From the NCBI GenBank assembly GCA_964106645.2, contig OZ067041.1: a DNA stretch of 64,000 nucleotides; one strand, 5' to 3'. Both the position numbers and the translations under genes were made by a program. Shown here piece by piece: positions 1 through 64,000 of this stretch (positions are counted from its first letter, which is position 1; each line of letters begins with the position of its first letter). The notes below the pieces were generated by a model. The model was not told the DNA's origin and did no database searches. It was given only the letters and a program-made list of their open reading frames with translations. This stretch comes from Podarcis pityusensis. Its lineage: Eukaryota.

Positions 1-374
1 CTCATGGGGGAGAGCAGGGCTATCCTAAGCCATTTGGGCCAAAGCTGTTGCAGGTCCCCAAGTTCTTAACAGTCAGGCAGCTGGCTGTCAGGCGCTTAGC
101 AACCCTGTGCAATAGGCTTTCAGAGGTGGGAGGGGCTGCCCAACTGTCAGTCAAGTGACACCACATGCTGTCTACCTGTCAGATTTGACATGCAAGGGTG
201 ATCAGGATCTGCACCATCGATCCAAACAGGTCCCGCACCCCTACAATAAATGCAGAGAGTGGCAGGAGCTCAATAGAAGAGTTTCTGTGTCCCAAGTATG
301 TCTCTATTTGGGGGGCCAGGGGGGCTGTTTCCCACTCCAGCAGGTCTCCACCCCCGCTCTGTTCTTGCCTCCAG

Positions 375-3300
375 GCCACTTGGACAGTGTGTTCTACTCC
401 ATCTCCTCGGGGGACCCCCACGGGTACTTCTCGGTGGACCCAGAATCGGGGGAGCTGCACACCAGCCTGCCCCTGGACCACGAGGCCCAGTCTCTCCTCC
501 TCCTCGAGGTCCAGGCCCGCAGCGGCTCCCCTCCCGCCTACAGCAGCGCTCGGGTGCAGATCAGCATCACGGACGTGAACGACAACGCGCCCGCCTTCCC
601 GGCCCCCTCTGACTCAGTGCTGCTGCCTGAGGGGGCTGCCCTGGGCACGGTGGTCTACACAGTGCAGGCGGAGGACCGTGACAGCGGGGCGAACGGGCAG
701 GTGCGCTTCGAACTGGCCTCAGGAGGGGCCAGCGCCTTCACCGTGGAGCACTTCTCCGGGAAGGTGCGCCTCGCGGGGGCCCTGCAGCGGGAGACCAGCG
801 CCCCCTACGGACTGGTCATCCTGGCGCAGGACGGGGGGGTCCCCCGGCTCAGTGCCACCTTCACCCTCTTGGTTCACCTGCAGGCGGCCGATGAGCACGG
901 GCCCATCTTTGACACGCTCACCTACCGCGTGGAGGTGCGCGAGGGCGTGCCTGTGAGCACCCGCTTCCTGCAGGTGCGAGCCCTGGCACGGGAGCCCAGC
1001 GCCCCCTTGGCCTACCACCTGCGGGCTGAGGGGGATGCAGCCAGCTTTGGCATCGCTCCAGACACCGGCTGGCTGTACGTGCGCAGCTCCCTCGACCGGG
1101 AGGCGCAGGAGCTGTACGTGCTGACGGTGCTGGCGGTGGCCGGGGAGGGCGAGGGTCGCCAAACGGGCACCAGCACCGTGCGCATCACTGTCACGGACGA
1201 GAACGACAACAGCCCCCGCCTGAGCGAGGAACGCTACTTCTTCACTGTGGCTGAGAACAGGCCGGCCGGCAGCAGCGTGGGCCGGGTGACGGCCAGCGAC
1301 CGGGACGCGGGACAGAACAGCCGCCTGGCCTACCGCCTGGTGCCACCCAAGGGGACCTTCCTGATCCACACCCAGACCGGTGAGGGAGCAGAGCGGGAGC
1401 GGGAGGCCCTTCTCAGCAGGGGCTCCCGCGGGGAGCCGGGAGGGAGCAGCTGGGGGTCTCGCCTGCACTGAGCGCCTCTTCTCCTCCTCCTCCTCCAGGG
1501 GAGCTGAGCCTTCGGAGGAGCTTGGACCGGGAGCAGCAGGCCAGCTACCAGCTCCAGGTCGTGGTTCAGGATGGGGGGACGCCACCCCGCAGCACCACGG
1601 GCACCGTCTACGTCACTGTCCTGGATGAGAACGACAACGCGCCCACCTTCCTGCACGTGGCCGAGGGCCGCGAACTCCTCCTCCAGGTGGGCGAGGGATC
1701 CAGGGGGCAAGGAAGGAGCTCTTGGGGGCACTGGCAGTTCCTCAGAAAGGGCAGCAGGAAGGCCAGGGCCCGAGGGGTAGGATCATGGAGCAGGGAGGTG
1801 GCATCACCCTCTGCGTGTCCAGGCAATGGCTGCCAACTCCATCTCCCCCCCCCCCCGCTGTACCCTCTCAGGTTCTGGAGGAGAAGCCAGCTGGGCTGCT
1901 GGTGGCTTCTTTGAGGGCCAAAGACCCGGACGAGGCAGAGAACGGCACTGTCTTCTACTCGCTGTCAGGTAAGCAGGTCCCCCTGGGCTGGGCTCCTGGG
2001 AGGCCCCACACTGCCCAGAGGTTTCAGGCCCCCACTCCTTCTCCCGGAGGGTTTTCTGGGCCTCCCCTTGGCTGCGCCCCCCCTCAGCTCTTGTCTCCCT
2101 GCAGGGGCCTGGGCAGAGCGCTTCTCCCTGCACGTGGCCACCGGGGAACTGCGGACAGCCACGCGGCTGCGCCAAGCAGACCGGGGCGAGTACGCTTTCA
2201 CGGTGACAGCAAGCGACCGAGGTGCTGCCCCCCAGAGCACAACAGCAGCCGTGCGCATCCAAGTAGGAGCCCTCTTTTGCCTCGGGCGTGGGGCTGGGCC
2301 TGCCCCAAATACCCCCAGGCCCCTTCCTAAGCTCTCCCCTCCCTCTGCAGGTGGTGTCCACAGCCCGCCTGCTGCCCCGTCCCGACACTACGGTGCTGAC
2401 CTTTCACCCCACGGAGGGCCTGCTGCCGGGCTCTCTCATTGGCTGTGTGGCCCCCCCAGAGCCGCCTGCACCCGGGCAAGTGACCTACATGCTGGTGGGG
2501 GGCAGCAGCGGGGACGGCCTCTTTGTGGTGGACCCAGGCACGGGGGACATCTACGTGGCCCAGGAGCTGGACTACGAAGCAGGGATGAAGCACAGCCTGC
2601 AAGTCAGCGTGGAAGATGTCCTGCAGGGCTACCCCAGCCAGCGCCTGGTGTTGGTCGAGATCCACGTGCAGGACAGCAATGACCACGTTCCCACGTGGCC
2701 CCAGGACCCCGTCACTGTGGTGGTGTCTGAGGGGGCCACCCCTGGCACGTCCCTCTTCACCTTCCAGGCGCTGGACGGGGACGGCCCGGGGCCCAACAGC
2801 CAACTGCGCTACAGCCTCTTGCGCCAGGAGGGCCCCCCGGCCCCCTTCCAGCTGGATGCGCGCAGCGGGGAGCTGAGCCTGCAGGGGGCGCTGGATCGCG
2901 AGACTCAGTCTGCCTACCTGCTGGTGGTCCAGGCCACGGACCAGGCGCTCAACGCCAGCCAGCGCCACTCGGCGGCCGTCACTGCCCACATCTTCGTCAC
3001 AGACGAGAACGACAACGGGCCTGAGTTCTGCTGCCCCTCGAGCATTGACGTCCCTGAGGACCAGCCCACGGGCTTCCTGGTGCTCCAGGTGGTGGCCAGG
3101 GATCGGGACCTGGGTGAGAACGGGAGGGTCAGCTATGCGCTGCGCGCAGGGAACCTGGACGGGCGATTCCACCTCAACCCCAACACAGGTGAGGCAGAGG
3201 GAGGTACAGGCCGCCATGCAGGGATTGGTAGTCTGTGTATGCAGGATCCCACCAGGCATTCCCAGGAGTTGGGAAAGAGCACTGCATCGGGGTGGAAGGG

Positions 3301-6300
3301 ATGTCCTTCAGTTATATGAGGAGTCCTTTTCTGCAGGTGAGGCAAGCCTGTCTTCTCCCGCCTTTTGCACACCCTGCTATTGTGGCTGTGCGCTCTGCTG
3401 ATTGGCTGGTGGCGTCAGCAGTCCCTCCTCCCTGTCCTGGGGGGCCGTCTTGCAATATGCCATCAATAAATGGTCTGTCTGTCTTTCCGAGATGTGGCCT
3501 GTGCACAGTCCCCCTGCCCCTAGGCATGTGCAAGGGACCTGGTATGTCACCAGGAGCAAAAGCACAAGTCTGGGAAAGAAAGATAAAACAAATCACCCCA
3601 AACTTAAGGCCTAAGACCCTTTAGTGCAGGGGTAGGCAACCTAAGGCCCGGGGGCCGGACCCAGCCCAGTCGCCTTCTCAATCCGGCCTGCGGACCGTCT
3701 GGGAATCCGCGTGTTTTTACATGAGTAGAATGTGTGCTTTTATTTAAAATGCATCTCTGGGTTATCTGGGGCATAGGAATTCGTTCATCCCCCCCCCCCA
3801 AAATGTAGTCCGCCCCCCCCATGGTCTGAGGGACGGTGGACCGGCTCACGGCTGAAAAAGGTTGCTGTCCTCTGCTCTAGTGTGAGATGGGGGTTGGTGA
3901 GAGCCCTTCTGAAGTCCTGTGTTGTAATACCTCCCCAGGAGCAGAAGTCTGAGACTCTGTACCTTGTGCTTGGCTTGGGGGGGGGCTAACCCTTTGGGGC
4001 AACAGCTCCTTATGAGGGTTCTGGCAGAAAACAGAGGGGGAAATTCCATCTTTTGGTAGTTCTGAAATGCTACTGACATCCTTCTGAGGTTTACCTTCTC
4101 AGTGATTGTTGACAAGGGTTTCTGGATAACAACTGCTTTATTCTCTTCCTTCTCTGAATTGGACTTTTGCAGAAGAATACTTTTTTACATAAAAGGATGA
4201 AACTCCTCCTTGCACTGCTTGCAGGTGTAGAAATACATTTCCAACTGGAGTAACACTGGCCAGAAATCTGAGAGCAGAGTCTTGCTCCAGCCCATAACAA
4301 TGAGTTCTGAGTTGATTCCCAGAACTATGAGATCCCTGCAACCCCCTTTTGCCGGTCTTGAGGCAAAGTGCCTTCATGCCCCATCTCCATCTCAAATGTT
4401 GGCCTCCTGCTCTCCTCCCAGGCGCGCTATCCATCGTGAGGACGCTGGACCGGGAGGAAGTGTCCCAGCATAACTTGACAGTGGTAGCCACGGACCACGG
4501 GTTGCCACGGCGCTCTGCCACGCAACTCCTGCTTGTGCATGTGCTGGATGTGAACGACCAGGCACCTGCCTTTGAGAGAAACAGCTACGAAGCCAGTGTG
4601 GCAGAAAACCTGCCCCCTGGTGTCCCCGTGCTGCAGCTGCACGCCACCGACCCCGACCTGGGTAAGAGCCTGACCCTCGGCCTGTGGTCATTTGCAGGGC
4701 CATCCACCCAGAAGTGGAAGGGATGGGGAGGAGTGTCTGGCCAGACAATGGGGTCTGCCAGAGAGCACAAGCCCCCTTTCCATGGGGGCTCATTGTGTCC
4801 TCCTTGCATATTGTGCCAAAGGCCTTCTGTCTTTGAAACTGGAGACCTCTGAACTCCTGGGCATCAGTGGGTGAAGAACCTCTGCCAGCCTGGGCTGAGG
4901 GCACTGGGGTGGGCCAGGGGAGGAAAGGTTGGACTTGGCTCATGGAGACAGTTGGCCAGCTGGTCAGGACATCTCAGCCTAACCTCCCTCACAAGAGGGC
5001 GGCTAGAATGTAATGGTGATAATCCTTGGAGCAAAAGGAGGGTGCAAATGCAAGAGAGACCACAGAGGAGGCAGGCCTAGCCAAGGTGGCTTCCGCCCAG
5101 CAGATCAACCCGACCAAATGGCCAGAATGCCCAGTGGGTGGCAAGAGCACCATTTGGTGTTGGGTGGCCACCGCTCTGTGGAAGCGCAGGGGCCCCTGGC
5201 CTAGCTGGTGCCTGCCTTTGGCTGCCTGCTGGAGCACCTCCTCTTGCTTCAGCCCTGCCCACTCCCCAGCTTCAGAGCAGCAGCAGCTCCCATGCGGCAG
5301 AGACGTTGTCTGCTCCTTGGCAGTGGTTGGACCAGTCTGTGGTTGGACCAGGAGGCTCCCCGTTTCCATGTCAGGCTGGTCTTGAAAGGCTTCTGAAGCC
5401 CAGTTTGAACATGCCAGCCTCTGGCAGCTGCCACAGCTGGGTCCCCAGTCCCTGCCCTGCTAACACTCTGGCTTTGCCGGGGGGGGGGTCAGCTGAGTGT
5501 GGTTGGGAGGGTGTGGAAGAGGGGCCTTTGCGCCTGTGGGGCTGCGCTTGTGAGGAGGTCGATGTGGGGGAAGAGTAGGACCCATGCTCAGCCTCCCTTG
5601 CGTATCTCGCCAGGATCCAATGGGCAGGTGTCCTACGGCGGCATCTCTGGGGACGAATTCTCCATTGACCCCCACACGGGTCTGATCAGCACCCGGCGCT
5701 CCCTGGACCATGAGGAGCGTGCAGAGCACTTGCTGACAGGTAAGGTGGGGGAGGGGAGGGGGGTCCTCGGGGGGGGGGGCTCTTGTGAGGCCCACAGGCC
5801 AGCGGCTCCTTCTAGTACCAAGACAGACTCTCTATGGCTCACAGCCTGCTCCCCCTCCCCACAGTGTACGCGCGGGACAAGGGGCTGCCCCCTCGCCAGG
5901 CCAAGGCCACGGTTCGCATCCTGGTGGCAGATGACAACGACCACACGCCCACCTTCCAGGCGGAGGCCTCTTCCCTGGAGGTCCCAGAGAACCAGAGCCA
6001 GGTGGAGCTGACCACCGTGCGGGCCACGGATCACGATGCAGGGGAGAACGGGCGTCTCACCTACCGCCTGGCAGGTGAGGGAGGGAGGGAGGGAGGGAGA
6101 CTCCCTGCTTGGGGAGATGCAGTGCCAAAGGCAGGGGAGGGCAGAAGTTTTCCACCCCACCAGGGGCTCCTTCTCCTGGTCCCCCTTCATTTCAGAGTGG
6201 ATCCATGCAGGTATTAAACCTTGGAGATTTTATTTATTTATTCATTACATTAAAATTTATACATTGCTCAATTGTGGGAAAACAACCTCAAAGTAGTTTA

Positions 6301-9300
6301 CAAAAAGATGAAAGAAGAAAATCAAGAAAAATTTGCAGTGATGCTTTAAAGCCTACAAAAAGTTAAAACGCTAAAGCAGATAAAATCTGCACCAGCACTT
6401 CTGTGCTTCCCTGAACAAGAATGTCAGAAGGAATATAGGGAAGCTGCCTGTTTGATACCAGTAGGCAAGGAGTTCCAGACTAAGTTCTTTCCAATTCAGA
6501 AAGGGGGTTATGGGATGCCTGTAGTGTCAATTCCATGAAGTGGGTAAGGCAATCTTCAGGCAGGGGAGGATTGACACGTGGGCAGCTGAGAAACCAGCAT
6601 GAGGGGTAGTTTGGGCAGTCATGTGCCAGTCCAGGAAAGCTTCACCCTCCTCCTGCTCCTCCCTTCAGCTGGAGACTCTGAGGAAGACTTCGCCTTGAAC
6701 CCCGTCTCCGGCCAGCTGTCCACAGCACGAGGCCTGGACCGGGAGCGTGTGGCCAGCTACGCCCTGACCGCCCAGGCCTGTGACCATGGCTCCCCCCCAC
6801 GCTGCGCCAGTCTGGTACTCCACGTGCAAGTGCTGGATCTGAACGACAACGCCCCTCGCTTTGCCCAGGAAAGCTACGTGGCCGAGGTGCCGGAGGACTT
6901 GCCCGTGGGGGCGCTGGTGCTGCAGCTGGAGGCCCAGGACCCGGACGAGGGGCCCAATGGACGCGTCTCCTACTTCCTGGCCAACGAGTCGCTGGGCACC
7001 TTCCAGGTGGAGCCTCAGACAGGCCGCCTCACCACCACGCAGCCGCTGGACCGGGAGCAGCGAGACTCCTACCGCTTCGTGGCCGTGGCCGTGGACTCGT
7101 CCCCGCAGAGCCCCCGCAGTGCTGCCGTGCAGGTCACGGTCAGCGTCCAGGACGTCAACGACCACATCCCGGCCTTTCCGCTCAGCCCACTTTCTGTCAC
7201 GCTGCCCCGCAACACGCCCGCCAAGCGGGTGGTGGCCACGCTGCGGGCTGAGGACCACGACGCGGGCGCCAACGCCTCCCTCCTCTACCGCCTGGCCGCC
7301 CCCAGCCCCGCCTTTGCCATCAACACCTACACAGGCGCCATCCAGCTGCTGCAGCCCCTGGGCACCCTCACCCAGCGCCAGCGCACCGTCTTCGTCCTGG
7401 CCAGCGACCTGGGGGAGCCCCCGCTCTCCTCCATCGGAGTGGTGGTCATCCACCTGCAAGACGAGGCCTTCCGGGGGGTCCGCTTCCCCCGCAGCACCAG
7501 CGACGTGACGCTGCCAGAGAACGCCGCGACAGGTATGGGCAGAGGGTGGCTCTGGCTGGCTAGTCTGGAGCAGAAGGGGAGGGGGGCTGCCTTGTCTGTC
7601 CCCAGCCCAAAAGTGGGAGCACCAAGGCCACTGTGTGTGTGTCCCAGAGGAAACCTCAGAGTCTGGCATCCTGTTCTCACAGGGGCTGAGCAGTTGCCCA
7701 TAAAATGTGTCCTTAATGTTGTACACCACCCTGGGATCTTTTGATAAAGGGTTGAATATTAATATTAATAATAATAATAATATAGGAAACCCACAAGCAG
7801 GACCAGAGCACAAGAGCAACACTCTGCCCTCCTGCAGTTTCTGGCAACTGGCATTCAGAAGCAGTGCTGCCTCTGACCGTGGAGGTGGGCACAGGCATCC
7901 TGGCTAGTGGGCCTCGGGAGCCCCCTCCTCCTCCATGGATTTGCCTAAACCTCTTTCACGGCCATCCGAGTTGGTGGCCACCCCTGCCTCTTGTGGGAGG
8001 GAGTTCCGTGGTTTAGCTCTGTGCTGCATGAAGAAGTGCTTGCTGTTATCTGTCCTGAATCTTCCACTAACCACAAAGCAGGTTTCCTTCTGGAAGTGGA
8101 TGTTCTTTTTCTAAAGGCCTCCCCCCCCCGGCTGCCTCCCCCTCCAGGCACCACCGTGCTGAGCACCCCAGCCACCCACACAGCCGGCTCCTCAGGCCGC
8201 ATCACCTACAGCATCGTCAGCGGCAATGAGAAGGGCGCTTTCCGCATCCAGCCCAGCTCAGGTACGGAGGGGCCCTCGAGGGCAGGGCCAGGGCCCTGGG
8301 GCGTGAGGAGAGGCCTTGGGCCACATCTCTGGTCAAAAGGCCCCCTTGGAAGCCTGCTTGGTCCTGGAGGAGGTGAGACCCAAAGGCTTTGTGGGGGCCG
8401 CCTCCCTCCCTCCCGGCTCCCTTCTCCTCCTCCACGGGCTTGGATGTGGTCCTGCTCCAGGGTGCCACTTCCATGGAGCGAGGGCCTCTCTCCCCCTGGA
8501 TCTGGCCATCTGGGTCCAGCTTTTCTCGCTGCCCTTGCCAGACGCAGAGCGCAGGCCTCCACGGCAAAGGAGGGCCCCACATGCCAACCAGAGCAGCCCC
8601 CAAGTTGCCTTCAAGGGAGAGGGTGGCCCCCACCCCACGGCTTCCCCGGGGAGAGAGTGGGGCTCAGGCGGCCGACCTCCCCCCTTCTGCCCCTGCAGGC
8701 CTGGTGTCGGTGCAGAATCCCCGCAGCCTCGACTTTGAGCTGAGCACCCGCTTGCGCCTGGTGCTGCAGGCAGAGTCCGCCTCCTCCCTCGGCTTCATGG
8801 CTGTGAACGTCAACCTGCAGGACGTCAACGACAACCGGCCGCGCTTCCGGCTGCCCAACTACGTGGCCTTCATCTGGGAGGCCCAGGGCTACGACTCACC
8901 CGTCATCCAGGTGGGAGGGGCCCTCTGGGATGGCGGGCTCCTCGGCAGGGCCCCAGGCAAAGCTCAGGAGCAGCACCGGGGGGGGGGCTGGGGGGGCAGG
9001 TGGGCCAGGTCCAAGCGGGGGCAGGACTCTCCATGTCTTCTCACGGCAGGTTGTGGCAGATGACTTGGACCAGGGTCCCAACGGGCAGGTGACGTACACC
9101 ATCAACCAGACGCTGCCCATGAACGGGCTGTATCGCATCAACAGCCAGACGGGCGCCATCACGACAGCGGCCATTCTGGACAGGGAGATTTGGGCCCAGA
9201 CCCGGTGAGTCCGCCCTTCGGCCTCCTCGCTTCCAGCCATGGAGCGACTCTGGCCACAAGCCTCGCGAGGAGCCCATGGGGAGACATTTATCCTCTCCGA

Positions 9301-12300
9301 GGCTCTGTGCTGATGTTGGGTAGAGGGAGAGAGGTGGTGTTTAAATTGTGTAATTGCTTTTAATTGTTTTGATTGATGTGTTTCTGCTGTGCAGTGAATC
9401 TCTTTGGGATTCCTGGCAGGAAGCAACTCAGAAGTGAACTGAATCATGGAGAGGCAGCCGGTCCAGAAAGGGCAGGGATTGGGGGATGGGCAGGGACAGA
9501 TCTACTGTGAGACTAATGAAGCTTCGGCTTCAGGGCCCTGAATCCCAGGGGGACCCCAGAAGCAACTTTAGTCCAGGTTGCTTAAAAATTGTGGGTCTAG
9601 TAGACCCAATCTGAGCTGCATTGATTTGAGTCTAAGTTGTATATATTTCAACAACACCAAAGTCCGAGAGTCAGGAGCACAGATGTTGTAAAGCTGTCAG
9701 TTCTGTCACTGAAGAAGAGAACGGGGCTTGCCCAGACCTCGTTGCTGGTGGCCAAGGGGCCCCCTGACATTTCAAGCTCCAGGCCCCAAAAAGGTAGGTC
9801 TGTGACTGGGCCAGGCCAGTTCCCTCTTCTGCCCCCGCCATGCGCTCCCTGGAATAGCAGGGGTGCCTGTGGGGGCCTCCTGAAGGCTGCCAGTCCACAG
9901 GATGCCAAAGGGGAAGGGGCACCGTGTGGCACCAGACGGGCCTCTCCTTGGCCCTGACCCCCATCCCCCAGGCAGACATCAGCTGCGCCCCCTTGTCCCT
10001 GAGACGCTCCTGCTTCCCTCCGCCCACAGCCTGGTGCTGACCGCAACAGACCGAGGGAACCCTCCTCTGGTGGGCTCTGCCACCCTCACAGTGCTGGTGA
10101 TGGATGTGAACGACAACAGCCCCACCATCCCTGCTCCCTGGGAGGTGCGGGTGCCTGAGAGTGAGTAGATGGAACAGGGCTCATGAAGCCTCCTTGGTTG
10201 GCCGGGGGGAGGGGCGCTTTGGGAAAGCGGGGCTCTCTTGGCACGGCTCCCCTCAAAAGCAGGCACGGAGGGTGTCACCTGGGAAACACTTGCAAAACCT
10301 GAAGACATGAGCACCTCTGAGCAAGTGCAGAGCTTCTTTCTCTTCGTGCTGGCACAGAGCCCTCCGTTGAGATGGGGAGGAGAAGCCATGCCCCCTGGGC
10401 AACCCCAAACAGCTCTGCATGGCCTTTGCCCCTGGCAGGCCCAGCTCTGACCCCCTCCCCCCACTCCACAGACGCCCTGCTGGGCACCGAGATCACCATG
10501 GTGACGGGCAACGACGTGGACTGTGGGCCGCAGCTCTCCTACATGCTGGTGTTGGACAGTGGCACCGCTGGCACCTTCAGCATCCTGCGCTACGGGGGCC
10601 GCATCACTCTGCTGGGGCCGCTGGACTATGAGCAGCGCAGCCGCTATGCGCTGACGGTGCGCGCCTCGGACTCTCAGCACGAGACGGAGGCCAACGTCAC
10701 GGTGCTGGTGGAAGACGTCAACGACAACCCTCCCGTCTTCTCCCAGGCCCTGTATCAGGTGCGCAGCCTCTCCCCTCAGGGGCCGCACGTCCTTCGCAGG
10801 CAGGGCAGAACCCGTCAGAAGGCCATGCACAAAACGATCTGCGTAGGGGAGCTCTGCAGCTGTTCCACACAAATGCCGTGCGGGAAAGTGCAGGAAAGCG
10901 GCCCAGAGCTAGGATTCAGAGGGCAGGGCAGCGACAGCACCTTCGATTGCAAACCTCGATGCAAATTGCTATGTTGCTGCTTTAGTTTAAGCATCACTTA
11001 TGCCAAATATGAAAAAGTGTCCAGGTGTGAGTTGCCCCCTTCAGCTCAACATGGCTCAGTCACATGCCAGAGAGACCACGCCTCCCCCCCCCCGGACCCC
11101 CTCCTCATTGCCCTCATTCTGCTCTGCTCCCCCTTTGGCTTCTCACAGGGGCACCCCTGGGTAGGGGGCAGCTCATGCTAACAGGTTTCCCCCACAACCT
11201 TGGAGGGCAAATGAATGCCCAGGAATGATAGGTAACCCTCTGTGTCCTCCCAGGTTGTACTGCCAGAACACACCCGAGCCGGCAGCCCCATCCTGACCCT
11301 CAGCGCCACAGACCTGGACTCAGGCGCCAACGGGGAGGTCACCTACCAGCTGGCCAGCCCAAGCCACTTGGTCTCCATCCACCGGACCAACGGTATGAAG
11401 GCAGCAGTGGGAGGAGGCTGTATCCACGGAAAGGCCCCTGTGAGATGTGTTGGAGGGGCAGGGGCAGTTCTGGGAGGGACGGGACTTTGGCTGAGCTCTT
11501 CCTTCTCCTCCTTTCTCCTCTTCATCTCTCTCCTCTTCTTTGTCCTCTGTGATGTTCTCCCTCCTCTGTCTCTCCTTCTTCTTCTTCCTCCTCCTCCTCC
11601 TCCTCCTCTTCCTCCTCACTGCCCTTTCTCTGCCCTCCCAGGGACCTTGTTCACCACGCAGCTCCTGGTGCTGGATCCGGGGCGCTCCACACTGGACATC
11701 CTAGTGGAGGCCCGCGACCGGGGCACGCCCAGCCTTTCGGCCTGGACCACGGTGCAGATCCAAGTGCTGGATGTCAACGACCACGGGCCTCAGTTCCTGA
11801 AGCCGCACTACAACGCCTGCGTGTCGGAGGACCTGCGCCCGGGGACCACCCTGCTCACCCTGGAAGCCACAGATGCCGACGTGACGCGGGAGAACGCGGC
11901 CCTCGACTACACCATTGTCAGCGGGAACAGCGGCCACGCCTTCCAGCTGGAGGGCCGTTCCGGGGGCGCCAGTGCCCTGGTGCTGGTGGAGCCCCTCGAC
12001 TTTGAGGCCGTGGCCATCTACAACCTGACGGTGGCCGTGTCGGACCGGGGAGTGCCTCAGCACAGCGCCGTGGTGCCTGTGCTGCTCACTGTGCTGGACG
12101 TCAACGACAACCCCCCGGTGTTTGGACGCTCTGCCTACCACGTGGCCGTGAGCGAGGGCACCGTGCCCGGGGCAGAGCTGCTGCGCGTGGCAGCCCAGGA
12201 CCCTGACTCGGGGGTGCACGGCCAGGTCCGCTACAGCATCAGCTCCGGGGACCCCGGCGGGCTCTTCCAGCTGCACCCGTCCACAGGGGCGCTGCGCCTG

Positions 12301-14109
12301 GCAAAGGCACTGGACTGCGAGGCCCAGGCCCTGCACACCCTGGTGGCGCGGGCCTCGGACGGAGCAGGCGGCCATTTTGCCCTGGCCTCCATCACCGTGG
12401 AGGTGAAGGACGTCAATGACAACCTCCCCTACTTCCCCCTGGAGGTGCTGAGCTGCAGCTTGCGGGAGAACCTGCCGCCAGGGAGCCTGGTCACCACGGT
12501 GCGGGCCGTGGATCTGGACGTGGGAGCCTTTGGGGAGCTGCGCTACGCCCTCCTGCCGTCCGAGGGCGGGGAGGCCTTCGCCATCAACAGCAGCTCCGGG
12601 GAGCTGCACGCGCTGCAGCCCTTTGACTTTGAGCGCACAAAGGCCGTCCAGCTGCGGGTGCAGGCCACGGATGTTGGCAACACATCGGCCACAGCCACCG
12701 TGCGTGTTCTGGTGACCGGGGAGGACGAGTATGACCCCGTGTTCCTCAGCCCGGCCTTCAGCTTCCAGGTCCCCGAGGGTGCCCAGCGGGGGCAGAGCAT
12801 TGGGTCCGTGGTGGCCACAGACGAGGACGGGGGCCCTGATGGTGTGGTGCTCTACACGCTGCTCAAGCCGTCTCCCTTCTTCGGGATCAACCAAACCAGT
12901 GGCGCCATCTACCTGCGCGTGGACAGCCAGGCGCCCTCGGGGGGGCCTCCCAAGCAAGAGCCCCGGGAAATGGTGCTGGAGGTGCAGGCCCACAGCCCCT
13001 TGCCCGCCTCGCGCTCGGCCTCCGCCCAGGTCACCGTGGACGTGACGCACACCTCCTTCGGCCTGGTGCCCGACCTCAACCTGCTCCTGGTGGTCGCCGT
13101 GGCCGCCTCCCTGGGCGTGGTGGTGGTGCTGGCCACCGTGGCCATTGTGCTGGCCCTGGTCCGCTCGCGGCAGAGCCGTGGCCCCAAGGAGGTGGATCTG
13201 GCCCATGGGCAGAGTGGCTCCTTGCCGAAGCTGGGTCACGGCGAGCCGGCCCTGCCCGGCGGAGACTGCCTCTACCACGAGGCCCTGCCCGGCTATGGCA
13301 CGGAACCGGCCGGCCCCTACACCCGGGGTGGGTCTCTGGACCCTTCCCACTCCAGCGGGCGAGGTTCCGCCGAGGCGGCCGAGGACGACGAAATCCGCAT
13401 GATCAACGAGTGCCCCCGCATGTCCAGCGTCACCTCCTCCCTGCAGGAGCACCTGGTGGCTCGCGGACCCGACTCCGGCATCCAGACGGACGCGGACCGC
13501 CTCTCGGACGTCTCCTGCGAGCCTGCCACTCTGGATGCGGCTCACTGGTTCAAGAACCGGAAGGGGCCTGGGGGCCTGCTGCTTCCCGGCCAGCCCCCCC
13601 AGCTCTACCGGGATGACGGGGGCAGCAGCGGCCCCTACCTGGGGGCCGGCTGTGGGCTCAGCGTCTCCTCCGCCCCCAAAGACTACTCTTTTCCGGAGGA
13701 CGGGAAGCCCTGCGTGGACGGCTCCCTGACGGCCATTGTGGCCAGCGATGAGGAGCTTCGCGGCAGCTACAACTGGGACTACCTCCTCAACTGGTGCCCC
13801 CCAGTTCCAGCCCCTGGCCAGCGTCTTCACAGAAATCGCCCGCCTGAAGGACGAGAGTTCCCTGCGCAAGCCCTTCCCCACCAAGCCCAAGCCCCGCATC
13901 GACCCGCCTCCACTCATCACCTCCGTGGCGCACCCGGGCGCCAAGTCCGTGCCCCCCCAAGCCGGCCGTGGGGCGGGCCTTCCCCCACCTGGCCACCGCC
14001 TCCTCCTCCTCTCTGCGACGCTCCCCCATCAGCCACGAGGGCTCCCTCTCCTCGGCCGCCATGTCCCCCAGCTTCTCCCCCTCGCTCTCCCCACTGGCTG
14101 CGCGCTCCC
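375..14109 (+). CDS. DCHS1: Dachsous cadherin-related 1 (protocadherin-16), 3' part; 5' exons lie upstream of the window and the stop codon falls in the N gap
   Basis: Serial cadherin repeats (DRE, DxNDNxP, AxDxD), TM segment [27 protein letters not shown] (~13081-13161) and Dachsous tail motifs ([50 protein letters not shown]). GT-AG exons: 375-1379, 1499-1686, 1872-1968, 2105-2262, 2351-3188, 4422-4661, 5614-5739, 5865-6074, 6669-7532, 8148-8261, 8699-8910, 9050-9204, 10030-10160, 10472-10758, 11254-11392, 11642->14109. Adjacent to TPP1 as in human. Two +1 C-run indels in the last exon. Confidence 0.95.
3627..3874. mobile_element. Non-autonomous hAT-type DNA transposon (MITE) in a DCHS1 intron
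   Basis: Imperfect TIRs CAGGGGTAGGCAACC...GGTTGCTGTCCTCTG; 8-bp TSD with one mismatch, CTTTAGTG (3619-3626) / CTCTAGTG (3875-3882). Confidence 0.8.
11500..11620 (+). repeat. Pyrimidine-rich (CCT/CTT)n low-complexity tract in the last DCHS1 intron
   Basis: Visible tract cttcttcttcctcctcctcc... upstream of the acceptor at 11641. Confidence 0.8.
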
Positions 14110-14309
14110 NNNNNNNNNNNNNNNNNNNNNNNNNNNNNNNNNNNNNNNNNNNNNNNNNNNNNNNNNNNNNNNNNNNNNNNNNNNNNNNNNNNNNNNNNNN
14201 NNNNNNNNNNNNNNNNNNNNNNNNNNNNNNNNNNNNNNNNNNNNNNNNNNNNNNNNNNNNNNNNNNNNNNNNNNNNNNNNNNNNNNNNNNNNNNNNNNNN
14301 NNNNNNNNN
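14110..14309. other. Assembly gap (200 N) covering the end of the DCHS1 CDS
   Basis: Run of N. Confidence 1.
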
Positions 14310-15239
14310 GCTTCCTTTTTTCAGTGAGGGGAGTGAATGGCACTACAGTAGCAATAATTAAACACCCCTGTCTGTCCACCCCCATCCCGCCTACAGGCAC
14401 ATACATGAGAATAAGGGCAAGCAGAGGGAGCGGCCATCTCCTGAACCCATCCAGCTCTGGCTGATAGCAGCTGTCTAGGCAGGGGAACTTCCCAGGCCTC
14501 TCTGGAGAGGCGGCCAAGTTTTGTACCCAGGATCTTCTGCATGCCAAGCAGCTGCTCCCCCCTTCCCTGCCAGTGCTGCCAAGAGGGATCGTGTCTGGCC
14601 AAATGCCCTGCAGATAGAAAGCTAGCATGTCAGGAGGGGAAGATTCAGCTGCCAGGCTGGTCAACTGGCTCCAGCATGACAAGGAGCTTGAGGGGCCACA
14701 GGGGCTTGAAAGCTGCAGATGGGAAGAGTTGATGGGTGCTTTCGGCAGGATGCTGAAGAAGCCCAGGAAGCATGGCAGAGAGACCCCATCAGGGGCAGGG
14801 GCAGTTTGCTCCTTGCCCACAGGCTTCCCAGAAGGCTCCTGCGCAGGGGGGTGGGCCTGGGGTGGCTGAGGGCACTTTCTCTCCAGGCCGGGAAAAGCTC
14901 TACCAGCAGAACTGCTGCCTGCATGCACAAGACCATGGGCCCAGGCCTTTCTGAGGGACAAGCAGGCGAGGGGTGGTGCCCTCCTTCCCCCTCCCACGCC
15001 CATTTCACCCCACCCAGGCCTGTCCCTCTCTGGCATCCTCTCTGCCCTGACTGCAGCCCAGCCTGGCAGACTCTGTTTTATTTATTGTAATCTGTTTCCT
15101 ATTTCCAGCATTTTGTATCTTTTTTGTATTGCTGAGCATCCGCAGCATGATAAGTCCCGGGTGCCCCGCCCGCCCCCTCCCTGGCCCTCCTTTTGAGCAG
15201 GGACCAGATCCAAGTGCCAATTTTTTGAAGTAATGCCTT

Positions 15240-15245
15240 AATAAA
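15240..15245 (+). terminator. Probable DCHS1 polyadenylation signal
   Basis: AATAAA followed by GT-rich GTGTTTGT; AU-rich TTTATTTATT upstream (~15077). Confidence 0.7.
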
Positions 15246-15569
15246 CCACACCGTGTTTGTAAGGACTCGTCTTCTTGGGGGGGGCTGAGGGGATGAGACG
15301 GGGCCCCAAACCCCCAAGGCAACCGCTTTGGGGTGGCGGGAGGCACCCTTTTGTGGGTGGCAGCTTAATGGACCAGAAAACCCTCGGATGAGCTTTCGGG
15401 TCCAGGATCAGGCCACGGGCTCATCTCGTCGGGCAGCCTGTCCTCACAGCGGCCGACCAGAGGCCCCCAAGAGAAGCCGGCAAGCAGGATCCGAGCCAAG
15501 AGCCTTCGCCCCTCCTGTGCTTCCAGCCACGGGCCGGCAGAAGCGGGGCTGCCTCTAGCTGCAGAGTCA

Positions 15570-16240
15570 AGCACAGTCGTGGCGGCTCGGAGCCCCCGAC
15601 CGCCCCCGACGGGGTTTCCGTGGCGAGAGCAGCCGCTCTTCCTCCTGGACGGCTGTTCCCTCCAGCACCCCTCTCTCCCCCCAAGCGCAGTTTGCTCGGG
15701 CTGCCCCACTCGACGCCCAGCCCTGCGGCGGCGAGGAAAGCCCCGGCCGGCGCAGCGGGCGAAGGGGGTCGGCGTCGGGGCTCGGACGGGGGCTTTCCCG
15801 ACCCGCGCCACCATCGGTCGCGCCTGGTCCCGGCTCCCGCCCCGTCGCGCGCTCGGCTTTCGAGGGCGCCGGGCTTCATCCGCTTAGCCTAAGCCCCGAA
15901 GCAGATGCGCCTAATCAGGCGGCTCAGCTCCCCGCGGCGGCCAATTGGCAGGATTAGCCAGAGCGGCCCGAAGACGTGAACTCCGGCTGAACCCGGACGC
16001 TTGAGCTGCGAGTCTTGCCTGACGGGGTGGACTAGATGACCCTGGGGAATCCCTTCCAACTCGGCAGCTCCACGCCCCTCTGGAGCCCCCCAGCCCTGTC
16101 GAGCCCTCCAGGAGGCGAGGGGGAGCCCCGCGGGGCAGGCGCGCCAGCTGGGAAGGGGCTGGGGGCGGAGGCTCCCCTCCGCGTTTGCCCCGGACACGAG
16201 CCTTTGTCGGCAGTTCGGGGACGAGGGCGCCCGAGAGAGC
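15570..16240. promoter_or_regulatory. Orphan CpG island between DCHS1 and TPP1
   Basis: Dense CpG and very high GC, ~3.2 kb upstream of the TPP1 ATG; no recognisable coding exon. Confidence 0.55.
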
Positions 16241-17293
16241 GGAGGAACCGGGTTGCTCCCACTAAACATTCTGACAGTCAGAGCTTCCCGCGAGAGGAAG
16301 GTTGAAGTTCTTAAAGAGAGGCTGGATGGCCGTCTGAGGTCCAGCCCCACTGTTGCTGCAAGTGCTCCGTGGGGCCCAGACCTGTGGGCCGCTGCCTGGA
16401 GCCTGGAAGTGTGTGAGCACGTTTATCCAGAGCACCGCGGAAGCTGTGTTGATCTCTCTTGCCAAGAGTTAACTATCAGGTGTGTGTCATCTTTATCTGC
16501 ATCTCTCTTCTGCCGTACATTTGCTAAAACCCAAGTCTGCCCACGGCTGAAGACATTTGGGCGGATCCCTGCGCTGCTCGCCCTTCCTGTCGTCCCTGCT
16601 CTCACTTGTGTGGGCAAAAGACCAGTCGAACAAGAGCAGAAGGAGGAGAGCCTCCTGGGTCAAGCGAGGGACTGATTTCAAGTCAACTGGCCTAGTTTGC
16701 TACGTTCTTCTTTGTTGTGTAAGTTGGGACAGTGTGTTGCCTCGGAAACAAAGAGCTAGGGGTAGGGAAAAGGGACCACGTCTTTCGTCTTTCCTTCCTC
16801 AGTATCCACTGGGAAATGATGTCATCAAGCTGCTTGCAAAGAAGCTGCAGCATTTAGACTGAGTTGAGAATGGGACACATGGAAGGCTGCACTTCTCTCT
16901 GCAAGACTCCTCCCGGGCTCACCCTGGAAGCGCCGCAGGGAAATCTCCTGGGCCCTTCCCCTCATGCTCAGCCTGTGTGTTGGGCCCTGTGGCCTCTGGG
17001 GGCCACAGCCTCCCCGTCTCCAAATGGAGAAGGAAGAGCCTTGCTTCTGTGCTCACATCCTGCCTCCAGGCTTCCCCTGGCGTGAGAAGAGGATGCTTGA
17101 CGGGACAGGCTGGTCCTCTGATCCTGCAGCCAGGCTCCTTTTGTGTTTCATCAAGGTCAAAAGCCTCCAAGGACTTCCTTCGGAAGGAAGCAGCCGGGAT
17201 GCATGATGTGTCCTTGGAGGAGTGGTTCTTATTTCACCATTGGGTCACAGCTTGCGGCAATTTAATAAGCAACCTTAAAAGCACTTCAAAACA

Positions 17294-17613
17294 GATTTAC
17301 AGAAGATTGGGAGAAGTTTATTCAATATTTGCAAAAACTAAGTGATAACCAGAGTACGTTTTAAGCTTTAAGGAAGCTCTGTGATGTGAAAACCTAATAA
17401 TAAGTATAAACAATGAATTGAAGCTACCAGAATAAATAATAATAAGTAGGATTGTGTTAAAAGTTATAAAATGAAGGAAGTTCAGACAAATTGAGGGAAG
17501 TCAAAAAAATGGAATTAAGAGGTAATTAAGAAGTTTGAATGTACAACTATGTTTCCTTTTTTTGTATTTGTAAACCAATAAAAATATAATTTTTTAAAAA
17601 AAAGAACTAAAAA
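17294..17613 (+). mobile_element. 5'-truncated L1/Tx1-type LINE 3' end with poly(A) and TSD
   Basis: 17-bp direct repeat AAAAGCACTTCAAAACA at 17277-17293 and 17614-17630, TT/AAAA target, AATAAA at 17577 and an A-rich tail; begins with an ORF2-end-like DFTEDWEKFIQYL. Confidence 0.8.
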
Positions 17614-17979
17614 AAAAGCACTTCAAAACAAATTAGTCACAGGAAGAAGGTGGGTCCTGATGACACGCACCTTGGGCGTCAGAGGCCGGGGGAAGGTGTG
17701 CCTCTTTTGCATGTGACGGAAACTCCAAACCATGCAGGTGCACCTGGGGGGGGGGGGCAGCCCCTGCTTCTCAGAGAGCTGCAATGTGTCTAGCAGTAGC
17801 CTGTGACCAAGCAGGGTGTTTTGAGGTGTGGGGTGCAGGTGAGTCCTGCTTTTGGCCGGATAAGCTTGCCGCCCTTGCAGCCCAGGGCTGTCTGACTGAC
17901 AGAAGACCTCTGACATCTTGAGCAGAGATCAGTCCCTTTCCTGGCCCTCCGTCTTGAATGCAAGGAGCCCACGCATTAT

Positions 17980-18296
17980 AGGAGCCCTGGACAGTGGTTA
18001 AGTCCAGTCCAATTCAACTAAGGGGTGTGGCGCTTTCCGGGTCATGTGGCCAGCATGACTGAACCACTACTGGAGCATGGAGGACCATGACGAGGGCCAG
18101 AGCACCACCACTGACCTTCCCGGCGCAGCAGTTCCTATTTATCTGCTCTCACTGGTCTGCTTTCGAACTGCTAGGTTGGCAGAAGCTGGGACAGAGCAAC
18201 AGGAATGCACTCTGTTGCGCGGATTTGAACCGCCGACCTTCTGATCAGCAAGCCCAAGAGGCTCAGTAGTTTAGACCACAGGGCCACCCGTGTCCC
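17980..18296 (-). mobile_element. Sauria-type tRNA-derived SINE
   Basis: Reverse complement starts GGGACAC..GGTGGCCCTGTGGTCTAAACTACTGAGCCTCTTGGGCTTGCTGATCAGAAGGTCGGCGGTTCAAATCC (pol III A/B boxes), followed by the typical body CTGCCAACCTAGCAGTTCGAAAGCA. Confidence 0.8.
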
Positions 18297-19377
18297 ACAA
18301 CGCTATGTTCTAACACGACTTCTAAGTCCAGTGTTGGGGTGCCCCTGAACACCAGTTGCTGGGAACAGCACAGGTCCCCCTTGCAGGCTCCCCAGAGATG
18401 TCTGGCCGGCCATGGAGAGAACAGGGAGCTGCACCCGACGGGCCTTCGGTCTTGCTCAGCTGCCGGGCTCTTCCTGTGCAGGTCCCTCCCACCAACGCAA
18501 CTTGAGAGACTGGTGTGAAGCAGGAGGGCTCCTGGGGGGAGTGGTCATCCTTTGAGGCTGTGGTTCTAACCTGGATGTGGGCTCCAGCCTTGAAACGGAT
18601 GCCAGTGCCAACCCATGCCAGTCCCCCTTCCACAAAACACTCGATTTCCCCCACGGACCTGTGTTTACTCCCCAGCAGGCGATGCTTCTTACTAGATAGC
18701 TTTGGAAGGAAGAGCACCAGACCACTCTCTGCCGGGGCTGCAGATGAGGCGAGGGCTCCTCTGTCTTTCCCAAGAGATGTGGTGGGGATGCGAATGAAGG
18801 GCAGGTGCCCCTGGCAGCATTGTGACGGCTCCTGCAGGGGCACCTTTCCTCTCACCCCCTTCTGATCCCCACACACTTCTAATGCGTGCTAAAATGCTTT
18901 TCCTTTCTTAAAAGCAAAGTTAATCACGCAATATAGCCCCGGAACCGCAGCTGGGCATCTCGCGGGCCTTCGGTGTGGCCCTGGCGGGTGCCCGAATGAG
19001 CCCCTGCCCACGTCTGGTGCAGCTGTGGCGGGGAAGGTGGCGTTTCGTCGCCTTCCTCCCCATCAGGATCCCGAGGGCGAGCGTCGCCGCTTCCAGCGCA
19101 GCCCCCGGACAGAAAAGGCGCCCGAGCTCTCACCGGCGAATGCTTTAGAAAGGGCCATCAAAAGGGCTGCTGGATTTATTCCTGCCCCGATTGCCCTTCT
19201 TAACATCTCGTGCTTTCCTTTCTTTTTCATGAGCCCTGTCCTTGCGTCCCACCGGGCAAGGCTTGGGGGGCCACAGGCGCCTCCTCTCGCCCGCCCCGCC
19301 GTCGGTGCCGGCGGCCAGAGTGCAGCCTCTGAGCACGCACAGAGTGCAGCCAGCTCAAAGCGGCCCAGCGGGCGAGC

Positions 19378-19432
19378 CACGTGATCCGGATGGCTCCCCC
19401 GCAATCATGTGACGGGCAGCTTCTCACGTGAC
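19378..19432 (+). promoter_or_regulatory. TPP1 promoter CLEAR / M-box cluster (TFEB/TFE3/MITF sites)
   Basis: CACGTG (19378-19383), TCATGTGAC (19405-19413) and TCACGTGAC (19424-19432), 40-95 bp upstream of the ATG of a lysosomal enzyme, inside a CpG island. Confidence 0.8.
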
Positions 19433-19473
19433 TCAGTTCTGGGCTCCTGCCTCGAGCGAGAGGCTGCGCTGCG

Positions 19474-22400
19474 ATGGGGCTGCTGGACTGCCGGTACCGG
19501 GGCGCGGGGGGGGGAAGGGGGGAAGGGGGGAAGGGGGAAGCCCCCCCGGCAGACGCTTCCCGCTCCGCTGCCTGACACCCCCTCCCGTTTCTCCCGCGCA
19601 GGTGTCTCCTGCTGGCGCTGCTCCGGCTGCTCGCCTTGCTCCGCTTGGACGCCGCCGCCGCCTTCGGGTGGGCTCCGGAGCCGGACCAGCTTTTCCAGTA
19701 AGCGGCCTCAGCGGGGCCGGGCCCGGGGCGGAGGGCGCCGTCGGGGCAGCAGGACGGGCGCTTGGGCCCCTCGGGGCTCGCTCGCCGCCCGTCTCCCGCG
19801 AAGGAGGCGTCTCCCAGCCGGGGCTCGACCGAGGGAGGCCGACCGCGGAGATGGGCAGCCGCGGACCCCAAGCGCCCGTCGGGCTGGAGGAGGTTGGGGT
19901 CCGGCTGGCAGGAAGGACCCGCCCCCAGATGGGTGGGCTATCAATAATAATGTTGTTATTATTAGGGGGTGGGTCTGGTTGGGGGACGGAAGCCCCCTTT
20001 GGCCTTGCCAGCTGAGCTTGCCGGATCCCCATCAGTCTCCTTTTCTGTGAAATGGGCGCAGGGTGTTAATTCCTGGTTCCCCTGGGGGAAAAGCTGGATT
20101 TGGCTGGCGCTGCCAGACTTGGGCACTGCTCTTGCCTCCGCTGCCCACACGCCGCACTCTGCCAGCTTGTTTCCACCTGTGACAGCCGTGTCTCTTTCCC
20201 AGGATCCCGGAGGGATGGAGCTGTCTGGGTCGAGTGGCTGCCTCGGAGGCGCTGAGCCTGACCTTCGCTCTCCGGCAGCAGAATGTGGGGCGCCTGGAGG
20301 AGCTGGTGCAACGAGTCTCCTCTCCAGACTCTCCAGAGTATGGTAATGCCCCCCTTCTCTCTCTGCCCCCTGCTTCTGCCCCTCCTGCTGGGGCTTCCAT
20401 GCTCTCTCAGTACAGCCAAGAGAGCCGGCCTCCTTGTGGCTCAGGGCCATGTTTCATATGTCCTTGGAGGACTGCGCAGGGTTCTCCTTACAACGTCTTC
20501 TAAGGTAGGGACATCCTGTTCCTGGGCTCCCTTGCAGCACTTTGGAGGCCGAGGCTGGCAGCCCCTCGCAGTGCAGCCCTCGCAGTGCCTCCCAGGCAGT
20601 GAGTCCTACTGAGCGCAGCGGGACATGGTCCTGTGTGCAAGGATTGCAGCCGCAAGGAGTTTGTGGCCCTGGGGACTTCCTGCTCAGCTTCTCTTGCACA
20701 ATCTTTGGCGCTCTGGTGGCTCCCTGGGAGGAGCAGCTCGTAGGGTTTGTGGGAGGAAGGCAGGCAGGCAGATTTCCTCTTCCCAACTCCAAGGCCGTCT
20801 TCTTTACCCCACAGGACCATCTTGGGGTTTTCCTGTGCCCTCTTTTTCCTGAGAGGGGGGAGTTGGCTAGCCTAGGAGTCCCTAGCAGAGCTCTCAGCCC
20901 CATTCCTAGGCTTCTGCTCCCAGGGCTCTCAGGGGAAGCCTGTCAGTCAAGGGGGACCAGAAGTGGCATCTTCAACAGGAGGTGGGCAGACCGAGCAGGC
21001 GCTGGCAACCAGCAGTGGAAGACTGTGCCCTTGCTTGGCTGCCCAGCTCCCCTGACAGTCGGGGGAGGTGGAGGGAGACCCCTGTGACCCTCTGAGGTAG
21101 GTGGGCCACCAGAAGTCTCCTTCCCTCCCTCCACGCTGCCCTTTGTCTCGCAGGCCGGTTCCTGTCTCTGGCGGAGGTGCAGGCCCTGGTCGCCCCCTCC
21201 CCGCAGACGCTGAATGCCGTTCGCAAGTGGCTGGAGGCTCATGGGATCTGGGACTGCACAGACGTGGGCACCAAGGACTTCTTGCAGTGCCTGGTGCCAG
21301 CCGGGTGAGTTGGGACGTGGGGGCTCTTCGGGCAAGGGGAGGGCACAGAAGGCACCCTGAGCTCCCCCCACAGCTGACCCTGATCCGAGGCTTCTCCATG
21401 CAGCACGGCAGAGCAGCTCCTCCCGGGGGCACAGTTCCAGCGCTACGTCAACGGGGAGCGAAGCGTCGTGAGGTCCCCCTTTGCCTACACCCTAGCAGAG
21501 GAGCTGGCAGAGCACCTGGATTTTGGTACGGAAGCCTTGGGGAAACGGGGAGCGGCACCATGGGATGCTCTGTCCGCTGTGTGCATGAGCCCAGACTGCC
21601 AGGGAACGTCGGGGGGGGGGGGAGTGTCTCTTCACCCTGCCAAGAAGTTGGTGGTGATGAAGGGAGGGCGGGCTTGACTGAGCAGTTCTCACCCCCCGCC
21701 CCCCGGTCAGCCTTGAGCCTTGGGCTGAGCAAAGTCTGCTTTAGGTGCCCCCTTCCTTCTGCCCCAGGATAACCGCAGCCTCTTCTTCTTCTCCTCCTCC
21801 TCCCAATTCTCAGTGGGGGGGCTTCACCGCTTCCCTGCCGAGAGGAAGGCAGTGAGTAGGGCCTGGACTGCTGGGAAAGCGCTGCTCTCCACCTTTCACC
21901 TGGGGGTGACGCCGGCTGTGATCCGCCAACGGTACAACCTGACTAACAAGGACGTGGGCAGCTCCCACAACAACAGCCAGGCCTGTGCCCAGGTAACTGG
22001 GGGGTGCCCCCCCCGGCAGCCTCTCCATTCCCTCAGTGCCCTGGGGCCAGCCGCTCCCAGCCCAGCCGCCTTCAGGGGAGCGGTACCTGGCAATGAGGTG
22101 TGCTGGGTCTGGGTGCCCCACGCCTGCCTCTTCTCCTTCCCCTCCAGTTCCTGGAGCAGTACTTCCACCAAGCGGACCTGGCAGAGTTCATGGGTCTCTT
22201 TGGGAAGAGCTTCCCTCACCATCTGCGCGTGGACCAGGTGGTCGGGCACCAGGGCTGGGGCAAGGCCGGCCTGGAAGCCAGCTTGGACGTGGAGTACATC
22301 ATGAGCTCTGGGGCCAACATCTCCACCTGGGTCTTCAGCAACGGTGGTACTGACCAGCAGGCTTGGCTCCCCGTCTTCCTTAGCCCCCCAAGGGAAGGGC

Positions 22401-25374
22401 TCCAGCCTCTCTCTTGCCTCTCCCAGGGGAAGTGGGGTGGGGCAGGAACCCCCTGTGATGTGGCTGCCTGGCTGCTTTCTCTGCGCCACCCTCATCCTGG
22501 GACCAGTCGGGGCTGAGTGCTCTACTGGAAGATGCTGGGAGGCTGGCGGACTCTGACCCTCTCCCTGTCCCCCATTCCAGGATGAGGCAGACGTTTGGGA
22601 GGCAGGAGGGGGGTCTCGGGCTGGCTTGCCCCCATCCCACCTCTCCCTGTTTCCTGTGCAAGGTCGGCTCCCCGTGGGCCCTGCTGATATTCTTTCTTCC
22701 CTCGCCTCCCCCAGGGAGGCATGAGAGCCAGGAGCCTTTCCTGCAGTGGCTGCTTGTGCTCAGCAACATGTCTGCTCTGCCCTGGGTGCACACGGTCAGC
22801 TATGGCGACGACGAGGACAGCCTGTCCCGGGCGTACATGGAGCGGGTCAATGTGGAGTTCATGAAGGCAGCTGCGCGAGGCATGAGCATCCTCTTTGCCT
22901 CAGGTAGGTGGAGGCAGGCAGCCTGAACCCTTTGGTTCCCCTCCCTCGAAACACAAAACTGTCTCCATGTTCCTCCCGCTCTGCCACTGTGCCATCAAGG
23001 GAAGCCTGTGAGGGGCAGGGCCTTCTTGGTTGTGGCACCTGCCTTTGAAATTTGCTCCAAGAAGGGAGATGCATCTGGCTATCTCTTTGTTGGCTGGGTG
23101 AACATCTCCTCCTGTCAGAAGATCTTCTCAGTGGTGTGTCTGCCTGCCTTGTAGGAGGAAGGCAGGGGCAAGATTTATGTTGACTTGGGACATTTTATTG
23201 TCCTCTTTGGCAAGCTTGTGGTTTTAGGCTGTGATTTATATCGTGTGTTAAAGCGCTTTCAGGGTTTGTTATTTTAGTACATAGTATTGCTTAAACATCC
23301 CATAATGTTGTGTTGTAGGCTGCTTTGGTACATTTACCATAAAATGTATTAATCTGAAGAATTTTTACCTCACTGGTTAATTTCAAAAACAATTGCAAGG
23401 CAGTTTTCCAAATGTATAATTAAAAACATCAAACATAGAATCAATGGTATAGAATAAAACAGTAATGGCAATGAAATAGTGTAGCAGCAACATTTCAAAA
23501 AGACAATAAAATTCAGGTTGCTGTCGATAAAGCAGGTTGCCCAGGCCGCTAAAGCAGTTTCCATGGTGTGCCTGAAAGGGTAGAGCGGGGGGGGGGGGGG
23601 GGAGGTCAGCATGTTTGGGGAGGGAGTGAAAGTGGCTTGCAAGTGCCGCCACCAACTGGCCAAGTCTTTGGCTGCCCTTTCCCTGCAGGTGACTCTGGAG
23701 CAGGTTGTCGGTCAGTCCACGGAGGGAAGCACACCTTCCGGCCCAGCTTCCCAGCCTCCAGGTGAGAGGAGAGGAAGGCGCCACGAGGGGCAGGTGGGGC
23801 TGGCGAAGGGGGTCCTTGACCCAGATCCACTCACAGAGGCCTGGCCCTTCCGCATCCCCCTGAGCTTTTTGCAGACCTGCTCTTGCCTTTCGAAGCCCTT
23901 CTCTGAAACCAGGGCAGTGAGCCACTTGCGTATTTTCCAAAATGCAGGGATTCTGTAGCAGATACTAGATCTCAAACCTGCAGCCTTACTGGGTTAGGGC
24001 TGTGGCTTGGCAGGGGAGCCCTCCTTCTGCTCCCTGCCCTTGGACGGAAGCAGAATCTTCTTGGGGAGGGGGCTGCGTTCTGCCCCCCTCAGCCACACTG
24101 GGAGCTGCTGGAGGGCTGCCTGTGTCTTGCCAGTCATCCTGGGGGGCTGGGACCCCCTGGTCTGTCGGTGCCTTTGTGACGCCTTGCCTTGCTGTGCCCA
24201 CAGCCCATACGTGACCACAGTGGGGGGGACGTCGTTCCAGCACCCCTTCCTGGTCAGTGCTGAGGTCACGGACTCCATCAGCGGGGGAGGCTTCAGCAAT
24301 GTCTTCCCGATGCCAAAGTACCAGGTGAGTCCCATGCCACTCGCAAGGTGCCATCGTGGCTCCCTGCTGGCTCCGGCACAGTCATGTATCTGTTGACCCA
24401 TCATGGCAGATTTCAGCCAGCAGCTCCTGGGCCCTTTGGGGTTTTCTATGATCCATTATGGAACTCCTTGCCACAAGCCTTCTTTAAAATTGTGAACATT
24501 TGCATAAATGGCTTTTACTGTGGTGAAGTGGTGAATTTTGAAGCGCAGGAGCTCACCCTGAAGGGCTGCCAAGCCCCCCCCCCCGAGAGTCCAGAAATGA
24601 AAGATCCTCCCAGACAGGTGGGACTTGGGATCCCTCACCCAGGACCCGTCTCAGCTCTGCCTCCTTCCTCTTCTCGTCTCTCCCTCAACAGACAACAGCT
24701 GTGAAGCGGTTCCTGAGCACGACCTCCAAGCTGCCACCTTCCAGCTACTACAACAAGACGGGCAGAGCCTACCCAGACCTGGCCGCGCTCTCCGACAACT
24801 ACTGGGTGGTGTCCAACCGCATCCCCATACCCTGGGTCTCCGGGACCTCGGTGAGGCGGCTGCCTGCAGGCTCTTGAGCGTTGCCCGCCTGGTGCCCGCT
24901 CCTGGGCAGGGCCGTCTGCGGGTGCTGGGCCTCACTCCGCCTCTTCTCCCCCGACAGGCCTCGACTCCTGTGGTGGGGGGCATCATAGCTCTGATCAACG
25001 ACCGGCGCCTCCAGCGAGGGCAGCCCCCCCTGGGCTTCCTCAACCCCGCCCTCTACCGGCTCCAGGAGAAGGGGAACAGCACTGCCCTCTATGACGTGAG
25101 TGTGGGAAGGGGCTGGGGCCGCATCCTGCTGAAGCAGCTTGGTCCTTGGCTTTGCCAGCGGTGCATGGGGTGTGTGCCGCATGGGGCAAAGAGCTGCTCT
25201 GCCTGACGACACGCTCTTCCCCTCTCCTCCTGCCAGGTGACCACGGGCTGCCACTACTCGTGTCTAGATGAAACTGTGCAGGGCCAAGGATTCTGTGCGG
25301 CTCCTTCCTGGGATCCCGTCACCGGCTGGGGGACGCCAAACTACCCAAAGCTCCTGTCTGCCCTGCTGGGCTAG
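19474..25374 (+). CDS. TPP1: Tripeptidyl-peptidase 1 (CLN2, lysosomal sedolisin)
   Basis: 13 exons: 19474-19493, 19602-19697, 20203-20342, 21154-21304, 21404-21525, 21814-21992, 22148-22346, 22715-22903, 23689-23761, 24204-24324, 24692-24850, 24958-25095, 25237-25374. Signal peptide, prodomain [11 protein letters not shown], catalytic EASLD, SGDSG, SGTSAS and C-terminal [12 protein letters not shown] all intact. Confidence 0.97.
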
Positions 25375-26482
25375 GCGGCCACATCACACTTGCAGACATC
25401 CATGGCACTTGGCCACTCAACAGCCGGGGTGTTGAGAGGTCTTGCCTGGTGTCCAGCAGCCAAAGCCACATCTGCTCAGGGGAAGGAGTGGGTGGGTTGG
25501 GAATCTCAGGCTGCAAGATGGAGGCAGGGGGCATTTCAGAGGGCCTGCCCCCGCCTCCATTGCAGGACCAAAAAGTGTGTGTGCATTAGCCTAACAGAAA
25601 AGACAGTGGAAGCAGAAATATGCAAACATTCATCTCTGTAAATCTATAGTGGTACGTCGGGAGGAGAAGGTGCAACTAAAAGCTAACAGTCTAAATTGTG
25701 TTTTGCGTGTGAAATACCTTGACGTGGAAAGGGTTGTGGTGTTTCTCTTAGCAAATGCGAGAACTGTGCATCTACAGCAACACAGGAGAAGTCCCATTAC
25801 TGGCAAATCAGGTAGGGGGAGGGGTCACAGGGTGTGCCTTTCTGCACTTAAAGGTGTGATGTACCCCCCTCCCCATACTCTCAGGATGAAGTCCTGCCTC
25901 TAGGAAACTTAACTCCATAGCCAAGTGCTCTTCACAAGCTCCAACTGGAAACTACCTCATTGGAGTGAAGATGGGGATTGCCCTCCCTGTTGGCGCTGTG
26001 TCTCCCGGACCCACTCATGGGGGGCCCACAAGATGCAATGCCAGCCGAGTCCCTCTCCTCTATGCCACAACTGCTCCCTAAGCAGAAGGCCTTGCTTGGG
26101 TCCTGGCCCCGATCCTGTCCCATCTGCAGGAACTGCTTTGCCAGCACTACTTGGGCACCATTTGCAGGTTGGGGGATTTTTGGGTGGAGGGAGCCCAGTT
26201 CAATGCCTCCATTGCCTGGGAAATCTTTGCCAGGCAGGCCCCCCCCCCCCATTCTTTCCCTCCTGCTCCAAGGTCAATGGAGGCAGCACTTCTTCCCCCA
26301 TTCCTACCCCCGAATTTGCACTAGAGCATTTAATGTAGAAATACGGATATTCTTCCTCCAATAATGGATTTATATATTCAGCTTTGATAATTCTAAATAC
26401 AATTACTTATGGTTGTGATTTCTTTTAAAAACAACAGATTTGTGGTGTCTCAGGTTCATGGGTGTGAATGCAAAAGCAGAGC

Positions 26483-26492
26483 AATAAATAAA
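26483..26492 (+). terminator. Probable TPP1 polyadenylation signal
   Basis: Overlapping AATAAATAAA followed by GT-rich sequence, just before the TAF10 CpG island. Confidence 0.65.
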
Positions 26493-26679
26493 GACTTTGG
26501 AGACTTTGGGCTGTCCTGTGGTGTATTGATTTCCGGCTTCGGTTGGGTGCGTCTCTCAAACTCAGCCTCGCCTTCCCTGACTGGCAGCAGCGGCCCGCCC
26601 AGGCCCACCTGCAGATGCTGCCGGAGAGGACTGAACCCGGAAGGGGGGTCGGGACCCCTTCCGTCCTTCTCCATGTTGC

Positions 26680-27098
26680 TCGAGTCCCGCCCCGTGAAAA
26701 GCAGCAGCAGCGCAGGCGCGCCCCCGGCTCAGCCCAAGGGGCCCCGTCCGCCCCCGCCGGATGCCTCGACCGAGAGCCCGCTCCTCCTCCTCCTCCTCCT
26801 CCGGGGATTGGCCCACTCCGCCCGCCGCTGCTGCCGCCGCTCTCGTGGCCGGGAGTTCCGCAGCCCAACTCGGCCGCCCGGACTGCCGCGGAGGCTCCGC
26901 CCCCGGCCCCGCCCCGGAGAGGAGAGCGGAAGTGGCGTCTGCGCGGAGGCCGTAGAAAGATCGGTCCGGAAAAGGAAGCGGCGGCCGCCGCTCAGGCCCC
27001 GCCCCTCCACTTCCGGGACCTTCTTCCCCTTCCTCCCGGCTGGGCTCGCGGCGCCTGCGCAGAAGCTGCTGGAAGCGACGCTGCTGGCCCGGGACTCC
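26680..27098 (+). promoter_or_regulatory. TAF10 CpG-island promoter
   Basis: CpG-dense, GC boxes (CCCGCCCC) and ETS-type CGGAAGT/ACTTCCGG motifs upstream of ATG 27099. Confidence 0.7.
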
Positions 27099-28492
27099 AT
27101 GAGCGCCATCGGGGGAAGCGGAGGCGGCGGCGGAGGCGGCTTGGAGCCCGACCTCAGCCCGGCCGTCCCCGTCCCCCTCCCCGCCGCCGGGGGAGACAGC
27201 GCCAAGGGCAGCCCGGGGCTCGTGGCGGCCGGAGCCGGAGGGGCCGGTGAGAGAGGTGGGGGGAGGGGCAGTGAGGGGAGGGGGAGGGTTAGGGAGGGGG
27301 AGTGGGGGGAGGGGAGGGGGGCAATGGAGGGGGAGGGGAAGAGCAGTGGGGGAGGGGAAGGAGGGGGAGGGGAAGTGGGGGAGGGGAAGTGGGGGAGGGG
27401 CAATGGAGGGGGAGGGGAGGAGCAGTGGGGGAGGGGAAGGTGGGGGAGGGGAAGTGGGGGGAGGGGGAGGGGCAATGGAGGGGGAGGGGAGGAGTAGTGG
27501 GGGGAGATTGAGGGGGAGGGGGAGGTGGGGGAGGGGCAGTGGGGGGAGGGGCACCTCCCTCCCTTCGCCCAGGGTCCCTCTCTAAATCCCTTTCTCTCCC
27601 CGCAGGTGCCTCCTCCTCCTCTTCTTCCTCCTCTTCTTCCTCCTCCTCCTCTTCCTCCTCGTCCTCACTCCTGGCGCATCCCGCGGAGGCAGTGCCCTCG
27701 GTGCCCAACGGGATCTTCGCGCCGCCCGGAGCAGCCGCCAACGGGGACTCGAAGCCTGCCGTCCTTGCCGCCGCCCCGTCCTCCTCGGCCTCCGCCGCCC
27801 CGGCCTCCTCTCCCGCCTCCAGCGCCCCGCTGGTCGACTTCCTGCTGCAGCTGGAGGATTACACGCCCACGGTGAGGCCCCCTTCCCCGCCCGGCCCCCG
27901 GCAGCCTCGCCGGCCCCTGGTGGCATCATCTCCCTCTTGAACCACCCTCCTCGTGCTTCCCTTCCAGATCCCAGATGCCGTCACGGGCTACTACCTGAAC
28001 CGCGCTGGCTTCGAAGCTTCCGATCCGCGCATGTAAGTGGAGCCGTGGGGGGAGAGACCAAGTCCCCAGGACAGATAGACTGCCCCTTCCTCTAGGGGCC
28101 CCGTGTGGCTCTTAGAGACCCATCCTGGGGCTCTCCCACACCTCCCCTCATCCCTCCTCTGGTCTCCCCTTCCAGCATCCGCCTGATCTCCTTGGCCGCC
28201 CAGAAGTTCATCTCCGACATTGCCAACGACGCTCTTCAGCACTGCAAGATGAAGGGCACGGCCTCTGGCAGCTCCCGAAACAAGAGCAAGGTGAGGTCCC
28301 CCAAATGTCTCCCTCGCAGGGGGCCCCTTCCGCAACTCTCCCTTCAGGTGCCCAGGCGGGATGCCCAGCTGACGCCCCTCCCTCTCCCCTCCCCCACTGC
28401 AGGACAAGAAATACACCCTCACCATGGAGGACCTTGCGCCCGCGCTCTCCGAGTACGGCATCAACGTCAAGAAGCCCCACTACTTCACTTAG
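27099..28492 (+). CDS. TAF10: TFIID subunit 10 (histone-fold TAF)
   Basis: Exons 27099-27246, 27606-27871, 27968-28032, 28176-28290, 28403-28492. Conserved [64 protein letters not shown]...[13 protein letters not shown]...KKPHYFT*; ATTAAA at 28551. N-terminal exon is less certain. Confidence 0.95.
27255..27550 (+). repeat. G-rich degenerate tandem repeat in TAF10 intron 1
   Basis: Repeated GGGGGAGGGGAAGT / GGGGCAATGGAGGGGGAGGGG units; almost purely purine. Confidence 0.85.
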
Positions 28493-28800
28493 CTGCCAGT
28501 CCCCCTGGATTCGCTCTGGACTGCTTCTCTTTCCTCTTGGCTGCTGTACCATTAAAGCTCTCCCTTTCTGGATCTCCCTCCCTGCCTGTCGCTCCTTCTG
28601 CATCGGAGGAGGAGGGGAGCAGCTCTGATAAAAGATGGGGTGTATTTGAAGCAAAGGTGTGCCAGAACACCGGGGGGGGGGGGCGTAAGGAAGATGTCTT
28701 TGGCTCGCCTGGGCATGACATTCCTGGGACACCCAAGGAAGTTCATCCATCATTTCCTGTGGTGCATGTGTAAGGTAAAGGCAAAGACAGTGATATTTAA

Positions 28801-29070
28801 TAGAATCTTAGAGTTGGAAGGGACCCCAAGGGTCATCTAGTCCAACCCAGCTGCAGTGCAAGAGTCTCAAGAAAGGAGATTCCAACTAAGCATTCGAAAA
28901 AACTTTCTGACATTATTATTTATACTCTGCCCATCTGGCTGGGCTTCCCCAGCCACTCTGGGCGGCTTCCAACAAAATACTAAAATACAGTAATTCATCA
29001 AACATTAAAAACTTCCCTAAACAGGGCTGCTTTCAGATGTCTTCTAAAAGTCTGGTAGTTCATCTTCTCT
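28801..29070 (-). mobile_element. LINE 3'-end fragments (CR1-type tail plus L2-like fragment)
   Basis: TAGAATCTTAGAGTTGGAAGGGACCCCAAGGGTCATCTAGTCCAACCC resembles the CR1 tail at ~62000; CCCATCTGGCTGGG..CCCCAGCCACTCTGGGCGG recurs at ~38940 and ~39620. Confidence 0.55.
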
Positions 29071-30775
29071 TTGAGACGGCCCTTGGGATCCCTTCCAGCT
29101 CGTAAGAGTCTATGATTCCTGACAGTCTTCACTTCTCCAGGGTCAGCATACCTAACAGTTCATCTTAGTTGCCCTCTGCACATGCTCCAGTGAATGGGAA
29201 TGGCCTGGGCAGGGCCTCCCTCCCCTGTCTTGTTGGCACTTGGGCAGCAATGTTCCTCGACAGCGAAGCTCGTCCAGCATTGCCTGTGATGTGCGGGGAA
29301 GCCAAGGTCAGCGAGGCTTCTGAAGGCCACTTGCAGGAAGCCACACCAGGGAGATGGGCTCTGGTGTCTGGGTGCTGCTTGCTTGTTCCCCTGTGGGGAA
29401 ATCTGGCTGGCCAGCAAGAGAACAGATTGCTGGACTTGGTGGGCCTGCTTGGCCCTGATCCAGGAGCAAAACAGCTAGGAGTTGCAGGGAGGAGGTGGGT
29501 GGAAAGCTTGACTGCTCCAGGGTCAGGGGCTCAGTTGCTCCAGCTGCAGCAGCTTTTCTCTTTGGTTACTTGTGCTGTGCTGGGGAAACCAGAGGGAACT
29601 GGCCTCTTGAAGGTCAACCTCCCCCCCCCCCCCCCCCCAAGTCTGGATTTGCTGTAGTGATCTTCCAGTGCCCCACAGGTTTTGAACCATTCTATTGGAG
29701 AAGGGGGACTTTGGGGCAGGGGGATGGCAGTGGTAGGTTGGGCAGCAGGTGTGACTCCTACCTTTCTATGGTAGGCGACAGTCCAGGCCCTCCAAAACTC
29801 AGAGGTTTCGGCTCACACACAAAGTCCCTCTCTGTCCAGTCAAGCACGGTCACAGTTGACAGTTTTTTCCACTAGGCAAAAACACTTCAGGAGGGCATGG
29901 AGCTGTGCGAAACAGCCCCCCCGCCCCCCCCCCCGCATGCAGCCAAGTGGCTCTGCGTGACTCAGCAGCTGCCTCAGAGCCTCCCCTGTCCTGTGACCAG
30001 TAACTCAAGCGCTGCAACATGGTGATGGGCGTTGCAGCTCGCAGAGGGTGGCCTCAGTTGATGCCGAGGAGAACACTCCCCGGCCGCACCCATTGCATCT
30101 GTTCTGCTTTCTTTCTCCCATTCCAATGGGTCGTTGGGTTTTCTGCTTCCGTCTCTCCACCGAGAAGGTGTGTGGAGGCGATTACTTGTGGAGCAGGGAA
30201 ACTTACTCTGCAAGGAAAACCACAAGCATGCTGCTGGCTCCGGCAAGAGGCCTATCTCACCCACCACAGCTGGGGAGCCCAGAGGCTCGTTGCCTCTGGT
30301 GCTGGAGCAGCTGCAGAGCTGCTAGGAGCAGCGGCCTGATCCTGCTCAAAGCACCCACATGTGTTGGGCATGAGACCAGGAGAAAGGCTGCTGCCCGCTG
30401 AGCCTTTCGGCTGCCACTGCCTGTCCTTTTCCCAGCTCTGCACTTTCCTTTCTGGGCTGCGTCTGAAAGAGGGTTGTGGCCCATATTTGCCATGGCATCA
30501 GGAGACTGAAAAGAGGCTGGTTTCAGTCGAGGGCAACAGAAGACCAGCCAGAGCGTGGCACCTGATGGGAGTTGAACCCAAAGACAGCCACCTCCCCACA
30601 GTAGATTGTCGTATGTTGGAAATGGACCAGGCTCCCGGGTGAGAGGGCAGCAATGCCAGGAGGGGCTGGAGCAACCGTCCTCTTCGGCCGAGGCCCACCA
30701 GGGAAGCTGGGGCAGCCCGCTGTGTCCCCCTCACCCCACAAAGGCTGCAGTGACCACGGTCTCCTTTAATAACTC

Positions 30776-30781
30776 TTTATT
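30776..30781 (-). terminator. Probable ILK polyadenylation signal
   Basis: TTTATT (AATAAA on -) ~360 bp downstream of the ILK stop, with ATTAAA adjacent. Confidence 0.7.
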
Positions 30782-31141
30782 TTGAGCCCTCTGGCTTGGG
30801 CCGGGGCCTGCATAGAAAAGATAAAAACCGTGCAGCGCAGAGGCAGGCGGTGGGCTCTGAGTGCGAGGCGACCTTGCTGATGCGCGCTGAGGGGACGGGG
30901 TGCTAGGCACTGTGGAAGGCAGCGCAGCATTGCTGGGGGAGCTTAAAAGGCCAGGGCAGCTTACAGCAGGGACCCCTCCCCCAAATAGAGCTGCCCCGAA
31001 AGGGGAGAGGGGCAAGGCGGTGGCTCCTTCTGTACCGTTTTGTTTCAAGAGCAAGGAAGTGGCGCTTCCTGTCATCAGCGCCTCCCCAAGGCACTTGTGG
31101 GCAGGCTGGAGGGGGGGGCTGAAGAGCACGTCCCCCTCCCC

Positions 31142-34100
31142 TCACTTCTCCTGCATCTTCTCAAGGATGGGGACGATCATGTCAAATTTGGGGCGCTTGG
31201 CTGGGTCCTCGTTCATGCAGATCTTCATCAGCTTGCAAATGTGGGGGGAGATGCCTGGGGGGATGGTGGGTCGCAGCCCCTCCAGGGCAACCTGGGAGAA
31301 GGAGGAGGAGGAGGAAGAAGAAGAACCTCAGATGGGGCCCCCAGGGTCGCCAAGTCCAACCCTGCCAAGGTGGGGGGGGGGTCCTGCCCTCCTGCCCCTT
31401 CCTCACCTTCATGCCAATCTCCATGTTGGAGAGGTCAGCAAAGGGCACTTCCCGCGTCACCAGCTCCCACAGCAGCACGGCAAAGCTCCACATGTCGGCC
31501 GAGCGGCGGTTGATCTCCTCTGCCTTCTTCTGGAGAGCTGCGGGAGCAAAGAGGGGCTGCAGAAAAGCAGTGGCTGGAAGGGGGACCCCTCCCCAGCAGG
31601 GCAGCTGCTCTGCCTGCACTCGGCCCCCCAAGCAAGCCCAGGGGGGCTTGGGGGTCAGAGGAGGGCAGTGTGGCAAAGTGGTCAGAGGCACTCGCGGGAA
31701 TGGACCCCCCCCCCCCCAGGGAGTGCTTTTCAGTTTGAGGCATTCTTCTGCATTAAGCAATAAAGAAATATAATGAAACTAAGAATAAGAGCCAGAAAAG
31801 AAAGATGACAAGTTCGGGGGGGGGGGGGGGAGATCTGTGGAACAGCTCTTAGTGCAGTGACTGCTCTGCCCACCACAGTCGCAAGAGGGGAGACTGGCTC
31901 TGGCGCTTGGATCCTGCTTGCGGGCTCCCCTGAGGGGCATCTGGTCGGCCAGGTGGCGCAACCCCCTTGGCCCGATCCAGCAGGCTCGTCTTTGGATCTC
32001 AGCGGAGGGCAGGGCGCCACTCACCTTCCGGCGCCACCCAGGCGGGCGCATACATCCTGCCAGGGCACTGGAAGGAGAACTTGACGTCTGCCATGCTGAT
32101 CCGGGCCGTCATGTCCTCATCGATCTGTGGGGGGAGGGAGGACACAACGGGGAGCTCAGCCTCCTGGAGACCCCACCCGCCCACTGAACCCCAGAAAGGG
32201 CCCCCCACGCACCATGATGCTGCGGCTGTTGAGATAGTGGCGCGGGATGAGGGGCTCCAGGGTGTGCAGGAAGGCCATCCCCCGGGCCACGTCCAGAGCA
32301 AACTTCACGGCCTGCGTCTGGTCCACCACAAAGTCTGCAGGGGGAGAGAGAGCAGGGGGGGCAGATATGGGGGGGGGGAGCCTGCGTCTGCCGGGGTCAG
32401 TGCTTGCTCGCTCCTGAGTGCTGTCCGGAAGGGTGGGAAGGGCTTCCAAGGGCTGCCTGTGATTCAGGCTGCCCAAGCCAGGGGGCCACAGTGCAAGAAT
32501 GGCAGGCCCCCCAACCCCTTCTGGCTCTGGCCATCAACACACTTTAGGCCTGGAAAGACGTAACGGCAGCCAGAAAGCGCTCTGTTCCCTCCCAAGCGCT
32601 ACAGAGAGAGCAAATGATTCCTGCGTTGCCCGGGGGTGGGCTAGATCCCTGGGATCCCTTCCCACATCCCCAGCAAGGCCCCTGGGTGCCCCCTTGGAGG
32701 CAGGGGGGAAGGGAAGCGAGGTAGGGGAAGGGAGACTCACTGGTGCCTTCGTGGAGCACGTTGTAGAGGGAGCCGTAGGGCATCCAGTGGGTGAGGGTGA
32801 TGGGGTGTGGAGCAGGAGGAGACTGGCAGGCGCCCAGGACCGGCAGCACGTTGGGGTGGGAGAAGATCCTGCGAGGGGAAAGGAGGCGAGTGGAGGAAGC
32901 AGCCCAGCCACCCACCTCCTGCGCTCACGTGGGCAGGCAGGGGCTGCCCCACAGGACCCCCCACCCACCTGAGCTTGGGGTACTCCTCATTGAAGTCGCG
33001 GCTCTTGCGGGTCGTCCAGTCTCGGGGCTTGAGCACTTTGATGACGATGCCGTTTCCCTGCCAGCGCCCTTCCCAGAGCTGTGGAGAAGGCGGAAGGTCA
33101 GAGGGGAATGGGGCGAAGGAGACGGGGGGGGGGGAGAAGGGGAAAGGAGCGGCCCCCACCTCTCCAGACTGGTTCTCGTTGAGCTTGTGTCCCAGGGTCA
33201 GCTGCCGGAAGTCGATGCCAGCCAGCTTGTTCAAAGTCCCGTTGCCTAAAAGAGGAGACCTTCAGCCAGGCGCAGCCAGCAGAAGGAACCGCCCAACCCA
33301 CTGGGCAAGGAGAGTTCCCTCTGCCCCCCCCCGGCTCCCAGGTCTCCCCCTTCCTGCAGGGCTCTTACGAGGTCTCGTCCGTGTTGTGCCCTTCCAGAAA
33401 GTGTCCTTGAAGGGGATGCGCGTGAGGCTCTGGCCCAACTTCTCTGCTCGCTCTGGAGGGGGTGGAGAGAGAAAAGAGGGATGTTGTGCAGGTGGAAAGG
33501 GGGTGGAAAGAGCCCCCCCCCAGCTCCTGGAGCTGAAAAGGCAGGGCCAGGAAGCAGGAGGGGGTGCAGAGGAAGGGTGGCAGGAACCAGCAGGGGACCC
33601 CCAAGGGAAGAAGGCTCAGAGCCCTCCGGGGGTTGGGGGTGAGACTTGGGGAGTGGTCAGAGGCAGGAGACTGGGAAGAGGAGGTGTGGGAAGAGGTAAC
33701 AGGGTTTAGTCAGCCGGGATCCAGAATCAGAGGCAGAAGGAGGGCGGCCAAGAGGCAGAGATCAGGCAGGCTGGAGAAGAAGCCAGGTCATGGATTGCAC
33801 ATAATGCACTCGGGGAGATATCTTGGCTGAACAAGTGTGTTCAAACGCTCTAAACAAATTAACAAATGTAGTCTGACCCAAAACAAAGGCGGGAAGTAGC
33901 TGAAGGCAGCCGCTGAGCAGGGAGGGGCTTAAGGAGGCAGGGTGGCAGGAGCCGCACTCACCTTTCAGGGAGTCCCGCAGGGGCGCCTTGGCCTTGTCCA
34001 GGGGTGTCTCCCCATATTTGTTGCAGATGCTGACGAGAGCCCCGCTGGCCACCAGGTCCTGAAGGACGGGGAGGGTGAGACCGTCTTCCCACAGCAGCCC

Positions 34101-35934
34101 TTCATGCCCAGCCCCCCTCCCCACAGGGCACCAGGTCTTCCACCAGCCCCACTCCCCACAGGTCACCGCTGCCCTCCTATTACGGGGCTTTCATTTAGGT
34201 TTAAATTGTGTGAATTGGGGTATATGAATTTGCTTGAACAGAGCGCGAATGCTGCCACTGCGGCAGGAAGAGACCCGGCAGCCCCACGTGCCTCTGCCAA
34301 AGCAGCCCTCACCTCAGCTACCTGCTCCTGGGCCCAAAAGCAGGCGTAGTGGAGGGGGGTGTTCCCGTGCTCGTTCACCGCGTTGATGTCGGCCTTGAAC
34401 TGGATCAGCTGAGCAGGGCAAGAAGACAGAGGGTGGGCTGGGGAAGGAAATCCCACTCCAAAAGACCTCCACAAAGTGAAATTCATCCCCCCCCCCCAGA
34501 GGGAGATGCGCCAGACGGCCACCCTCTTCCCTCTCCCTGCAGGGGGCGCCCTAAGACCCAGAGGAGGATGTGGGGAAGCAGGGGTGGGGACCGGGAGCCT
34601 TGGGCAGCCCCCTCCCTGTGGGGTCCCCCCTACCTTCTGGACAATGTCCCGGTGGCCGTGGCTGGCAGCCAGGTGCAGCGGGGTGTCGTCCCCCCGGTTC
34701 ATGACGTTGATGCGCGCCCCTCGCATGACCAGCATGTCCACCACGCTGGAGCGGCCCTCGCGGCAAGCCCAGTGCAGGGGACTGAAGCCGTGGTCATCGC
34801 TGCAGGGAGGGAGAGGGGCCCTGCTCAGTGCCCAGGGCAGGAGAGGGGCCAGCCTGGCCAGGGGGCAGAGCTCCAGGGGTCCCGGGGCACCTGGTCAGGG
34901 CTGGGAGTGCCAGAGGCAGGAGCAGCCTGGGAGAGTGGGAGCGCAGGAAACCCTCCTCCCTCCCTGAGCTCACTCTTCTGGAGCCAAGCGCAGGAGAAGA
35001 GGAAGACCAGGCCTTAAAAGGAGATCTGAGCCAGGAAGACGGGGCAGCCCCAGGCCCCAGCCGGGACAGCAGCGAGGGGGCCAAGCAGATGGGAGCATCC
35101 CAGGGGAGAAAAGCAACCACTGGCCCGGAAATCGAAGGGTCGCCTAGTCCGGCCCCTGCAAGGCAGGAATCTCAGCTAAAGCATCCTTGACAGATGGCCG
35201 GCCAACCTCAACTTTAAAACCTCCGAGGAACATCTGCCTCCCCTGTAGAACAGATCAGAAGGGGATCCTGGCTGGCATCACAGACCCCACCCACCCATCC
35301 TTCCTGCCACCCCCAAATCCCTTCAAGCCTTGGGGACCAGACTTGGGGGGGGGGGGTGGCTGTGGCTGCTTCAGAGGACTAGGAACAAGTTCAGGACCAG
35401 AGGAAAATGAAGCCACCCATTTGCCTGACCCTGGACTCCCTAGAGGGATTTGGGGGTCGTTGCACAGCCCCCAGCTTCAAGCCGCCTGCCCCCAGGGAAG
35501 GAGGCTGGCTCCTTAGGCAAGGGGCTTCTCCCACCCCCCACCCCAGGGCTCCTCCACAGCAAGACTGAAATGAGGGGGGAATCTGGGCAGCCTCCCCTCA
35601 CTGCCCTCCTCCCCTCGGGCTGGGCTGGTGCTTCTGGACTCCCGCCACCTGCTCTGCCATCCAGGCTCCCCCCCCCCCCCAGCTCCGGCAACAGAATTCC
35701 TGCCGGCGTGTTTCGGAGCTGCGGTCATTTCCTGTCCTTTCCAGCCAAGGGGACGAAATGCAGGACGAAGGCGGCTTGGGGGCGCGGGGGGCGGACAGGG
35801 GGACTGGGGGGCTCCCTCCCTCCCTCCCTCCCGCTCCCCACTCACCCCTGGTTGAGGTCGTTCTCCGTGTTGTCCAGCCAGAGGCGCACGGCCACGGCGT
35901 TGCCCTCCCGGCACTGGGTGAAGATGTCGTCCAT
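31142..35934 (-). CDS. ILK: Integrin-linked kinase (ankyrin repeats + pseudokinase), 452 aa
   Basis: Exons (-): 35934-35846, 34799-34634, 34408-34313, 34058-33962, 33452-33369, 33245-33160, 33078-32969, 32868-32741, 32334-32213, 32124-32025, 31537-31407, 31291-31142; total 1359 nt. [21 protein letters not shown] start; pseudokinase [18 protein letters not shown]; end PILEKMQEK*. Confidence 0.98.
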
Positions 35935-36376
35935 GGTCCCTCCTGCCAAAGGAGGGCGGGGAGGGTCAGCCCGCCGTCGGAGCCGCGATGAGCCCCTCGC
36001 CCCGCAACCCGGCTGGCCCCCGCTGCCGGGCGTCCCGGGCAGCTGCACCCCACCCCACCCGAGTAACGGTCCCGAGCAGTCCTGATTCAGGGCGGCTTCC
36101 CGGCGGGAAGAGGGCGATAGGCAGCCGCCCCGACATCCTGCTCGGGGGCCGAGAATCTGGGCTCTAGGTCCGGGCAGGAGCCCCCGACGCCGCCCTTCCG
36201 CAGCAGCGCCGCAGCGCCGGGCCAGCTGAGCCCCCCAGCGTCCCCCAGGAAGCCGCCCTCCCGGGCCCCGTGGGGCAAGGGCAGCGACGCACGGGCGTGG
36301 CCGGGGCTGCTGCGAGGCTGCGGCCGGGCTGCCCCACCCCGACCCCGGGCGATCCCCGTCTCGCCGCCCCCTTTAC

Positions 36377-36884
36377 CGTGCCCGATCGCGGCGGCGGCTC
36401 CGTGTGTGGCGCGTCCCGTCGGCTCGGCTCCTCCCCGCCGCTCCCTCGGGCGGCTCCCGCCGGAGACCGCCCCCTCCCGGCCTCCGCTCCCCTCCCACGG
36501 CCCCGCCGCTCCCGCCCCGCCCGGCAGCAGAGGCTCCGCAGCAGCGGCCACGGGCGCCACCAGGCGGCGCTGCAAAGCCCGCCCAGGCCGGGCGCGGGAG
36601 TCCCGGCGCCCCGCCTCCGTCCCAGACAGGCCCCGGGCGGACTCTGCTCCCCCGGCCCGCCCAGGCGCGCCCCAGCCACGGGGGTCTCTCTCCGCCGTCG
36701 CCCTCCGAGGGCGCCCCTTCCCCCGGCGCCCCTTGCTGGGGCGGCCTCCGGGCGGCAGGGGGCGCCCGCGGGCCGCTCTGGCGGCGAGGTGGTGCTCTCG
36801 AGAGCGCAGCCCGGAGACCCGGAACTTCCGCCAGCGTGAGCGCCCGGGCTGCTGCCGCCGCTGCCGCCTCTTTCCCCCGGGACG
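36377..36884. promoter_or_regulatory. Bidirectional CpG-island promoter of ILK and RRP8, including a likely non-coding ILK exon 1
   Basis: Head-to-head genes; minus-strand donor ACG|GTAAAG at 36377/36376; paired ETS motif CCGGAACTTCCG near 36819-36830. Confidence 0.75.
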
Positions 36885-39800
36885 ATGTTCGAGGAGGCTC
36901 CGTGGGGCGAGGCGGCGGAGCTGGCGCTGCCGGGCCCGCGGGCCGAGGCGAGTCCCTCTGGGGGCCGCCCCCCGCCCAGCCCCGCCGCGCGCCGGCGCCT
37001 CCTGGCCACGCTGCGCCGCCTGCAGAGCTCGGCGCCGCGCCCGCCTTCCCCGGCCTCCTCCGGCCGAGGCAGCAGCGCGTCGGACTCGGAGGCCGAGCAG
37101 CCGCCCGAGAGGAAGCGCCCGAGGAAGGGGTGGCAGGCGGGGTCGCCCCCCGGAGCTCCGCCATCGCAGCAGCAGCAGCAGCGCCTCCCGGCCCGGAAGG
37201 AGGAGCCGGCGCCCCGAGCAGGTGATGCCGCTGGGCTGTGGCCCAGGGTCTCCCCGGGACGAAGGCCGAGAGAACGAAGGCCCGGGGTGCAAAGGCGGGT
37301 CAGGGGGGTTGGCCTGGGTTGGAGTTCGGGTGGCGGCAAGCGGCAAGCTGCCTTCTCGCGGGACTCTCGGCGGCTATGCTCCTTTGCTGAGGTTCTGCTT
37401 GTGGGTTTCCCATCAGGGTTGTCCACTGTAAGGCTGTGGTGTTGGACTAGGTTCTTAGAATCTTATGAAACCGTCCCTGGGGGCCTCTGCAGGTGGGGTG
37501 GGGCTGGTCCCTCTGCCTGGAACCCCGGTGGGCTGTTGCCACCAGCAGTCAGTGCACAGAGCCCTGGACTGGAGCGATCATCTGGGCGGGGGGGGGGGGC
37601 GATGGAGCCCAGGGCTAAGCACCTCTGTCCTTGCCCTGTCCAGACAAAGCAGCTGGAGGCGGAGACCCTGAGCCCAGCAGCAAGCAGAGGAGCGCTGGGG
37701 CAAAGGCAGCTGGGGCAAAGGACCCAGAGGAGGAGCCAAGGCAGCGGCTGACCAGGAGACAGTGGAAGAACCGCCAGAAGAACAAGCGTCGCCAGAACAG
37801 GTTCAAGGCAGGGCTGGGCCGCGAGGAGCCCCCTGCAGTCCCTGCAGCAGCAGAGGAGCCCCCCAGCAGCCAGGAAGATCCAGCAGGCCAGGAACTTCTC
37901 AGCGAAAGGGCAGCATCCCTGCGGCTGCGCATGGAGGAGCGGCTGGAGTCAGCGCGCTTCCGCTTCATCAACCAGCAGCTCTACACATCCTCCAGCCAGC
38001 AGGCGGTCCAGCTCTTCCAGGATGACCCTGAGGCCTTGGCAGTGTATCACCGGGGCTTTGCCCGGCAGGTGGCCCAGTGGCCTGAAAACCCTGTGCAGCG
38101 CTTTGTGCGCTACCTGCGTCAGAGGTAAGGATGGGGGGGGATTGGCCAGCTCCCCCCCTTCAACATGTGCTGGTTAAGCAAACATCTGCACGTGTTGCAA
38201 GGTCATAGTTAACGTATAGAAGTGTTTGACAGGATGGGTGCACGGTCTAACTTTGCCCCTCCCCTCACAGACCAGCATCACTCGTGGTGGCAGATTTCGG
38301 TTGCGGGGACTGCATGCTGGCACGCAGCGTGCGGAACAAAGTGCACTGTTTTGACCTGGTGGCTCTGGACCCCCGAGTCATGGTCTGTGACATGGCCCAG
38401 GTACGTTGGGGGGAGGGCCTCCTCACAGCACCTGCCTTCTCCAGGTTTGGGAATAGCTGTGTGATGAGCCCATGCAGGTGGGCTTTGCTTCACTGGAGGC
38501 TTTTAAGCAGAGCTTGGACAGCCACGTGTCAGGGCTGCATTGAGTGTGATTCCTACAGTGCAGGGGGTTAGACTAGAGGGCCCTTGGGTGTCCCTCCCAG
38601 CTCCATGATTCTATGACTACCTCACACACATGGTTTTCCGATTGCGCCTCCCTCTTTTTGCTCCTTCTGTGCAGGTCCCCCTGGATGATGAATCTGTTGA
38701 CGTGGCTGTGTTCTGCCTGGCACTGATGGGTACTAACCTGCAGGAAATCTTAGAAGAGGCCAACCGTGTGCTACGAGTTGGGTAATTGTGGGGTCCAGGG
38801 GTCACTGGCATGGGAGGGGCTGTGGCAGTGAGGGGGACAGGTGAAATGGCTGATCAGGGCACTGCCAGCTCAGTCAAAACCTATGGCTGTCATATGGGGA
38901 TGATGATATTTAATACCTATACTGCTTAATAATAATACTCTGCCCATCTGACTGGGTTTTCCAGTCAGAAATATTAAAATATTAGTAATATATTAATAGA
39001 GATATAGTTAGAATATTTTAAAGCATTGTACAGAAAACTGAAATAACAACAACTTAAACAAAAGATGTGACTAAAATAAAGGATTATGTTAATATACATT
39101 TATTAATATTCAGACAATAAATTAATGATGGTTGCAAAGAGCCTTGAGGCAGTGAATCAGCTAAATCTGCTTAGTAGCAAAATTTCAGCATAACTAACTT
39201 GAATATTGAAAAAACCACTATTCGTGTATTTTCTATTTCAGTATCAAAACAGTCTCGAAAATATGCATGAAGCCCCCCTGATCTAAAGTTTACTTGCATT
39301 CTTTAAAATCAGTCCTCGGCACCAATTGCCTTTGAAAACAAGTAGCGAGGAGGAAGAGGAGGAGGAGGAGGAGGAGGAGACTCTCTGGCCAGGAAGAGCT
39401 TTGGTGGAAGTGCAGACTTCCCAGGCCGGCCTTGGGTTCACCCACTCACACCCACCCATGGCAGCTCCAGGCAGAGCTCAGAGAAGGACCCCTGGGTCTG
39501 AATTCCTGGAGAGAGAAGGAAGGCTGTCAGTGGCTACATGTCGGCCACAGGATCAGAGGCAGCAGCTCTGGATCACTGTGAATAATAATAGTAGTAATAA
39601 TAATTTTATTGCTTGTATCCCGCACATCTGGCTGGGTTTCCCCAGCCACTCTGGGTGGGTTACAGGACATGAAATACTGTAAAACAAACATTTTAAATTT
39701 CTGAAGGTGGGAAGGGGCTACTTCTGAGGCATCCTCTGAGATTTCCTGACGTGAAATGCAGTAATAAAATAAGCAAGCATTCCTTGGACTGCTTAGGGGG

Positions 39801-40282
39801 AAAGGATTACATGATTGGTAACCATTCAGAGCTCCAGCAAAAACAATGACCTATAGCATTTGGGGCCCCTCTCTTTGGGGGGCCAGGCCAAGCCGTCTCC
39901 CAGCCCTCCCGGGTCCTGCAGGTGCTGATCTCCGCCCTCCGTCTCTCCTCGCAGGGGGACCCTCCTGGTGGCCGAGGTGGCCAGCCGCTTCCCGGACGTG
40001 CGGGCCTTCGTGGCGGCGCTGGCCCGGCTCGGCTTCCGCCTCCTCCGCAAGGTAGGTCTCCTCCCCCTCCCTCCTTCCTCCCTCCCGGGGGCCGCGCGAG
40101 GCCCCCTTCCGGCCCGCGCGCGCCTCCGCATGGCCTTCCCTCTCCTCTCCTTGCAGGACGTGACGGGCAGCCACTTCTTCACCTTCGAGCTGCGCAAGGC
40201 GGAAGCGGCGAAGCGGAAGGGGCGGGGCGAAGGGGCTCTTCCGGGCCTGGCGCTCCGCCCCTGCCTCTACAAGCGGCGGTGA
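36885..40282 (+). CDS. RRP8: Ribosomal RNA-processing protein 8 (nucleomethylin, SAM-dependent rRNA methyltransferase)
   Basis: Exons 36885-37221, 37644-38124, 38271-38400, 38675-38781, 39955-40051, 40157-40282. MFEEAPW start, [20 protein letters not shown] (SAM motif I), [20 protein letters not shown]-terminal LRPCLYKRR*; AATAAA at 40327-40332. Confidence 0.95.
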
Positions 40283-40474
40283 CGCCACGGGGGGCGGGGC
40301 TTCGTCTGGGCCGCCGCCTCGCTCTGAATAAAGCGCTTTTCTCTCGAAGCGGAAGTGTCTCGTCTCGCAATGCCTGCTGGGGGCTGTAGTTGAGGGAGGG
40401 GCGGCGGCGGTGCGTGGCCGGCGCAAGCGCAGTCCGGCCGAGTCCGGGCAGCAGCAGCAGCAGCAGCAGCAGCG
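40283..40474 (+). promoter_or_regulatory. Compact housekeeping-type promoter of the FBXW7-like gene, overlapping the RRP8 3' end
   Basis: GC box GGGGCGGGGC (40291-40300), ETS CGGAAGTG (~40350-40357) and ZNF143/SBS-like GCCTGCTGGGGGCTGTAGTT (40372-40391), in a CpG island of ~39900-41320. Confidence 0.7.
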
Positions 40475-43400
40475 ATGTCGGGATCGACGGGCGGGCCGGG
40501 CCCCGGCGGCGGCGGCGGCGGGGGCAAGCTGGACATCAACCGGGCCTGCGTGGCGGAGCTGGAGCGGGCGCTGGTCGGCATCGGGCGCCGCCGGGCGAGG
40601 GGCATCGTGCGCAAGCGGGAGGTGAGGGACCCAGGCGTCCGAGGGGCCCGCTCCCTTCCCCGGGGGGGGGACTCCGCTCCGGGCGGGAGGGGCTTCTCCG
40701 GGGGCTCCTCTCCTCTCGGTGCGTGACGGACGGGGCGCCCTCTCCCCGCCAGGAGCTGAAGGGCTTCGCCTCCCTGGACGACCTGCTGCACGTCAAGGGG
40801 ATCACGGCGCGGATCCTGGAGCTGAACAGCCAGCGGATGACCTGCTCGCCGCCGCCGGAGCCCGCCCGAGCCGCCGCCTGCCGGGCGTCGTCCTCCTCGG
40901 CTCCGGCGCCCGAGGTGGGCTTGGCGGCGACCTTGGCCCGCGTCTCCGGGGCGGGCGGGGGGCGGGCGGAAGAAAGCCGGGCGGGGGGCGGGCGGCCGGG
41001 CCGAGGCTCGCTGAACCCCGCTGCCCGCTTCCCCGCGCAGGCTCCGGACGAAGAGGCGGGTCGGTCCCCGCCGCGTCCCGGGCCGCGGGAGAGCTGGGCA
41101 CCGGCCTGCTTGGCGGCCGAGGAGGAGCCGGGCAGCTCCTGCCCGCCGGGGGCGGCCGACTCCGAGGATGAGACGAGCGGCGGCGGCAGCAGCGATGGCG
41201 AGGAGGGCGGCGGCGGCGGCGGCGACGTCTACTTCTACTACACGGTGGACGAGCGCTGGATCGACTACCTGGAGCGGACGGAGGGCGGCGGCCTGATCCG
41301 GCACACGCGGCCCAAGGTGAAGAAGGGGCTGCGGGGGGAGAGGACGGGAAGAGGGAGACCCCCGGCAGAGCAGGAGGCTGCCCGGGATGGGCCAGATCCA
41401 GCAGACGCTTCTCCTTCGGAAGCTGCCTGGGGAAAGGAGCCCAGAGAAAGGGACGGGGCTCTGGGGCGCAGCAGCTGAGAGGGGCTGGGCAAGTTTTCGG
41501 TTTGGCCTTCTCTTTGGCCCAGGGAGGCTGGCAGGAGAAGAGGGTGATGCTGGCCAGGACCTTCAGGTTCTTCCTGGAAATGTCTGTGGCATCAAAAGCT
41601 TGTGCTGAGCGTTTCTCAGGGGTGCAGCCAAGGGACTGGGCTGACCAAAACAAGTGGGTGGGACCACTTGAATTTAATGCCTTGTTCATGATATCTTTTC
41701 TTTTCCTCGCTGGAGGAATTTTTGAAGTTGGAGCACATTTTTCCTGTGCAGATTTGAAATCTGCAATTCATGGAGGAGGGGCTGTTGGGGGCAACTAGCC
41801 ACCATGGCTAAGCATGCTCTGCCCTTCAATGTAGGAGGCAGCGATGCCTCTGAAAACCAGGTGCTGGAAGCCACAGGTGACCAGAGGTGGGGGGAGTGTT
41901 GTTCTTGGACACAGATTGTGCCTGTGGGTTTCCATAATGGGCATCTGGTTGGTCACTGTGGGGACAGAGGGCTGGACTGGATGGGCCTTCTGATCAGCAA
42001 GCCCAAGAGGGTCAGTGTGGTTTAGACCACACTCCCATTCACATCCCTTTTTGAATCTGCACAATGGGGTGAGCTCCTGTTGCTTTGTCCCAGATTCTGC
42101 CAACCTAGCAGTTTGAGAGCGTGCCAGTGCAAGTACATAAATTGGTACTTCTGTGACAGGAAGGTAAATGGCATTTCTGTGCGCTCTGATTTCCGTCACT
42201 GTGTTCAGTTGCGCCAGAAGCGGTTTAGTCCTGCTGGCCACATGACCTGGAAAAACTGTCTGCGGACAAACACCGGCTCCCTCAGGGTGAAGCGAGATGA
42301 GCACAGCACCCCATCGTCACCTTTGACTGCACTTAACCTGGGGTCCTTTACCTTTACTTGATGGGCCGTTGGCCTCATCCCGCAGGCTCTTGTGATTCTC
42401 GGGTGTGTTCTGGCCATCAAGGCTCCAAGGATGAAAGTCAAAAGCCGTCAGGTGGGGAGAGGGCTGCATCTTTATTCCCCACCTCCTGCCCTTACGAGGT
42501 TGTTGTCCCAAAGCACAGTTTGTAGATCTGTGTTCTGAGAGAAAGTGTTGAACCTTCCAGTCTTTTGGGGAGGCAGGAGGCATGGGGGCCCTGGCATGGC
42601 TGCTGTGCGGTGGAGGCAGCAAGAAGGGCGCCCCACTTGACCTGATGTGGCGCTGCGTGCATTGCATAGCCTTTCTTCTTGCGGAGCCGAAGGGTTTCCT
42701 GGATCCGTGTCACTCCATTCCGCCCCATCTCTTTGCATTGCAGATGAAGCGCAAGTCAGAGAGCGGCCCGGATGGCAGAGCCCAGTCACCTGGCAAGAAG
42801 CTGTGCAAAGGCTCCGAGAGGGGCAGGTGAGGAGGTTGCGGGTGGCGCTTGGGAGCTCCTGCAAGGTGCCGGGGGAGACGGGGTCTGTCTCCAGCCGGAC
42901 TCTTGACTTGGGCCCCTGGCCGTGGCATTCTCCTGACATACTTGCTTCCTCTCCAGAGTGTTGGGCCCCTGTGTCGCTAGCCCCACGGCCACCTTTGGGG
43001 ATTTGCGGAACGCCAAGGCAGGCCAGGCGCGCTGCCGGCATGTCCCCCCAATGACACCACCCCCTGAGCTGCAGGACTGGCTGCGCACTTTCCAGGTGAG
43101 CGGCAGGCAGAGGCGCCTGTGTCTGTGTGAGATGCATGAGGCCCTCGGCTGGAGCCAGAGCAGGGCTGCGCTTTCTGGCTGGCTTGCAGCTGACCTTCCG
43201 ACATTCGGCAAAGGCCTTTTTCCACGAGCCGGGCATTTGGCAGATGTTGTGCTGTGGTGTGTTTCTCATTTCCTATTTTGTTTTAGGGGTTTGATCTTAA
43301 AAGTGAGCTGATGCATTGTGGTGTTTCAACATTTAGAAAGCGACAAAGCTTTTGCTTTGATTGCTTTTATGGGCTGCTTTGTGGCCTTGGTTCTGGCGCA

Positions 43401-46400
43401 GAGACGGGCTGCAATCCTGGGTGTTGCGCTTGATCTCCCCTTACTCCTTTCTCCCGCCAGCGCTGGAGCGGCCCAGAGAAGCTGCTGGCTCTGGATGAGC
43501 TCATTGACCGCTGTGAGCCTCCCCAGATCAAGCACATGATGCAAGTGATTGAGCCCCAATTCCAGCGCGATTTCATATCACTGCTGCCCAAAGAGGTGAG
43601 TGTCTCGTGGGTGGGGGACCTCGGAGGAAGAATGCAGGGCAGCCGAGAGAGGACAGTGGGGAGTTGTTGGCCGAAGGTGTTGGTGGAAGAATGAGCCTGC
43701 AGGGTGTTGTTAGAAAGCCTTGAGCAACAGGTCAGGAGATCAGAATCTGAGCCACAGTCAAGAGGGGACACGATAGGTAGTTGTAAAAGAAGTGAAGAAG
43801 TGTGCATGCACACAAAAGCTTATACCAGAACAAACTTAGTTGGTCTATAAGGCAGTATTGGACAATTATTATTTTTATTATTTCGACTGCGTCAGACCAA
43901 CACGGCTACCTATCTGCGTCTGAAACAAATAAGAGTCAGAACTATTCATACCAGCTACACATTTTTAAAGTGTGCATGAAAACTCACAGAAACACTAGGA
44001 TGAAGTAACAGAGAGAAACTGGAAGAAGAGAACTTTATCTGAAGTGCAAATGTGGCACCAGCAGGAAAATTGAGTAGAGCCGGTTGCTTTAGCAGGAGAT
44101 GAGACACATCAGAGAAGGAGCTATTTGATTTGATTACAAGGCCTTGGAAAACTTTTAACGGCAAGAATCAAAGTTATTGGAGAACCTGAAGGCCTGGTGA
44201 GAAGCTAAGAGCCAGAGTTCAGTTCCTGCCAAAGAGGAGAAAAAGGAATGAGACAGGCAAGGGAAGGAGCAGCAGCAGAGGGCGTTGCAAGAGGGAGGAA
44301 GAACGAATCAGCCCCAGAGAGGGAGGGTAGGAGAGCTTGGCCAAGAGCAAGAGGCGGGTGTCCCAGGCCTTGTCTCTCCAAGGCAGCTGCTCATTGTGCA
44401 GCAGAAAGTGATGGAGAAGAGGAAAAAGTGGGTGTGTGGTAATTGGGCAGGGAAATCAGGCCTCTGGGATCCAAAAGATTTCTGGGTGCTAAGGCAAAAG
44501 TTGGGCTTTATGCTCAAATTAGGCTTTAAAATGTAAACAGATGCAAAGTACAAAATCTTGGTTTTTTGAAAGTGATTGTTAAATGGTTTTAAATGGTGTT
44601 GTCATAAGTGGCAGATGGGCAGAACACTTTCAGTCAAAAGCTCCTTTTTCTTAATTTTTAAATATACAAACATTAAGGGGAGGCTGTCAAAGATGTCAAG
44701 GGAGGGAAGAGAAGCGGTCAATGGATTTAGCTCGCTTGAACGTCCGCGTACGTGAGCTAATGTAGCGCACGCTCTCTCCTTGCCTCTCCAGGCCAAAGCA
44801 GAACTTCCCTTGTGAGGTGCAGGCTACCATTTTTAGAACAAAAGTGGTGTCATAGGGAGTCCTCTGTAACACATCCAAAGAAAGCCAAATCAGACGGGAG
44901 TGGCAAGGAGGACAATAAGAAATGGCAGGAGGATGCTTGGAGGGCAAGAGATTGGCCCAGATGGACAGGACAGGGAGCTCAGCCGCAGACTCTGCTGGAT
45001 TGGAAAGGCAGGAGAGGCCTTGTGGGCTGTGAAGCAGTTTGGGATTGCGTGGCCACAGTGGCCCTGACAGCTGCTGTGTGGGAGGAGGGCGTGGACCACG
45101 GGCTTTCCAAAAGGCCTTTGCCCAAGGCCTGGCTCTGATCCAGCTCTCTTCTTGGAGGAGCATTGGAGGGCTGGTGAGGGTAAAAGGATGGCAGCAGCCA
45201 CTCACCCACTTTCCCAGCTGTGCGGGACCTGTTGGTGTCAGGTCATCTAGATGGCAAAGTCTCCACATTGCTTTGGTGGACGTGAGAAGCTGCCCAGCCC
45301 AGCCCCGTGCTCTCCATGCCTGGCTTGCCATTTGCACCCAGGGAGGCCTTTCACGGGAGGAAATCGTGTCCCTTTTGCAGTTGGCGCTCTATGTGCTCTC
45401 GTTCCTGGAGCCGCGGGACCTGCTCCGGGCGGCGCAGACCTGTCGCTACTGGCGGATTTTGGCCGAGGACAACCTGTTGTGGCGGGAGAAGTGCCGCGAT
45501 GCAGGTGAGGCTCAGCTCCTGCCCGGTGTTGCTTCCCGGCTGCCCTTGGGCCTCCTCCCTGTCACAGCCGCTTCTCCCTCCTGCAGGTATTGAGGAGCCC
45601 CTGAGTCTGCGCAAGCGCCGGCTGCTCAGCCCAGGCTTCATGTACAGCCCCTGGAAACTGGCCTTCCTGCGGCAGCACCAAATCGACATGAACTGGCGCG
45701 GTGGGGATGCCCGCCCCCCCAAGGTAGGGGACCTCTCTTGACCCCCACCATTGGGGTGACGTGGTGCAGGGTTTACACACCTCGCCATGGCCTAAGACGC
45801 TACTCTGGGATCTCCGGGGTGGCTGCACGATGGGGACCAAAGAGCAGGCTCTGGAGGAAGAGCAACCCAATGCCTGGGTGCCCAGCTGGGTCCCAGTCCC
45901 TGTCCTATACCAGGCAGGGGCCAGGGCTCAGTGGTGGGCTGGGACAGACATGTGCCCCATACTCTTGAGAGCTGCTGCTGCTGCTGCTGCTGAGCTAGGT
46001 GGACCAGGCAAGCACCTTTGACTTCTGGCAAAGAAGATCCAGAAGGTAGAATTATTCTGGCTATTCACAAATGCGGGATGGGGGGGGGGGGGAGAGACTT
46101 GGTTGCTCCTTGAATTGGGGCTGTCACTGTGGCTGAACCTCCAGCCCTTGCAGAATTTGAAGTCCGCCTGCTTGATGCCAGCTCCTGACCGCTGGGCCTG
46201 GTCTCAAGCCTTGGAGAACTCAAGGCCACTGGGCTTGGGGAGGAAGCTGCCCCTTCCTTCAACCGCAGAAAGGGGGTGCAGGGTGATGCCGGCTGGCCTG
46301 CTAATTCTCTCCCTGGACCAGGTTCTGAAGGGCCACGATGACCATGTCATCACCTGCCTCCAGTTTTGCGGCAACCGCATTGTGAGCGGCTCAGATGACA

Positions 46401-47771
46401 ACACGCTCAAGGTGTGGTCGGCTGTCACCGGGGAGGTGAGTCTGGGAAATGGTGCTGTGGGCGGGGGTGGCTGTGGCTCCGCCTTCCTGGCTCTGAGCAT
46501 CTTCCTCCTCCTCCCGCAGTGCGTTCAGACCCTGGTGGGGCACACGGGGGGTGTCTGGTCTTCCCAGATGAGGGACAACATCGTCATCAGCGGCTCAACA
46601 GACCGCACCCTCAAGGTGTGGAACGCGGACACGGGCGAGTGCGTGCACACCCTCTACGGGCACACCTCCACCGTGCGCTGCATGCACCTCCACGGCAGCA
46701 GGTAGGTTGGGGGGGGGAGTCGCTCCAGGGACCCCTCCTGCCCCTCCTGCCTGGGACTCAAGCTGCTTGTCTCTCCTCCCTTGGCAGGGTGGTGAGTGGG
46801 TCCCGGGACGCCACCCTCCGCCTCTGGGACATCGAGACAGGACAGTGCCTGCACGTGCTGATGGGCCACGTGGCCGCCGTCCGCTGCGTCCAGTACGACG
46901 GGCACAAGGTGGTGAGTGGCGCCTACGACTACACGGTCAAGGTCTGGGACCCCGAGACAGAGAGCTGCATCCACACCTTGCAAGGCCACACCAATCGCGT
47001 CTACTCCCTGCAGGTGAGGGACCCCGACCCCTTCCCTCCCCACCCCCCGAGTCGCACAGCCCCTCACTCCTCCCACCCCTCTCTTGCGCAGTTTGATGGG
47101 ACCCACATTGTGAGCGGCTCCCTGGACACCTCGATCCGCGTGTGGGACGCCGAGAGCGGCAACTGCCTGCACACCTTGATGGGGCACCAGTCCCTGACCA
47201 GCGGGATGGAGCTGCGCGACAACATCCTGGTCTCTGGCAACGCCGACTCCACGGTCAAGATCTGGGACATCAAGACGGGCCAGTGCCTGCAGACCTTGCA
47301 AGGTGGGTGCTGCGGGCAGCTGGCTGGGCTGCAGGGACCTGAAACTCCCCATTGGCCCTCACCAAGTCCTGGGGGGAGGCTTTTCTCCCTCTGGGCAGAG
47401 GCCTGCCACCAGGGGCGTCCTCCAGGAAGAGGCGGCTGGGCACTTGTGGCTGGGCACAGCAGCTGATGGCTGCTTCTCACCTTCTTTGCCCCCCTTCTGC
47501 AGGTCCCAGCAAGCACCAGAGTGCCGTCACCTGCCTCCAGTTCAGCTCCAAGTTTGTGGTGACCAGCTCAGACGACGGCACCGTCAAGCTGTGGGACCTC
47601 AAGACGGGCGAGTTTGTGCGCAACCTGGTGGCGCTGGAGAGTGGCGGCAGCGGGGGGGTGGTCTGGCGCATCCGGGCCTCCAACACAAAGCTGGTGTGTG
47701 CCGTGGGGAGCCGCAACGGAACCGAGGAGACCAAGCTGCTTGTTTTGGATTTTGACGTGGACCTGAAATGA
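40475..47771 (+). CDS. FBXW7-like F-box/WD40 protein (FBXW7 paralogue) with an N-terminal ComEA-like helix-hairpin-helix domain, 734 aa
   Basis: Exons 40475-40621, 40753-40914, 41041-41316, 42744-42826, 42957-43095, 43461-43595, 45381-45504, 45587-45723, 46322-46435, 46520-46701, 46788-47013, 47092-47302, 47503-47771; 2205 nt, all GT-AG, in frame. MKRK entry exon, D-domain [16 protein letters not shown]-box [21 protein letters not shown]40 repeats and C-terminal [14 protein letters not shown]. The core (42744 onward) is near certain; joining of exons 1-3 is inferred from phase-0 junctions. Confidence 0.9.
43792..43916 (+). mobile_element. Penelope-like retroelement fragment
   Basis: GAAGAAGTGTGCATGCACACAAAAGCTTATACC...CTTAGTTGGTCT...CAGACCAACACGGCTACC resembles reptile Penelope-like terminal repeats (recognised from memory). 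Confidence 0.55.
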
Positions 47772-47938
47772 GGAGGAGGGCTGGACTGGCAGGGGGGGCC
47801 TGCGGGACGGGCATCCCCCCAGGCGCGAGTGAGTGGTTCCTGGCCGCGCACCTTATTTATAGCTCGGCTGCAGGGCCCTGGGCGGCTGGCAGAGCGGCAG
47901 AGCACCCAAGTCTGCTTTTTGTACACACTAATAATATA

Positions 47939-50900
47939 TCACTTTATTTCTGTACATGGCTTTCTCTGTGTCATGTGGGTTAAGCCCGGGAGGGGGGAGG
48001 GGGCTCTGGGGGAGGGGGCAGGGCGCTGCCTTTGCCCCGTGCTGCCGCCCCCCTCCCAGCGCAGGAGGCTGACGGCGTGGACACGCTGCTGGAGGCACAG
48101 CTCAGGGCCCATCTTGGAAGGCAGGCTCAGGTGCAGGATGACGCGCTGGCTGCCCAGCGCCACGGGGACCTCGGGGACCCCCAGGTAGACGGGGCACAGG
48201 TACTTGTTGGCCGGGAGCTTGGGGGGGGTGCCAGCGGAGGCCATGTCCCAGGTCAGGCGGGCGGCCTGGATCCAGATGGTGGGCAGCGGGCAGGGCTCGG
48301 CCGTGCGACTCTCCTGCAGCAGCCCACTGTGGGCCTTCCAGAAGGCGTGGCGCAGCTCCAGCCCGCTCAGATAGATGCCTTTCTCGGGGGCGCTGGTGGG
48401 GGGTGGCCCACTGGGAAGGACCTGGCAAAGGAAGGCAAGAGGGAGGGGGAAAGGGGGTGCTCAGGGACCGGGGCTGCGGGGCCTGCCCCTGTGCCCACCC
48501 CCATGCCCGCCCGCCCTCTCCTCCCTACCTGTTGGTGCAGCTGGTAGCGGTGCAGCTCCTGCCTCTCCACGCGAGCCCTCTCTTGCAGCACGGCCAGGAG
48601 GAGGCGGCGGGGCTGGTGGAAGGCGGCCAGCTGGTAGTGGGCCACCAGTGGCCCGCTGATGGAGCCCAGGTAGCTGCACAGGAGCTGGGTCCGCTGCTTG
48701 AGCGTCTGCAGCCAGGCCGGGGGAGCCTGGGGGCCGGTGAGGGCGTAGGGCAGCCAGGGGCTGGGCAGGCAGCCCTGCTTCAGGTGGTAGAGGATGGTGC
48801 TGCAGCGGCGGGAGGAGCAGGGCTCCCCCTGCAGGCGCTCCTGGGCGCAGCTCAGGTCGCGGCCCACCTGCTTCAGCAGGGCCAGGAGGATGCCCGCCTC
48901 CTCCAGCAGGAAGCGCTGCAGGGGGCGCGGCCGGGGGCGGGCCTGCCCTTGCGGGGGGCACCCCTTCCAGCCCACCTCCCAGCCGCACTCGCTCAGCTGC
49001 TCCTGCAGCTCCTGCACCAGCCGGGTCCCGTCCCGCAGCAGCTGCTCCAGGGCGCCTGTCTGCGGGCGGCAGGGGGCCCGGCGGGGCTGCCACAGGCCCT
49101 GGGAGGCCTGCAAGGCCACCAGCAAGGCCTGGCTCCGCTCCGCCAGCATCCGCTGCTGCAGCGCGCTGCACAGGCCCACCCCGGCAGGCTCCATGGGGCT
49201 GGGCAGTTGCTCGATGCCGGCCTGGGTGGCGGCCGCCGCCTCCTCATCCGTGTTCCCTACAGGGGGCAAGGAAAGGGAGGGGGATCAGCAGAGCACCCAG
49301 CGCCCCCACCGGCAGGCTCTTCCCTGCCCTCTTCAAAGGCATTAGCCAATTCACGAAGAGCCCCGCAATGGCCACCCACTGCCGCCACAGCTGGAGGAAG
49401 CAAGGCTTCCAAATACCCCTTGCCGGAAACCGCAGGCGGGGAGGGTGTTGCTCCTGTGCTTGAGTCCCGCTTGCGGGTTTCCCGCAGTGAGAACAGGATG
49501 CTGGGCCTGACCCAGACGGCTCTCCTGATCTTCTCTCACCTGGGTTGGGGCAGCCGACGACTGTGGCCACGAGCTGCTGGAGGCTGGAGGCTGGCTGCAG
49601 GGGGGAGGCGGGAGCCAAGCAGGCCTGGCACAGGCTCTGCACCACTTGGGCGTCACCGCTGTCCAGGATGTGGCCCCCATAGAGCATGGTCCCTGCAGAG
49701 GCAGAAGAGCCAGCCGTTTTTCGGAGGGGGCCTTCAAGGCCTTGGCTCTTGCAGGCTTCCCCTTGAACCCCTCACTCAGCCCTCTTTCCGTACCGGCCAG
49801 CTCCTGCAGGGCTTCCTGGGCTCCGTCTGTTAGGCAGCTCAGCCTCTCCTGGATCCTGAGCCCGGCCAACACTTCCCCGTGGCTCCTGCAAGGGCAGCAC
49901 AATCTCAGGCACAGGGCAGAGTCAGAGCAAAAACCGCACTCCTGGCTTGCCAGAGTGAGGACCGCCTTGGCCCGGGGGGGGGGGGGGGCGCCTGCTCCCA
50001 ACTTTCTTATGGGTCTCAGCAGCTGAGAGGAAGAGCCCTTGGACAGTGGAACAGAAGACCTTGGCAGGGGACGGGCCTTTCCTTCACTGAAGGATTTTAA
50101 GCAGGAGTCTTTAGCTGTGATTCCCGCATTGCAGGAGCTTGGACTAAAGGACCCTTGGGGTGCCCCTACAATTCTGGTTCTATGAAAGATTCTTGGGTAA
50201 ACTTCATTTTGGGATCAGTGGGAAACAGGTTAAGAAACAGGAAGTGAGTATAAATAGGTGGTTCTCCCAGTTGTGGGATGTAGAAAGTATTCCAGTGTGG
50301 CAGCCATGAAAAAGGAAATTTGCATGTGAGGGATCAGTAGGAAAGGAACTGAGAATAAAACTGCCAGTATCATCATGCCGTTTCAGGAATCTGGTGTGTG
50401 CCCACATTTGAAGAACGATATACAGTTCTGGGCACCTCCTCTCCCCTCAAAAAGGTTATTGCAGAGTTGGAAAAGATTCAGGAGGGGCCCCCTGAGGGGG
50501 TGGAGCGACTCCCTTACAAGGAAAGGGGGCAGCATTTGGGACTTTTTAGTTCAAAAAGTGAGGGGCAACATGGCACACGGTAAGTGGAAAGGGGAAAACC
50601 TTCTCCCTCTCTCATAACCCTCAAACGCATAGATGTCCAATGAAGCTGAATGCCAGAAGGGCAGATGGAAGAAAGTTCTTCCTGCGGCACAGAGCCAGAC
50701 GATGGCCCTCACTCTCGCAGGAGACAATGGCGGCGGCCATCTCTAAAGAGGAGCCACAATGGCAATCCTCTTCCTCCACCATTGGGGCAGCTGCTGGAAA
50801 CCGCGCGAGGGGAAAGGGCTCTGGGGCTCCTGTTCTGCCTCTGGTTGGCCACGTGGGAACCGGAGGCTGGGCTGAATGGCCTGATCCAGGTGGCGGCTCC

Positions 50901-53900
50901 TACACCCTCTGTGCTGTGCAGGGCTGATGCTGGGACCTGTGCTTTTTAACTTTTTTTGTGAGGGTTGTGTGAGCAGTAAGGTTCCCAGGTTTGCTGTTGA
51001 TACGAAATTGTTCAGGGTGATTAAACTCCAGCGGGATTATGAGGAACTCCAAAGGGATCTGGTCAAAGGGGCTATCAAAATGGCAAATGCAATTCAACGC
51101 AAGGAAAAGTGATGTAAGGTAAAGGGACCCCTTACCATTAGGTCCAGTTGCGGACAACTCTGGGGTTGTGGCGCTCATCTTGCTTTATTGCAAATGCAAT
51201 ACAGCTCAAGGAAAAGTGATGTACTTTGGGGCAAAAGAAACCCCTAAAAAGTGGGGTCTGGACTGCTGTGGCCAACGCAGGAATGAGCTCATGGGGTCCC
51301 TTCCTGCTCAGGACCTTCTTGGTTGGTCACTGTGAGACCAGAAGGCTGACTAGATGGAGCCCCTTTGGCCTGATCCGGCTGCTGCCGGACTCCTTAGGTT
51401 CATCCTACTTGGCAGCTTCCATGGGTGCATCCCGGGTACCCTCCAGTTCACCTGCTCTGGGGAGCCCTGGTGAATTCTGTGAGGCACAGGTAAAGGGGTC
51501 TTCCTCCTGCTGCTGCCAGAAAGGGCTGCAGGAAGAAAGCCCTCAGCTTTTCCCTGGCGGCCTGTCAGCTGGGAGATCCAAGCCCTCATCCGCTGCTGCT
51601 GCTTCCCACTCTGCTCCCCCCCCCCCTTTGCAGCCAGCAGCCCCCTCTGTGGCAACCCTGTGGGCAAGGACTGGTTTGTTAGCCCACACAGGCAGCTCCA
51701 AGAGCAGGGGAAGAATGGGGAGCCCACAGGTGGCGATTCAGGGTGCTTTCCAAGTAGCATAAAGCAGAGGAGGAGTTTCCAAACTCCCATGAGATGTACT
51801 GGCAGGCTCTTGGCCTCGCTGCTGGACAGGGCAAGCACCTCCTTCACTCACCACAGGTATGTCTCTGCCTGGGTCCACTGAGCATAGGTCTGCCTGTAGA
51901 GCAGGACCCCATAGAGGGCGAGGAGGGGCAGCCGCTGCTCTGTGTCTAGGTTCTGGGTTCGCCCCTGCAGCCAGTAGTGGCTGCGTGCCAGGATGCCCTT
52001 CAGCTCCAGTGGCATATCGCAGAAGAGGGAGGTGGCACTGCGCTTCAGGAGTTCTGTTGGCACAGAAGAGAATCAACCACCACAGCAGAGGCCGGGAGGG
52101 ACAGTAAGGACAGCCGAGGCCATGAGAAGTTGCTCAGCTTCTGTTTCTCTTGCAGAGGCAGGTGGAAGGCCCTGTGGCAGAGCCAGCGGCACTGGGAGAG
52201 CCCAGATGACAATGAGCAAGAGGGAGCGGGTCCCTGGGAGAGAGAGAGATGCAAAGGGGGGCAGTGCGCCTCTTCCCCAAGGTGTAGGCAGGGTGTGGAG
52301 AAGCCCCTCTGGCTGTGCCCCCCTGCGGCATCAGCCTCCCTCCCTCCTCCCTGGCCTGGTACCTGGCATGGAAAGAGGGGCGTCAGCTGCAGTGATGAGC
52401 CACAGGCGGAACTTGGTGTGGATCTCGAGGCCTCCCCCTGGCACCTTGCCTGTGCAAAAAGAGGGCAAGGTGAGAGGGGCTTTGGCTGGGGGGAGGGAGA
52501 CGCCTCCCGCTGCTTCCATCCGCCTCACCTGAGGATTTCACCAACTGGTCCAGCAGCTGCAGCAAGTCGGGGTCCCAGTGCTCCTGGAGGTGGCAGTTGG
52601 TCAAGACCAGCCACTTGCCTCTCTTGCTGCAGATGGGCAGCGTCCGCCAAACCCGCTTGCAGGCATCTGGGGTGCCAAAGGAGATGACTACCACACTTCC
52701 CTGCAGGGGTGGGGCCTGGTTACTTGCTCTGTCCTCCCAGAGGGACCCAGCTGACACCTGCACCCATTGTCCCTCCCCCTCCTTGTGCCCCTCGTCTCAC
52801 CCCTCGTCCCCGCTGGGTGGCCATCTGCTGGATCCAGAGGAGCGGGTGCATGAAGCAGCCTGGGGAGCTGGCCGAGGGCGTATGGAAGATGATGGGCTTG
52901 TTGGCCCGGCTGTAGGAGTACGGGTAGGTGAGGGCCATTTCCTCGGTGAGAGACCAGCCCAGCGAGCAGGTGGTGAGGGCCGAGACCACGCTGCTCATGG
53001 CAGAGGGACACAAGATGCGCCACAGGATGGCGCGCTGGAAAGGCCTGAGGTGGGCGTGGCTGGGACACAGGGCCAGCCCCACCATGGTGGAGCGCAGGCG
53101 GAAGTACTCCTGCCACTGGGCGGCCTGCCCAGCCAGGGAGGCCTGCAGCCCCTGGAACCCAGGAACGTTCTCCAGCAAGCCGCACTCCTCCCAGGCCTCC
53201 GCGCTCACCCAGCTGGGGCAAGGCACCCCGGCCGGCGGCTGCAGAAGCTCCTTGGCCGCCGGCTCCCGCAGGCCCTGGCAGAAGGCCAGCCACTCCAGCG
53301 GGGTGATCTCCCCCGAGACCTTCAGCGTGGCCATGGCCCCCAGGAAGAGGTAGAGGAGGCGGTCCATCTCCCGCAGGCAGGGCACCGCCTCGGTGAGGCA
53401 GTGGTGGAGCACGGCCTTGCTGAGCTCCAGGAGGCGCGACTCCAGCGACTCCTGCTTGGTGGTCTCCTGCCGCTTGGTGGAGAGCAGCGCCTGGCGCACG
53501 TGGGCCATGCAGACGCTGCTGGGGAAGCTGTAGGAGGGGTGGAGGCGGCAGACCTGCTGCAGGGCCAGGTGCAGGGCCACGCCCAGGCGGGGCACCATCC
53601 GGTACTTGTTGCACAGCGCCGCCTGGTCCTGGTGCTGGGAGACCATGTGCTGGTGGGTGGCGTGCAGGGCCTGGATCTGCGTCTGCAGCAGCCGCACCAT
53701 CGGCATGAAGTTCTCCTCCTCCAGCAGAGAGCGCTGCGGCTGGGCAATCAGGGCCACCAGCTCCTCCTGCGGGGAACGGCCACGGGGCTGGGCTGAGCGG
53801 CCTCTCCACGGCCGCCCCACGGCCCCACGCCAAGCCACAGGAGCCCCTGCCTCCAGCTCCTCCTGTGGGGAACGGCCACGGGGCTGGGCTGAGCGGCCTC

Positions 53901-56900
53901 TCTACAGCCGCCCCACTGCCCCACGCCAAGCCACAGGAGCCCCTGCCTCCAGCTCCTCCTGTGGGGAACAGCCACGGGGCCGGGCTGAGCGGCCTCTCCA
54001 TGGCTGCCCCACACCAAGCCACAGGAGCCCCTGCCTCCAGCTCCTCCTGTGGGGAACGGCCACGGGGCTGGGCTGAGCGGCCTCTCCACGGCCGCCCCAC
54101 GGCCCCACGCCAAGCCACAGGAGCCCCTGCCTCCAGCTCCTCCTGTGGGGAACGGCCACGGGGCTGGGCTGAGCGGCCTCTCCACGGCCGCCCCACGGCC
54201 CCACGCCAAGCCACAGGAGCCCCTGCCTCCAGCTCCTCCTGCGGGGAAGGGCCACGGGGCTGGGCTGAGCGGCCTCTCCACGGCCGCCCCACGCCAAGCC
54301 ACAGGAGCCCCTGCCTCACTCACCTCCGTGGCCTCCAGCTTCCCCTCCAGCTGCAGGATCCCAAACTGCAAGGCCTGCTGGTTCTTCAGGATCTCCTTCC
54401 GCTCGGCCCGCAGGACCTCCACCAGCAGCAGCTCCTCCAGCGCCTCCTGGCTGAGGCTGAGGTCAATCACGTTCAGGCTCTTGAGAAGCTCGTGGTCCAC
54501 CTCTGCAAAGAGGAGCCAGGCGGGAGGCAGGGCCCAGCCGTCCCAGTCACCCGCCTGCCTGCCACTCTCCGCCGATGGCTGGCTGCGGGGTGGAGGCACC
54601 TTGGGCTCTTGTCCCCCCACACTTTGGGGAACCCAAGTAGGTTGCTGCCGTGCTTTGACAGTGCAGCTTCCAATACTGGGCGAGAGATCTGCTGACTCTA
54701 GCTTTGCTTCCACCCGCAGCAACTGGAAGTTTCCAAAGCCTCTCACCCTCTCTGAGAGGGGAGCCGAAGATGGCTCTCAGGGTGAGCAGCGAGTGGCTGA
54801 GCCGCCTCCACCCACCTCAGCTCCCTGGGGAGGGGTTCCACAGAGGAGAGCCAGGAGGGCACTTGGGCACCTCCCTTACCTGCAGCCAAAGCCTCCAGAG
54901 GCAGCTCAGTGCACAGGTAGAGGCGGAAGCAGGGGGGCACCTGCGCCAGGTCCTCCGTTGACTTTGAGTGGAGGGCACCTCCGAACGATTCCTTCTGCAT
55001 CAGCTCCTCGAGGGCTGGGCACCAGGGGACGTTCTTTTCAAAGTCCGTCAGCAACACAGGGGTGCCTGTGAGGAGGTGGGAGCCAAGCAGCACATTTGCC
55101 TGAGCTCACGGACGGCGCGGGCAGAGTACAGGGCTGCTGAAAGAGAACTGCACCCTCCCAGGGGGCTGCCAGCAGGGGCAGGGGCACCACCTTCCTCCGC
55201 TCACCAAGGCTGGCTGCTTTGCAGAGGTTCTGCTCCAGGTCTGGGTCTGTGAGCGACAGGACCTCCAGGTTGTCTTCCGCGATCTCTATGGAGCTGCCCT
55301 GCTCCACCATGTCCGGCACCAGGTCAGAGATGGCATAGACCTGAGAATCCGCTGTAAAGAGGGGTTGGATGAGAAGCTACCTGCAGGCAAGGCCATGTGC
55401 CTGACACCCCCCCCCCCGCACACCCCACTCACCCTCTTCCATGGCTCTGGAGGTCAGCAGCCAGAGATAGGCCTGCTTGTCGGGGTCCACCAGCAGAGGC
55501 CAGCGGTGAGCCTGCGTGTGGGTGCTGGAGAGCAGGATCATGCCCACCAGGCGGCTGCTGGGGACCTTGGGCTTGTGGACTCGATCCCAGAGTCGCTGCT
55601 CTGGAGGAGAGCTGAGCAGGGACGCCAGATGCAGGGGCTGTTGCACAGCCAGCAGCAGATCGCTGTGGGAGGCTGGGCCAGGGCAGGGCAGCTCCTTCTG
55701 CAGGAGCCGCCTCACGTCGTCCGGCCCGAGGGGCCCCCAGGCCCCGGCACACACCGCCTGCCACTTCTCCAGCAGCTCCTCCCGCCGCTGCGGAGGGAAT
55801 GGGCCCAGGTAGGAGAGGCTGGCTGCGGAGAGGAGGGCATCGCCATAGACAGTAGTGCGCTGGGATTCCAGGTTCTAGGAAGGAAAGCAGAGGCGCCAGA
55901 GGGCTGAGTCTGGGAGAACGGCACCCTCGCCTCGCAGGGCACGGGGGGGGGGGACATGGGTGGACAGCCGCCCACCCCTCTTACCCTTGTGACAGTTGTC
56001 CAGCTGGCCATGTGCTCGGCCACGGAGCTCTCGACGGTGGTGGCCTCCTCTTTGGCCTGCAGGGAGTGGGTGAGCTGGTGCATCAGCTTCTCCTGGCGCT
56101 CCTGCTTCTGCTTCAGCTCCTTGATGCGCAGCTGGGTGGCATCTCTCAGGTATTCCGAGTGCAGGCGCCGGTCGCCCAGCTCCACCTTCTCTGCGTTGAT
56201 CTGGGCATCGCAGTACTTTAGCCGTGCGATGGTCGGCTGCCAGTCGAGCAGGGCCCAGTGGTACCAGTAGGTGGCCGAGATCCACTGGAAGAGGGCGGCA
56301 GCAGCCTGACTGGCACTGGATATGCTGCTCTCCGAGATGCGCTCGTGAGTCACAGCCCGGCCCAGGGCCTCAAAGAGCTCTGTGGTGAGGCTGTCCTTGG
56401 GGTAGAAGACAAGATCCTGGAGGGGGAAGCAGAGGGAGGGAATGGGACCCTGGCCTGGCTTTTCCACCAAGGAATGAGGTGCAAGAAACACTAGGCTGCT
56501 TCTGTTCAAATGCCCCAAGCTAAAACAACCGGTTGCTTACCATGAAGATGGACCAAAGGGGAGCACCTTCTCCAGCAGTCCCAGAAGCACCCAGGGGCCT
56601 GAGGGGTCTTCCAGCCTGTCCACCTCGCCAGCTCCTGCACATGGCCTCTCCTCTGCCTGGCTGCCCTGCCCCTTTGGTCACAGAGCATGGGAGCCACTCC
56701 AGAGGTGCCCAGGCCTGTGCAGAAATGAGTTTTTTTGCCATTTCCCCTCCCATTCACCCAGTCTGGAGAGGCCCGTTTGGAGCTCTTCACAGTCTCTACT
56801 TGTTTTAACAACTCTGAACAGTTTAGTATTGTCCGCAGACTTGGCCACCCCACTGCTGAGCTCTAACTCTGAGTCGTTTGTGTGCAAGTTAAAAAGCTCG

Positions 56901-59900
56901 TGTCCCGATCCTGATCCTTGGGGCACTCCACATTACACATGTATTTGTTCAGAGAACAGACCATCTATTCTTACTCTTTGCTTCCTGTGATTTAACCAAT
57001 TCCATAGTCACAAGAGGACTTCTCCTCTTACTCCTTGACTGCTAAGCTTACTCAGGAGTCTTTGATGAGGGTCTATATCAAAAGCTTTTTGAAGCTTTAA
57101 GTGCATAATCTTGACCGGATGAGCCCAATCTATATACTCTCAGCTAGACTCTCAGCTCCTGTGGGCTTCTCTGTTCTTGGGTGCAGCCCTCCTTGAAAAC
57201 CAAACCATAGATATTAAACTCATCAAAAGAAATAAAGCAAATACCATGCAAGGAAGGAATTACTAACCAGAGATGTGTAAGCATTTATTGTTAACAATCA
57301 GTATGTATCAGAAAGCAACAGAATGAAAAGAAATTAAAGACAAAAATGGTTCAACAGAAGTGACTGAACCTAACAGATATATCCAAAATACAGTAAGAAA
57401 TGTTATTGGTCTCTCTCATTTTCTTGCAGAGGAGGGGGAAGAACTCTGTTGCAACAGAAATATAAAGATCTGCCTTGTTTTCACTGGATCCTGCCTCCAT
57501 CCACTCTCCTCTGGTTGATCATGGCTTGAGGGGACTCAAGAGTCCCTTGGAGGAGCAAAAGGCAAGCCCCACTTTTTCTACAACCCTTGAGGGATAATTT
57601 TATATATACAGTATAATGTTTTATTCCCTTAAGGATATTTCCCATGCTTTGTGAGGACTGCAGTGATGTGTTTGCAGTATCTCTGTTGTGCTCAATTACT
57701 TTCCTGTTCTCTTACTGCAGCTGATGGTTTCAGGTTTTATCCACTGGTAGTTCCATGCTAATCAAATCCACATTTGCTGTTTCGCTAGCCATGCCTCCCC
57801 ACCCCCTCCCAGGAGGAAACAGGCTGCTTTTGCCCCTCCCTTTGTCAAGGACTTGGCGCAGCTGGAACAGCCTTTTGGTCTAGGCTAGGGTCTCTCTCTC
57901 TCCCCAGGCGGGCTGGTCCAGAGGGGAAGCGGAGCCTTGAGGCTCTGGCTGCTGGGCCAGCCCCAAGAGCACAGGAGCCACAGGAAGGGCTCTGGGCCTC
58001 ACCTCATAGAAGTTGTCCCTGTTGAGGAGCAGCTTTGCATTCTCCCAGCCCGGCTCCTGCTCAAACATCAGGCAGAGGATGTCCGTCACCATGACCACAG
58101 TCTCTGGCGGCTGGCGATAGCTGCGCAGCTCCTCAATGTCCTGCACCCGGAGCATGGCCAGGGCCTCCTTGTAGTCCTTGTTCACCTGAGAAGAGAAGGG
58201 TCACTGGGATGAGGCGGGCAAGGGCCTTCAGGCTGGGCTCTCCTCACCTGCCCCCTCTGCCACACCTCCCCTCCAGATGGCAGCTGCAGGAGGGCTGGTG
58301 ACTGAGCAAGACCTTCCTCCCCCCCACGTGCCCCCATACCTTCCTCATGGCCAGCTCCCTCCCCTTCTCCAGAGCATCCCGCTCCTTGGTAAGAGCATCA
58401 ATACGCGCTTCATACAGCTCACACTCCTTCTCCTGCTGCTTCAGCACCTCCTGCTCCCGCTCCACCTCCCGCTGACTGCAGATCACTTGCTGCAAGGCAA
58501 GGAGGATGGGTGGGGTGAAAGGAGACCACCCTAAACCGCAGCAGTATCTCCAGAACACCTGGCTGCCGCTGGCTCAGGCCACATCCGGTCCAGCGACCAG
58601 TTCTCACTGTGGCCGGCTCTGGTGCGCCTTGTGGGAAGCGCACTGGCACGATGGGTGCCCAAGAGCCTCTCTCACACATAGTGGGGGGCAGCCTTCTCTG
58701 ATGAGGTGCATCTGCCTCAGTTAGCACTAACAGAGAAGTGGGAGTTTAAAATATCCCTGTTCAGCCTAGCACTGAGGAAAATTCACTGTTTTAAAAATCT
58801 GTGTATTGCTTTTGATTGTTTTGCTATTGTTTGCTGTCCTGGGCTCCTTTGAAAGGAAGCGGGGAGGGATAAATACCTAAGAAATGATCCACCACAACTT
58901 GGATTCTGGGCCCTCTGACACCAGAGAGACCACGGCCATCCTCACGGGAAGACACACCTCTCGACTCTGACCTTTGTCAGCTAAAGGATTTTGCTTTGTG
59001 GGACCCACCTTGCTTCTATATATTTAGATGCTTATATACCACCAATTCATACCATAAAATATAAATTAACATCAAAGTCACTAGCCAATCAAATTCAAGC
59101 AGTTGCATAGGCTAGTCTGCATAAAAGAAGTCTTCAAGAGACACTTGGAAATCCAAAGCCAGAGTGGCTCCCGCTGGAAGAGGGCTCCTCAGCTTGGGAC
59201 TGGCAGCGCTGAATGCCCGACTCCTCAGGGAGGCCTGCAAGACAGCAGACAACCAGCAGCACTCCTCCAGGTGACCTGCGATGGAGCTGGGACCCAAGGG
59301 CTCCTCGAGTTGTCAAGGGCTTCATATATTAACACGGGACCCTTCAACCTGACCCACGTGTGTGGGCAGACAGTGCAGATGCCCCTGTCAGCAGCCAGGA
59401 TGCGACCTTCAGTGCTAGCTGGAGCTTCTGGACCAAGCTCACAGGCAACACCTCATTGCAGTCGTCCAGCGTGTGGGCTGCGGTGGTTGGATCATCCCGA
59501 TTTGGCTGCAGCTAGCTGGTCAGAGGCATTCTTAGCCAGTTGCTGGAGCCTCTACCGAAAAAGGTACCCAGGAGTATCCCAAGCTATGTGTCGGCTCTTT
59601 CAGAGAGAGGGCAGCCCTGCCCAGAACAGGCAACTGATCGGTCTCCTGGGCATGAAAACCACCTTCCCACACAGCCTCTGTCTCCCCAAGATTCAAAACA
59701 CCCAACATGCTGTGAGACAGGTTTGCCTCTATGGTTTGTCCAAATCCACTTTCTATAGTTTCTAACCCTCCACAATAGAATGGGATAAAAGACGATTTCC
59801 CCTTTCTTCCTGATTCCATTCTGAATATCCAAATCTTATTTACAAGCCTTGCCCTGTTCCCAGCTTCCTTTCAAATCCCTCTTTCCTGCAGTTCCTTCTG

Positions 59901-60346
59901 CTCCAGTAAATTGGTCAGTGCAACTGAGCTGCCAGCCCAGAAGAGGCTGCTCTGATGGAGGAGACTCTATGGGCAGCCTCCCCTTGTGAAGACTTCCAGC
60001 TCTGCACAAAAAGGGGAAAGGCAGCCCTCAGCAGACGCCTTGTCTTGCTCTGCTGCTGGGGCAAAATGGGCTTCAGTTGCTTTGGAGGAGCAGCTCTTAA
60101 GCCTTTTGAACCAGGTCCTTCACTTGAATATGGCGCCCAGTGAGTTCCAGGTGCTTTAGAAATGTCAAGCCAGCTGGGAGCTGAGAGAGTTTCAAGCAGG
60201 CAGGCAGCAACTGAGTGGAGCAGGACTGGCCGGCCTCACTCACCTCCTTGATCTTCACCAGCTTCTGCTGCAGGAAGCGCACGTCCCGCGTGTGCTCCTG
60301 CTGCTTCTTGCTCACTTCCCCCATCTTGTGCAGGGCCATCTTCATC
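47939..60346 (-). CDS. DNHD1: Dynein heavy chain domain 1, 3' part (stalk to C-terminus); 5' exons lie beyond the window
   Basis: Exons (-): 60346-60244, 58489-58340, 58185-58003, 56416-55985, 55874-55433, 55351-55205, 55065-54880, 54502-54324, 53766-52801, 52700-52529, 52449-52363, 52053-51852, 49885-49794, 49692-49540, 49256-48529, 48421-47939. Dynein-like motifs DIEELRSYRQPP, GDALLSAASLSYLGPF, RWPLLVDPDKQA, GKWLVLTNCHL, FRLWLIT, LYGGHILD, GIYLSGL, YLCPVY; syntenic with RRP8/ILK as in human. Confidence 0.88.
50380..51230 (+). mobile_element. Decayed CR1 fragments plus a short Sauria SINE fragment (~51115-51190)
   Basis: LGPVLFN...FAVDTKLFRVIK...DYEELQRDL RT remnant; AAGGTAAAGGGACCCC...GGGGTTGTGGCGCTCATCT SINE end. 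Confidence 0.55.
53761..54317. repeat. Six-copy 96/88-bp GC-rich minisatellite filling a DNHD1 intron
   Basis: Units begin CTCCTCCTG at 53761, 53857, 53953, 54041, 54137 and 54233; nearly identical. Confidence 0.95.
56720..57120 (-). mobile_element. Decayed CR1 RT fragment
   Basis: Translation VPQGSGSG..LFNL..ND.EL..SSGVAKSADNTKLFRVV....DCEELQ is a degenerate CR1 RT core. Confidence 0.65.
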
Positions 60347-60778
60347 CTGCAAGTGGGGAAAGCACCCCATGAGGAGGCACACAGAGGGGGTCTGGGGCAC
60401 AGGACTCGGGGGTCCAATACCCACCCAGGTCTGTCAGTTAATCTGGTTGCCTGAAGTCCCTTCATAGGATGCCTAAGACAGATACGTGACGCCCTCTGAA
60501 CCAGGGATGCCTACAGAGAATGCAACTTGGGGGGCTACTTAAGTTCCTCTCAATGGGGTGAGGATGCAATCCTTAGTTCTTGGCTGATGGTCAGAAGGCA
60601 ACTCTTGCTTCCCTTCAAGGGCTCCTCTCCATCCCTCCTGCACCCATGAACAAAGGTCTTTCAGGTAAACTCACCTATCCTGTGAATCAAAGTCCTGCAA
60701 AATACTAACAGATGGACCTTCTCCATCACCCTACCTGGCCCTTTTTATTTATTAATGCATTTTTCAATTTACATCATG

Positions 60779-61201
60779 CAGTGGTACCTCGGGTTAAGTA
60801 CTTAATTCATTCCGGAGGTCCGTACTTAACCTGAAACTGTTCTTTTTTAAAAATGTTTTAAAGTTTTTATTGTTAAAATAATTCAACATTAATACACATA
60901 TATTACAAATATACAAGCATACAAACATACATTTCATACAACATTCCTACATACCTACAACATACCTACACTCAATCCCACAGATAATTCCTTTTCCCAT
61001 CACCATCCACCACCCCTCTGTTCTTAACCTGAAGCACCACTTTAGCTAATGGGGCCTCCTGCTGCTGCCGCGCCGCCGGAGCACGATTTCTGTTCTCATC
61101 CTGAAGCAAAGTTCTTAACCTGAAGCACTATTTCTGGGTTAGCGGAGTCTGTAACCTGAAGCGTATGTAACCTGAAGCATATGTAACCCGAGGTACCACT
61201 G
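60779..61201. mobile_element. Tc1/mariner (Tigger-like) MITE containing a nested retro-insertion
   Basis: Perfect TIRs CAGTGGTACCTCGGGTTA / TAACCCGAGGTACCACTG, TA on the right flank (TG on the left), internal TAACCTGAAGC repeats. Confidence 0.85.
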
Positions 61202-61658
61202 TACATTCATATTTACATCCTATCAAATCCTGTATGGACTTCCCAACCTATCTTTCCTTGATGCCCTCTTACACATTCTTATGTTTGTTATACCTCCATT
61301 TATTATCTACTCCAAAGGTTTTCAACCTTTGGGGGTCCACAGCTCCCTTGACCAACTCCCTTCTTCCTGCGGCCCCCCTGTGGGGCTCAGGAGCCCAGTT
61401 GTGCCCCCCCCCTTCCCTGTAGAGCTGGCAGCCTCTCACTCTTTTGGAACACCCTTCCTTGTGGAGTGTTCCCTCAGCCTCAACTGCCCCTGGTCTCTGA
61501 GCCACCCCCCACAACCCAAAGAGAGGTGCTTCCTCACACTGCCCCACAAGGGCCTTACTGGCCCATCGGAGACAGGCCAAAGCTGAATGGGAGGCCAGCA
61601 CCTTACCTTGGGAGGCAGCAGTGGCAGCGGCAAACACAAGAAAGGCCAGCACAGCGCA

Positions 61659-61918
61659 TGTGAAATATACTCGGAGTCGAGAGTGGATTTCATGCTCTTT
61701 ATTCAGCTCATAGTGGTGAGGAGGAATGCAAGTTCCCCTAAAATATCTGCTTTATATACATTATTTACTCAATGGGCTGCATGTGATTGGCTAATTCCGG
61801 GATTCTCCTGTAGGCCAATCAGGTTGTGGATTCACTTCCACCTGGAGCTGGATTGGGTGGCCCCTGCAGACCAATCATACTGCTGCATTTTGGATCCTAT
61901 TCAACTCAGTATATGACA
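61659..61918 (-). mobile_element. Probable solo LTR
   Basis: TG...CA ends with imperfect inverted termini (TGTGAAATATACT / AGTATATGACA); on the minus strand, CCAAT boxes, TATATAAA, then AATAAA in order. No clean TSD. Confidence 0.55.
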
Positions 61919-61995
61919 GCCTGCCTGGCTGGCCTCCCACTTGTCTGTCCATTCCCAACAACATGGGCTGGCGGGATGGGCTCCTTCACCCACTT

Positions 61996-63872
61996 AGAAT
62001 CATAGAATCATAGAGTTGGAAGAGACCACAAGGGCCATCGAGTCCAACCCCCTGCCAAGCAGGAAACACCATCAGAGCACTCCTGACATATGGTTGTCAA
62101 GCCTCTGCTTAAAGACCTCCAAAGAAGGAGACTCCACCACACTCCTTGGCAGCAAATTCCACTGTCGAACAGCTCTTACTGTCAGGAAGTTCTTCCTAAG
62201 GTTTAGGTGGAATCTTCTTTCTTGTAGTTTGGATCCATTGCTCCGTGTCCGCTTCTCTGGAGCAGCAGAAAACAACCTTTCTCCCTCCTCTATGTGACAT
62301 CCTTTTATATATTTGAACATGGCTATCATATCACCCCTTAACCTCCTCTTCTCCAGGCTAAACATGCCCAGCTCCCTTAACCGTTCCTCATAAGGCATCG
62401 TTTCCAGGCCTTTGACCATTTTGGTTGCCCTCCTCTGGACACGTTCCAGTTTGTCAGTGTCCTTCTTGAACTGTGGTGCCCAGAACTGGACACAGTACTC
62501 CAGGTGAGGTCTGACCAGAGCAGAAGACAGTGGCACTAATACTTCCCTTGATCTAGATGCTATACTCCTATTGATGCAGCCCAGAATTGCATTGGCTTTT
62601 TTAGCTGCCGCGTCACACTCTTGGCTCATGTCAAGTTTGTGGTCAACCAAGACTCCTAGAACCTTTTCACATGTACTGCTCTCAAGCCAGGTGTCACCCA
62701 TCTTGTATTTGTGCCTCTCATTTTTTTTGCCCAAGTGCAATACTTTACATTTCTCCCTGTTAAAATTCATCTTGTTTGTTTTGGCTCAGTTCTCTAATCT
62801 GTCAAGGTCGTTTTGAAGTGTGATCCTGTCCTCTGGGGTGTTAGCCACCCCTCCCAGTTTGGTGTCATCTGCAAATTTGATCAGGATGCCCTAGAGTCCA
62901 TCATCCAAGTCGTTGATAAAGATGTTGAATAAGACCGGGCCCAAGACAGAACCCTGTGGCACCCCACTAGTCACTCTTCTCCAGGATGAAGAGGAACCAT
63001 TGATGAGCACCCTTTGGGTTCGGTCAGTCAGCCAGTTACAAATCCACTGAGTGGTAGCATAGTCAAGACCGCATTTTACCAGCTTCTTTACAAGAATATC
63101 ATGGGGCACCTTGTCAAATGCCTTGCTGAAATCAAGGTAGGCTACATCCACTGCGTTCCCTTCATCTACCAAGCTTGTAATTCTGTCAAAAAACAGAATT
63201 TGCTACGAACATACCCATAAAAGCCTTTTTTGTTGCTTTTAACCTCTCTAGCAAGCCTGAGTTCATTCTGTGCTTTAGCTTTTCTGACTTTGTGTCTTCA
63301 CGTGCTGGCTATTTGTTTGAATTCCTCTTTGGTGGTTTCCCCCCTTTTCCATTTTTTGTACACATCCTTTTTTAATCTTAACTCAGTTAAAAGTTCTTTA
63401 GATAGCCACCCTGGCTTCTTTAGGCACCTTCCATGTTTCCGTCTCATTGGTATTGCCTGAAGTTGTGCTTTTACTATCTCCCTCTTAACAAACTCCCAGC
63501 CATCATGAACTCCCTTTCCTTTTAGTATTACTGTCCATGGGATCTCACCCAGCAGTTCCCTAAGTTTTATGAAGTCGGCTTTCTTAAAGTCAAGAAATTG
63601 AGTCCTAGTATGCTTGGCTGCTCCTTTCCGCTGTATAGTAAACTTCAGAAGAGCATGATCACTTGCGCCTAATGATCCTTCCACTTCTACCCCACTAACC
63701 AGGTCATCAACATTGGTTAGGACCAGATCTAAAATGGCTGTTCCTCTTGTTGCTTCTCCCACTTTCTGGACAATGAAGTTGTCTGCAAGGCCAGTGAGGA
63801 ATCTGTTTGACCTTATGCTCTTGGCTGAGTTTGACATCCAACAAATATCCAGGTAATTGAAGTCCCCCATTA
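61996..63872 (-). mobile_element. CR1 LINE, fairly young but defective (ORF2 fragments)
   Basis: (ATTCTATG)n tail at ~61996-62014; endonuclease end (MGDFN..., SDH), RT ([39 protein letters not shown]) and C-terminal ORF 62770-62072; in-frame TAG at 62893-62891 and an internal deletion near 63200. Confidence 0.93.
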
Positions 63873-64000
63873 CAGTGGTGCCTCGCAAGACGAAAAGAAT
63901 CCGTTCCGCGAGTCTCTTCGTCTTGCGGGTTTTTTCGTCTTGCGAAGCAAGCCCATTAGCGGTTTAGCGGATTAGCGCTACAGTATTAGCGGCTTAGCGG
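63873..64000. mobile_element. Start of a Tc1/mariner-type MITE inserted into the CR1 (runs off the window)
   Basis: TA followed by CAGTGGTGCCTCGC, similar to the TIR at 60779; CR1 homology stops abruptly at this TA. Confidence 0.7.

Follow-up and report, generated by a model that had tools for sequence, protein, structure and literature searches.

The 64,000-nucleotide stretch analysed here (contig OZ067041.1 of the Podarcis pityusensis assembly GCA_964106645.2), referred to as the window, belongs to C4 and contains an intact, spliced paralogue of FBXW7 that is followed by a convergent DNHD1-like gene and preceded by an RRP8-like gene (Table 1). The reading frame of its ten core exons encodes 539 amino acids and is open throughout, and all ten exon lengths are as given in an earlier reading of the sequence alone (the sequence-only reading). 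That reading had taken the gene to span 42744..47771; the core stands, but three coding exons further upstream had been missed, which encode a ComEA/EEPD1-type helix-hairpin-helix (HhH) domain, are joined to the core in transcript contigs, and lengthen the product to 734 amino acids. Each of the 12 introns is of the GT-AG type, with 9 core introns at the canonical positions, which rules out a retrocopy and bears out the earlier description of the gene as a DNA-level duplicate; a pseudogene reading was also rejected. The protein shows the features of the FBXW7 family, namely an F-box followed by a WD40 propeller closest to that of FBXW7, with a dimerisation segment before the F-box, and the aromatic motif ending exon 3 is conserved from sharks to monotremes.

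Table 1. Features of the FBXW7-paralogue locus and its neighbours (positions in the window)
Feature	Position	Strand	Remarks
DCHS1-like cadherin, 3′ part	329..14111	+	Paralogon marker; name presumed
RRP8-like upstream neighbour	36840..40282 (start approximate)	+	Methyltransf_8; spliced separately in runs
Exon 1	40475..40621	+	Start codon, Gly-rich leader, first half of HHH_3 (from 40526); joined to exon 2 in 4/4 runs
Exon 2	40753..40914	+	Rest of HHH_3 (to about 40845); corresponds by homology to the start of the canonical FBXW7 alpha exon
Exon 3	41041..41316	+	Acidic linker, predicted disordered; conserved aromatic motif at end (about 41224-41316)
Core exons 1-2 (83, 139 nt)	42744..43095 (42744-42826, 42957-43095)	+	Basic N-terminal stretch; dimerisation region begins
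Core exon 3 (135 nt)	43461..43595	+	Dimerisation segment
Core exon 4 (124 nt)	45381..45504	+	F-box, PF12937 E 6.1e-15
Core exon 5 (137 nt)	45587..45723	+	Linker from F-box to WD40, diagnostic for the paralogue
Core exons 6-10 (114, 182, 226, 211, 269 nt)	46322..47771 (46322-46435, 46520-46701, 46788-47013, 47092-47302, 47503-47771)	+	WD40 propeller, stop codon
DNHD1-like downstream neighbour	48026..60378 (limits approximate), runs past window	-	Convergent; translated exons, name presumed

The evidence for splicing consists of joints spanning exons in four runs, none of which is on record as RNA. All nine core introns are present as joints in each of the runs, as is the junction of exon 3 with the core exon at 42744, and the joint between exons 2 and 3 is clean in two of the four runs and carries divergent letters in a third. 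In databases, the paralogue is named either "FBXW7-like" or as isoforms of RRP8, with the RRP8 name found in many birds and turtles; the window core is identical at 538 of 539 residues to a Podarcis muralis entry. These automatic entries represent the same gene, but without orthology, history, or function, and no published description of the gene was found. In 21 of 28 selected database proteins (from birds, one turtle, and Podarcis), exon 2 is directly preceded by RRP8-derived sequence, its acceptor serving such read-through models, and the RRP8 stop codon and the FBXW7-like start codon are only about 190 nt apart. It is nonetheless extremely improbable that the locus acts mainly as an RRP8-FBXW7-like read-through fusion, and the fusion was rejected as the chief product: such a protein lacks the final exon of RRP8 along with half the HhH domain, and the four runs contain no RRP8-to-exon-2 joint, with RRP8 and the paralogue forming separate spliced contigs.

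A separate canonical FBXW7 is located on C9, with exons of 83, 142, 135, 124, 137, 114, 182, 226, 211, and 269 nt—the pattern given in the sequence-only reading for the human gene (142 nt for the second exon, the others as in the window core). Nine of the ten exon sizes and 442 of 538 core residues (about 82%) are common to the two lizard genes, and four-fold sites are saturated, with 148 of 197 differing. Identity is high in the WD40 propeller (303/333), the F-box exon (37/41), and the dimerisation exon (41/45), in contrast to the flanking stretches (36/73, and 25/46 in the core exon 5 linker), in agreement with the earlier observation that divergence is mostly outside the propeller. The closest PDB matches of the window propeller are FBXW7 structures (2OVP, 5V4B, and 7T1Y; E about 7e-109), and the exon structure, dimerisation segment, F-box, and WD40 propeller are all shared with FBXW7 (Fbw7/hCDC4; archipelago in Drosophila, SEL-10 in C. 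elegans). Furthermore, the eight phosphodegron contacts listed in PMC8797792 (R441, S462, T463, R465, R479, R505, Y519, and R689) are identical in the window protein and unchanged in 18 of 19 rows of the paralogue clade.

The canonical gene differs from the paralogue in its clade, its locus, and its N-terminal region, where a likely eroded relic takes the place of the intact HHH_3 domain. The two genes also differ in size, the paralogue being compact and GC-rich (7.3 kb) whereas the C9 gene extends over about 92 kb from its upstream exon to the stop codon. No beta-type first exon was found in the intron of the lizard paralogue; shark and axolotl paralogues have a short first exon like the canonical beta-type one, suggesting that the entire multi-promoter locus was copied.

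On C9, canonical FBXW7 stands beside ARFIP-, FHDC-, TRIM2/3-, and DCHS-family genes, so that the separate copy near ARFIP1/TRIM2, which had been proposed as a check on the sequence-only reading, does exist. This second copy excludes a translocated sole orthologue, and the window gene is not the orthologue of human FBXW7, since it is the C9 copy that clusters with gibbon FBXW7 and the window gene belongs to a separate clade. Among the window neighbours named earlier, TAF10, ILK (an ankyrin exon), and RRP8 (Methyltransf_8) agree with their Pfam families; no Pfam family was obtained for the tested TPP1 and DNHD1 fragments, and the names TPP1, DNHD1, and DCHS1 are presumed from translated exons. 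The cytoplasmic tail of the DCHS1-like cadherin has a single other match in the genome, at C9:37.35 Mb. Overall, five gene families—DCHS, FBXW7, ARFIP, FHDC, and TRIM2/3—are paired between the C4 and C9 regions.

A first tree of 45 rows was built by a quick method with untrimmed outgroups, and a careful tree was built from 26 trimmed rows, leaving out near-duplicates, a garbled coelacanth model, and a long-branch goby model. The careful tree contains a paralogue clade (100/98) and a canonical clade (99/98), both of jawed vertebrates and each including chondrichthyans, and a duplication confined to lizards (squamates), the outcome against which a gene tree had been proposed, is rejected (p-AU 5e-68). 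With paired neighbourhoods on different chromosomes and a duplication before the split between sharks and bony vertebrates, the gene is a probable ohnologue of FBXW7, as had been suggested, and on these comparisons it is likely to be a whole-genome duplicate predating that split. As to the more specific label of a 2R sister gene, hagfish joins the paralogue at 83/86 and its position outside is not rejected (p 0.39; the hagfish model lacks one exon), a placement that leans toward the first round of duplication. The duplications described in PMC7269912 and PMC10972751 agree in timing with the FBXW7 pair, and the text of these papers contains no statement of which round pairs these chromosome segments.

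Alternatively, a large segment may have been duplicated in stem gnathostomes, or the duplication may be older and predate the vertebrates. The comparison covered no more than about 0.35 Mb on C4 and 0.7 Mb on C9, and at the base of the tree a grouping of the paralogue with hagfish and amphioxus is not rejected (p 0.25). Vertebrate monophyly is not rejected either (p 0.49), amphioxus and tunicate each yielded a single FBXW7 type, and five linked families paired on different chromosomes, together with the timing noted above, argue for whole-genome duplication and render this alternative very unlikely.

The paralogue is present in cartilaginous fish, lungfish, caecilians, salamanders, sauropsids including birds, and monotremes (platypus). 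Therians, frogs, and ray-finned fish gave no member among the best 120 of 821 matches of one search or the 67 candidates of another; in the latter, the core exon 5 linker gave 65 matches among the 67 candidates, the named ones being sauropsid or monotreme, and a longer-protein search with a WD40 query was dominated by unrelated WD40-repeat proteins. In an annotation-based survey of 8 Euarchontoglires, human FBXW7 matched only 8 Fbxw7 among 559 F-box proteins. The retention in a reptile proposed earlier is confirmed, but the gene is more than a relic confined to reptiles, ranging as it does from sharks to monotremes; its loss on the human lineage accords with the lack of a therian member among the sequences retrieved, and judging from this distribution, it was likely lost after the monotreme split, in therians or placentals. 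Frogs and ray-finned fish probably lost the paralogue separately.

The HhH domain of the window protein is split by an intron, and its HHH_3 (PF12836) halves fall below the cut-off separately (positions 5-35 in exon 1, E 9.6e-5; positions 38-61 in exon 2, E 0.053). The turtle orthologue, 56 of whose 62 domain residues are identical to the window domain, scores 51.1 bits against a cut-off of 27. Sequence matches in the PDB are EEPD1 (E 2.8e-6) and ComEA (E 2e-4), with which the paralogue shares the Gly-hydrophobic-Gly of the first hairpin and a predicted four-helix fold (pLDDT 94.8). The paralogue differs from both in having a single domain, for which nucleic-acid binding is predicted, fused to an F-box/WD40 ligase receptor, and in its altered second hairpin, which lacks the last glycine in vertebrates. 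With this model, Foldseek gave E-values of 0.12 or worse, with no match reaching E 0.001; TM scores of 0.72-0.79 were obtained to HhH regions in Tex, KIF22, and TEFM, and an Atlas search, as a lead only, returned HHH_3 clusters only, below 0.9.

The domain was found in 122 of 167 paralogue-type proteins, and its net charge ranges from +3 to +7 in vertebrates and is -2 in amphioxus. It also occurs in FBXW7 of jellyfish (Clytia), ostracod (Cyprideis), crab (Eriocheir), amphipod (Hyalella), tunicate (Styela), and amphioxus (Branchiostoma), which have the same HHH_3, F-box, and WD40 architecture, represent the unduplicated outgroup form, and are not described in the literature searched. One scan detected it in only 6 of 41 proteins, with insect, snail, and mite models lacking it. 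The jellyfish, crustacean, tunicate, and amphioxus occurrences point to an ancestral HhH.

HHH_3 domains bind DNA independently of sequence. The reading that we consider probable is of an FBXW7 paralogue, intact and spliced, that likely derives from whole-genome duplication before the shark/bony vertebrate split and whose product is a predicted SCF substrate receptor tethered to DNA by the HhH domain. By homology with FBXW7, its F-box would bind SKP1, the propeller would recognise doubly phosphorylated degrons of the MYC, cyclin E, and JUN type, and the dimerisation segment would allow homodimers and perhaps heterodimers. The HhH domain is predicted to grip the DNA backbone without sequence preference, which would place the ligase on chromatin or damaged DNA in advance and let it clear phosphorylated substrates that are bound to DNA; canonical FBXW7 gets to chromatin via its substrates (PMC8926403).

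The same origin could also have yielded a redundant paralogue that differs from FBXW7 only in expression or dosage, with the HhH serving as a protein-interaction or folding module or being idle. HhH-like folds include proteins that do not bind DNA, and folds like the window model occur in PsbU and NusA; the degron face is the same as that of FBXW7, in several lineages either the gene or the domain seems to have been lost, and evolution is faster in the paralogue than in the canonical copy, above all in monotremes (branch 0.21). We regard this possibility as unlikely, given that 41 of 62 HhH residues are identical between lizard and sawshark while the neighbouring linker is not alignable, that the first-hairpin glycines and a basic helix vary little or not at all, and that EEPD1 and ComEA are the nearest solved relatives.

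With regard to the history of the DNA-tethered receptor proposed here, the HhH-FBXW7 architecture would date back to the common ancestor of cnidarians and bilaterians; following duplication, the HhH would have decayed in the canonical copy and been kept in the paralogue, which therians, frogs, and ray-finned fish then likely lost. The 23 codons preceding the alpha start of canonical FBXW7 are likely an eroded HhH relic, with equal intron position and phase. A PF12836 profile search of the genome missed even the intron-split window domain, and therefore leaves room for a complete HhH exon beside canonical FBXW7 on C9. More tentatively, and as a conjecture somewhat more apt to fail than to hold, the ancestral animal FBXW7 may have been a DNA-tethered ubiquitin-ligase receptor with its own HhH, which one copy kept after duplication (to be later lost in therians) and which the tumour-suppressor copy may have converted to a 75-residue extension, conserved and rich in cysteine, within the so-called 5′ UTR of FBXW7-alpha, translated as an overlooked longer isoform.

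Loss of ohnologues in mammals is common, and it is the HhH domain and its likely relic that set the FBXW7 paralogue apart from other such cases. If the proposal is correct, chick, lizard, axolotl, and shark would possess another receptor whose degron pocket is the same, one that is hidden under the RRP8 name in many birds and that would affect knock-out and expression studies in these animals. It would also explain where the FBXW7-alpha leader came from and offer a direct way to test if an SCF receptor can load on DNA unaided.

Querying the genome with a WD40 exon returned 31 matches, two of them strong (the window gene and, at 90%, a copy at 38.07 Mb on C9), with the next best at 46%. The sequence-only reading had taken the window gene to be a sister of FBXW7, and a separate canonical FBXW7 was indeed found on C9, near Arfaptin and TRIM2/3-like genes, with exons of 83, 142, 135, 124, 137, 114, 182, 226, 211, and 269 nt. 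The two cores are identical at 442 of 538 positions, and differ at 148 of 197 four-fold sites, a difference inflated by the strongly unequal GC3 of the two copies (0.85 vs 0.42). The ten core exons previously read from the window were reproduced by snapping to splice sites, with all introns GT-AG and an open frame of 539 aa (538/539 identical to a Podarcis muralis protein). Three upstream exons (147, 162, and 276 nt, all phase 0) lengthen the frame to 734 aa.

Contigs were examined in four runs, each from a different study; the runs are RNA only by guess and come from organisms related but not identical to the host. In all four, contigs skip the nine introns of the core and the intron that separates exon 3 from it. 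In a second contig alignment, the exon 1-to-2 joint is present in all four and the exon 2-to-3 joint is clean in two, and one contig spans from 40418 through exons 1–3 into the core. These GT-AG joints show that the transcripts are spliced. Very high contig depth in introns (window about 39620–39660, 41974–42364, and 43790–43920) marks interspersed repeats. Upstream, a 200-base N gap at 14110–14309 truncates the DCHS1-like gene at its 3′ end, and a frame shift near 13790, shortly before the gap, may be an assembly error. In database models of birds, a turtle, and Podarcis, RRP8 is spliced in frame into exon 2 (window 40051 to 40753), a joint seen in none of the four runs; these models explain why the paralogue often carries the name RRP8.

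The gene is real and already in databases under automatic names, and is likely undescribed: no description of an FBXW7 ohnologue, of its loss in mammals, or of an FBXW7 helix-hairpin-helix was found in the literature covered, most subscription papers lying outside it. Genome-wide ohnologue supplement tables may list the pair. In the accessible part of PMC2446394, Fbxw7 appears only at the Nkx3.2/Lbx2 loci.

The surroundings of the two copies are tabulated below; the paralogue numbering (1/2 and 2/3), the FHDC name, and the order of genes in human are taken as background. The C4 FH2 formin has as its closest match the formin beside canonical FBXW7, and is probably an FHDC1 ohnologue. No counterpart is known at human 11p15.4, and this may therefore be a second loss from the same block. 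Within this formin gene, frames at C4:304139–307096 read as a retroelement-like reverse transcriptase and integrase-like sequence.

Features of the paired FBXW7 neighbourhoods and of the canonical N-terminal extension
Feature	Sequence	Position
DCHS-like tail	C9	37.35 Mb
TRIM2/3-like exon	C9	37.66 Mb
FH2 formin	C9	37.80-37.82 Mb
Arfaptin gene	C9	37.85 Mb
Canonical FBXW7	C9	37.98-38.07 Mb
Upstream ATG exon of canonical FBXW7	C9	37980544-37980699
First 23 codons of alpha exon, canonical FBXW7	C9	38004583-38004651
DCHS1-like gene and window FBXW7-like gene	C4	in window (186001-250000)
Arfaptin gene	C4	0.29 Mb
FH2 gene	C4	0.30-0.31 Mb (298830-311638)
TRIM3-like gene	C4	0.33-0.35 Mb

A careful tree (26 rows, 474 columns) recovered paralogue (100/98) and canonical (99/98) clades, with chondrichthyans basal in each; a quick larger tree concurs, placing coelacanth and catshark with the paralogue, and goby and croaker with the canonical form. 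A duplication within squamates, named earlier as the competing account, is rejected, with forced grouping of the window gene and C9 FBXW7 giving a p-AU of 5e-68. We hold the identity of the gene and its pre-shark origin to be very nearly certain. Hagfish groups with the paralogue (83/86), a placement that would favour the first round of duplication; constraint tests of the deeper nodes gave p values of 0.49 (all vertebrates together), 0.39 (both clades without hagfish), 0.25 (paralogue, hagfish, and amphioxus), and 0.07 (canonical and hagfish). According to PMC7269912 and PMC10972751, the first round preceded the cyclostome split and the second followed it. In shark and axolotl, the paralogue has a short first exon that is similar to the beta-type one of frog FBXW7 and hagfish, and the locus was thus duplicated as a whole.

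Of 67 candidates, 65 were hits for the diagnostic linker exon, those named being squamate, bird, turtle, platypus, and echidna. The turtle N-terminal half (best 120 of 821 proteins) added caecilian, newt, lungfish, coelacanth, sharks, rays, and chimaera, and alligator and axolotl came from cluster look-ups. The matches listed (67 candidates; best 120 of 821) include no paralogue from therians, frogs, or ray-finned fish, although canonical FBXW7 of these groups is present. A therian paralogue with an intact helix-hairpin-helix (HhH) domain would likely rank near echidna (410 bits), the weakest listed match being 330 bits; one without HhH could be hidden beyond the best 120. Human FBXW7 queried against 559 F-box proteins of eight Euarchontoglires matched the eight Fbxw7 only (PMC3984280, supplement 7). 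Monotreme paralogues have long branches (0.21–0.29), while canonical amniote cores hardly vary, a pattern that fits a relaxation of constraint preceding loss in other mammals.

Exons 1 and 2 each match one half of the HhH family PF12836. The turtle HhH scores 51 bits, with PDB sequence matches to EEPD1 and ComEA. Modelled pLDDT is 82–88 in the full-length protein, beside a low-confidence linker, and 94.8 in isolation; the best fold matches (Tex, KIF22, PolC, PsbU, and TEFM) are not significant by E-value. Within the otherwise divergent acidic linker, an aromatic-rich motif (window 41224–41316) is kept from sharks to monotremes, has no Pfam match, and is a possible docking site for a partner. 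Of 167 paralogue-type proteins, 122 contain HhH; among 111 proteins with the canonical motif, no vertebrate canonical FBXW7 does (the nine positives being tunicate and ostracod). Among 41 proteins scanned, six carry it (amphioxus, Styela, Hyalella, Eriocheir, Cyprideis, and Clytia), and insect, snail, and mite models lack it. The architecture was therefore probably already present in the ancestor of cnidarians and bilaterians, with repeated losses since.

Canonical FBXW7 likely retains a relic of HhH. An in-frame extension precedes the alpha methionine in models of ray, teleosts, lizards, birds, crocodilians, bats, and gibbon (core motif in 49 of the 111 proteins), and its last part aligns with the HhH second half (hhalign E 2.6e-4, probability only 42%). 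All 13 related sequences outscore all 500 of their own shuffles, and 11 of 13 extensions, but 0 of 4707 decoy windows, reach at least 10 bits. Both the C9 alpha exon and window exon 2 start in phase 0, exactly 23 codons ahead of the alpha methionine and its aligned residue, respectively. A 156-nt exon upstream on C9 has its own ATG and codes a cysteine-rich front end, forming with the 23 codons a conserved in-frame extension. In the accessible text of PMC3498124, human upstream exons are treated as non-coding, with no new ORF reported; this is evidence against their translation in human cells.

The eight degron contacts named in PMC8797792, and 13 further sites, show no change in 18 of 19 paralogue-clade rows, the exception being the coelacanth model, which differs at four. 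Positions 521 and 522, beside Y519, are changed in 17 of 17 paralogue rows and could tune specificity. Human Fbw7 is recruited to chromatin via its substrates and released on pocket mutation (PMC8926403). Unlike this substrate-dependent access, the paralogue, as a receptor with its own HhH, would be predicted to load independently of substrate through that domain, a reading that we favour by a narrow margin.

Follow-up and report, generated by a model that had tools for sequence, protein, structure and literature searches.

A second FBXW7 gene, distinct from canonical FBXW7, lies in the 64,000-nucleotide stretch of Podarcis pityusensis DNA analysed here (contig OZ067041.1; hereafter the window). 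It is a conserved gnathostome paralogue whose main product is probably a fusion of a helix-hairpin-helix (HhH) module, an acidic linker and an FBXW7-type receptor, which makes it a candidate SCF receptor with a DNA tether. FBXW7 itself (Fbw7/hCdc4/Sel-10/Ago) is an SCF substrate receptor, and both genes share one exon plan from MKRK onward. Unlike FBXW7, the paralogue, which we call FBXW7-like, forms a separate lineage at a different locus, beside RRP8.

Gene structure and locus

The FBXW7-like gene occupies window positions 40475-47771 on the plus strand. As an earlier note on this DNA had proposed, it is a 13-exon, 734-aa open frame between RRP8 and DNHD1. A script check of the exons gave 2205 nt, enough for 734 aa and a stop codon (47769-47771), GT..AG borders at all introns and zero in-frame stops in the exons. 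Pfam matches identified the upstream neighbour as an RRP8-type methyltransferase gene on the plus strand (Methyltransf_8) and the downstream one as the 3' end of a dynein-heavy-chain gene on the minus strand (Dynein_C). Window exons were searched singly, and natural orthologues served as full-length stand-ins in searches and in the fold prediction. The features are as follows.

40000-41400, +: CpG island over the end of the RRP8-type gene, the presumed promoter and exons 1-3 (base composition)
40327-40332, +: AATAAA, the poly(A) signal of the RRP8-type gene, lying 143 nt ahead of the FBXW7-like start codon
40475-40621, +: exon 1, coding from the start codon for a Gly-rich stretch and the first helix-hairpin-helix, which has a G-I-G hairpin and a basic run; it matches positions 5-35 of the 65 in the HHH_3 profile at 22.9 bits
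40753-40914, +: exon 2, with second helix-hairpin-helix (G-I-T hairpin) and linker start; HHH_3 profile positions 38-61 of 65
40915-41040, +: intron 2, 126 nt, in frame, stop-free and optional; in Podarcis muralis spliced in isoform X2 and kept in X1
41041-41316, +: exon 3, with acidic linker, a conserved motif of about 30 aa ([22 protein letters not shown]) and a phase-0 donor
42744-42826 and 42957-43095, +: exons 4-5, MKRK basic patch and variable region before the D-domain
43461-43595, +: exon 6, D (dimerisation) domain, in which 41/45 residues agree with canonical Podarcis FBXW7
45381-45504 and 45587-45723, +: exons 7-8, F-box and linker toward the propeller; exon 7 matches F-box-like at 6.1e-15 (55.2 bits, cut-off 24.3) and F-box at 8.2e-8
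46322-46435, 46520-46701, 46788-47013, 47092-47302 and 47503-47771, +: exons 9-13, eight-blade WD40 propeller with intact phosphodegron pocket (WD40 matches)

The domain layout given in the same note also held. Exons 1-3 encode an HhH module, recovered as two HHH_3 halves, and an acidic linker, and they end in the phase-0 donor AAG|GTGAAG at 41316, ahead of the MKRK exon that begins at 42744; these coordinates were confirmed. Exons 4-13 encode an FBXW7-type D-domain, F-box and WD40 propeller, as judged by Pfam and by identity to FBXW7. Beyond the D-domain, this identity amounts to 37/41 in the F-box and 301/331 over the eight WD40 blades, but only to about 50% in exons 4, 5 and 8; exons 4-5 are 100% identical to lacertid FBXW7-like. 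The CpG island (GC 0.69-0.81, CpG o/e 0.71-1.08 in 200-nt steps) is the only one of the gene and sits at exon 1, and past 41400, in intron 3, CpG o/e drops to 0.07-0.6.

An ancient paralogue of FBXW7

In a tree of FBXW7 proteins without an outgroup, FBXW7-like and canonical FBXW7 split at 100/100, with a branch length of 0.18. Podarcis, Chrysemys, Carettochelys, Protopterus and Pristis each contributed one copy of each gene, and the window gene fell outside the canonical FBXW7 clade, which bears out its reading as a paralogue and not FBXW7 itself. Since cartilaginous and bony vertebrates stand on both sides of the tree, the duplication is older than crown gnathostomes.

The HHH_3 + F-box + WD40 architecture, for which the earlier note had suggested a search, occurs in more than 40 database proteins ranging from shark to echidna: birds, turtles, squamates, a caecilian, a newt, a lungfish, sharks, rays, a chimaera and an echidna were represented, and therians, teleosts and frogs were absent from the matches. 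Most non-therian jawed vertebrates, including chicken, lizards, newts and sharks, hold this second FBXW7 copy. A search with a sawshark HhH region among proteins of 387-1230 aa returned gnathostome FBXW7-like proteins only and none from lamprey, invertebrates, teleosts, frogs or therians, a blank that is weak because the search was word-based and just 62 candidates were scored.

Absence from therian, teleost and frog matches is the sole point in favour of a functionless gene, whether a duplicate in decay or an artefact of assembly or annotation. We rejected this reading as extremely improbable, given 13 open exons with canonical splice sites, identity to Podarcis muralis at 533/535 positions of exons 4-13, the short sauropsid terminal branches within the FBXW7-like clade, and the existence of transcripts, including the contig described below. 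Exon 1 matches Podarcis muralis at 48/49 positions.

The gene is real, conserved and already auto-annotated. It is named 'FBXW7-like' in sharks, lungfish, amphibians, reptiles, birds and echidna, as had been guessed from the sequence, and in many birds and some lizards it has been merged with RRP8 or called plain 'FBXW7', which is an annotation problem. The earlier note knew of no functional description; likewise, our search of the literature on FBXW7 with HhH, on FBXW7-like, paralogue or ohnolog, and on the RefSeq name found no study of its function. Xenopus 'Fbxw7-like' genes are moderately similar and lineage-specific, with no HhH reported (PMC4556705), and a further paper deals with the synteny of canonical FBXW7 only (PMC2446394).

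HhH exons and receptor in one protein

The proposal that the HhH exons, the F-box and the WD40 repeats are parts of one protein is upheld by the database proteins above, by a bird transcript contig and by a Podarcis muralis isoform. The Logan contig L001 (2474 nt, run SRR27537577), from a chicken-type bird, contains an uninterrupted 746-aa ORF with HHH_3, F-box and WD40; the encoded protein is colinear with all 13 window exons, and its cluster includes chicken RefSeq proteins and further transcript contigs. In Podarcis muralis, XP_077782918.1 (RefSeq isoform X2, 736 aa) has a splice pattern identical to the 13-exon model. The predicted join of exon 3 to exon 4 (41316/42744) is thus supported by evidence from relatives. 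A look-up of the contig encoding Podarcis protein P0052 gave no record.

Some database models suggest another arrangement, in which exons 1-3 are mainly a small gene of their own, coding for an HhH protein of about 200-300 aa and stopping within intron 3, the body starts from MKRK, and the fusions are artefacts or rare read-through. Two models run past exon 3 and end by read-through into intron 3 (Mauremys mutica LOC123363112, XP_044859837.1, 296 aa; the Pogona 'RRP8' model, XP_020647533.1), and others, of 539 aa in lacertids and 538 aa in catshark, begin at MKRK. Several observations make this arrangement very improbable. The fused ORF lies on a single 2474-nt transcript contig, with more such contigs in the cluster; the 539-aa models are older versions that were replaced by longer ones under the same accessions (XP_034970875.1 to.2); and the phase-0 junction between exons 3 and 4 is conserved from shark to bird. 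In unspliced ORFs of all nine relatives (9/9), RPK is followed by V and then by divergence, so that coding similarity ends exactly at RPK, the donor site. Neither AATAAA nor ATTAAA was found in intron 3, nor was a CpG island found in intron 3 ahead of exon 4. On the fused reading, the truncated intron-3 models and the MKRK-start models imply that HhH-only and HhH-less products may also exist alongside the fused form. Because intron 2 (40915-41040) is in frame and open, a 776-aa form retaining it is equally possible.

A basic HhH domain related to DNA-binding modules

Exons 1 and 2 are consecutive halves of one ComEA/EEPD1-type HHH_3 domain (PF12836, Pfam profiles), and the resulting N-terminus of HhH and acidic linker sets FBXW7-like apart from canonical FBXW7, among whose matches PF12836 occurred 0 times. 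Searched alone, the window exons scored 22.9 and 14.1 bits, each under the curated cut-off of 27; the joined natural domain in orthologues scored 46.2 (Podarcis), 53.5 (sawshark) and 47.5 bits (chicken type). AlphaFold2 modelled the HhH part as four helices with pLDDT 93-98 over about 65 residues.

Foldseek against the PDB placed ComEA, the KIF22 HhH, a ComEA-related protein and Tex at the top of the matches (probability 1.00), with E values of 1.6e-3 or weaker, and hence zero matches at E <=0.001. The best structural match was the bacterial ComEA DNA-binding domain (8dss, 8dfk, 2duy), with an rmsd of 1.7 over 68 columns; for 2duy, TM was 0.72 and rmsd 0.8. ComEA is the membrane-anchored DNA-uptake receptor of competent bacteria, from which the FBXW7-like domain differs by a G-I-T second hairpin and an unusually basic helix. 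By sequence, the nearest solved relative was EEPD1 (9yi2, 1.6e-8), a vertebrate protein with ComEA-type HhH, of which both N-terminal modules align; EEPD1 joins its HhH modules to an endonuclease/exonuclease/phosphatase domain, whereas FBXW7-like joins a single module to an F-box receptor. KIF22 (Kid) carries the same small (HhH)2 fold (2edu; Foldseek rank 2, 40% identity over 58 columns) at the C-terminus of a kinesin motor, but its sequence likeness to the FBXW7-like HhH is weak (E 0.012). The KIF22 HhH domain ties the motor to chromosomes, which offers a precedent for a tethering role.

Throughout the alignment the first hairpin is G-I-G or G-V-G, in keeping with the consensus G-h-G, and the second is G-I-T or G-V-T; EEPD1 likewise departs from the consensus in its second module (G-I-N). 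The domain is strongly basic, above all in the helix following the first hairpin. Across FBXW7-like taxa 23/60 HhH columns are invariant, whereas the linker is only about 25% identical. When exon 3 was searched against 1.84 billion representatives, it gave only 14 matches, each of them to a sauropsid copy of this gene and none to another family, and it showed no meaningful match to canonical FBXW7 (9/92).

DNA tethering is suggested by this likeness to ComEA, EEPD1 and KIF22 in fold and sequence. A realistic possibility, if not our preferred one, is that the same fused gene has an HhH that does not bind DNA but serves for localisation or protein contact, in the manner of the isoform-specific alpha, beta and gamma N-termini of FBXW7; the protein would then be no more than a second FBXW7 with partial redundancy. 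Some HhH domains of this fold class are not known to bind DNA, and the structural match list includes PsbU and the N-terminal domain of TEFM. The G-I-T second hairpin points the same way, as does the habit of canonical FBXW7 of joining alternative N-termini ahead of MKRK, and a WD40 pocket about 91% identical to that of FBXW7 means that substrates may overlap fully. Set against this, the nearest relatives in sequence and structure are the DNA binders EEPD1, ComEA and KIF22, the domain is strongly basic, and since the gnathostome ancestor it has been preserved far more closely than the linker next to it.

F-box, degron pocket and dimerisation domain

The best natural solved match of the WD40 exons was FBXW7 (2ovp_B, 5v4b_B, 7t1y_B; 1e-80 and 1e-91). 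We aligned exons 10 and 11 without gaps to FBXW7 chain 2ovp_B, using a list of degron-contact residues, and residue 263 as the start of the construct, that we take to be those of the published structure. All eight equivalents (W425, R441, S462, T463, R465, R479, R505 and Y519, human numbering) were identical (8/8). The phosphodegron arginines that the earlier note had called intact are indeed so, with codons at 46676-46678 (R465), 46804-46806 (R479) and 46882-46884 (R505).

The near-identical D-domain may let FBXW7-like form heterodimers with canonical FBXW7. Complex prediction of the D-domain plus F-box with canonical FBXW7 gave a weakly supportive score of 0.59 (best of 3 controls 0.00), a value that may reflect memory of solved relatives and lies in a range (<=0.60) holding only 5 of the 78 solved complexes and all 4 passing mismatches (of 180). 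The mark for such predictions is reached by 51 of those 78 complexes and by 2/108 mismatched pairs. Contact agreement between runs was at least 83%, and partner pLDDT at least 65.

A proposed mode of action

On the reading that we favour, a fused receptor with a DNA tether, the main product would be one polypeptide comprising a double HhH, a disordered acidic linker with a short motif, the MKRK patch, the D-domain, the F-box and the WD40 propeller. By analogy with the family and with FBXW7, the F-box would bind SKP1, and substrates with Cdc4-type phosphodegrons would be presented to SCF for ubiquitylation. The basic HhH might in addition hold the receptor on DNA or chromatin, as the KIF22 HhH holds its motor on chromosomes, a step that we propose more tentatively; phosphoproteins bound to DNA would then be the focus of degradation, and the acidic linker may modulate the tethering. 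Taken further, and here we are speculating beyond what we would call probable, the HhH would park a phosphodegron reader on DNA for local turnover of such phosphoproteins, with the linker and the exon-3 motif perhaps acting as a gate. FBXW7-like would then have divided the work with soluble FBXW7 over more than 400 million years, an arrangement later given up in therians, teleosts and frogs.

Few tumour-suppressor ubiquitin-ligase receptors have been studied as much as FBXW7, which is normally treated as single-copy in vertebrates. The second copy described here has the same degron pocket and an added domain of DNA-binding type, and it may buffer FBXW7 loss-of-function in chicken cells, reptiles, urodeles and cartilaginous fish. 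The pair also constitutes a natural experiment in which one degron reader is aimed at a different compartment. If its HhH binds DNA, FBXW7-like would be an SCF receptor that carries its own DNA anchor, directly testable in chicken cell lines.

Gene model and surroundings

We read 40300-41500 and 42600-47900 of the window directly for the exon model of FBXW7-like, a paralogue of FBXW7, and checked the model by script:

40475-40621, 40753-40914, 41041-41316 and 42744-42826, + strand, FBXW7-like exons 1-4
42957-43095, 43461-43595, 45381-45504 and 45587-45723, + strand, FBXW7-like exons 5-8
46322-46435, 46520-46701, 46788-47013, 47092-47302 and 47503-47771, + strand, FBXW7-like exons 9-13

All introns run from GT to AG, in-frame stops are absent (0/13 exons) and phases are consistent from exon to exon, with a coding total of 2205 nt (734 codons plus stop); this re-reading and script check bear out the gene coordinates of the earlier note. 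Exon 3 ends at 41316 in a phase-0 donor (AAG/GTGAAG), and exon 4 begins ATG AAG CGC AAG at 42744, opening with the basic patch MKRK.

Around the gene lie three further features:

upstream of FBXW7-like, + strand, RRP8-type gene, ORF pieces with Methyltransf_8 (RRP8 domain)
34166-34744, - strand, ankyrin-repeat ORF of ILK type, upstream of the RRP8-type gene
48370-49269, - strand, downstream, Dynein_C domain, 3' end of a dynein-heavy-chain gene convergent with FBXW7-like

The upstream ORF pieces match the RRP8 portion of Podarcis models, and the ankyrin ORF is consistent with the human map, in which ILK and RRP8 are neighbours. An AATAAA of the RRP8-type gene at 40327 lies just 143 nt ahead of the FBXW7-like ATG (40475). 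A CpG island spans ~40000-41400 and intron 3 is CpG-poor; the promoter at exon 1 is therefore the only visible CpG-island promoter able to feed exon 4. Neither AATAAA nor ATTAAA occurs in intron 3. Eight CAG triplets stand in the 5' leader (40448-40471), inside the island, and end 3 bases before the start codon. At the other end, ~600 nt separate the stop codon (47769-47771) from the opposite-strand Dynein_C ORF, and the + strand carries no AATAAA or ATTAAA from the stop to 48400, so the convergent 3' ends may overlap.

In relatives, HhH exons are joined to an FBXW7-type body

Evidence on the join between exons 3 and 4 comes from relatives. Searched against 1.84 billion representatives, exon 3 gave 14 matches, every one the same gene and all from sauropsids. 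In nine unspliced relative ORFs the similarity runs to RPK, the last residues of exon 3, continues for one V and then diverges completely, the signature of a conserved donor directly after the lysine codon. A Logan transcript contig (run SRR27537577, 2474 nt) holds a single open ORF at 25-2265 for a 746-aa protein that carries HHH_3, F-box and WD40, is colinear with all 13 window exons and reads RPK-MKRK across the junction; an ORF of this length on such a contig can only have come from spliced RNA. Its 90% protein cluster includes chicken RefSeq proteins and four further transcript-contig products. The Podarcis muralis RefSeq protein XP_077782918.1 (736 aa, 'FBXW7 isoform X2') matches the proposed splice pattern exactly, including the exon 2/3 join, and a search with the N-terminal region found 46 matching proteins of 600-1100 aa, most with precomputed PF12836, F-box and WD40. 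The fusion of helix-hairpin-helix (HhH) exons to an FBXW7-type body, first read from the window alone, is thus seen in relatives, in a transcript, in a RefSeq protein and in a shared architecture.

Several variants accompany this form. Intron 2 (40915-41040, 126 nt) is in frame and free of stops; its Podarcis muralis equivalent, of 44 codons, is retained by isoform X1 (780 aa) and a UniProt model (776 aa), whereas isoform X2 (736 aa) lacks it. A length that is a multiple of three in both Podarcis species hints that retention is tolerated, and the window gene may yield a 734-aa as well as a 776-aa product. Models named 'RRP8 isoform X', from many birds, Podarcis, Pogona and Phrynosoma, connect exon 2 (acceptor 40753) to an exon of RRP8; omitting exon 1, they hold only half of the HhH domain. 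Either genuine read-through transcripts lie behind them or annotation has repeatedly merged the two genes. One turtle model and one old Pogona model stop after exon 3, reading through into intron 3, short models of 538-539 aa begin at MKRK, and one echidna isoform skips the exon-3 equivalent.

Domains and degron pocket

Window exons were searched singly, with natural proteins of near relatives from the databases in place of the full-length product. In Pfam, exon 1 covers positions 5-35 of the 65 of HHH_3 (22.9 bits) and exon 2 positions 38-61 (14.1 bits), each below the 27-bit cut-off when scored alone; because they cover successive parts of the profile, they form one domain interrupted by intron 1. 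The intact domain scores well over the cut-off in three relatives, with 46.2 bits in Podarcis muralis, 53.5 in sawshark (Pristiophorus) and 47.5 in a chicken-type transcript product. The N-terminal domain is an HHH_3 member.

In an N-terminal alignment of 16 orthologues with the three window exons, 23 of 60 HhH core columns are invariant and lizard and shark are 58-63% identical, while the acidic linker varies in length and reaches ~25% identity, a pattern that speaks for selection acting on the HhH domain within this protein. A motif of ~30 aa at the end of exon 3 (41221-41316), directly before the MKRK exon, shows 77-87% identity across lobe-finned lineages (lungfish to birds) and can still be recognised in sharks (~30%); it has no match in Pfam or outside this gene.

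AlphaFold2, given the Sceloporus N-terminus and the 16-orthologue alignment, returned a four-helix HhH domain (pLDDT 93-98), a disordered linker and a short low-confidence helix for the exon-3 motif. Foldseek against the PDB placed ComEA first (8dss_B, 38% identity, rmsd 1.7 over 68 columns), then the KIF22 HhH domain (2edu), the ComEA-related protein 2duy (TM 0.72, rmsd 0.8) and Tex, with PsbU, PolC and TEFM lower; probabilities were high throughout, yet the small size of the domain kept every match short of E 0.001. In sequence, EEPD1 is the closest solved chain (1.6e-8, both modules), followed by ComEA and KIF22.

Exon 7 encodes the F-box (F-box-like, 6.1e-15) and exons 9-13 the WD40 repeats. 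For exons 10 and 11 the top natural solved-structure match is FBXW7 (2ovp_B, 5v4b_B, 7t1y_B), with gapless alignments (query 1-58 to chain 151-208; query 2-75 to chain 213-286). With residue 263 taken as the construct start in human numbering, the window residues are identical to human FBXW7 at W425, R441, S462, T463, R465, R479, R505 and Y519, and the three arginine codons lie where they had been placed (46676-46678, 46804-46806 and 46882-46884).

An ancient paralogue of FBXW7

A search with the region from MKRK to the propeller returned two clearly separate score classes.

Relationship search, MKRK to propeller
FBXW7-like, main group: 405-517 bits, 78-100% identity; birds, turtles, squamates, caecilian, newt, lungfish, coelacanth, sharks, rays
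FBXW7-like, divergent, with HHH_3: 372-377 bits, 74-75% identity; echidna, elephant shark
Canonical FBXW7: 372-377 bits, 71-72% identity; all vertebrate classes including therians, teleosts and frogs

A tree of 37 sequences built by maximum likelihood (MKRK to end, no outgroup) separates FBXW7-like from FBXW7 with support of 100/100 on a branch of 0.18; the gene is not an orthologue of FBXW7, and several species carry one of each. Cartilaginous and bony vertebrates are present on each side, so the duplication predates their split wherever the root lies; it may go back to the genome duplications of vertebrates. The HhH-bearing form occurs in sawshark, whale shark, sawfish, electric ray and elephant shark; the fusion is therefore as old as the duplication.

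Among the matches listed, which are not proof of absence, therians, teleosts and frogs had no FBXW7-like copy. The tree places a teleost protein named 'FBXW7-like', from Scleropages, within canonical FBXW7. The echidna (Tachyglossus aculeatus) copy retains the HhH domain and sits on a long branch. With an echidna copy present and no therian one among the matches listed, the gene may have been lost in mammals after monotremes diverged.

RefSeq and UniProt already list such sequences, as 'F-box/WD repeat-containing protein 7-like', as 'FBXW7' or merged into 'RRP8'; in our literature searches no paper turned up that describes the gene, the HhH domain it encodes or what it does. The Xenopus 'Fbxw7-like' genes are described as moderately similar and lineage-specific (PMC4556705).

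A candidate DNA-tethered receptor

FBXW7-like is a conserved, transcribed gene that joins an HhH domain and an acidic linker to a receptor of FBXW7 type whose degron pocket is intact. At the level of sequence it carries every feature of this receptor type, and we propose that it works as FBXW7 does. By analogy with FBXW7 and Cdc4, its F-box would bind SKP1, its arginine pocket would recognise doubly phosphorylated Cdc4-type degrons and the retained MKRK patch would give a nuclear location. Its D-domain is identical to that of canonical FBXW7 at 41 of 45 positions. A predicted complex between the D-domain/F-box regions of the two proteins scored 0.59 (best of three controls, 0.00), which is weak support. 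Of 78 solved complexes 51 reached the mark, as did 2 of 108 mismatched pairs; scores of 0.60 or less include only 5 of the same 78 and all 4 passing mismatches (of 180). Runs shared at least 83% of contacts, with partner pLDDT of at least 65. A pass of this kind may reflect the predictor's memory of solved relatives.

More tentatively, the basic HhH domain may bind DNA without sequence preference and keep the receptor at chromatin, much as this fold serves to hold DNA or chromatin in KIF22, ComEA and EEPD1; the neighbouring acidic linker could compete with DNA for it. FBXW7-like is a real and old vertebrate gene, annotated by machine alone, for which we propose by analogy a DNA tether.
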